IMG/VR virus record: IMGVR_UViG_3300030330_006222
DNA from: an uncultured virus (IMG/VR IMGVR_UViG_3300030330_006222)
Lineage: Duplodnaviria > Heunggongvirae > Uroviricota > Caudoviricetes
DNA: 20,000 nt
Reading direction: 5' to 3' (one strand)
Positions within the stretch are counted from its first letter, which is position 1, and every line of letters begins with the position of its first letter. The notes under the pieces were generated by a model. That model made no database searches, had not been told where the DNA came from, and worked only from the letters and a program-made list of their open reading frames with translations. Positions 1 through 20,000 of this stretch are shown one piece after another. The translations under genes were made by a program, and so were the position numbers.

Positions 1-507
1 TAATATGTTATGCTTAGAAACCTCATTAGCTAATTGCTTGGTCAGTCCTATAATTCCATATTTACTAGAGGTGTAGTGTACACCGCTTACGATGCTTTTG
101 TTACGACCGGCAATTGAAGACACGTTTACTATTCTGCCATACTTCTGCTGTTTCATTAGATTTACTGCTTCTTTGCAAATAACAAAAAACGATTTTAAGT
201 TTACATCCATCAAGCGGTCCCATTCAGCGATTTCAATGTTTTCAATGGGCTCACAAAGGTTTGTGCCAGCAACATTGATAACAAAATCCACATCATCTAG
301 CTTGGAGAAGATAAACTTTATGTCTTCAACGTTGGACAAGTCACACTTAAGATCTCTTACCAGGTGCAAATCTGCAGATGTTCTTGAGGCGTTATATACA
401 ATAGCACCAGCAGAAGCAAACTGACGGCATATTTCTTTGCCTATTCCCTTGCTTCCGCCAAAAACTAATACTACCTTTCCTAAAAAGTTAAAGGTTATAT
501 CACTCAT
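1..507 (-). CDS. Classical short-chain dehydrogenase/reductase (SDR, FabG-like); 3' end runs off the window
   Basis: Not in the ORF track; translated by hand from ATG at 507: MSDITFNFLGKVVLVFGGSKGIGKEIC...VINVAGTN...GRIVNVSSIAG...HYTSSKYGIIGLTKQLANEV. It has the GxxxGIG Rossmann motif, an NxAG motif, the catalytic Ser and YxxxK. Confidence 0.93.
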   Translation of the reverse strand, partial: MSDITFNFLGKVVLVFGGSKGIGKEICRQFASAGAIVYNASRTSADLHLVRDLKCDLSNVEDIKFIFSKLDDVDFVINVAGTNLCEPIENIEIAEWDRLMDVNLKSFFVICKEAVNLMKQQKYGRIVNVSSIAGRNKSIVSGVHYTSSKYGIIGLTKQLANEVSKHNIL

Positions 508-931
508 CTTCGTATACATGATTCACATCTGGTCTTGTTATCGCGTATCTAACACCGGGACCGTCACCAACGCACTTAATGTGATGCCATGTATTTTTAG
601 GAACCACAATAATATCATTCTTCTTGACACGTTGGGTTCCTATACCTTCAATCCACCATTCCCACTCACCATCTAGAATGACCCAGTTTTCATCTGCATC
701 AGGATGGAAGTGTTTACGGTTGCCTTCGCCAGGATGTTGTTGGATGACAACACCACCAAACAGCTCATTATAAGCAATTCTTACCGCCCAAGAGCCCATG
801 CCAAGATCTTCACGAAGATCACGCAAATTGACTGTTGAACAGTTCTCATATTTTACTAGCTCTGAATGTCCTACACCATCGTTTTTGAGGACATTAACAA
901 GATCGCTGTCTGAGTTAGTTTTTATTCCCAT
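500..931 (-). CDS. Cupin-domain protein (Cupin_2-like)
   Basis: 143 aa with cupin motif 1 PGEGNRKHFHPDADENWVILDGE and motif 2 DIIVVPKNTWHHIKC. Overlaps both neighbours. Confidence 0.88.
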   Translation of the reverse strand: MGIKTNSDSDLVNVLKNDGVGHSELVKYENCSTVNLRDLREDLGMGSWAVRIAYNELFGGVVIQQHPGEGNRKHFHPDADENWVILDGEWEWWIEGIGTQRVKKNDIIVVPKNTWHHIKCVGDGPGVRYAITRPDVNHVYEDE

Positions 932-2826
932 TATCTTGTCTCGTTTTTAAATTTTGGTAACAAAATGAAATCTTTGATACGCTTTGATACACTAGTAGAA
1001 TTTAACATACTAAGTACCGGTTTGTCAAGTTTAAATCTCTTATCTTTTAATAAAACATTCTTACAATGCATCATCTGTGAAAGCTGATCATGTAACACTC
1101 TATCAGGTCCGTTTGGTGTCCCTGAAGGACCGTACGTATCTGTGTATTGTTTGTTGTATTTGCCTTCATCTGATTGTGGAACTCCGCCGCTGTAGAAATC
1201 CAAACCAAACACGGCTAACTCTTTAATTGGATAGCCTAATAACATATTTAATGCACCGTAACCAGAATTAAAGTTTGCTGAATATACTGTGTATACTCCC
1301 TTATCAAATTTTTCAATGTGTTGCTTTGCATAGATTTCCCAATACAATGCCCATCGATCCCAGGTAGAATCTTCATTTTTAAGATGCACGAACGGCACAT
1401 TTAATTCAGCGAACTTTGATTCATATACCTCATCTACCATAGCCCATGTGCCATCTGGCTTCATTTGGCTGGCTGTATCGTTACAAATAACAAACTTAGG
1501 TCTCTGTTCTTCTGGTAATGATTGTATGTGTTCAACAACCGGGGGTCCATAATTAGAATTTAAACAGCTTTGAATAATATCAGTTCTAGTCCCATAGTCT
1601 TCTTCATTTGGAATGCCGTGCTGTATGCGCACTACAACGTCATATGAATCAATTAACTCACCCTGACCAAGTCCTTTCATGTATGGTGCCGGACCTACAA
1701 ACGCCACCTTTTTATCTTTGAGATACTCACTTAGTTGCTCATCAGTGCTAAAATTTTTCATAAACAAGGCTTCAGGTGTGATTCTTTGAAACTGATCTAC
1801 ACATTCTGAAGTCGTTAACTTTCTGCAATTTTCTATTGTATTGTTAATGCGTTCTGTAATTTCTATCCATGGATTAGTCGTTGTTTTTAAATCAGAATAC
1901 TTGATTGTGGAGAGCATCTCGTTTATTATTTGTTCATTTTCAGAATTTATGTCAGACATTTGTTTTCTAACACTAACTTCTATATTATTAAACCATTCAT
2001 GCTCCAAATCAAAGAAAAGTTCTATTGTTTCACGATTAAAATAATCCTTTATGTGATGATCGCTAACTGGGACCAATTTATTATCCAGTGCTATTTTTTG
2101 AAATACTGATTTTATCAACATAGAATTATATTTTTGAGACTCATTGGTGGCGTATCTATCAATGGTAGCGACTTTCTTAAACGCTGGACGAATCCACTTC
2201 CACATCTCATTCATTCTGTAATCGTTCCAGGCGCCGTCTAGGTTGTGGGGTGCTTCCATATCAGTGTTTCCGTTGTCGTAGACCATTTTGTGACTACAAA
2301 CAACGTGCCTTAAAAACGGTATTTCTAAAATATTAAACAAATGACAAGCTTCAACGCCACCACCAAAATTAGTAATCATTGGAAAAAACCATTTCATTAG
2401 CGAGTGGTGGATAACCTTCATGCCACAATGAGTAAATGGAAGCACAGAGGCGTCTTTACTGTCACGATAGTCAGTATTCGCAGCATAGGGAGTGGTCATA
2501 CCATTGCCAGGATAGTAAGTCAACACAGCGGGATTAAATTTATTTAAATCCTCAAGAATCTGTTCTTTTACTCCTAAGTCTCGTAATGGTCTAAAGTTGT
2601 AATCATAATCCACAAACGCATAATACTCATACTGTTGTGGCACCATCGCAGCCAAAATATTTCTGGTATCGGTCCACGTAGTATTTGGGCAATATTTAAG
2701 AGCATCTTTGTTAGGTCCATCGTGAGTAACAAAGTAAAAATCACACTCTTCTTGTTTTGAAAAGTATTCAATATGCTTAGGATTGGGAGTTAAAGGCGTA
2801 ACTTGCAATACGCAAAACTTCTTCAC
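931..2826 (-). CDS. Two-domain glycosyltransferase: N-terminal putative GT-A domain plus C-terminal GT29 (sialyltransferase-like) domain
   Basis: Likely GTG start at 2826 (GTGA overlap with the gmd stop; the track starts at 2841). The N-terminal part has FYFVTHD, WTDTRN and a DxD motif in YAFVDYDY. The C-terminal part has sialylmotif-L-like KKVAFVGPAPYMKGLGQGELIDSYDVVVRI...DYGTRTD, motif-S-like NSGYGALNMLL...LAVFGLDFY, and a late His (LHDQ). Confidence 0.72.
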   Translation of the reverse strand: MKKFCVLQVTPLTPNPKHIEYFSKQEECDFYFVTHDGPNKDALKYCPNTTWTDTRNILAAMVPQQYEYYAFVDYDYNFRPLRDLGVKEQILEDLNKFNPAVLTYYPGNGMTTPYAANTDYRDSKDASVLPFTHCGMKVIHHSLMKWFFPMITNFGGGVEACHLFNILEIPFLRHVVCSHKMVYDNGNTDMEAPHNLDGAWNDYRMNEMWKWIRPAFKKVATIDRYATNESQKYNSMLIKSVFQKIALDNKLVPVSDHHIKDYFNRETIELFFDLEHEWFNNIEVSVRKQMSDINSENEQIINEMLSTIKYSDLKTTTNPWIEITERINNTIENCRKLTTSECVDQFQRITPEALFMKNFSTDEQLSEYLKDKKVAFVGPAPYMKGLGQGELIDSYDVVVRIQHGIPNEEDYGTRTDIIQSCLNSNYGPPVVEHIQSLPEEQRPKFVICNDTASQMKPDGTWAMVDEVYESKFAELNVPFVHLKNEDSTWDRWALYWEIYAKQHIEKFDKGVYTVYSANFNSGYGALNMLLGYPIKELAVFGLDFYSGGVPQSDEGKYNKQYTDTYGPSGTPNGPDRVLHDQLSQMMHCKNVLLKDKRFKLDKPVLSMLNSTSVSKRIKDFILLPKFKNETR

Positions 2827-3794
2827 AGTTCGCGCTCCCATCTCTCAATCATTTCATCCAGCATGGAACTAAAGGTGTATTCTGGCTCCCACCCAAGCAC
2901 CTTACGCGACTTTGAAGAATCACCTTTAAGGTACTTAAGCTCTTCTGGGCGCATATATTTAGGGTTTTGAACAATATAATCTCTATAGTCCATATCGAGC
3001 TTAGAGAACACTTGCTCACACAAGTCTCTAACGGAGTGTGTTTCGCCTGTTGCTACAATAAACTCGTCCGGCTCATCGTGGTTAATAATCATATGCATTG
3101 CGCGGACGTAGTCCTTGGAGTGACCCCAATCACGGTAAGAATCCATATTTCCTAATTCCAGCTTATCTTGTAATCCTTTCTTAATTGATACCGCGCCCTT
3201 CACCACCTTATTGGTGACGAAGTTGGAGCCGCGTCGAGGAGATTCGTGATTGAACAAGATACCGTTGCAAGCATGCAGCTTGTAAGCGTGTCTATAGTGC
3301 CTCACAAGGTTATATCCCATCACTTTAGCACAACCATAAGGGCTGACAGGGTTCATCGGTGTAGTAAGCCTCTGCACACCATCATCGTCCACAGAATTAC
3401 CAAACATCTCCGAAGAGCTAGCTTGGTAGAATTTAGCGTTTGGCACCAGAGTGCGATAAACCTCTAACATATTCAATACACCCAAAGCATTTGTTTGGAT
3501 TGTAAATGAAGGCATATCAAAACTAACTCTAACATGACTCATAGCACCAAGATTGTAGATCTCGTCTGGTTGTACCTCTTGAGTGATTCTTACCAAAGAT
3601 GGATAATCAAGAAGGTCTCCGTAGTGAGTGTGAACGTGCTCATTCAAACCAAGCTTATCGAGACGGTGGTTTTGGTTTTCTGCAACTGAATGTCTGCGTA
3701 CAATTCCGTGTACTTCATATCCTAGCGATAATAAGTGCTCTGATAAGTAACTTCCGTCTTGTCCGGCAATACCAGTTATAAGTGCCTTTTTCAT
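2823..3794 (-). CDS. gmd: GDP-mannose 4,6-dehydratase
   Basis: KKALITGIAGQDGSYLSEHLL, YNLGAMSHVRVSF, FYQASSSEMFG, SPYGCAK, GILFNHESPRRG..FVT.K and RDWGH are diagnostic GMD motifs. Confidence 0.97.
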   Translation of the reverse strand: MKKALITGIAGQDGSYLSEHLLSLGYEVHGIVRRHSVAENQNHRLDKLGLNEHVHTHYGDLLDYPSLVRITQEVQPDEIYNLGAMSHVRVSFDMPSFTIQTNALGVLNMLEVYRTLVPNAKFYQASSSEMFGNSVDDDGVQRLTTPMNPVSPYGCAKVMGYNLVRHYRHAYKLHACNGILFNHESPRRGSNFVTNKVVKGAVSIKKGLQDKLELGNMDSYRDWGHSKDYVRAMHMIINHDEPDEFIVATGETHSVRDLCEQVFSKLDMDYRDYIVQNPKYMRPEELKYLKGDSSKSRKVLGWEPEYTFSSMLDEMIERWEREL

Positions 3795-4381
3795 TTAAAA
3801 ATCTCCATTTGTGTTAAGTCTGGCCAGTCTTCTACTGTCCATTTTGTTGGTTTAGTGGCGATTGCAGTCTGTAATTTTTCTAAACCAAGTTGCGCTGTTT
3901 CAGGTGTCATATAATAATGATACCCAACAGAAGAAATATTCTGCTCGCGCCAAGGTACATCAGGTAGTCTACCATCATACGACATTTTTTTCAAGCGTAA
4001 AGCTGCTTCTTTATTATCAGTAAGGATCATTCCACCTCGTCCCAAACTAAGATGCTTGCGAAATTGAAAACTTAAGCACATGAAAGTGTTTGGAATATAA
4101 GAATCTTTTTCCCACAAAACTGCGGCATCTATAATATTTGAGTCACCAAGGTAATAATAATCTTGCCAAGTCTCATCGCGCCAACTAAAATCTATGTTTA
4201 GTTTCTGTGCTAAAAATGGAACCGATATGTACGTTCTTTTTGGAGTCGAGAACTTTTGTATTTTCTGGTCTCTTAGACACAATTCTAAAGCATGTGTGCA
4301 GCAATCAACTGCCACACCGTAAGGAGAACCAAAGAAGTTCGCTATTTGATTTTCAAATTCATTTATAACTTCAAAACTCAT
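3791..4381 (-). CDS. DegT/DnrJ/EryC1/StrS-family PLP-dependent aminotransferase-like protein, short form (196 aa)
   Basis: FENQIANFFGSPYGVAVDCCTHALELCL, IIDAA, SFQFRKHLSLGRGGMILT (PLP lysine context) and GYHYYMT...AQLGL. Confidence 0.85.
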   Translation of the reverse strand: MSFEVINEFENQIANFFGSPYGVAVDCCTHALELCLRDQKIQKFSTPKRTYISVPFLAQKLNIDFSWRDETWQDYYYLGDSNIIDAAVLWEKDSYIPNTFMCLSFQFRKHLSLGRGGMILTDNKEAALRLKKMSYDGRLPDVPWREQNISSVGYHYYMTPETAQLGLEKLQTAIATKPTKWTVEDWPDLTQMEIFK

Positions 4382-4922
4382 TTTTCAAACACTCCACATT
4401 AAGACTGACCAAAACACCATTTTCTTTATCCATGTGTGGGATATATGCTTGCGAGTGATCATCAAATTTAGCATGCTCAGTATCTCTCCAATCATAGTAT
4501 TGTATATTGCAAAAGTCTAGACTGGCTAGTAAACTAGCTAGGCTTCTGAAATCGTATGTAGTCTTGTGATAAATGGTTTCATTATCCATTGGCATCCTAC
4601 CATATAGCGGACCAAGTATGTTTTCTAACTTAATTTTCTTATCTAAATAAAGTTGCGCTAATACAGGAAAATTTGGCACCGCCAACCGCAACACTCCGTA
4701 CGGTTTTAAAGCGCGCTTCCATTCTTTTAGCAGAGGAATAACCTCTTCGCGATCAAAATATTCTATTACATGTGAGGCATATATGATATCAACTGAATTA
4801 TCCTCGAACTGACTTAGGTCCGTTATGTCACGATAGTCTAAATGTTCATAATCACCACCATCAATGTGAACCCAATCATTACCAAAGTTACGCCAGCCGC
4901 AGCCAATATTGATTTTAATCAT
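4371..4922 (-). CDS. Class I SAM-dependent methyltransferase (Methyltransf_11-like)
   Basis: Likely ATG at 4922 (MIKINIGCG). Motifs NIGCG, FEDNSVDIIYASHVIEYF and EWKRALKPYGVLRLAVP. Confidence 0.85.
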   Translation of the reverse strand: MIKINIGCGWRNFGNDWVHIDGGDYEHLDYRDITDLSQFEDNSVDIIYASHVIEYFDREEVIPLLKEWKRALKPYGVLRLAVPNFPVLAQLYLDKKIKLENILGPLYGRMPMDNETIYHKTTYDFRSLASLLASLDFCNIQYYDWRDTEHAKFDDHSQAYIPHMDKENGVLVSLNVECLKNEF

Positions 4923-5334
4923 CAATAAACTCCTTGTCACTGGCTTGTCCGTAATAAGGACCAGTCTTGTATTCTAAAACCAAAGTGTTATCTTCAAGAA
5001 TTACATAATTATGACCACCGAATAATGTGATCGATAAGTCGCCAGTCTCTAATATTCTTCTTTCTACAATAGTGTCATCAAGATCGTAAAATATAGCCTC
5101 CACTCTACCGTTCATCACAACCCAAGATTCTTGAGCTATAGCACTTTTAGGTACAGTTTTGTAAATATGTTTGTGAGGTTTAAACGTCTTTCCCTTACTA
5201 AAATTTAAAATAGCTAACTGGAGGTATTGCTCTTCATCCACTATGTCATTTCTAACATCATTCAATTCAGCTGGTCTACAGACAATATGCAATAACTTAT
5301 CTGGTTCAACTTTAGAATATATTTTATCAAACAT
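4915..5334 (-). CDS. Cupin-fold protein (WbuC / sugar-isomerase-like)
   Basis: FKPHKH...QESWVVMNG...GDLSI...GGHNY...LEYKTGPY is a metal-binding cupin pattern typical of polysaccharide loci. Confidence 0.75.
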   Translation of the reverse strand: MFDKIYSKVEPDKLLHIVCRPAELNDVRNDIVDEEQYLQLAILNFSKGKTFKPHKHIYKTVPKSAIAQESWVVMNGRVEAIFYDLDDTIVERRILETGDLSITLFGGHNYVILEDNTLVLEYKTGPYYGQASDKEFIDD

Positions 5335-6026
5335 TATAATCCTAATGCTTTTTCAAGCGACATTCTTTTAAAACAACGCAGCGTTGTGATTGGGCTACAA
5401 TTTATAACTTGTATCCCAGCATGAGCGGCACGGTAGGCAAAGGCATTCCAAGTTGGTAAATGAAATTTGATTCCATCTGGAATATTGTATTCATCACCCT
5501 TTTGTTGGTAATCATCGAACCAATAGTTTGGATTCTTATCCGGTGTTTTTTCCATCTTAAGACCTGGACCGTCTTTCACGCATCCGTCTACAAATTCGAC
5601 GTAATTGCAATCAACTCCTAATAAAACAATCTTTTTGTATCCCAAAGCAGCTGCAGTTGAACAGGCATTTGCACCAGAGTTACCATTGTCGTGAAATTGT
5701 GCAAAATCCTTCGGAGATGAATTCCATTTGTTTGTTGTACCATATGGTAGTAAATTGACAAATTGAAATTTCTCATGGTTATCATTTATGTCTATGATAT
5801 AGAAGCACTTCTCAATTGGAGAATTGTCAATTAAATTATTAAAACTCTCGCGATGGTTTTCTGTAACTCGATAGTCATAGCAGCCGTGATATTTTGGCCA
5901 CCAATCCATTCTTTCATATGCTCTGTAAGCCGAGTTTAAACCAAAGGTATCAAACCCGTCAAGCTTGGCAAAATCAACGTCTTTCAAAGACGGACCATTG
6001 CCCATAATAACTATAGTATCACTCAT
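5334..6026 (-). CDS. Maf/DUF115 (MptE-like, Cst/GT42-related fold) putative glycosyltransferase
   Basis: IVIMGNGPSL, TFGLN, GNSGANA...ALGYKKIVLLGVDC and VINCS, the motif set of DUF115/MAF_flag10 and CMP-sugar transferases. Confidence 0.7.
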   Translation of the reverse strand: MSDTIVIMGNGPSLKDVDFAKLDGFDTFGLNSAYRAYERMDWWPKYHGCYDYRVTENHRESFNNLIDNSPIEKCFYIIDINDNHEKFQFVNLLPYGTTNKWNSSPKDFAQFHDNGNSGANACSTAAALGYKKIVLLGVDCNYVEFVDGCVKDGPGLKMEKTPDKNPNYWFDDYQQKGDEYNIPDGIKFHLPTWNAFAYRAAHAGIQVINCSPITTLRCFKRMSLEKALGL

Positions 6027-6876
6027 AATAACTCCAAAAAGCGTCTCCTCTGCTATCCATATGTTCGTAACACGACATCATTGTTTCAAACCAAGGCTCA
6101 TCCTTATGTTGAACATGCTCATTTAAAACTAACTGACATCCAAGCATTTTTGCCTCCATGACAAGTCTGGGACACGTGTCGCTTGCTTGCGGTAAGAAAA
6201 TAAGTCCTTTAGATGTGGACAGTTTAATTAATAGTTCATGATATTGTAAGCCTGAAATTAGTTCGTACTCTAGGTTATTCTCCTCGGCGTATGCAACAGC
6301 GAGGGCGCTTGGCTTTACTGGCGACACAGAATCTAAAATAAGATATTTATTGTCTTTCTCGTTATCTTTAATTGATAACATAAATCGTAAATCACCACCA
6401 CTAAACACTGAATTTAGCACTGCACAATTTTCATCTTTGAGAGCCGTAACTTTTTCAAGGATCATATTCTTTTGTTTTTCACTCATAAACCAAACTCTTT
6501 CAGCATATCCATAAAACGCAGAGTTAATTTTACCATGCATTTGTTTTTCACAGTCACAGGGCTCACCCTCAATTAACTGGTGTAATTCAAACGAACGATG
6601 TTTACAAATTTTATAATCATATTCTACGATCGAGTATGAACAGTTTTTAGCCATGTATAGTTTGATATCATCCTGTAGTTGGAAAAAGTTGCAAACTATA
6701 AAATGATGAGTGTCTTTGTTGTGGACTAAAGTTTTTTTGTCTAACTTTGCGCAATGAATCGGAGCAACATCAAAACCTCTACTAATACCATAACGCATAA
6801 TAGCGTCAGTGGTCAATTCAGCCCCACCAACGCCATCATTTATAAAAAAATCAGAGATAAAAGCAATTTTTTTCAT
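6019..6876 (-). CDS. GT-B fold (GT4-like) glycosyltransferase, compact
   Basis: N-terminal KIAFISDFF...GGAELT and C-terminal GLIFLPQASDTCPRLVMEAKMLGC (D/E-x7-E motif variant). Confidence 0.75.
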   Translation of the reverse strand: MKKIAFISDFFINDGVGGAELTTDAIMRYGISRGFDVAPIHCAKLDKKTLVHNKDTHHFIVCNFFQLQDDIKLYMAKNCSYSIVEYDYKICKHRSFELHQLIEGEPCDCEKQMHGKINSAFYGYAERVWFMSEKQKNMILEKVTALKDENCAVLNSVFSGGDLRFMLSIKDNEKDNKYLILDSVSPVKPSALAVAYAEENNLEYELISGLQYHELLIKLSTSKGLIFLPQASDTCPRLVMEAKMLGCQLVLNEHVQHKDEPWFETMMSCYEHMDSRGDAFWSYYE

Positions 6877-8141
6877 AGTAAATCATTAAGCAGATTTTCT
6901 ACTTCTTCCTGTTTCTCTTCTTCTCCCTTCAAATCTACGATACAGTTTACAAACTCTTCGTACATATTTTCAGGTGAAAATTGCTGTCTTAAATCAAGCG
7001 CTCGGCTGCAACTATTAAGTGCAATCGAGTCCTCTACATTGTTCGTAATATCATTATAACAATTTCTCATTTGTTCCTTAACCGAATGTGGTCTTGCATA
7101 TGACCAGCCAGATTCTTTTAGAATTACCCCATCCCAAACAGCAGCTTCAGGTACAGTATTGATATCAAATGCTACTTGGTAAAAATGTGGCTTGGGCGGG
7201 ATGGCATTATCATATATGAAATCGCATTGTCCGGACCAACCAACTGCTACAACAGGTAGCCCACTATAAGCAGCTTCGAAGATTGGTAATCCAAAACCCT
7301 CACCGTGCGGAATAGCGACCATGGCATGAATCTTTTCATCCTGATATAAGGAATGCATTTCTTCGTCTGACATATGTCCGTGAATTAGATAGATCTTACA
7401 CTTTCTATCATCGGCAGAAACCTGGTTAATCATATTTCTTAAATTCGCCAAACACATGTTTCTGTCCATCAAACAATTCTTCGCAATATTGGTTTTAACA
7501 ACAAGTCCAACATCTTCGTCTTTGAACTCCTCAATAAAACACTTTATTGTTGTTTCCAAGTTTTTACGAGGTCCGAGTTGGGCTACAGTTACAAAATTAA
7601 ACTTGGTCTCTAATTCAAGATTTAAGTCTGGTAAATCATCATACTGTTTAACTGGGTAATTAACTGCTGTAATATCTGCACTGTTTTCAAGTATAATTCT
7701 TTGACCGGTCGATTCATCAACACCCTCAAAGCGCGCTGCTGACAAAACATTCTTCGAATGATTAGATACAACAATTATAGAATCCATTTCATTACACTTG
7801 GCTGTCCACTCTGGGGCGCAGAGAGTAGTCTCAATTCCTGCAGTGTATCCTATGTCCCTCTTGGCTATATTCATAAACTCATTCGGAATAGTCACTTGTA
7901 AAGAGATATCGAACTGACCACCTTGTTGTACAAAGCCAACAGTCTTTTCGATTGTTTCGTCAATCCACCTTCTTTCAGGCGTATCATCAATAATCCAAGA
8001 TGTTTGTCCCCAAGTTATTGGCTTAATATAAACATCAAATAAGTCTTCGCGACTTCTAAGAGCCCTCAAAGCAAATCGAGCTTGCTCTCCATAACCACTA
8101 CGAGTCAGTATAGGTCCGACTAACAATACACTTTTTTTCAT
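6873..8141 (-). CDS. GT4-family glycosyltransferase
   Basis: ATG at 8141 with a GGAGG RBS and ATGA overlap. Motifs SGYGEQAR, PRKNLET and GEGFGLPIFEAAYSGLPVV (E-x7-E). Confidence 0.9.
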   Translation of the reverse strand: MKKSVLLVGPILTRSGYGEQARFALRALRSREDLFDVYIKPITWGQTSWIIDDTPERRWIDETIEKTVGFVQQGGQFDISLQVTIPNEFMNIAKRDIGYTAGIETTLCAPEWTAKCNEMDSIIVVSNHSKNVLSAARFEGVDESTGQRIILENSADITAVNYPVKQYDDLPDLNLELETKFNFVTVAQLGPRKNLETTIKCFIEEFKDEDVGLVVKTNIAKNCLMDRNMCLANLRNMINQVSADDRKCKIYLIHGHMSDEEMHSLYQDEKIHAMVAIPHGEGFGLPIFEAAYSGLPVVAVGWSGQCDFIYDNAIPPKPHFYQVAFDINTVPEAAVWDGVILKESGWSYARPHSVKEQMRNCYNDITNNVEDSIALNSCSRALDLRQQFSPENMYEEFVNCIVDLKGEEEKQEEVENLLNDLL

Positions 8142-9424
8142 GCGACCTCCAGTAAGTGCCATTTTTTATAATTCTTTCTAGTTTCCCAAGAACCACTTTC
8201 TTCAATAACCTTGTCCATAAACTCAACCCACTGTTTTTCATAGTTTTCAAAACTAAAGTTTTCTTTAATGTGTTGAATACCTGCTTCAGACATTTTCTTA
8301 TATTTTGTTTTTGGCTGCTTGAGTGCCTTTGTAAGCGTCTTTTCAAAATCCTTTTGGCTAATCCTATCTTCATAGATATAAGGCACCTGAAGCGAACCAA
8401 TGATGGTTTTAGAGCACGGTTGAATACCCCAGCCAAACCAATTGGTACCATCTGTAACCTGTTCTTGAAGACCACCGGTCATGTTTACAATAATGGGTGT
8501 GCCACAAGATAAAGACTCCAGGGTAGCTAAACCAAAGCCTTCCGCATCAGAAATGTTAATAGTATAGTCTGAAGCATTGTACATAATCGCTAATTGTTCA
8601 GGACCAACTTTAGTAGTGGACAATAGTACTTGTCCATGGTTAAGACCAAGATGTTCAATAATGTGCGGAAGATCTTGCCCGTGGGGGTCACGTGCATCAG
8701 TGTGCATAACTAAGGCTGCCTTATCGTGCCCAACCTTATCAAGCCACTCTTTAAACCACCAGATCAACGTTCCAGATTGTTTGCGGCGTGCATTGCGGTT
8801 GTTCCAAAAGAAAATCTTTTTCTTTGGATTTCTATTCTCTTCGTTAGCTGTGTCTATGATTTTTTGGCGAGTTGCCTTAACCGCTTCTAATTCTGGACCG
8901 TCTGTTAACGGGCGAAAAAATGTTGGATTAACAGCATGGCTGATATGAGTCCCAAAAGAATCTGGAGAACATGTCCGAACTATCTCTTCCGTTACTCTGG
9001 AAATAGATACAACATAATCAGTAGAATCATAATAAGCTTTGTTATACAGAGGTACAGGGAAGTTATCCCACACGTGATAATAAACCATCGGGACCAAAGA
9101 CCGTACTTCATCTTCAATTTCCCAAAGCCACTCATAAAAACGTGGATCAGTCATAAACCACAGTACATCTGGCTTTTCTTTTCTCAGTGCTGATCTGATA
9201 GTTTCATCATTACCATAGCCGTCTACTGGAATAATCAAAAAGTCTTTTCCATATGGATCCACAGTAATAGGGGTATAATCAGCATGCTTCATAGCACCCC
9301 CCAAACAAACAAACTGGTAACGACCAGTCTTTAACAAAGCTTCAATCATATACTTTGTTTGAGTGCCGACACCAGAGGGCGAAAGCGGGTGGTCAGATAA
9401 GACCAAAATTTTCTTTTTTGTCAT
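8138..9424 (-). CDS. GT4-family glycosyltransferase
   Basis: KILVLSDHPLSPSGVGTQT, NNRNARRK and AEGFGLATLESLSCGTPII...TGGLQEQV. Confidence 0.92.
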   Translation of the reverse strand: MTKKKILVLSDHPLSPSGVGTQTKYMIEALLKTGRYQFVCLGGAMKHADYTPITVDPYGKDFLIIPVDGYGNDETIRSALRKEKPDVLWFMTDPRFYEWLWEIEDEVRSLVPMVYYHVWDNFPVPLYNKAYYDSTDYVVSISRVTEEIVRTCSPDSFGTHISHAVNPTFFRPLTDGPELEAVKATRQKIIDTANEENRNPKKKIFFWNNRNARRKQSGTLIWWFKEWLDKVGHDKAALVMHTDARDPHGQDLPHIIEHLGLNHGQVLLSTTKVGPEQLAIMYNASDYTINISDAEGFGLATLESLSCGTPIIVNMTGGLQEQVTDGTNWFGWGIQPCSKTIIGSLQVPYIYEDRISQKDFEKTLTKALKQPKTKYKKMSEAGIQHIKENFSFENYEKQWVEFMDKVIEESGSWETRKNYKKWHLLEVA

Positions 9425-9431
9425 TTAAACC

Positions 9432-10202
9432 TCAAGGACAATGTTCTGTTTTATAAAACTTGCAGCCGTATCCACCGGTGCAAGATAAGCGGTTTTTAAT
9501 ATACCGCTTGTTTTTAATATTGTATAATGCTTTATCAACTAATTTAAGAGCATTTTGCGTTTTTCTTGGACCGCTCGTAACTCTAAAGAACTCAACTCTA
9601 TTTTTACTTGCAGTTCTCTTAAGTAGTGCAAAGTGAGTTTCTACGTCCTTGGGATCTACATCCATTTTCTGACAGAAGTAATGCTTGTACAACGTCAGCT
9701 GGTAGGTTACCATTGGTTCGGAACGCTTCTTAGCGTCCCAGCCCCACGAACAGGTCTTCCAATCAAAAATGTGTACTTTGCCATCGTCAGTTTTTACAAT
9801 CGCATCGATAAAGCCTTTGAATTTGTAATCATCTTGACCATCAATGTCTTCCATCAACGGTAATTCAACGGCTAAAACTTCATAATTATCGAAGTAGTTG
9901 TTTAGGGCGTCCTCGATTTCTGGGATAATATTATTTCCTTGACCAACCATATCAAGTACAAGCTTTTTGTTAATTTCATGATCTTCATCAAGCTCGGAGA
10001 TATTCTTCTTTAATTCGTTGACAAAATAGTCTTCGTCAAAGTCCTCTTGAAGAAGCTTTTTCTCACATACAGAATGTAGAGCAGAACCAAATGCAGTGTA
10101 CTCATTACCAGTAAAACCGTCAATCTTATCTACACGAGTTAACTTATGGTAGAAAGGGCAGTGAACCCAATCTTTAAGTTCAGAAAACGAAATGTGAGCC
10201 AT
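9432..10202 (-). CDS. PD-(D/E)XK superfamily nuclease, Cas4/RecB/AddB-like with putative Fe-S cysteines
   Basis: ISFSEL..W..CP, FGSALH, LAVE, KGFIDAI, IFDWKT, QLTLY, and a C-terminal CTGGYGCKFYKTEHCP. One N-terminal and three C-terminal conserved-position Cys. Confidence 0.88.
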   Translation of the reverse strand: MAHISFSELKDWVHCPFYHKLTRVDKIDGFTGNEYTAFGSALHSVCEKKLLQEDFDEDYFVNELKKNISELDEDHEINKKLVLDMVGQGNNIIPEIEDALNNYFDNYEVLAVELPLMEDIDGQDDYKFKGFIDAIVKTDDGKVHIFDWKTCSWGWDAKKRSEPMVTYQLTLYKHYFCQKMDVDPKDVETHFALLKRTASKNRVEFFRVTSGPRKTQNALKLVDKALYNIKNKRYIKNRLSCTGGYGCKFYKTEHCP

Positions 10203-10221
10203 AATAATACCCTTTTAATGT

Positions 10222-10250
10222 ATTATAACCACATCCAACTCAATAGTCAA
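10222..10250 (-). promoter_or_regulatory. Sigma70-type promoter upstream of the nuclease and glycosylation operon
   Basis: Minus strand reads TTGACT-N17-TATAAT (TTGACT ATTGAGTTGGATGTGGT TATAAT). Confidence 0.85.
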
Positions 10251-10938
10251 GGTTTTCTTCTTTACTTATTAAAATAATTTTTTCATATACAGCAGGAGAT
10301 ACCGCTTTAAGGAATCTATGATTAGGCTGCATATAAAAATCTGTGAATGCTGTTGCGAAGTATTCCCGCAAAGACGTAGCTGCATAGGGGCTGATAAATA
10401 TGCCCGTTAGTACATTATTTAAATTATGGTAACCAACCGTTTGATGTAAGAACTCATCAAACTCTTGATCGTATTCAGTGTTTTGGAAGAAAGCTTTTGG
10501 TGCTTTAAATTCCATATTCCACAAAATTTTATACAGATGCATTCTTTTATTGTAAAACTCGTGATGAATCTTCTGGTCACCGTAGATTTCATAACCATAT
10601 TTTTCTTCTACTGCGTGTGATAATTCGTGAATTAAATCATCTAAAATATCATTAATATCATCTTGTACGTTTGATATGTAAACAGTACCAGAATCGTAAA
10701 AGGCGTTAATGCCTCTTTCGTGGAACTCCTCAAAATCTCCAAAAATGACCATCTCTATACAAGAAAGCAAGTGTGAAGGCACTAAGGATTCAAACTTAGC
10801 AACCGCAGCTTCTACATCGATAGAGTCATCTAGCAGCTGATCTTTAAAAAATACGTGAAGCCCAGTTGGGGTATAAAAATCAAGCCTGTTGTTCTGGGCT
10901 TCCTTCATTCTCTGTGTTATGTGTTCCATATGCGTCAT
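10240..10938 (-). CDS. Zincin-like metallopeptidase domain protein (HExxH)
   Basis: GINAFYDSGTVYI, LIHELSHAVE and SPYAATSLREYFA (downstream Tyr and third-ligand Glu pattern as in lethal-factor/MtfA-like zincins). Start uncertain (10938, 10929 or 10908). Confidence 0.7.
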   Translation of the reverse strand: MTHMEHITQRMKEAQNNRLDFYTPTGLHVFFKDQLLDDSIDVEAAVAKFESLVPSHLLSCIEMVIFGDFEEFHERGINAFYDSGTVYISNVQDDINDILDDLIHELSHAVEEKYGYEIYGDQKIHHEFYNKRMHLYKILWNMEFKAPKAFFQNTEYDQEFDEFLHQTVGYHNLNNVLTGIFISPYAATSLREYFATAFTDFYMQPNHRFLKAVSPAVYEKIILISKEENLDY

Positions 10939-11173
10939 CTAATCCTGTTTGATAACCTCTCAAGAAATTTTCTTCAGCAACAGCTACCATAAAATCAGGG
11001 AACTCGTGTGCTAAAACATCTACTATCATAGCCACTGTAACCTCTTCTTTATCAAACTTAGTTCCAACATATTCAACTAAATAATCTTTAAGGGCTGAAT
11101 CTTTTTGCACAACAAACCCAAGCGTCGGGTTGGTGTGTAATTCTTGTTCGGTAATGGTTTTTTCTTCACTCAT
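10880..11173 (-). CDS. Hypothetical protein (97 aa)
   Basis: ATG preceded by an AAGGAG RBS and a promoter. No recognisable family. Confidence 0.8.
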   Translation of the reverse strand: MSEEKTITEQELHTNPTLGFVVQKDSALKDYLVEYVGTKFDKEEVTVAMIVDVLAHEFPDFMVAVAEENFLRGYQTGLDDAYGTHNTENEGSPEQQA

Positions 11174-11191
11174 GGTAAAGTCTCCTTGATT

Positions 11192-11220
11192 AATATAACA
11201 TACAATAAACTAATTTACAA
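11192..11220 (-). promoter_or_regulatory. Sigma70-type promoter
   Basis: TTGTAA-N17-TATATT with an extended -10 TG, followed by AAGGAG and ATG 11173. Confidence 0.6.
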
Positions 11221-12549
11221 CACTTTTGAAGCTAAAGTTGCCAATTCTGACCTTTCGCCCTTCTTAAATGTCATATGTCCCGCAATTGGATAATCTTTGA
11301 AACTCTCAACTGCGTGTGCTAGACCGTTTGATGTCTCATTAACATATACATTATCAATCTGTTCAACATCTCCAGTTAAGATTATTTTAGTGCCTTCTCC
11401 AATACGAGTAATAATTGTTTTGATTTCGTGCTTAGTAAGGTTCTGGGCTTCATCAATTACAATAAAAGCATTGGAGATAGATCGTCCACGAATATATGTC
11501 AAAGCTTCAATTTCAATTTTGCCTTTTTCCATATACATTTCAAGTGAAGTGCGGTCACCCATTAAAAATTTAAGGTTATCTTGAATAGGCATCAACCAAG
11601 GAAGCATTTTTTCTTCCATAGTGCCTGGTAAGAAACCGATATCCTTTCCAAGTGGTTGTACGGGTCTAGAAACAATTAACCTAGAGTAATGGTTTTCATC
11701 AGAACGTAAACCAATAGTCTGTTGTAATCCAGCTGCTATCGCTAATAGGGTCTTACCAGAACCAGCACGACCGACAAGTGAAACAATCTTGATATCTGGA
11801 TTCATAAGCATATCGATTGCAAATGCTTGCTCTTTATTACGTGCATCGATCTTCCAGTCTGGTATATTTTTTGTTACTACTGCTTGTAAAGGCTCATGAT
11901 GGTTTTTAAACTTTGCTAATGCCGACTTTTTCTCGTTTGCATTTGATATCATCATAACATACTGATTTGGATACATTTGTTGTTCTGCTTCATCTTCAGT
12001 AAGCATAATATCTTCGCCTGCATAAAACCTATCAATAATCTCATCATCAAACGTTTGAACTATAAATCCATTATAAAGTTCCTCAAACGAAGGGGCAGCT
12101 TTTTCAGAAATGTAGTCTTGTGCTTCTATTCCTATAGAATCACAAATAACACGCATATTGATATCGCGAGACACCATAATGGTCTTTCTATTCTCGCAAT
12201 CAGCCTGAATAGCTTTTGCAGTTGCTATAATAGCGTGATCCGGATGTCTCATATCCAAATCAGGCGGGAATATTACTTCTTTTAAAATAGCATAAGAAAC
12301 TACTTTTAATATTCCCATACCCTTTCCAATTCGAGTGCCCTTTTCTAAATTGGCTTTTTCTCTAAAGGAATCTAGGGTCCTAATAAACTGACGAGCGTTA
12401 GAACCAACTGAGTCTTGTCGTTTTTTGTGACCATCAATTTCTTCTAACACTTTCAGTGGAATAAAAATATCGTGATTATCAAATTTATAGATTACGCTAG
12501 CATCAGTTAAGCAAACACTAGTATCTAATACATAATTTTTTTTAGCCAT
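11215..12549 (-). CDS. phoH: PhoH-family ATPase with N-terminal PIN domain (PhoH2/YlaK-like)
   Basis: PIN motifs YVLDTSV, VLEEID, DHAII and SRDINMR. PhoH motifs RNKEQAFA, GRAGSGKT, IGFLPG, YIRGRS, IDEAQN, TRIGEGTK and GDVEQID. Confidence 0.95.
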   Translation of the reverse strand: MAKKNYVLDTSVCLTDASVIYKFDNHDIFIPLKVLEEIDGHKKRQDSVGSNARQFIRTLDSFREKANLEKGTRIGKGMGILKVVSYAILKEVIFPPDLDMRHPDHAIIATAKAIQADCENRKTIMVSRDINMRVICDSIGIEAQDYISEKAAPSFEELYNGFIVQTFDDEIIDRFYAGEDIMLTEDEAEQQMYPNQYVMMISNANEKKSALAKFKNHHEPLQAVVTKNIPDWKIDARNKEQAFAIDMLMNPDIKIVSLVGRAGSGKTLLAIAAGLQQTIGLRSDENHYSRLIVSRPVQPLGKDIGFLPGTMEEKMLPWLMPIQDNLKFLMGDRTSLEMYMEKGKIEIEALTYIRGRSISNAFIVIDEAQNLTKHEIKTIITRIGEGTKIILTGDVEQIDNVYVNETSNGLAHAVESFKDYPIAGHMTFKKGERSELATLASKVL

Positions 12550-12590
12550 ACATCCTCATTAGTATTGCTAAAGTATATAGTTCTGTCAGG

Positions 12591-13523
12591 CTAAATTGTG
12601 TTTTCAGCTAGCAGATTATCACGGTATTTTAGAAGCGCAAGTTCCTTATGTTTAGCTTCAATCATAATATCAAACTCATTACCATAGTCGTTTAGTGTAT
12701 TATAAACTAGGTCTGAGTGTGCTTGTGGCTTGATCTTCGGATTGTTATGCTCAAGTGAGCGAGATTCTGCATAATGCACAACCGGCTTAATGTCTCCCCA
12801 CGTAGACAGTGCAAGCTCTAGTGCCTCTTGTTCTGATTGTCCACCGGGATGTAACATGTGATGGTGGTAATCAAATACAATTGGGATTCCAATTCGCTTG
12901 TAAACACCATCATACAATTCTTTTGTGGAGTATAACGATGTTTTGTCGTCATTCTCAACAGTTAGACGGGAGCGGACATTTTCTGGCAACCGTTCAAAGT
13001 TGCGACAGAAGTTATCTAGAGCGAATGGCTTGTCACCGTAAGCAGCACCAACATGAATATTAAGCTTAGCGTATGGTGTACGAGGCAAGCCAATGAGGTC
13101 AAACAGATCACCATGTACAGACAAATCAGTCTTAGTAAGTTGAAACACTCGTTCCTTGGGTGAAGCTAGCTTGTTAAATGGTCCAGGATGCGATGTGAGC
13201 CGCATTCCATGTTCTCGGGCAAAGTTACCCGCCTTAGCTGCCGCGGCGTGAATAGCGCCGAAATTAGGCATATCTGTGAGGTCATACTCCGATGCCCATG
13301 GGATAATATCAGAGGAAAGACGATAAAAGTAAATATCATTCTCAAGATTCCACTCAAGAATAGTGTATAGATCTCGTAGATTTTGCAATGCCAATTCGGC
13401 AGCGTACTCGATACCACGCTCAGTGAACGTGCGCTTGATCATTGTACGATTAGTTGTGATGCGTTGCGACTTTGGCAACGAAGAAAAGCCCATGTTAATA
13501 CAGGCGTAGCCCAAATGATTCAT
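12591..13523 (-). CDS. uvsE: UV-damage endonuclease UvsE/UvdE
   Basis: LGYACIN, YRLSSDIIPW, RLTSHPG, NIHVG, RLTVENDD, IVFDYHHH, HYAES, AHSD and MIEAKHKE. GGAGG RBS. Confidence 0.96.
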   Translation of the reverse strand: MNHLGYACINMGFSSLPKSQRITTNRTMIKRTFTERGIEYAAELALQNLRDLYTILEWNLENDIYFYRLSSDIIPWASEYDLTDMPNFGAIHAAAAKAGNFAREHGMRLTSHPGPFNKLASPKERVFQLTKTDLSVHGDLFDLIGLPRTPYAKLNIHVGAAYGDKPFALDNFCRNFERLPENVRSRLTVENDDKTSLYSTKELYDGVYKRIGIPIVFDYHHHMLHPGGQSEQEALELALSTWGDIKPVVHYAESRSLEHNNPKIKPQAHSDLVYNTLNDYGNEFDIMIEAKHKELALLKYRDNLLAENTI

Positions 13524-13546
13524 AATACCCTCCTACAGGTACATTA

Positions 13547-13575
13547 ATTATAACCACTCAAAGGCGATCTGTCAA
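13547..13575 (-). promoter_or_regulatory. Perfect-consensus sigma70 promoter for uvsE
   Basis: TTGACA GATCGCCTTTGAGTGGT TATAAT (17-nt spacer). Confidence 0.9.
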
Positions 13576-13820
13576 CACTTTCTAACTATTTCAAAATCAA
13601 ATACCCAGATTTTAGGCTTCTCTCCTCGTTTATAAGGAACACCTTTTTTTCGAAGTTTTTCAACTTCCTTCTGGTTAGTGATCTGAGCTTCCCACCCATC
13701 AACACCAAGTTTATGTTTTGAAGCAATGTATCGACGTCGCAACACAATACAAACATTAGGACCAGCGAACGATTTTACCAAAACTCTATCGTTCTCGGTA
13801 TATCTCTTCTTCGACTTCAT
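13572..13820 (-). CDS. Hypothetical basic protein (82 aa)
   Basis: ORF on the coding strand, Lys/Arg-rich, filling the gap between neighbours. Confidence 0.7.
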   Translation of the reverse strand: MKSKKRYTENDRVLVKSFAGPNVCIVLRRRYIASKHKLGVDGWEAQITNQKEVEKLRKKGVPYKRGEKPKIWVFDFEIVRKC

Positions 13821-13953
13821 GAATCTTATCTATAGTCTTCATAACGGAGTCAGGAATGAAAAGTACTTTCAAACAAAAGAAAGCAGCTAAAAACATAGAC
13901 ATTCCAAGTATGCACAATTCCGCAAATACTTCTAATTTTTTATCTAACCCCAT
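13786..13953 (-). CDS. Small hypothetical membrane protein (55 aa)
   Basis: Probable start is ATG 13953 (MGLDKKLEVF), because the longer track start lies inside a tRNA. Single hydrophobic segment FAELCILGMSMFLAAFFCLKVLFI. Confidence 0.6.
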   Translation of the reverse strand: MGLDKKLEVFAELCILGMSMFLAAFFCLKVLFIPDSVMKTIDKIHEVEEEIYRER

Positions 13954-13980
13954 ATTGTATATATGTGGTAAAAAATAAAA

Positions 13981-14057
13981 TGGCTGGGGCGGCTGGACTC
14001 GAACCAGCAACGGCCGGGGTAACAACCCGGTGCACCTGCCTGTGGCGCTTCACCCCA
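13981..14057 (-). tRNA. trnN: tRNA-Asn(GUU), non-canonical core, CCA encoded
   Basis: TGGGGTG AA GCGC CACAGGCAG GTGC A CCGGG TT-GTT-AC CCCGG CCGTT GCTGG TTCGAGT CCAGC CGCCCCA G CCA. All four stems pair, with U1-A72 and G73. Confidence 0.88.
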
Positions 14058-14059
14058 AT

Positions 14060-14095
14060 AAAAACCGGTTTTCTGTCTAGAACTAGGATAACCGG
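14060..14095 (-). terminator. Possible intrinsic terminator or processing hairpin just 5' of the tRNA
   Basis: CCGGTT-ATCCTAGTTCTAGACAGAA-AACCGG followed by TTTTT. The stem is interrupted. Confidence 0.4.
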
Positions 14096-14164
14096 AAACC
14101 CCTGCCTACGTGACGATCGGCAGCCACGTCCTGCTTACTGAATGCGCGAGCAGAACAGCGCGCT
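14096..14164 (-). ncRNA. Putative structured (pseudoknotted) RNA of unknown family
   Basis: GC-rich intergenic stretch. Helices GCGCG/CGCGC and GTTCTGCT/AGCAGGAC cross (H-type pseudoknot). A second crossing pair is ACGTGGC/GTCACGT and (C)TGCC/GGCA(G). Confidence 0.5.
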
Positions 14165-14644
14165 CTATGCGTCAAACGTCAACGTACCGTTTTCTGTCTC
14201 AACCGAAACGGTCCAACCTGAAATACCCCATGGGTTAACTTCTACGAAGTTTGCAAAGGGAACTTCAACTTGAGCAGTAAGCGTACAAAAGCCGCGCTTG
14301 TGGTCATACTTCTCGGTGGAGTACTCAATTAGGTCAACATCATAGAAATTTTCTGAGAGAGTTTCAGCAAGATACTCAGCAAAACTATCCGAGCCTCTTT
14401 CATAATCCTCTAGATAATCTTCCGCGCGGAGGTGCTCAATAATATTTCCGCTCCAACGATTACGCGCATCCAACTTGGTTTGTGCAATCAACGATGCAAA
14501 TTCGCTAATGACCTCAGTTTCGTTCATCGCGTCCTCAACCTCAGTCTCATTATGAACAAAGACATCAGTGCCTTCCTCATAAGTAAGTGTTATCATCGCA
14601 TCATCCGATAACTTAAGTGATTGTAGTCTTTTTACAACAGACAT
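14165..14644 (-). CDS. Hypothetical acidic protein (159 aa)
   Basis: AAGGAG RBS before ATG 14644. Lies between the two tRNA-Asn genes. Confidence 0.85.
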   Translation of the reverse strand: MSVVKRLQSLKLSDDAMITLTYEEGTDVFVHNETEVEDAMNETEVISEFASLIAQTKLDARNRWSGNIIEHLRAEDYLEDYERGSDSFAEYLAETLSENFYDVDLIEYSTEKYDHKRGFCTLTAQVEVPFANFVEVNPWGISGWTVSVETENGTLTFDA

Positions 14645-14662
14645 GTTTTCTCCTTTTTGAAA

Positions 14663-14738
14663 TGGCTGCCTCTCGCGGGCTTGAACCGCGGACCCAGCGA
14701 TTAACAGTCGCTTGCTCTACCAACTGAGCTAAGAGGCA
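14663..14738 (-). tRNA. trnN: tRNA-Asn(GUU), canonical, CCA encoded
   Basis: TGCCTCT TA GCTC AGTTGGTA GAGC A AGCGA CT-GTT-AA TCGCT GGGTC CGCGG TTCAAGC CCGCG AGAGGCA G CCA (76 nt). Confidence 0.97.
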
Positions 14739-14973
14739 ATAAGCGTTCTTCTACCCACACTACAGTTGTTCCCTCAATAGTTTCGGGGGAAACCAGGTCC
14801 AAAGGAACAATGTAACACTTTTTAATTTTAATTGGGGTTAGCCTTTTGCTTTTGCCGCCAACCCACGGAAGCACTGTATATTCGCACTCATTAGAAATGA
14901 GCGCTGTAGAGTCGGTGGGATAGAAAAAATTATTATGTCCCACTTCAGATAGGTAACACTTTGTATAACTCAT
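14701..14973 (-). CDS. Hypothetical protein (90 aa), probably leaderless; 3' end overlaps the tRNA-Asn
   Basis: ATG lies 6 nt after a -10 box. The last 38 nt are inside the tRNA and the stop TAA is in the anticodon loop. Confidence 0.55.
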   Translation of the reverse strand: MSYTKCYLSEVGHNNFFYPTDSTALISNECEYTVLPWVGGKSKRLTPIKIKKCYIVPLDLVSPETIEGTTVVWVEERLLPLSSVGRASDC

Positions 14974-14979
14974 AATAAA

Positions 14980-15008
14980 AGAATAACATTTTAAGTTTTC
15001 TTTGTCAA
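14980..15008 (-). promoter_or_regulatory. Sigma70-type promoter driving the ORF/tRNA cassette
   Basis: TTGACA AAGAAAACTTAAAATGT TATTCT, with a 17-nt spacer and extended -10 TG. Confidence 0.75.
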
Positions 15009-15012
15009 CAAA

Positions 15013-15519
15013 TTACCACAAATAATATTTCCACCTTGGTATTATTTGAGTCTTGCTTATATCTTTAAAGATATCTGATTTTGGAACTTTAGGCTTTCTT
15101 AACAACGGCATGCCGGCTTCTTCGGGTGTTTTATCGCCTTTTTTCTGATTACACTTTTTACAAGCCGTAACCAAATTAAGCCAATCATTTTTACCACCTC
15201 TAGAACGAGGAATAACATGATCAATGGTTAGTCTATCAGTTGTAAAATGCTTAGCGCAGTATTGACATTGATTACCATCACGCCATATAACATTTTTCCT
15301 ATGACATGGAATTGTCTTATAGCGAAACTTAACAATTCTCTTGAGAGCAATAACACAGGGCAGCTCAAACGTTTCGTTAACAGAATTTATTACTTCATTG
15401 TAAGTTTCAATTGTCTGTGCTTTACCAATTAAACACAACACTAAAGCTTCAATTGCATCGATTACTTCAATTGGTCTAAAAGAAGAATCTAACTTCAAAG
15501 TTTTTGTGTTGTCCATCAT
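15013..15519 (-). CDS. HNH endonuclease (McrA/HNH_5-like, Zn-binding)
   Basis: RKNVIWRDGNQCQYC, LTIDHVIPRSRGG...WLNLVTACKKCNQKKGDKTPEEAGM. Confidence 0.93.
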   Translation of the reverse strand: MMDNTKTLKLDSSFRPIEVIDAIEALVLCLIGKAQTIETYNEVINSVNETFELPCVIALKRIVKFRYKTIPCHRKNVIWRDGNQCQYCAKHFTTDRLTIDHVIPRSRGGKNDWLNLVTACKKCNQKKGDKTPEEAGMPLLRKPKVPKSDIFKDISKTQIIPRWKYYLW

Positions 15520-15537
15520 AGTATATAGGGCTATAGA

Positions 15538-16029
15538 CTATCTATCAGAGCTGCGGGTCTTGCTTCTTTGTTCTGGGATTTGAAAATCTCTGGCTTTTTT
15601 GGCTAACTCCGAAGAACTATCCAGCTTTTCGTCACCACCAATGCTCCACAATAGTTCAATCCCAAGCTCTTCACAAACAGCCTGCTCTGGTGTGTTAGTT
15701 CTGCCGCGGTCACCACCATTAGCAAAGAAAGTTGGCTTCAATCTCTTAATAGCTTCGCATACAGTACCATCACTGTCATCGACTGAGTCTACCAAAACAA
15801 CGCCCTTGATGGCATTCAAAATTTCAACGCGGCGTTCCCATTCCATAAACACAAAACCCTTTTTTCGAAAAAGCCAGTCGTCTGAGTTGGCAACAACAAT
15901 TACATCTCCAAACTCCGCGGCGTGTCTAATCATGCGAATGTGTCCCGCGTGTACCGGGTCAAAACCTCCGGAGACCATAACAGTTGGTCTTTCTTGTTTT
16001 TTATCAAACATTTCTTTATGTACAGTCAT
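15538..16029 (-). CDS. Cytidylyltransferase-like nucleotidyltransferase (HxGH; TagD/RfaE-II-like)
   Basis: VMVSGGFDPVHAGH, VVANSDDWL.RKKG..FM...RRVEI, FANGGDR and SSSEL. Confidence 0.9.
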   Translation of the reverse strand: MTVHKEMFDKKQERPTVMVSGGFDPVHAGHIRMIRHAAEFGDVIVVANSDDWLFRKKGFVFMEWERRVEILNAIKGVVLVDSVDDSDGTVCEAIKRLKPTFFANGGDRGRTNTPEQAVCEELGIELLWSIGGDEKLDSSSELAKKARDFQIPEQRSKTRSSDR

Positions 16030-16031
16030 TT

Positions 16032-16517
16032 TTACTCCAATGTGACTTTTTCAAAGTTGCACAAAACTAATATATCATGTAATTTAGCTGGTGACAAGTC
16101 CGCTTGGTCAAATATTTTTATTACTTTCCAATCAATTATATTTGAAATGCGCAACGCATATAAAATCCACTCGCTACAATACCATTTATTTTTTTCTTTA
16201 ATTCGAAATGGTAAACACTGAGATAGCAACATTCCAACCCAATCATATCTCGCTTCTTTTGTTAGATTAAAAAAGTCTAGTATTAGATTATGTTGTTCTT
16301 GGTTAACTGGTATTTCGTAAAAATCCCATTTGTCGGGATCATAATTGTGAACTTTTCTCTGAATCAACCTTGCCTTAATAAACGGGCTGATGCCTATCCA
16401 AGTTTGCTTGTCATCTAAGACCAATTCAGCGTGGCTGTATATACTTTTAGTCCACTTGCGAACAATGTTGTTCACCCAGTTTCCTTCACCTTTATATAAT
16501 GCAACCCATACCTTCAT
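16032..16517 (-). CDS. Permuted papain-like NlpC/P60 (YaeF/YiiX-like) amidase/peptidase
   Basis: His precedes Cys: SIYSHAELV...ARYDW...KWYCSEW...LSPAKL. Confidence 0.75.
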   Translation of the reverse strand: MKVWVALYKGEGNWVNNIVRKWTKSIYSHAELVLDDKQTWIGISPFIKARLIQRKVHNYDPDKWDFYEIPVNQEQHNLILDFFNLTKEARYDWVGMLLSQCLPFRIKEKNKWYCSEWILYALRISNIIDWKVIKIFDQADLSPAKLHDILVLCNFEKVTLE

Positions 16518-16521
16518 ATAT

Positions 16522-16734
16522 TTACTTATCAGGCGTTTTGTTTTTTGTACGTTCGTTCATGTAATTTAAATTGTGTCTTTTTTCAAACACAGCTCGTTCA
16601 ACTTCTTCAGTTTCAAGATCGTATTCTTTTTTGATATCCCAAAGTGCATTTTCAATTCCGTCTTGAAAATCAAAATTAGGCTTTTGTTCTTTGGTTTTTT
16701 CTTTCTTAAACCAATCAAGTATAAATATTGACAT
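16522..16734 (-). CDS. Hypothetical protein (70 aa)
   Basis: Start corrected to ATG 16734 (MSIFILDWF) with an AGGAG RBS. The track start at 16803 lies inside the tmRNA. Confidence 0.7.
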   Translation of the reverse strand: MSIFILDWFKKEKTKEQKPNFDFQDGIENALWDIKKEYDLETEEVERAVFEKRHNLNYMNERTKNKTPDK

Positions 16735-16747
16735 TTTGTCTCCTATG

Positions 16748-17094
<347 letters not shown>

Positions 17095-17295
17095 TTACTT
17101 CATAGTAATTACTCCAACTGGACTATTATCTTCTCCATCAAGCCAAATTACTTTTGGATTAAGTAATTTGCTTTTAACTGCTTTTTTGAAAAATATATTC
17201 TTTTTAGCTGATTTCATTGCGGCACTTTCCGTAGTGTGTTTACTAACTAACTCACCCTGGATATAGTGTCCATCATATTTATAAACTTTATACAT
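17095..17295 (-). CDS. Hypothetical basic protein (66 aa)
   Basis: TAATG coupling to the upstream gene. Its stop codon directly abuts tmRNA nucleotide 1. Confidence 0.75.
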   Translation of the reverse strand: MYKVYKYDGHYIQGELVSKHTTESAAMKSAKKNIFFKKAVKSKLLNPKVIWLDGEDNSPVGVITMK

Positions 17296-17882
17296 TATAG
17301 CAATCCGTCAATTGTAGAGCGAACATGCTGTTCGTTGAATCCAACTGCGCCCGAGTGAATTTTTAAATCCTTGGTAATAAAAACATATGTTGGAAAGCCA
17401 CCTATTAAGTAACCATTGACTCCTGTAGAATCTGCCACACTTCTATCAGCATATAATACTGGTGCGGTTGTAATTCCATGCGAGATTACCCACTCATTAA
17501 TTTCTTCTTCAGTTGGAGGGTCGCCAGTCATACCATCGATTAAAACAGTAACAAACTCAACCCTGCCTTCATAATCATCCTGAATAGGCTGTACAAAGTG
17601 TCCGGCATTCTGGCATGGCATACACCAGACTGTTGAAAAGTCAAGAATAATAACCTTTCCCTCGTGATCATACAATTGCCAAACGTCTCTGTTTTGATCG
17701 TAAAAAATCATATTACAAACCGATGAACCAATAGTTTGCTGGTCACAGCTATCAGTCTTAATGATACCGAACTGTGTTGGGATAATTTCTTCATTAGCAG
17801 TCGTATCAACTGCAAGATTATTATTTTCGGTTTCTAACGTTGCTGGACATCCAAGCAAACTTAATATTAAGAGTTTAATCAT
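17295..17882 (-). CDS. Thioredoxin-like (TlpA/redoxin) lipoprotein
   Basis: Signal with lipobox MIKLLILSLLG-C, active site GKVIILDFSTVWCMPCQ and cis-Pro loop GGFPTYVFI. Confidence 0.85.
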   Translation of the reverse strand: MIKLLILSLLGCPATLETENNNLAVDTTANEEIIPTQFGIIKTDSCDQQTIGSSVCNMIFYDQNRDVWQLYDHEGKVIILDFSTVWCMPCQNAGHFVQPIQDDYEGRVEFVTVLIDGMTGDPPTEEEINEWVISHGITTAPVLYADRSVADSTGVNGYLIGGFPTYVFITKDLKIHSGAVGFNEQHVRSTIDGLL

Positions 17883-17884
17883 TT

Positions 17885-18211
17885 TTATTCCTTATCAATT
17901 TTATAATTTTTACAGGCTCTTCTGAAATTTTGTTGAGTTAATCCTAAAAATCTAGCAGCATCAGTTTTGTTTTTAGTAACTGAAAGTGAAAACTTTAAAA
18001 CTGCTTCTTTAGTTATTGCTGACATTCTATTCCAAATATCAAAGCCATATAACCTGTGGTTTAATAAATTGGTTGAAAGTTCTAGTTTGACAGCTATTAG
18101 ATCTTCTAATGATAGATTGTTTAAACATGTAATTAATTGATCATTTAACTTGTTTTGATCTTTTAATTTAGATATAATACTATAATCAGTCATGCTTTCA
18201 TATGCAGTCAA
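17885..18211 (-). CDS. Small protein with C-terminal Fis-type helix-turn-helix
   Basis: AVLKFSLSVTKNKTDAARFLGLTQQNFRRACKNYKI matches the Fis/NtrC HTH pattern (N..AA..LG....). Start is TTG 18211 or ATG 18193. Confidence 0.7.
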   Translation of the reverse strand: MTAYESMTDYSIISKLKDQNKLNDQLITCLNNLSLEDLIAVKLELSTNLLNHRLYGFDIWNRMSAITKEAVLKFSLSVTKNKTDAARFLGLTQQNFRRACKNYKIDKE

Positions 18212-18225
18212 ACAATCACAATTTT

Positions 18226-18254
18226 ATTGTAACCAGTTTTGGAAAACTTGTCAA
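18226..18254 (-). promoter_or_regulatory. Sigma70-type promoter with a palindromic spacer
   Basis: TTGACA AGTTTTCCAAAACTGGT TACAAT. The spacer contains the inverted repeat AGTTTT-CC-AAAACT (18235-18248). Confidence 0.8.
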
Positions 18255-18272
18255 GTAAAATATATAGTTTTT

Positions 18273-18770
18273 TTAAGTAGTACCTGCTGGAACACCAACG
18301 CCTGCTGCGGCTGCAGCAGTTCCGCTCTCACCGCCGGAAGATACGAGAGATTCTGATTTTACCTCTTCTCGAATGACTAATTTAATATATTCATCCATTA
18401 ATCTTGCCATGGCACCTTGCAAAGCCAAAGCATCATCGATTATATCTCCCACAGTCACAGCATCTTTGAGAGCAGTTGCTAGCGTAACAATATCTCCTCG
18501 TTCAACATCAGCACCACTAGCTCTACCAGGCTTCCAGTCTGGATCAGGAATTAACGGCGGTACGTCCAATATTAACGTTGGCAAAGTTGTTATAGGATCC
18601 ACTCCTCTGCGGATTGCGCCGGCAAGATCACTTTTTAATTTTGCTTCAGTAACATCGTTAATTAGAGCCAACATTTCTCTTAACTTAGTTGGTACTTGAT
18701 CGATGTCTTTTGTTGTATCTAAACCAGTAGTTTCTAATGCTGTTATTAATCTTTCGAGTGCATTCGACAT
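18273..18770 (-). CDS. Hypothetical protein (165 aa), Gly/Ala-rich tail
   Basis: GGAG RBS and TAATG coupling to the upstream gene. No recognised family. Confidence 0.75.
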   Translation of the reverse strand: MSNALERLITALETTGLDTTKDIDQVPTKLREMLALINDVTEAKLKSDLAGAIRRGVDPITTLPTLILDVPPLIPDPDWKPGRASGADVERGDIVTLATALKDAVTVGDIIDDALALQGAMARLMDEYIKLVIREEVKSESLVSSGGESGTAAAAAGVGVPAGTT

Positions 18771-19549
18771 TATAACTCCAGCTCTAATTCATCCTCGGCG
18801 CCGGTTGGTTCAGAACCCATAGCACCGTCTTGTGCTGCAGCATCATCATAAGCTTGGTTTGTGGGTTCGTCTAAACTACCCGATAACTCTTCTTCAAACT
18901 TGTCGAAGTAAAGCTTAAGATTTGCAATTAAGTAATCGTAAAATAATTCTTGATCTTCAGGGTCTCCAAGAAGTTCGTATGAATCAATAATACTAGTTTC
19001 TATTTTCTTGAACGATTGGTACGCCACATTGCGCCCAGTCTCGTCACCTTCGACATCTGCTCCGAACGCATCTCGCGGATCTTCTTCCGCTTTTTCATCG
19101 TCTGCTGATTTCTCGGCATCAGTGCGAATATCGATAAACTTGTCATCAACAGCATCATCCCCAACATTAATAGATACCTCCTCTTCTAAATCGTCGTCTT
19201 CACCATCAGCATCATTGTTAATTTTTGCAGGTGTTAGTGAGTTTACTACAGCGTTAATAATATGTGAACGATAAGATTCTCTTTGAGAAGTATTTGTTGT
19301 TAAAGACTTGTAATCTGTTTCGATAATTGGTATAATCTTTTTAAGGAGTTCTTCAAGGACGTTAATACCTGTGGATTTGTTCGGGGTAGGATCAACATCG
19401 GGACCGCCTTCCGTGAGGGTGCGCATCTCAATGTCAATAAACTCACGAACAACCTGACGAAGTTGCTCTTCTTGGGTATTGTTTTTCTGTTTGACAAGTC
19501 TAATAATTTGTCTTATGTTCTCTCTGAGAATTTTTTCTTCTTGGTTCAT
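18770..19549 (-). CDS. Hypothetical highly acidic protein (259 aa)
   Basis: ATGA coupling. D/E-rich tracts and N-terminal amphipathic LRENIRQII / LRQVVREFI repeats. Confidence 0.85.
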   Translation of the reverse strand: MNQEEKILRENIRQIIRLVKQKNNTQEEQLRQVVREFIDIEMRTLTEGGPDVDPTPNKSTGINVLEELLKKIIPIIETDYKSLTTNTSQRESYRSHIINAVVNSLTPAKINNDADGEDDDLEEEVSINVGDDAVDDKFIDIRTDAEKSADDEKAEEDPRDAFGADVEGDETGRNVAYQSFKKIETSIIDSYELLGDPEDQELFYDYLIANLKLYFDKFEEELSGSLDEPTNQAYDDAAAQDGAMGSEPTGAEDELELEL

Positions 19550-20000
19550 TTTATAATGCCTCTTTTCATAATTAGTTCAATAACTTCGTCTATCAAGCTT
19601 AAATCAATATATTCCTTTTGTTTACTTCTTTTTTTCTTGGGTCTAGCCGACCCATATGCCAAAGGGACTGGTGCCCCGGTAAGACCGGCGCCGGCACCTC
19701 CTCCTGCACCGGACATTTCTTCAACTGCTGAGAGACCAAGTATATCTAATACAGTGTCTACGTTCTCTTCGCCAACAAAATCAGCTATTTCAGCACGATT
19801 TTCTATGGCACCACCAAGAGCGTTCCTAAATGCAGTTGCGCTATACGGCTCTCCGCTAGGTCGTGTTGTAGGAGATACAGCGGATCTCTCGGGATCTATA
19901 AGTTTTACTCCATCTTTAACATATTGTTTGGCACTGAGCCATCTTTTCCAGTCATCATCTTTTGTACTGGCGCCTAAAATGACTGTATCACCAATATTTA
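19546..20000 (-). CDS. C-terminal part of a protein, probably of the cytidyltransferase-like family (5' end outside the window)
   Basis: Not in the track. Open frame from 19998: NIGDTVILGASTKDDDWKRW...GEPYSATAFRNAL...EEMSGAGGGAGAG...DEVIELIMKRGIIK*. SATAFR resembles the SxT/SxxR motif of HxGH nucleotidyltransferases. Confidence 0.6.
   Translation of the reverse strand, partial: NIGDTVILGASTKDDDWKRWLSAKQYVKDGVKLIDPERSAVSPTTRPSGEPYSATAFRNALGGAIENRAEIADFVGEENVDTVLDILGLSAVEEMSGAGGGAGAGLTGAPVPLAYGSARPKKKRSKQKEYIDLSLIDEVIELIMKRGIIK

Follow-up and report, generated by a model that had tools for sequence, protein, structure and literature searches.

The window analyzed here is a 20,000-nucleotide stretch of DNA from an uncultured virus of the Caudoviricetes (IMG/VR record IMGVR_UViG_3300030330_006222), and it contains two genes for tRNA-Asn(GUU) on the same strand (Table 1). 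One of them has an unusual tertiary core and is referred to as the odd tRNA-Asn in the following. The other is canonical and lies 606 nt upstream, in agreement with the first-pass annotation of this DNA, which had placed a normal tRNA-Asn(GUU) about 600 nt away. The gene for an acidic protein of 159 amino acids that separates them was used as the synteny anchor, and no claim is made for a joint action of this protein with the tRNA. The protein was assigned to no Pfam or PHROGs family, had no usable match in the ESM Atlas, and its structural model, although confident (pLDDT 88.3), gave no convincing match in the PDB (best Foldseek E-value 0.037, VIA-align Z 4.5). The gene directly downstream of the odd tRNA-Asn encodes a UvdE UV-damage endonuclease (PF03851, E-value 1.5e-58). 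The odd tRNA-Asn lies outside any tRNA array and is located in the phage between protein-coding genes.

Table 1. Features at the locus of the odd tRNA-Asn (positions in the window)
Feature	Position	Strand	Basis
Odd tRNA-Asn(GUU), 77 nt including the encoded CCA	13981..14057	(-)	ARAGORN; Rfam RF00005; MFE fold; covariation over 35 distinct homologs
5' leader of the odd tRNA-Asn: hairpin, then a U-run reaching the tRNA 5' end	14058..14125	(-)	Flank comparison
Acidic 159-aa protein, conserved, between both tRNA-Asn genes	14165..14644	(-)	49 related viral loci
Canonical tRNA-Asn(GUU)	14663..14738	(-)	ARAGORN; Rfam RF00005, 65.1 bits, E-value 2.2e-12
Phage tmRNA	16749..17094	(-)	ARAGORN; Rfam RF00023, 99 bits; same neighborhood in relatives (context)

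The fold energy of the leader hairpin was no better than that of shuffled sequences (z = -0.46). A scan of positions 13500-15100 for consensus promoters and terminators found neither adjoining the odd tRNA-Asn, with 0 terminator-like sites. Two studies yielded metatranscriptome assemblies with exact copies of the odd tRNA-Asn, in which carry-over of DNA is possible; coverage by the RNA contigs is limited to the two tRNAs and a short flank, leaving the remainder of 13500-15100 uncovered. These copies hint weakly at expression of the odd tRNA-Asn.

The call by ARAGORN, one of the checks proposed in the first-pass annotation, typed the gene as tRNA-Asn(GUU). Rfam RF00005 matched it over model positions 1-71 with 43.5 bits (E-value 1.9e-6), the gathering score being 29 bits. 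All features that had been listed for this tRNA at first pass, among them A8, C14, G21, the stems, G18G19, the T-loop, U1-A72, G73 and CCA, were found to be present. The acceptor stem consists of 7 bp and the anticodon stem of 5 bp that are G/C throughout, while the T-arm is canonical. In the D-stem, G10-C13 pairs with G22-C25, a G12.U23 pair included, and C14:G21 forms a fifth pair. The D-loop of 9 nt runs from C14 to G21, has G18G19 inside and contains an inner loop of 7 nt. The tRNA also has A9 and A26, its anticodon loop reads U32 U33 G U U A37 C38, and the variable loop of 5 nt has U48 as its last nucleotide, giving A15/U48. The MFE structure is a cloverleaf with a D-stem of 5 bp, the energy of which is ordinary compared to shuffles (z = -1.39).

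Canonical bacterial tRNA-Asn(GUU) shares with the odd tRNA-Asn the anticodon, G73, U1-A72, the 7/5 cloverleaf, G18G19 and the T-loop, but it has U8, A14, A21 and a D-loop of 8 nt where the odd tRNA-Asn has A8, C14:G21 and 9 nt. The U8:A14:A21 tertiary triple is accordingly absent from the odd tRNA-Asn. As few contacts of elongator tRNAs are as conserved as U8:A14, its apparent replacement by a 14:21 pair and A8 is of general interest. The canonical tRNA-Asn of the window belongs to a different lineage, with an acceptor stem starting UGCC, and has U8, A14, A21, G15:C48, C32 and 36-UAAUC-40.

The lower Rfam score of the odd tRNA-Asn compared to the 65.1 bits of its neighbor might point to pseudogene decay or to a tRNA-like sequence that arose by chance. 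A family sample comprised IMG/VR tRNAs with the acceptor stem of the odd tRNA-Asn (79 distinct sequences, 121 instances). A8 was present in 30 of the 79 sequences and 45 of the 121 instances. All 30 A8 sequences of this sample have a pyrimidine at position 14 (C14:G21 in 23, U14:A21 in 5 and U14.U21 in 2), whereas A14/A21 is retained by 46 of the 48 distinct U8 sequences. A chance origin is excluded by this conservation. Canonical or randomly degenerate homologs would have spoken against the first-pass annotation, but homologs sharing A8 and pyrimidine 14 are numerous and covary at 14:21, and the annotation is not refuted on this count. Over 35 distinct A8-type sequences, 14:21 is CG in 27, UA in 5, UG in 1 and another combination in 2, and it is this covariation that supports the fifth pair of the D-stem. 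The cloverleaf of these 35 homologs is paired in 99.3% of cells, a value reached by 0 of 500 shuffles, and both sides have changed at 19 of the 23 pairs. A9 occurs exclusively with U23 (13/13), and G46 is found in 34 of the 35 sequences. Since the odd positions are invariant and every conserved tRNA element is intact, the homologs already refute a pseudogene, which we consider extremely improbable, and the earlier statement that the odd core is not the product of random decay is upheld. Judged by these comparative data, we regard the odd tRNA-Asn as a genuine gene under selection with an alternative tertiary core.

The first-pass annotation had further described the changes as a concerted rewiring of the tRNA. 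This holds for positions 8, 14 and 21, but not for the Levitt pair and positions 32 and 38. In the family sample, A15:U48 was found in 27 of 30 A8 members and in 43 of 48 U8 members, and C38, present in 30/30 A8 members, was also found in 36 of 48 U8 members. A15:U48 and U32/C38 are lineage-wide traits separate from the core change, and the occurrence of C38 in canonical-core relatives shows that the altered loop and the rewired core are separable.

The proposed search of viral metagenomes for A8/C14/G21 homologs was performed in IMG/VR, where such homologs with covarying 14:21 were recovered. The generic pattern A8/R9/Y14/R21 matched at 102 places; a cloverleaf check was passed by 77, among which 63 have the anticodon GUU. 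The A8 core has been sampled more than 60 times in a natural clade whose tRNAs are in other respects ordinary (7/5, class I), and the replacement is backed by comparative data. In five viral records (22-101 kb), no GUU tRNA other than that of the A8 type was detected. An apparent enrichment of the A8 core among ANN-decoding (U36) tRNAs was dropped: U36 was found in 11 of the 14 acceptor/anticodon combinations of A8-core matches, but when tRNAs of equal geometry with canonical U8/A14/A21 were scanned as a control, 93 of the 122 distinct sequences likewise had U36, so the enrichment stems artificially from the pattern itself. A single origin of the A8 core was not established either, as a poorly resolved tree (47 columns outside the D-arm) did not separate one origin from several. 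The A8 label is clustered on that tree, which needs 9 changes of the label (no fewer than 4 being forced) versus a mean of 29 after shuffling.

The comparison with tRNA-Sec made in the first-pass annotation proved apt, since bacterial tRNA-Sec is the closest structural precedent for a triple between nucleotide 8 and 14:21. In A. aeolicus tRNA-Sec a G14:C21:U8 triple replaces U8:A14 (PMC3711452), and a G8:A21:U14 interaction is cited for E. coli tRNA-Sec in PMC7609411. The likeness consists in a Watson-Crick 14:21 pair in a lengthened D-stem, with nucleotide 8 on the pair (PMC3711452, PMC7609411). C14 and G21 of the odd tRNA-Asn would accordingly pair to give a D-stem of 5 bp, and A8, which never varies, presumably docks on the 14:21 pair by analogy to nucleotide 8 in tRNA-Sec, and would thereby fill the layer of the usual U8:A14:A21 triple. 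However, tRNA-Sec is defined by an acceptor/T helix of 13 bp (8+5 or 9+4), a D-stem of 6 bp with a loop of 4 nt, a long extra arm and the anticodon UCA, whereas the odd tRNA-Asn has 7+5 bp, a 5-bp D-stem with a 7-nt loop, a variable loop of 5 nt, GUU and a retained 15:48 pair. An assignment to tRNA-Sec was rejected, as stem lengths, loops and anticodon all differ.

Other tRNAs share parts of this core. The tRNA-Thr(UGU) of phage T5 has A8, U14 and G21 and thus the combination A8/pyrimidine-14/G21 in common with the odd tRNA-Asn. A8-type tRNA-Asn (C14 or U14, G21) is also encoded in dense tRNA arrays of three MAGs (11, 13 and 20 tRNA genes within 3 kb), and each MAG has a canonical tRNA-Asn as well; the array copies differ in having A38 and other stems. 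Supernumerary tRNAs in horizontally spread tRNA gene arrays (L-arrays) are described in PMC8421152. The tRNA-ProX (tRNA-ProN) resembles the odd tRNA-Asn in carrying an Asn-type anticodon on an unusual body, with G21 among its odd features, but it has C1:G72, A73, A33/A34 and AUU (PMC10404621) in place of U1-A72, G73, U33, G34 and GUU. Membership of the odd tRNA-Asn in this mistranslating class was rejected for lack of C1:G72, A73 and A33/A34, and with U1-A72, G73, U33 and GUU a mischarging identity is not indicated. A description of an A8/C14:G21 tRNA-Asn was not found in the literature searched, which is a weak absence because two-character labels such as A8 are unsearchable; term searches of the available text of PMC8421152 and PMC10264068 found nothing on Asn, the D-loop or tertiary pairs.

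Asn identity resides in the anticodon and G73 (PMC9976931). The set G34 U35 U36 and G73, plus U1-A72 for the amidotransferase route, is complete in the odd tRNA-Asn. Since the AsnRS determinants, U1-A72, G18G19 and the T-loop are kept, the odd tRNA-Asn is most likely charged with Asn and used by the ribosome; AsnRS would read G34 U35 U36 and G73, resulting in Asn charging and decoding. A MAG that includes a contig of this phage group carries a chromosomal tRNA-Asn gene whose acceptor stem is nearly identical and which has canonical U8, A14, A21 and UAAUCA; this hints at the host of these phages. In four genomes with a related chromosomal tRNA-Asn, asnS and gatB were both above the cut-off, and a host using the indirect Asn pathway alone was rejected for these candidates.

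Bacterial ANN decoders strictly conserve the motif 36-UAA-38, of which A38 is needed for t6A (PMC13276492). Canonical bacterial tRNA-Asn keeps this motif strictly, whereas it is broken in the odd tRNA-Asn (36-UAC-38; U36 A37 C38). Because C38 breaks the motif, the odd tRNA-Asn probably lacks t6A37. It is therefore a test case for how much of the tRNA core and of the modification at position 37 the ribosome truly needs, and for the joint tuning of body and anticodon loop. That the core change compensates for a missing t6A37, or removes a D-loop contact, is speculative.

In 28 of the 49 syntenic loci a second GUU tRNA follows the anchor gene. It is of the odd type in 18, class-II-like (U37, C38) in 8 and canonical in 2, and hence 26 of the 28 tRNAs in this slot break 36-UAA-38, by two different routes. 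The same 5' leader is found in front of all slot forms; because it also precedes the class-II-like GUU tRNA of sister phages, the slot is orthologous in these phages. The GUU anticodon, G73 and U1-A72 are retained across the three bodies. Of the 49 loci, 28 have a canonical tRNA-Asn upstream of the anchor gene, with UAA in 22/22 inspected of those 28, and the phage tRNA-Thr(UGU) genes beside the odd tRNA-Asn retain U8 and UAA. The slot after the acidic gene could represent an arms-race cassette of 'stealth' tRNA-Asn in which the UAA/t6A37 signature is mostly destroyed and which hides from ANN-targeting nucleases, a proposal that we regard as unlikely. Such a cassette would hold radically different bodies, of which one has a tRNA-Sec-like A8 core, another is of class II and resembles leucine tRNA (with U37) and a third is canonical, all of them keeping the Asn identity marks. 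The A8 core would let a tRNA without t6A decode, or drop a D-loop contact, and the tRNA would be hidden from a widespread class of host nucleases picking ANN-decoding tRNAs.

Our favored explanation, to which we assign a probability of about 45%, is that the odd tRNA-Asn is a charged, translating spare that is poorly read by host tRNA-directed nucleases, comparable to the tRNAs of T5 against PARIS. A specialized, nuclease-resistant tRNA was also among the proposals of the first-pass annotation. The PARIS nuclease AriB cuts tRNA-Lys(UUU), Thr(UGU) and Asn(GUU) at 40/41 with the motif U36AAU39, its cleavage is impaired by U16C, and infection is rescued by T5 variants of tRNA-Lys, Thr and Asn (PMC12409363). 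Host factors, of which AriB is an example, would recognize the U36-A-A-U39 loop/stem and U16 U17 of canonical tRNA-Asn, and a spare that they read poorly would keep Asn decoding alive during infection. Like the anti-PARIS tRNAs of T5, the odd tRNA-Asn is a phage-encoded copy of a species targeted by AriB, and it is substituted at the AriB determinants U36AAU39, 40/41 and U16, which were defined on E. coli tRNAs: positions 36-40 read UACCC versus UAAUC in the canonical neighbor, and positions 16-17 are C16 A17 versus U16 U17. The T5 tRNAs keep A38, whereas the odd tRNA-Asn has C38, and T5 tRNA-Asn, with U8, a D-loop from U14 to A21 and G1-C72, is unlike it. As T5 escapes AriB through changes at 39/41 and 16 with A38 kept, loss of A38 is not required for escape from PARIS. 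The A8/C14:G21 core itself is linked to no nuclease determinant by these data. T5 tRNA-Thr(UGU), among the rescuing tRNAs, is itself A8/U14/G21. Nuclease evasion by the odd tRNA-Asn is speculative. The locus offers a test case for a possible diversification of phage tRNA bodies against tRNA-cutting immunity, for which the odd form, a revertant and the class II sister form would be suitable constructs, and the odd tRNA-Asn might serve as a scaffold on which orthogonal or nuclease-resistant tRNAs are built.

The main rival to a nuclease-evading spare is neutral compensated drift, by which a redundant codon-supply tRNA-Asn reached an equally workable core that is now under purifying selection, the odd positions having no special function. 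Constraint could have been relaxed by the canonical tRNA-Asn, which is the neighbor of the odd one in the window and precedes the anchor gene in many related loci, and Asn codons make up 5.5% of the window's codons, a share that is unremarkable yet not negligible. In other phage tRNA-Asn lineages U8 is commonly combined with U14:A21 or C14.A21 (38 distinct sequences), and the loss of the A8 enrichment in ANN decoders against the control is likewise in line with drift. Many non-canonical features, without demonstrated meaning, are found in other phage and array tRNAs, which counts against our favored explanation as well. However, drift does not readily account for two independent routes (C38, U37) by which 36-UAA-38 was broken in the same slot while GUU, G73 and U1-A72 were kept over three bodies, nor for the viral records in which the A8 type is the sole GUU tRNA. 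A change of three positions together with one nucleotide in length is also a long path. Drift is possible, but we consider it somewhat unlikely.

A role outside translation, as a decoy or sponge for a host nuclease or tRNA-binding factor or as an aminoacyl donor or regulator, appears quite improbable. The predicted absence of t6A37 would weaken AAY decoding, and U37 of the sister form would do so further; a canonical copy is often there for decoding, and extra-translational tRNAs are known (PMC10404621). On the other hand, the elements for charging, EF-Tu and the ribosome are all conserved (acceptor stem, G73, T-loop, G18G19 and a 7-nt loop with U33), some phage records have the A8 type as their only tRNA(GUU), and no partner enzyme was recognized among the nearby genes. 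CCA is encoded in many A8-type copies.

A crosslink between s4U8 and C13 is established for tRNAs exposed to near-UV light. A8 would remove this photo-crosslink site and might keep the odd tRNA-Asn chargeable in sunlit surface water. The labels of the runs containing the stretch (marine, seawater or sponge metagenomes) and the neighboring gene for UvdE are both in keeping with such UVA insensitivity, but in the same phages U8 is retained by the canonical tRNA-Asn as well as by tRNA-Thr and tRNA-Gly, and the 14:21 pair and the loop changes would be left unexplained. Moreover, the MAGs with A8-type tRNA-Asn in their arrays carry Saccharibacteria and Hyphomicrobiales titles and are unrelated to this phage group. 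We consider this explanation very improbable.

Among named phages, the best PhoH match showed 38% identity, and the nearest named tRNAs are tRNA-Asn of actinophages with 72-82% identity to the odd tRNA-Asn. Four of these were aligned, of which three have a canonical core and that of GenevaB15 has U8, C14 and G21. The tRNA-Asn of actinophage Rowa has U32/C38, too.

Three RNA genes were called in the window by ARAGORN, all on the minus strand, and all three were confirmed by Rfam, the gathering score of its tRNA model being 29 bits. In one of the two tRNA-Asn(GUU) genes (the odd tRNA), U1-A72 heads a 7-bp acceptor stem, G73 and CCA are encoded at the 3' end, and A8 and A9 join this stem to the D-stem. 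The D-stem has 4 bp (G10-C13 with G22-C25, one of them G12.U23), and its loop of 9 nt runs from C14 to G21 and contains G18G19. The tRNA continues with A26, a 5-bp anticodon stem made of G and C only, the anticodon loop U32 U33 G34 U35 U36 A37 C38, a 5-nt variable loop with U48 as its last nucleotide, and a standard T-arm. It folds thermodynamically into a cloverleaf in which C14:G21 is a fifth D-stem pair. Its canonical neighbor carries U8, A14, A21, G15:C48, C32 and U36-A-A-U-C40. All items of the first-pass annotation, which had described an A8/C14/G21 tRNA-Asn beside a canonical isoacceptor, are present.

Coordinates of the features in the window and in the compared loci (L-numbers)
Feature	Position	Strand	Remarks
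tRNA-Asn(GUU), odd	13981-14057	(-)	ARAGORN; Rfam tRNA model, 43.5 bits
tRNA-Asn(GUU), canonical	14663-14738	(-)	ARAGORN; Rfam tRNA model, 65.1 bits
tmRNA	16749-17094	(-)	ARAGORN; Rfam, 99 bits
159-aa protein (anchor)	14165-14644	(-)	between the two tRNA-Asn genes
UvdE UV-damage endonuclease homolog	12591-13523	(-)	PF03851, E 1.5e-58; directly downstream of odd tRNA
Promoter-like site	13575-13547	(-)	ahead of UvdE gene
PIN-PhoH fusion protein	11215-12549	(-)
Sugar-nucleotide and glycosyltransferase gene block	1-9424	(-)
Class-II-like slot tRNAs	L006:4675-4770, L007:5429-5524, L008:4677-4772, L017:4674-4765, L029:4678-4772, L030:4411-4507, L036:4572-4667, L037:4572-4667
A8-type tRNA-Asn in tRNA arrays	L190:1469-1545, L191:1469-1545, L193:1486-1562	(-)	C14 or U14, G21, A38
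Chromosomal canonical tRNA-Asn, near-identical stem	L196:1488-1562, L528, L529, L531	(-) for L196
T5 tRNA-Thr(UGU)	L202:2668-2742	(-)	NC_005859 28667-28741
A8-type body, GUG or GUA anticodon	L526:750-824, L527:1500-1574	(-)	one anticodon each
GenevaB15 tRNA-Asn	L002:41-116

To follow this core through viral sequences, IMG/VR was scanned with the acceptor stem, TGTTA and the T-loop fixed and positions 8-31 free, yielding at least 120 loci; the matches listed plus the window make up a family sample of 121 instances and 79 distinct sequences. Among the matches listed, A8 is found in 30 distinct sequences (C14:G21 in 23, U14:A21 in 5, U14.U21 in 2), U8 in 48 (A14/A21 in 46, C14/A21 and U14/A21 in one each) and C8 in one (A14/C21); A8 and pyrimidine-14 are therefore completely associated in the family. 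In an alignment of 35 distinct A8-type tRNAs, 32 from the family and 3 from tRNA arrays, the cloverleaf including the extra pair is 99.3% paired, with changes on both sides in 19 of 23 pairs, and this pairing level was approached by none of 500 shuffles and by no slid control. Position 14:21 is CG in 27 sequences, UA in 5, UG in one and otherwise in 2. A9 occurs only together with U23 (13/13) and G46 is kept in 34/35, a pattern that fits an intact ladder of D-stem triples. A decaying copy is rejected, since the A8/pyrimidine-14 core is kept with 14:21 covarying, and conservation and pairing are those of a tRNA under purifying selection. We conclude with high confidence that the gene of the odd tRNA is functional and that 14:21 forms a base pair in its alternative core. 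It is a structural variant among phage-encoded tRNAs.

The proposal that the whole core had changed in concert holds for positions 8, 14 and 21, together with one extra D-loop nucleotide, and fails for the Levitt pair (15:48) and for 32/38. Among the family matches listed, C38 is present in 30/30 A8 and 36/48 U8 members and A15:U48 in 27/30 and 43/48, respectively; because both are common in U8 members too, they are traits of the whole lineage.

A generic pattern (GUU tRNA, A8, Y14, R21, free stems), run on 185,579 species, each represented by a single genome, gave 12 matches in bacterial and archaeal genomes, eight of which were discarded as register shifts or 3' fragments. One true match comes from a MAG titled Candidatus Neomarinimicrobiota, on a contig of 9,956 bp; synteny of this contig with the window (82% tblastx identity in the PhoH gene) marks it as phage DNA binned with the MAG. 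The other three come from MAGs titled Marinicaulis, Hyphomicrobiales and Saccharibacteria, where they sit in dense arrays (11, 13 and 20 tRNA genes within 3 kb); ordinary chromosomal genes surround two of these arrays, and the third is on a phage-like contig. A canonical tRNA-Asn is also present in each of these four genomes. Many neighboring tRNAs in the arrays are non-canonical as well.

With a free anticodon, the A8/Y14/R21 pattern gave 102 matches in IMG/VR, of which 77 passed a cloverleaf check; GUU accounts for 63, and the rest are mixed (GGU 4, UCU 3, GUG 2, GUA 2, UGU 1, CAU 1, CUA 1). An apparent preference of the A8 core for ANN decoders (U36 tRNAs) disappeared against a canonical-core control of the same geometry (U36 in 93/122 distinct sequences). 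Other phage tRNA-Asn lineages combine U8 with U14:A21 or C14.A21 (38 distinct, all A38), so, judged by sequence, phage tRNA-Asn evidently tolerates variation in the 14/21 layer. The GUG and GUA bodies of L526 and L527 come from near-identical viral contigs of ~52% G+C that are not syntenic with the window, and their 3' acceptor strand lacks one nucleotide relative to that of the odd tRNA. Mycobacterium phage GenevaB15 and relatives encode a tRNA-Asn with a similar acceptor stem and a 6-nt variable region that has U8, yet its D-loop begins with C14 and ends with G21; a 14:21 pair is therefore possible without A8. Like the odd tRNA, the tRNA-Asn of Streptomyces phage Rowa has U32/C38.

The solved-structure analogue of a 14:21 pair in a lengthened D-stem is tRNA-Sec. 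In Aquifex aeolicus, G14:C21 of the long D-stem and U8 form a triple that takes the place of U8:A14 (PMC3711452), and a G8:A21:U14 interaction is cited for Escherichia coli tRNA-Sec in PMC7609411. The odd tRNA departs from tRNA-Sec in its 7/5 helices, its D-stem of 5 bp with a 7-nt loop, its short variable loop and its GUU anticodon. In phage T5, tRNA-Thr(UGU), one of the anti-PARIS tRNAs, combines A8 and A9 with a D-loop that runs from U14 to G21. This tRNA is an overlooked sibling of the odd tRNA core, and the A8/pyrimidine-14/G21 arrangement thus exists in a phage tRNA working in E. coli.

The synteny anchor, the 159-aa gene, retrieved 49 related IMG/VR loci. Just upstream of the anchor, 28 of them carry a canonical tRNA-Asn belonging to the lineage of the window's second tRNA; just downstream, in the slot, a second GUU tRNA is present, likewise in 28: the odd form in 18, a class-II-like form in 8 and a canonical tRNA with an acceptor stem identical to that of the odd form in 2. 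The class-II-like tRNAs (92-97 nt) have a long variable arm, and their anticodon loop, YUGUUUC, contains U37 and C38; as the leader before them is that before the window's odd tRNA, the slot is orthologous and its content has been exchanged. They combine a tRNA-Leu-type D-arm and a covarying variable arm with GUU, U1-A72 and G73, and position 37, normally a purine, is U. Locus L470 contains a separate class II lineage, unrelated to this one, whose GUU tRNA also has U37 and G73; class II GUU tRNAs of this kind may carry Asn, Ser or no amino acid.

Two of the slot forms bear on t6A37. According to a 2026 structural study of t6A synthase (PMC13276492), the motif 36-UAA-38 is strictly conserved in ~3630 bacterial ANN-decoder sequences, the A38 requirement of the bacterial enzyme is explained structurally, and TsaD reads D-stem shape. 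Because the UAC of the odd tRNA breaks this motif, the odd tRNA is predicted to lack t6A37; the class II form has no A37 at all. The motif is broken, by two different routes, in 26/28 slot tRNAs and kept in 22/22 upstream canonical copies inspected out of 28.

Since the Asn identity set consists of the anticodon and G73 (PMC9976931), the odd tRNA would be charged by AsnRS, with moderate confidence. It would also, again with moderate confidence, decode AAY codons: five viral records (22-101 kb) yielded no GUU tRNA but the A8 type, although CheckV puts them at 12-52% complete, so a further copy may lie outside.

As to purpose, the first-pass observations are confirmed and strengthened, and their interpretation as a specialized tRNA is partly supported. 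The PARIS nuclease AriB cuts tRNA-Lys(UUU), Thr(UGU) and Asn(GUU) at 40/41, and these targets share U36AAU39; cleavage is impaired by U16C, and T5 variants of all three together suffice to neutralize PARIS (PMC12409363). The window's canonical copy carries an AriB-type signature (UAAUC with U16 U17), and the determinants are altered in the odd tRNA (UACCC with C16 A17). Escape from a host factor recognizing canonical tRNA-Asn would fit four observations: different bodies are exchanged in one slot with Asn identity marks constant, two different routes lead to the loss of 36-UAA-38, a phage-defense nuclease is documented to target tRNA-Asn, and one of the anti-PARIS tRNAs of T5 shares the A8 core. 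By changing its core, the tRNA could then shed a D-loop contact or be retuned to the lack of t6A37. However, A38 is retained in all three T5 tRNAs, which are changed at position 39, so escape from PARIS by T5 does not need A38 loss, and C38 is also found without the core change. T5 tRNA-Asn itself has U8, a U14...A21 loop and G1-C72. Moreover, the host nuclease in this reading is hypothetical. For these reasons, neutral compensated drift of a redundant tRNA remains a serious rival to escape.

In the Neomarinimicrobiota MAG, the acceptor stem of a chromosomal tRNA-Asn matches that of the odd tRNA but for one position; this tRNA has a canonical core, UAAUCA and the T-arm of many family members. 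It occurs in 4/81 sampled genomes of the phylum, all four of which encode AsnRS and GatB. These sequences hint that the phages acquired their tRNA lineage from a host of this kind, after which the loop diverged and, in one branch, the core as well. A Neomarinimicrobiota-type host is weakly suggested by one bin and by an acceptor stem compared within that phylum. A 338-nt metatranscriptome contig covers 13984-14057, and two others cover 14011-14060 and 14038-14265, all with zero mismatches, while a contig of another study matches 13981-14060 but for 7 differences; being RNA-library contigs, possibly DNA-derived and without ends or strand, they weakly point to expression of the odd tRNA.

The window is a phage fragment (G+C 34-45%) coding for PIN-PhoH, PD-(D/E)XK nuclease, HNH endonuclease and UvdE proteins; its sugar block includes GDP-mannose dehydratase, a DegT-type aminotransferase piece, and GT4 and sialyltransferase-like proteins. 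The closest named-phage protein match is only 38% identical, and public runs containing the stretch are labeled marine, seawater or sponge metagenomes. The 159-aa protein is conserved, very acidic and always located between the two tRNA-Asn genes; its structure model is confident (pLDDT 88), and searches gave no family, no ESM Atlas match and no convincing PDB fold match. ARAGORN tags of the tmRNA in relatives begin with ANNN, three Asn codons, and the window's tag, probably called too long, ends in ...ANNNEHFDAVALAA; the Asn-rich tag may be connected with the adjoining tRNA-Asn genes or may simply lie beside them. The promoter-like site ahead of the UvdE gene matches the sigma-70 consensus at 12/12 positions.

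What the first reader, a model, noticed from the sequence alone, without database searches (positions are those of the whole stretch)
14058..14164. Unexplained ~105-nt GC-rich pseudoknotted RNA leader in front of the odd tRNA
Seen (minus strand), starting 1 nt after a UAG stop: a well-formed H-type pseudoknot (S1 GCGCG 14163-14159 / CGCGC 14148-14144; S2 GUUCUGCU 14156-14149 / AGCAGGAC 14135-14128; loops 2, 0 and 8 nt). Next come two crossing or mutually exclusive helices (ACGUGGC/GUCACGU and CUGCC/GGCAG), then a CCGGUU...AACCGG hairpin with U5 ending 2 nt before the tRNA. G-U pairs work only on the minus strand. It is the longest non-coding gap in the window. I could not fit it to hammerhead, HDV/theta, twister, pistol, preQ1-I or SAM-II consensus. 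Inference: a new ncRNA or switch, such as an attenuator controlling read-through into the non-canonical tRNA, a processing element, or an antitoxin-like pseudoknot RNA.
Basis: partly seen in the sequence, partly recalled or inferred. Interest (0 to 1): 0.72.

Follow-up and report, generated by a model that had tools for sequence, protein, structure and literature searches.

The report
New structured RNA beside phage tRNAs
A folded RNA of about 100 bases, present once per genome next to the tRNA genes of a group of large uncultured marine phages, is kept in shape by matching base-pair changes, carries a self-complementary loop that suggests two copies pair with each other, and matches no described RNA family.

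Summary
The window's own fold is no better than shuffles (z -0.71). Comparison with relatives decides the matter. The element was found in 182 of 228 sources held, and a covariance model hits each of 90 unique variants exactly once. It occurs once in each of 5 whole phage records of 131-206 kb. It is absent from Rfam 15, from 50,697 deposited phage genomes and from 185,579 cellular species genomes.

Covariation supports pseudoknot 1, hairpin 2, hairpin 3 and a third loop-to-5'-strand pairing. It does not support the ACGUGGC/GUCACGU helix. A 6-nt loop sequence is self-complementary in 90 of 90 variants across 10 different hexamers, which points to an RNA homodimer.

It is not a dedicated leader of the odd tRNA. 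18 of 85 variants have no adjacent tRNA, 4 sit directly behind a tRNA, and the upstream neighbour varies.

Best reading: a stand-alone small RNA of the phage tRNA island whose function is unknown.

The parts
14058..14164 (-). Whole element: about 100 nt of structured RNA from just after the UAG stop to 1 nt before the tRNA.
   Evidence: Read. The covariance model R1 covers 14051-14170 at 117.5 bits, E 2.5e-33. There was no Rfam hit.
14159..14163 (-). Pseudoknot 1, stem S1, 5' strand (GCGCG).
   Evidence: The core GCG/CGC pairs in 100% of cells, and CG changes to UA in 4 of 90. The fourth pair is A-U 45, U-A 9, C-G 9, G-C 2 and unpaired 25 of 90. The fifth pair is G-C in all 9 of the window's type.
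14144..14148 (-). Pseudoknot 1, stem S1, 3' strand (CGCGC). It lies directly 3' of the S2 5' strand.
14149..14156 (-). Hairpin 1 (pseudoknot 1, stem S2), 5' strand (GUUCUGCU).
   Evidence: 7 pairs, 99.7% of cells paired, 3 pairs with changes on both sides.
14128..14135 (-). Hairpin 1 (pseudoknot 1, stem S2), 3' strand (AGCAGGAC).
14119..14123 (-). Hairpin 2, 5' strand (CUGCC). Two further pairs inside the loop extend it: A14117-U14108 and U14116-G14109.
   Evidence: 100% paired. The outer pair is C-G 53, U-A 26, U-G 11, and the next pair is U-A 80, C-G 10. With the extension, 98.3% of cells pair.
14102..14106 (-). Hairpin 2, 3' strand (GGCAG).
14124..14129 (-). G-rich 5' strand before hairpin 2 (ACGUGG). 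In the window it can pair with CACGU 14112-14108 in the hairpin-2 loop.
   Evidence: In this register 69.8% of cells pair. One sequence at one of the five pairs is changed on both sides, and no pair shows a recurrent compensatory change. 30 of 90 variants instead have a GGGGG...CCC arrangement. The pairing is unresolved.
14099..14101 (-). Third loop-to-5'-strand pairing, 5' strand (GGG; AGG in most relatives).
   Evidence: Pairs with CCY in the hairpin-3 loop in 98.5% of cells: A-U 72, G-U 11, G-C 2. By motif the counts are AGG/CCU 75, GGG/CCU 11, GGG/CCC 3.
14085..14087 (-). CCU in the hairpin-3 loop, partner of 14099-14101.
14090..14095 (-). Hairpin 3, 5' strand (CCGGUU).
   Evidence: 23 different complementary stem combinations among 90 variants, for example CGACUU/AAGUCG, UCGAUU/AAUCGA and CGGCUU/AAGCCG. 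4 of 6 pairs show changes on both sides. 90.3% of cells pair on an alignment that is off by one column for some rows.
14065..14070 (-). Hairpin 3, 3' strand (AACCGG).
14076..14081 (-). Self-complementary hexamer UCUAGA in the 19-nt loop of hairpin 3. This is the proposed intermolecular (kissing) dimer contact.
   Evidence: 90 of 90 variants carry a self-complementary hexamer here: UCUAGA 41, CCAUGG 23, UCGCGA 7, UCAUGA 7, CAUAUG 4, CCUAGG 2, CCGCGG 2, and wobble forms UCAUGG 2, UCUAGG 1, UCGCGG 1. All three symmetric positions change on both sides.
14060..14064 (-). U5 tract after hairpin 3.
   Evidence: At least 5 U in the first 8 nt occurs in 33 of 67 variants with an adjacent tRNA and in 14 of 18 without.
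13981..14057 (-). Downstream G+C-rich tRNA-Asn(GUU). Its 5' end would set the element's 3' end after RNase P cleavage (inferred).
   Evidence: ARAGORN; Rfam tRNA model 43.5 bits.
14165..14644 (-). Upstream 159-aa ORF of unknown function. Its stop codon ends 1 nt before the element.
   Evidence: ORF list. No Pfam, PHROG or PADLOC family. The AlphaFold model has pLDDT 88.8 and no clear structural match.

Best explanation
The element is a gene for a small structured RNA of a family not yet described. It belongs to the tRNA island of a clade of large (about 130-205 kb) uncultured marine phages.

Fold (shown by covariation): three tandem units. Unit 1 is a classical H-type pseudoknot. Unit 2 is an extended hairpin preceded by a G-rich strand whose partner is unresolved. 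Unit 3 is a hairpin whose loop pairs back to the RGG just upstream.

Self-association (inferred): the loop of unit 3 displays a 6-nt self-complementary sequence. It changes identity between lineages but always stays self-complementary. A sequence with no loop between its halves cannot fold on itself, so the simplest reading is that two RNA molecules pair through it, as a kissing-loop homodimer or a larger assembly.

Maturation (inferred): the RNA is transcribed with its upstream neighbour. Its 3' end just after hairpin 3 is set by RNase P cutting at the abutting tRNA, or, where no tRNA follows, by the hairpin plus U-tract.

Function: unknown. My best guess is a trans-acting, self-associating phage RNA of the same general kind as the tRNA-island RNAs GOLLD and ROOL, not a regulator of the tRNA.
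For: Distribution:
- The element was found in 182 of 228 sources held.
- Model R1 hits each of 90 unique variants exactly once in 224,054 bases, both strands.
- It hits once in each of 5 whole phage records, 4 of them rated 100% complete.

Structure:
- 97.3% of cells pair, 15 of 29 pairs show changes on both sides, and 0 of 500 shuffles reach this. Slid controls pair at 34-47%.
- The fourth pair of S1 uses all four Watson-Crick types.

Palindrome:
- 90 of 90 variants are self-complementary, with 10 hexamer states.
- The central pair is U-A 48, A-U 32, G-C 10.
- U-G wobble forms link the UC..GA and CC..GG series and work only as RNA on this strand.
- There are at least 9 state changes by count of states, and 21 on a quick tree built without those columns.
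- L031 keeps only unit 3, and there the hexamer is UAAUUA.

Independence from neighbours:
- The upstream neighbour is a Cys-rich mini-ORF in 46 variants, the 159-aa ORF in 31, other ORFs or unclear in 10, and 3 have a tRNA and no nearby stop. L178, counted among the 10, also sits behind a tRNA.
- 18 of 85 variants have no adjacent tRNA.

3' end: a U-rich tail occurs in 14 of 18 variants without an adjacent tRNA against 33 of 67 with one (Fisher p 0.036, rows not independent).

Not coding: indels of 1 and 4 nt occur between variants.

Precedent: GOLLD and ROOL are phage RNAs near tRNA islands that multimerise through kissing loops (PMC12286853, passages read).
Against: - No experiment or raw-read data show a discrete RNA or a dimer.
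- The only RNA-library evidence is one low-depth contig (228 nt, depth 2.3) spanning 14038-14265. It would fit an unprocessed co-transcript or DNA carry-over.
- A 3-bp mini-hairpin inside the loop (pairs 92-100, 93-99 and 94-98 of alignment A2) is compatible with 259 of 270 cells. Part of the palindrome signal therefore has an intramolecular reading, although that reading cannot explain the covarying central pair.
- If the CCU/RGG pairing forms, the hexamer sits in a pseudoknot loop where access for a second molecule is untested.
- All sequences come from one phage clade. Most were collected with a pattern that fixed parts of hairpin 1, the hairpin-2 loop and GGTT, so the invariance of those positions is partly by construction.
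- The tree used for counting changes rests on about 120 columns and is poorly resolved.
Confidence: 0.55

Rival explanations
1. It is a purely cis-acting 3' structure. The three structured units stay on the upstream mRNA as a 3' UTR that blocks 3'-to-5' exonucleases after RNase P removes the tRNA, or after termination. There is no trans function and dimerisation is incidental.
For: The element starts -1 to 13 nt after an upstream stop codon in 87 of 90 variants, and no promoter-like site lies directly before it. One RNA-library contig runs from the ORF through the element into the tRNA. Hairpin 3 plus a U-tract resembles a terminator in 47 of 85 variants.
Against: Four variants lie directly behind a tRNA with no ORF to protect. 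The upstream gene differs between lineages while the element stays. A simple hairpin would be enough for protection. This reading explains neither three covarying units nor a hexamer that stays self-complementary through at least 9 changes.
Confidence: 0.25
2. It is an attenuator or riboswitch. Units 1 and 2 sense a signal, and hairpin 3 with its U-tract terminates or allows read-through into the tRNA or downstream genes.
For: In the window, hairpin 3 is followed by U5 and then the tRNA. The crossing helices in unit 2 could in principle be alternatives.
Against: A U-rich tail is present in only 33 of 67 variants that have the adjacent tRNA. The downstream gene varies or is absent. No conserved alternative pairing that would disrupt hairpin 3 was seen. 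The hairpin-3 loop is 15-21 nt with its own conserved features, which is unlike an expression platform. No riboswitch family matched at E up to 10.
Confidence: 0.07
3. It is a DNA-level element, for example a binding site for a dimeric protein at the palindrome, or an origin or packaging signal.
For: It contains a perfect 6-bp palindrome inside an inverted repeat, in a G+C-rich island of 52-57% against 31-47% in the flanks.
Against: A protein site should keep its sequence. Here the hexamer takes 10 states while staying self-complementary. G-U cells are common throughout, including 4 wobble hexamers, and would be mismatches in DNA or on the other strand. The spacers on the two sides of the palindrome are unequal, 8 and 5 nt.
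Confidence: 0.04
4. It is a self-cleaving ribozyme or an antitoxin-type RNA.
For: It has a compact pseudoknotted fold next to tRNAs. HDV-like 'theta' ribozymes of phages are linked to tRNAs (recalled, not read here).
Against: No ribozyme family matched at E up to 10 on 13900-14800 or at gathering score in 15 relatives. The element lies 5' of the tRNA in 67 of 85 variants, which is not the 3' position recalled for theta ribozymes. There are no tandem repeats, one copy per genome and no toxin-like neighbour.
Confidence: 0.04

Closest known systems
GOLLD and ROOL RNAs (Rfam families; cryo-EM in PMC12286853)
   Same: They are encoded by phages and prophages, often near tRNA islands, and their function is unknown. 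They are highly structured with pseudoknots, and kissing loops conserved by covariation join the chains (passages read; review PMC12990946).
   Different: They are 500-800 nt or longer and form 8- to 14-mer cages. This element is about 100 nt with one predicted self-contact, which by itself gives a dimer. There is no sequence or model match. Its self-association is inferred, not shown.
Phage T4 RNAC and RNAD (small stable RNAs of the T4 tRNA region)
   Same: They are small RNAs transcribed from a phage tRNA region with unknown biological roles (PMC3014915, passage read).
   Different: Homology was not tested because no T4 RNAC or RNAD sequence was compared here. No DNA match to any of 50,697 deposited phage genomes was found for 13700-14700.
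HIV-1 dimerisation initiation site (DIS) kissing loop (recalled from general knowledge; not read here)
   Same: A 6-nt self-complementary sequence is displayed in a hairpin loop. Different lineages carry different palindromes.
   Different: The DIS sits in a 9-nt loop of a simple hairpin in a viral genomic RNA and serves genome packaging. Here the hexamer sits in a 15-21-nt loop that also pairs to an upstream strand, in a small RNA of a DNA phage.
Strings of tandem pseudoknots: tmRNA PK2-PK4 and the upstream pseudoknot domain before the tRNA-like end of tobamovirus RNAs (recalled)
   Same: Several consecutive hairpin-type pseudoknots lie next to a tRNA or tRNA-like structure.
   Different: The Rfam tmRNA model did not match here. 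The window has its own one-piece tmRNA at 16749-17094. The element also persists without an adjacent tRNA.
manA RNA motif (RF01745)
   Same: It is a short RNA found in marine phages, recently reported to self-assemble into closed oligomers (bioRxiv 10.64898/2026.07.01.735769; abstract and passages).
   Different: It has a different fold and context (5' UTRs). There was no Rfam match here.

Membership tests
Any Rfam 15 family | Match to a curated covariance model | tested here: not met
   The whole window at gathering score gave only tmRNA and 2 tRNAs. Positions 13900-14800 at E up to 10 gave nothing on the element; the only row that reaches into it (TCL6_3, 13920-14077, 14 bits, E 2.4) is noise. 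15 diverse relatives at gathering score gave only tRNAs and tmRNAs.
Classical H-type pseudoknot (unit 1) | Two stems in which the loop of stem 1 forms the 5' strand of stem 2, with both stems supported | tested here: met
   The S1 core pairs in 100% of cells with CG changed to UA in 4 of 90. S2 pairs in 99.7% with 3 compensated pairs. The fourth S1 pair uses A-U, U-A, C-G and G-C (65 of 90 paired). Loops are 2-3, 0 and 5-10 nt.
Intrinsic (Rho-independent) terminator (hairpin 3) | G+C-rich stem, short loop, then a U-tract, conserved | tested here: not met
   The stem is present, but the loop is 15-21 nt with conserved content. A U-rich tail occurs in 47 of 85 variants. The terminator scan found 0 sites in 13500-15100.
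Transcription attenuator or riboswitch | Conserved alternative pairing that competes with a terminator; constant regulated gene downstream | tested here: not met
   The downstream neighbour varies or is absent. The U-tract is not conserved. No riboswitch model matched. Ligand binding cannot be tested here.
Self-cleaving ribozymes (HDV-like/theta, twister, pistol, hammerhead, hatchet) | Match to the family model | tested here: not met
   No such family matched at E up to 10. Cleavage activity cannot be tested with these tools.
Type III toxin-antitoxin antitoxin RNA (ToxI-like) | Tandem repeats of a short pseudoknot unit next to an endoribonuclease toxin gene | tested here: not met
   No tandem repeat in 13800-14800. 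One copy per record. No PADLOC match for the flanking ORFs.
GOLLD / ROOL class | Match to the Rfam model; length over 500 nt | tested here: not met
   No match. The element is about 100 nt.
GOLLD / ROOL class | Phage-encoded and next to tRNA genes | tested here: met
   67 of 85 variants have a tRNA 1-12 nt downstream, and 4 have one 3-6 nt upstream. L099 has three tRNAs directly before the element.
GOLLD / ROOL class | RNA-only multimer held by kissing loops | not testable with these tools
   Only the sequence signature is available: a self-complementary hexamer in 90 of 90 variants.
DIS-type kissing-loop dimer | Self-complementary hexamer exposed in a hairpin loop and maintained through sequence change | tested here: met
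   10 hexamer states, all self-complementary allowing an outer U-G. All three symmetric positions are compensated.
DIS-type kissing-loop dimer | Physical dimer | not testable with these tools
   No RNA-RNA structure tool or experiment was available.

The most novel reading that the evidence does not exclude
The RNA is a miniature, self-recognising assembly unit of phage tRNA islands. Two (or more) copies join through the loop hexamer. The frequent switching of that hexamer between palindromes acts as a lineage-specific address that keeps the RNAs of co-infecting relatives from mixing. The assembled particle acts in trans on a host or phage factor linked to tRNA use. This would extend the RNA-only quaternary assemblies known from GOLLD, ROOL and manA to a roughly 100-nt pseudoknot RNA, and would add specificity switching to them.
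Probability: 0.25. Interest if true: 0.8.

Novelty: new variant of a known kind. Interest (0 to 1): 0.62.

Why it matters
Structured phage RNAs of unknown function beside tRNA genes (GOLLD, ROOL, T4 RNAC/RNAD) are a long-standing puzzle. The recent finding that some of them build RNA-only assemblies has renewed interest in them.

This element offers a much smaller example that is easy to synthesise. It is about 100 nt long, has three covariation-supported units and carries a single predicted self-contact. That contact has natural compensatory variants, 10 palindromes in all, which form a ready-made mutational series for testing dimerisation and its specificity.

It also shows that the 'odd tRNA leader' is an independent gene that can move within the tRNA island. 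This changes how the tRNA regions of these abundant marine phages should be annotated.

Tried and rejected
- **Known RNA families.** Rfam found no family on the element at gathering score or at E up to 10.
- **Deposited phage genomes.** blastn (distant mode) of 13700-14700 and tblastn of the 159-aa ORF found no match. PhoH matches only at under 40% identity, so there is no cultured relative.
- **Cellular genomes.** The strict pattern gave 0 hits. This excludes only near-consensus copies.
- **Own genome and earlier findings.** No whole genome is held for this window. Earlier findings of this scan returned nothing.
- **Single-sequence folding.** It is not distinctive.
- **The window's ACGUG/CACGU helix as a general feature.** Rejected: 69.8% of cells pair, and the only change on both sides is one sequence at one of the five pairs. 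An alternative GGG/CCC register fits 30 of 90 variants but not the rest, so unit 2's pseudoknot stays open.
- **Mini-hairpin inside the hairpin-3 loop.** It is compatible with 259 of 270 cells but cannot explain the central covarying pair.
- **Hairpin-3 loop pairing with the tRNA 5' end.** A naive stem finder produced this (UUAUCCUAG with UUGGGGUGA). Rejected as a G-rich/CCU coincidence, because CCU is kept where no tRNA follows.
- **Unit 1 as a copy or mimic of the tRNA-Asn anticodon arm.** In the window AGCG-CUGUU resembles the upstream tRNA's arm. Rejected: the tRNA's anticodon stem differs in relatives (GCGGA, GGUGA, UCGGC) without parallel change in S1. The G of 'GUU' is A in some variants, for example L004, L014, L029 and L030.
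- **GAGGU before hairpin 3 as a ribosome-binding site.** No start codon follows it.
- **The upstream 159-aa protein as a clue.** The model is confident (pLDDT 88.8). Foldseek against the PDB gave no hit at E 0.001 or better. VIA-align's best Z was 4.5, with generic alpha/beta rows. There was no Pfam, PHROG or PADLOC family.
- **Sequencing runs.** All runs were available only as contigs. The RNA-library runs cover mainly the two tRNAs, plus one 228-nt contig across the element. Uncovered parts, depth and the small word shares of X18-X20 say nothing about expression or habitat.
- **Literature.** Four full-text searches ran and none surfaced a description of this motif. They used general terms (GOLLD/ROOL/kissing; phage, noncoding RNA and pseudoknots adjacent to tRNA; palindromic loop, homodimer and tRNA cluster; T4 rnaC/rnaD) and cannot prove absence from print. 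Two further searches failed on term format.
Full report
**Setting.** The window reads like part of a large phage genome, with every gene on the minus strand.
- The genes include a glycan-biosynthesis cluster (1-9424), a PD-(D/E)XK nuclease, PIN-PhoH, UvdE and an HNH endonuclease.
- RNA genes are a one-piece tmRNA at 16749-17094 and two tRNA-Asn(GUU) genes at 14663-14738 and 13981-14057.
- No whole genome is held for the window.
- No deposited phage genome matches 13700-14700 at DNA level or the 159-aa ORF at protein level. PhoH matches only at under 40% identity.

**The observation.**
- The UAG stop is at 14167-14165.
- GCGCG 14163-14159 pairs with CGCGC 14148-14144.
- GUUCUGCU 14156-14149 pairs with AGCAGGAC 14135-14128, with loops of 2, 0 and 8 nt.
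- CUGCC 14123-14119 pairs with GGCAG 14106-14102.
- ACGUGG(C) and (G)UCACGU form a helix that crosses it.
- CCGGUU 14095-14090 pairs with AACCGG 14070-14065, followed by U5, 2 nt before the tRNA.

On its own the sequence is not remarkable. The minimum free energy is -32.2 kcal/mol against -30.0 for shuffles (z -0.71), and 47 of 200 shuffles fold as well. Rfam 15 finds only the tmRNA and the tRNAs in the window at gathering score. A permissive scan of 13900-14800 finds nothing on the element at E up to 10.

**Relatives.**
- The upstream 159-aa ORF has relatives in 49 IMG/VR loci. The element itself was found by nhmmer in 38 of the 60 loci then held.
- A degenerate pattern drawn from the alignment found 47 viral contigs, each with one match.
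- The strict pattern found 0 stretches in one genome each of 185,579 bacterial and archaeal species.
96 of these hold the element and 24 are chance pattern matches.
- In all, 182 of 228 sources hold it, giving 99 unique cores. I dropped 9 that were cut by a contig end or held an N.
- A covariance model (R1) hits each of the remaining 90 sources exactly once, at 89.5-132.7 bits, on 224,054 bases and both strands.
- It hits once in each of 5 whole phage records of 131-206 kb. Four of these are rated 100% complete and one has terminal repeats.
- Fifteen diverse relatives scanned against Rfam gave only tRNAs and tmRNAs.

*Caveat.* All sequences belong to one phage clade. The collecting patterns fixed parts of hairpin 1, the hairpin-2 loop and GGTT, so the invariance of those positions is partly by construction. 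The covarying positions discussed below were not fixed.

**Structure.** I counted pairs on the 90-row alignment A2. For the model with the hairpin-2 extension, 97.3% of cells pair and 15 of 29 pairs show a change on both sides. 0 of 500 shuffles reach these values. Sliding the 3' partners by 1-3 columns gives 34-47% pairing.

| Helix | Cells paired | Covariation |
|---|---|---|
| Pseudoknot 1, stem S1 core | 100% | C-G changed to U-A in 4 variants |
| S1 fourth pair | 65 of 90 | A-U 45, U-A 9, C-G 9, G-C 2 |
| S1 fifth pair | all 9 of the window's type | G-C in each |
| Hairpin 1 (stem S2) | 99.7% | 3 compensated pairs |
| Hairpin 2 | 100% | outer pair C-G 53, U-A 26, U-G 11; next pair U-A 80, C-G 10 |
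| Hairpin 2 with two-pair extension | 98.3% | |
| Hairpin 3 | 90.3% | 4 of 6 pairs compensated; 23 complementary stem combinations |

The 90.3% for hairpin 3 reflects rows that are one column out of register in the alignment.

The helix ACGUGG/CACGU is not general. It pairs in 69.8% of cells. One sequence at one of its five pairs is changed on both sides, and the rest depart only by unpaired cells or a wobble, or never vary. 30 of 90 variants carry a GGGGG...CCC arrangement instead. The partner of that G-rich strand stays open.

*A third loop-to-strand pairing.* The RGG just after hairpin 2 can pair with CCY in the loop of hairpin 3.
- The motif combinations are AGG/CCU 75, GGG/CCU 11, GGG/CCC 3, and one AGG with CCCU.
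- 98.5% of cells pair.
- This gives unit 3 the same topology as unit 1. Its covariation support is thin, essentially one lineage.

*A self-complementary hexamer.* The loop of hairpin 3 holds a hexamer (UCUAGA 14081-14076 in the window) that is self-complementary in 90 of 90 variants while its sequence changes.
- The states are UCUAGA 41, CCAUGG 23, UCGCGA 7, UCAUGA 7, CAUAUG 4, CCUAGG 2 and CCGCGG 2, plus the wobble forms UCAUGG 2, UCUAGG 1 and UCGCGG 1.
- Counted as pairs, all three symmetric positions are compensated: U-A 55, C-G 31, U-G 4; C-G 86, A-U 4; U-A 48, A-U 32, G-C 10.
- The wobble forms are the expected intermediates between the UC..GA and CC..GG series. They work only as RNA on this strand.
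- Ten states need at least 9 changes. On a quick tree built without these columns the minimum is 21, though that tree is short and poorly resolved.
- A hexamer with no loop between its halves cannot pair with itself within one molecule.
- The only intramolecular alternative is a 3-bp mini-hairpin. It fits 259 of 270 cells but leaves the covarying central pair unexplained.
- L031, a more distant relative, keeps only unit 3, and there the hexamer in the same frame is UAAUUA.

I infer that the hexamer pairs between two RNA molecules.

**Context.** The element is not tied to one neighbour.
- Upstream: a 20-30-aa Cys-rich mini-ORF in 46 of 90 variants, the 159-aa ORF in 31, and other ORFs or unclear cases in 10. 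These 10 include two or three more Cys-rich cases, an unrelated ORF ending EGRWSQLG in three variants, and L178, which sits behind a tRNA. The remaining 3 have a tRNA and no nearby stop.
- In those four variants (L099, L148, L178, L193) the element starts 3-6 nt after the tRNA. In L099 three tRNAs precede it.
- Where an ORF precedes, the element begins -1 to 13 nt after the stop.
- Downstream: 67 of 85 variants with enough sequence have a tRNA 1-12 nt after hairpin 3 (mode 4 nt). Of these, 64 are tRNA-Asn(GUU) of 74-77 or 92-98 nt, and there is one each of tRNA-Gly, tRNA-Thr and a 99-nt 'tRNA-Glu'. The other 18 have none adjacent.
- A U-rich tail follows hairpin 3 in 14 of the 18 without an adjacent tRNA and in 33 of the 67 with one (Fisher p 0.036, rows not independent). 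This fits a need for a defined 3' end, made either by a terminator or by RNase P at the tRNA.
- The terminator scan finds no canonical site in 13500-15100. The nearest promoter-like sites on the minus strand are at 15008-14980 and 13575-13547, so the element is probably transcribed with its upstream genes.
- Indels of 1 and 4 nt between variants exclude a coding reading.

**Expression.** All sequencing runs were available only as contigs.
- In one marine RNA library a 228-nt contig of depth 2.3 matches 14038-14265 without a difference, running from the ORF end through the element into the tRNA.
- This shows the stretch is present in an RNA library. It may be a co-transcript or carried-over DNA. 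It says nothing about ends or level.

**What it is.** The evidence shows a conserved, single-copy, strand-specific structured RNA of a family that Rfam does not hold.
- It is restricted, as far as these searches reach, to a clade of large uncultured marine phages, and it sits inside their tRNA island.
- Inferred, not shown: it matures to a discrete RNA of about 100 nt, it self-associates through the loop hexamer, and it acts in trans.
- I put about 0.9 on 'real structured RNA family', about 0.55 on self-association, and about 0.5 on a discrete processed RNA.
- The main rival is a purely cis-acting 3' structure of the upstream mRNA (0.25).
- A DNA-level site (0.04) conflicts with the many G-U cells and the changing hexamer.
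- A ribozyme or antitoxin RNA (0.04) lacks any model match, repeats or toxin neighbour.

**Comparison with the known.**
- The closest in kind are GOLLD and ROOL. These are phage and prophage RNAs of unknown function, often near tRNA islands, whose chains are joined by kissing loops conserved in evolution (PMC12286853, passages; review PMC12990946, passages). They are five to eight times longer, form cages, and share no model match with this element.
- Phage T4 transcribes two small RNAs of unknown role, RNAC and RNAD, from its tRNA region (PMC3014915, passage). Homology was not tested.
- The hexamer resembles the HIV-1 dimerisation initiation site in design (recalled).
- A 2026 preprint reports that short phage-associated RNAs such as manA self-assemble (abstract and passages).
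- The element therefore works, on my reading, like a small member of the 'self-associating phage tRNA-island RNA' kind. It is not a member of any of those families.

**Side tests that led nowhere.**
- The upstream 159-aa protein gives a confident model (pLDDT 88.8), but no structural or family match.
- The resemblance of unit 1 to the neighbouring tRNA-Asn anticodon arm is a coincidence of the window.
- A stem between the hairpin-3 loop and the tRNA 5' end is a by-product of G-rich/CCU composition.

**Verdict.** The element is a good candidate for a new RNA family with a testable dimer contact, and its function is unknown.

Noticed in passing
Related loci, for example L008:3490-3565, L002, L004, L013 and L021 (between the 159-aa ORF and the element); not present in the window: A mini-ORF of 20-30 aa with 9-10 cysteines (ending ...CECCGC.APC.C.CCCK) has its own GGAGG ribosome-binding site. 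It sits directly before the element in 46 or more of 90 unique variants. It could be a metallothionein-like or precursor peptide. Its frequent pairing with the RNA is unexplained.
   Followed up: partly
window 13981-14057 (-) and its counterparts in L003, L025, L032, L107 and others: The tRNA after the element is an unusual G+C-rich tRNA-Asn(GUU) that scores 43.5 bits on the Rfam tRNA model, against 65.1 for the upstream tRNA-Asn. In 21 of the 64 adjacent tRNA-Asn genes ARAGORN-98 nt, that is with a long extra arm, which is unexpected for tRNA-Asn. Both tRNAs of the window encode their CCA end.
   Followed up: partly
window 16749-17094 (-): The phage encodes a one-piece tmRNA (99 bits) with the tag peptide VQNKLVPVFANNNEHFDAVALAA. 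It is conserved about 2 kb upstream of the element in relatives L006, L008, L015 and L027.
   Followed up: no
window 13575-13547 (-): A perfect sigma-70 consensus promoter (TTGACA, 17 nt, TATAAT; 12 of 12) lies just before the UvdE gene. It overlaps the 3' end of the 82-aa ORF.
   Followed up: no
window 14701-14973 (-) against tRNA 14663-14738: The 90-aa ORF overlaps the upstream tRNA-Asn by 38 nt. Either the ORF is spurious or shorter than listed, or the tRNA is embedded in its 3' end.
   Followed up: no
L031:3475-3520: This relative (62% identity in the ORF) has lost units 1 and 2 but keeps unit 3 before its tRNA-Asn. Unit 3 still has AGG/CCU, a CGACUU-type stem and the palindrome UAAUUA. 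Unit 3 is therefore a separable module.
   Followed up: partly
L041-L047, directly after the homologue of the 159-aa ORF: More distant relatives lack the element. In the same place they carry a different conserved hairpin (GAGGCAC-AGGGNNAUCAG-GUGCCUC) followed by U-rich sequence.
   Followed up: no
window 1-9424 (-): A run of sugar-modifying genes: a short-chain dehydrogenase, a cupin, a GDP-mannose 4,6-dehydratase, a DegT-type aminotransferase, a methyltransferase, GT4 glycosyltransferases and a weak sialyltransferase-like hit. This is a large glycan-biosynthesis cassette for a phage.
   Followed up: no
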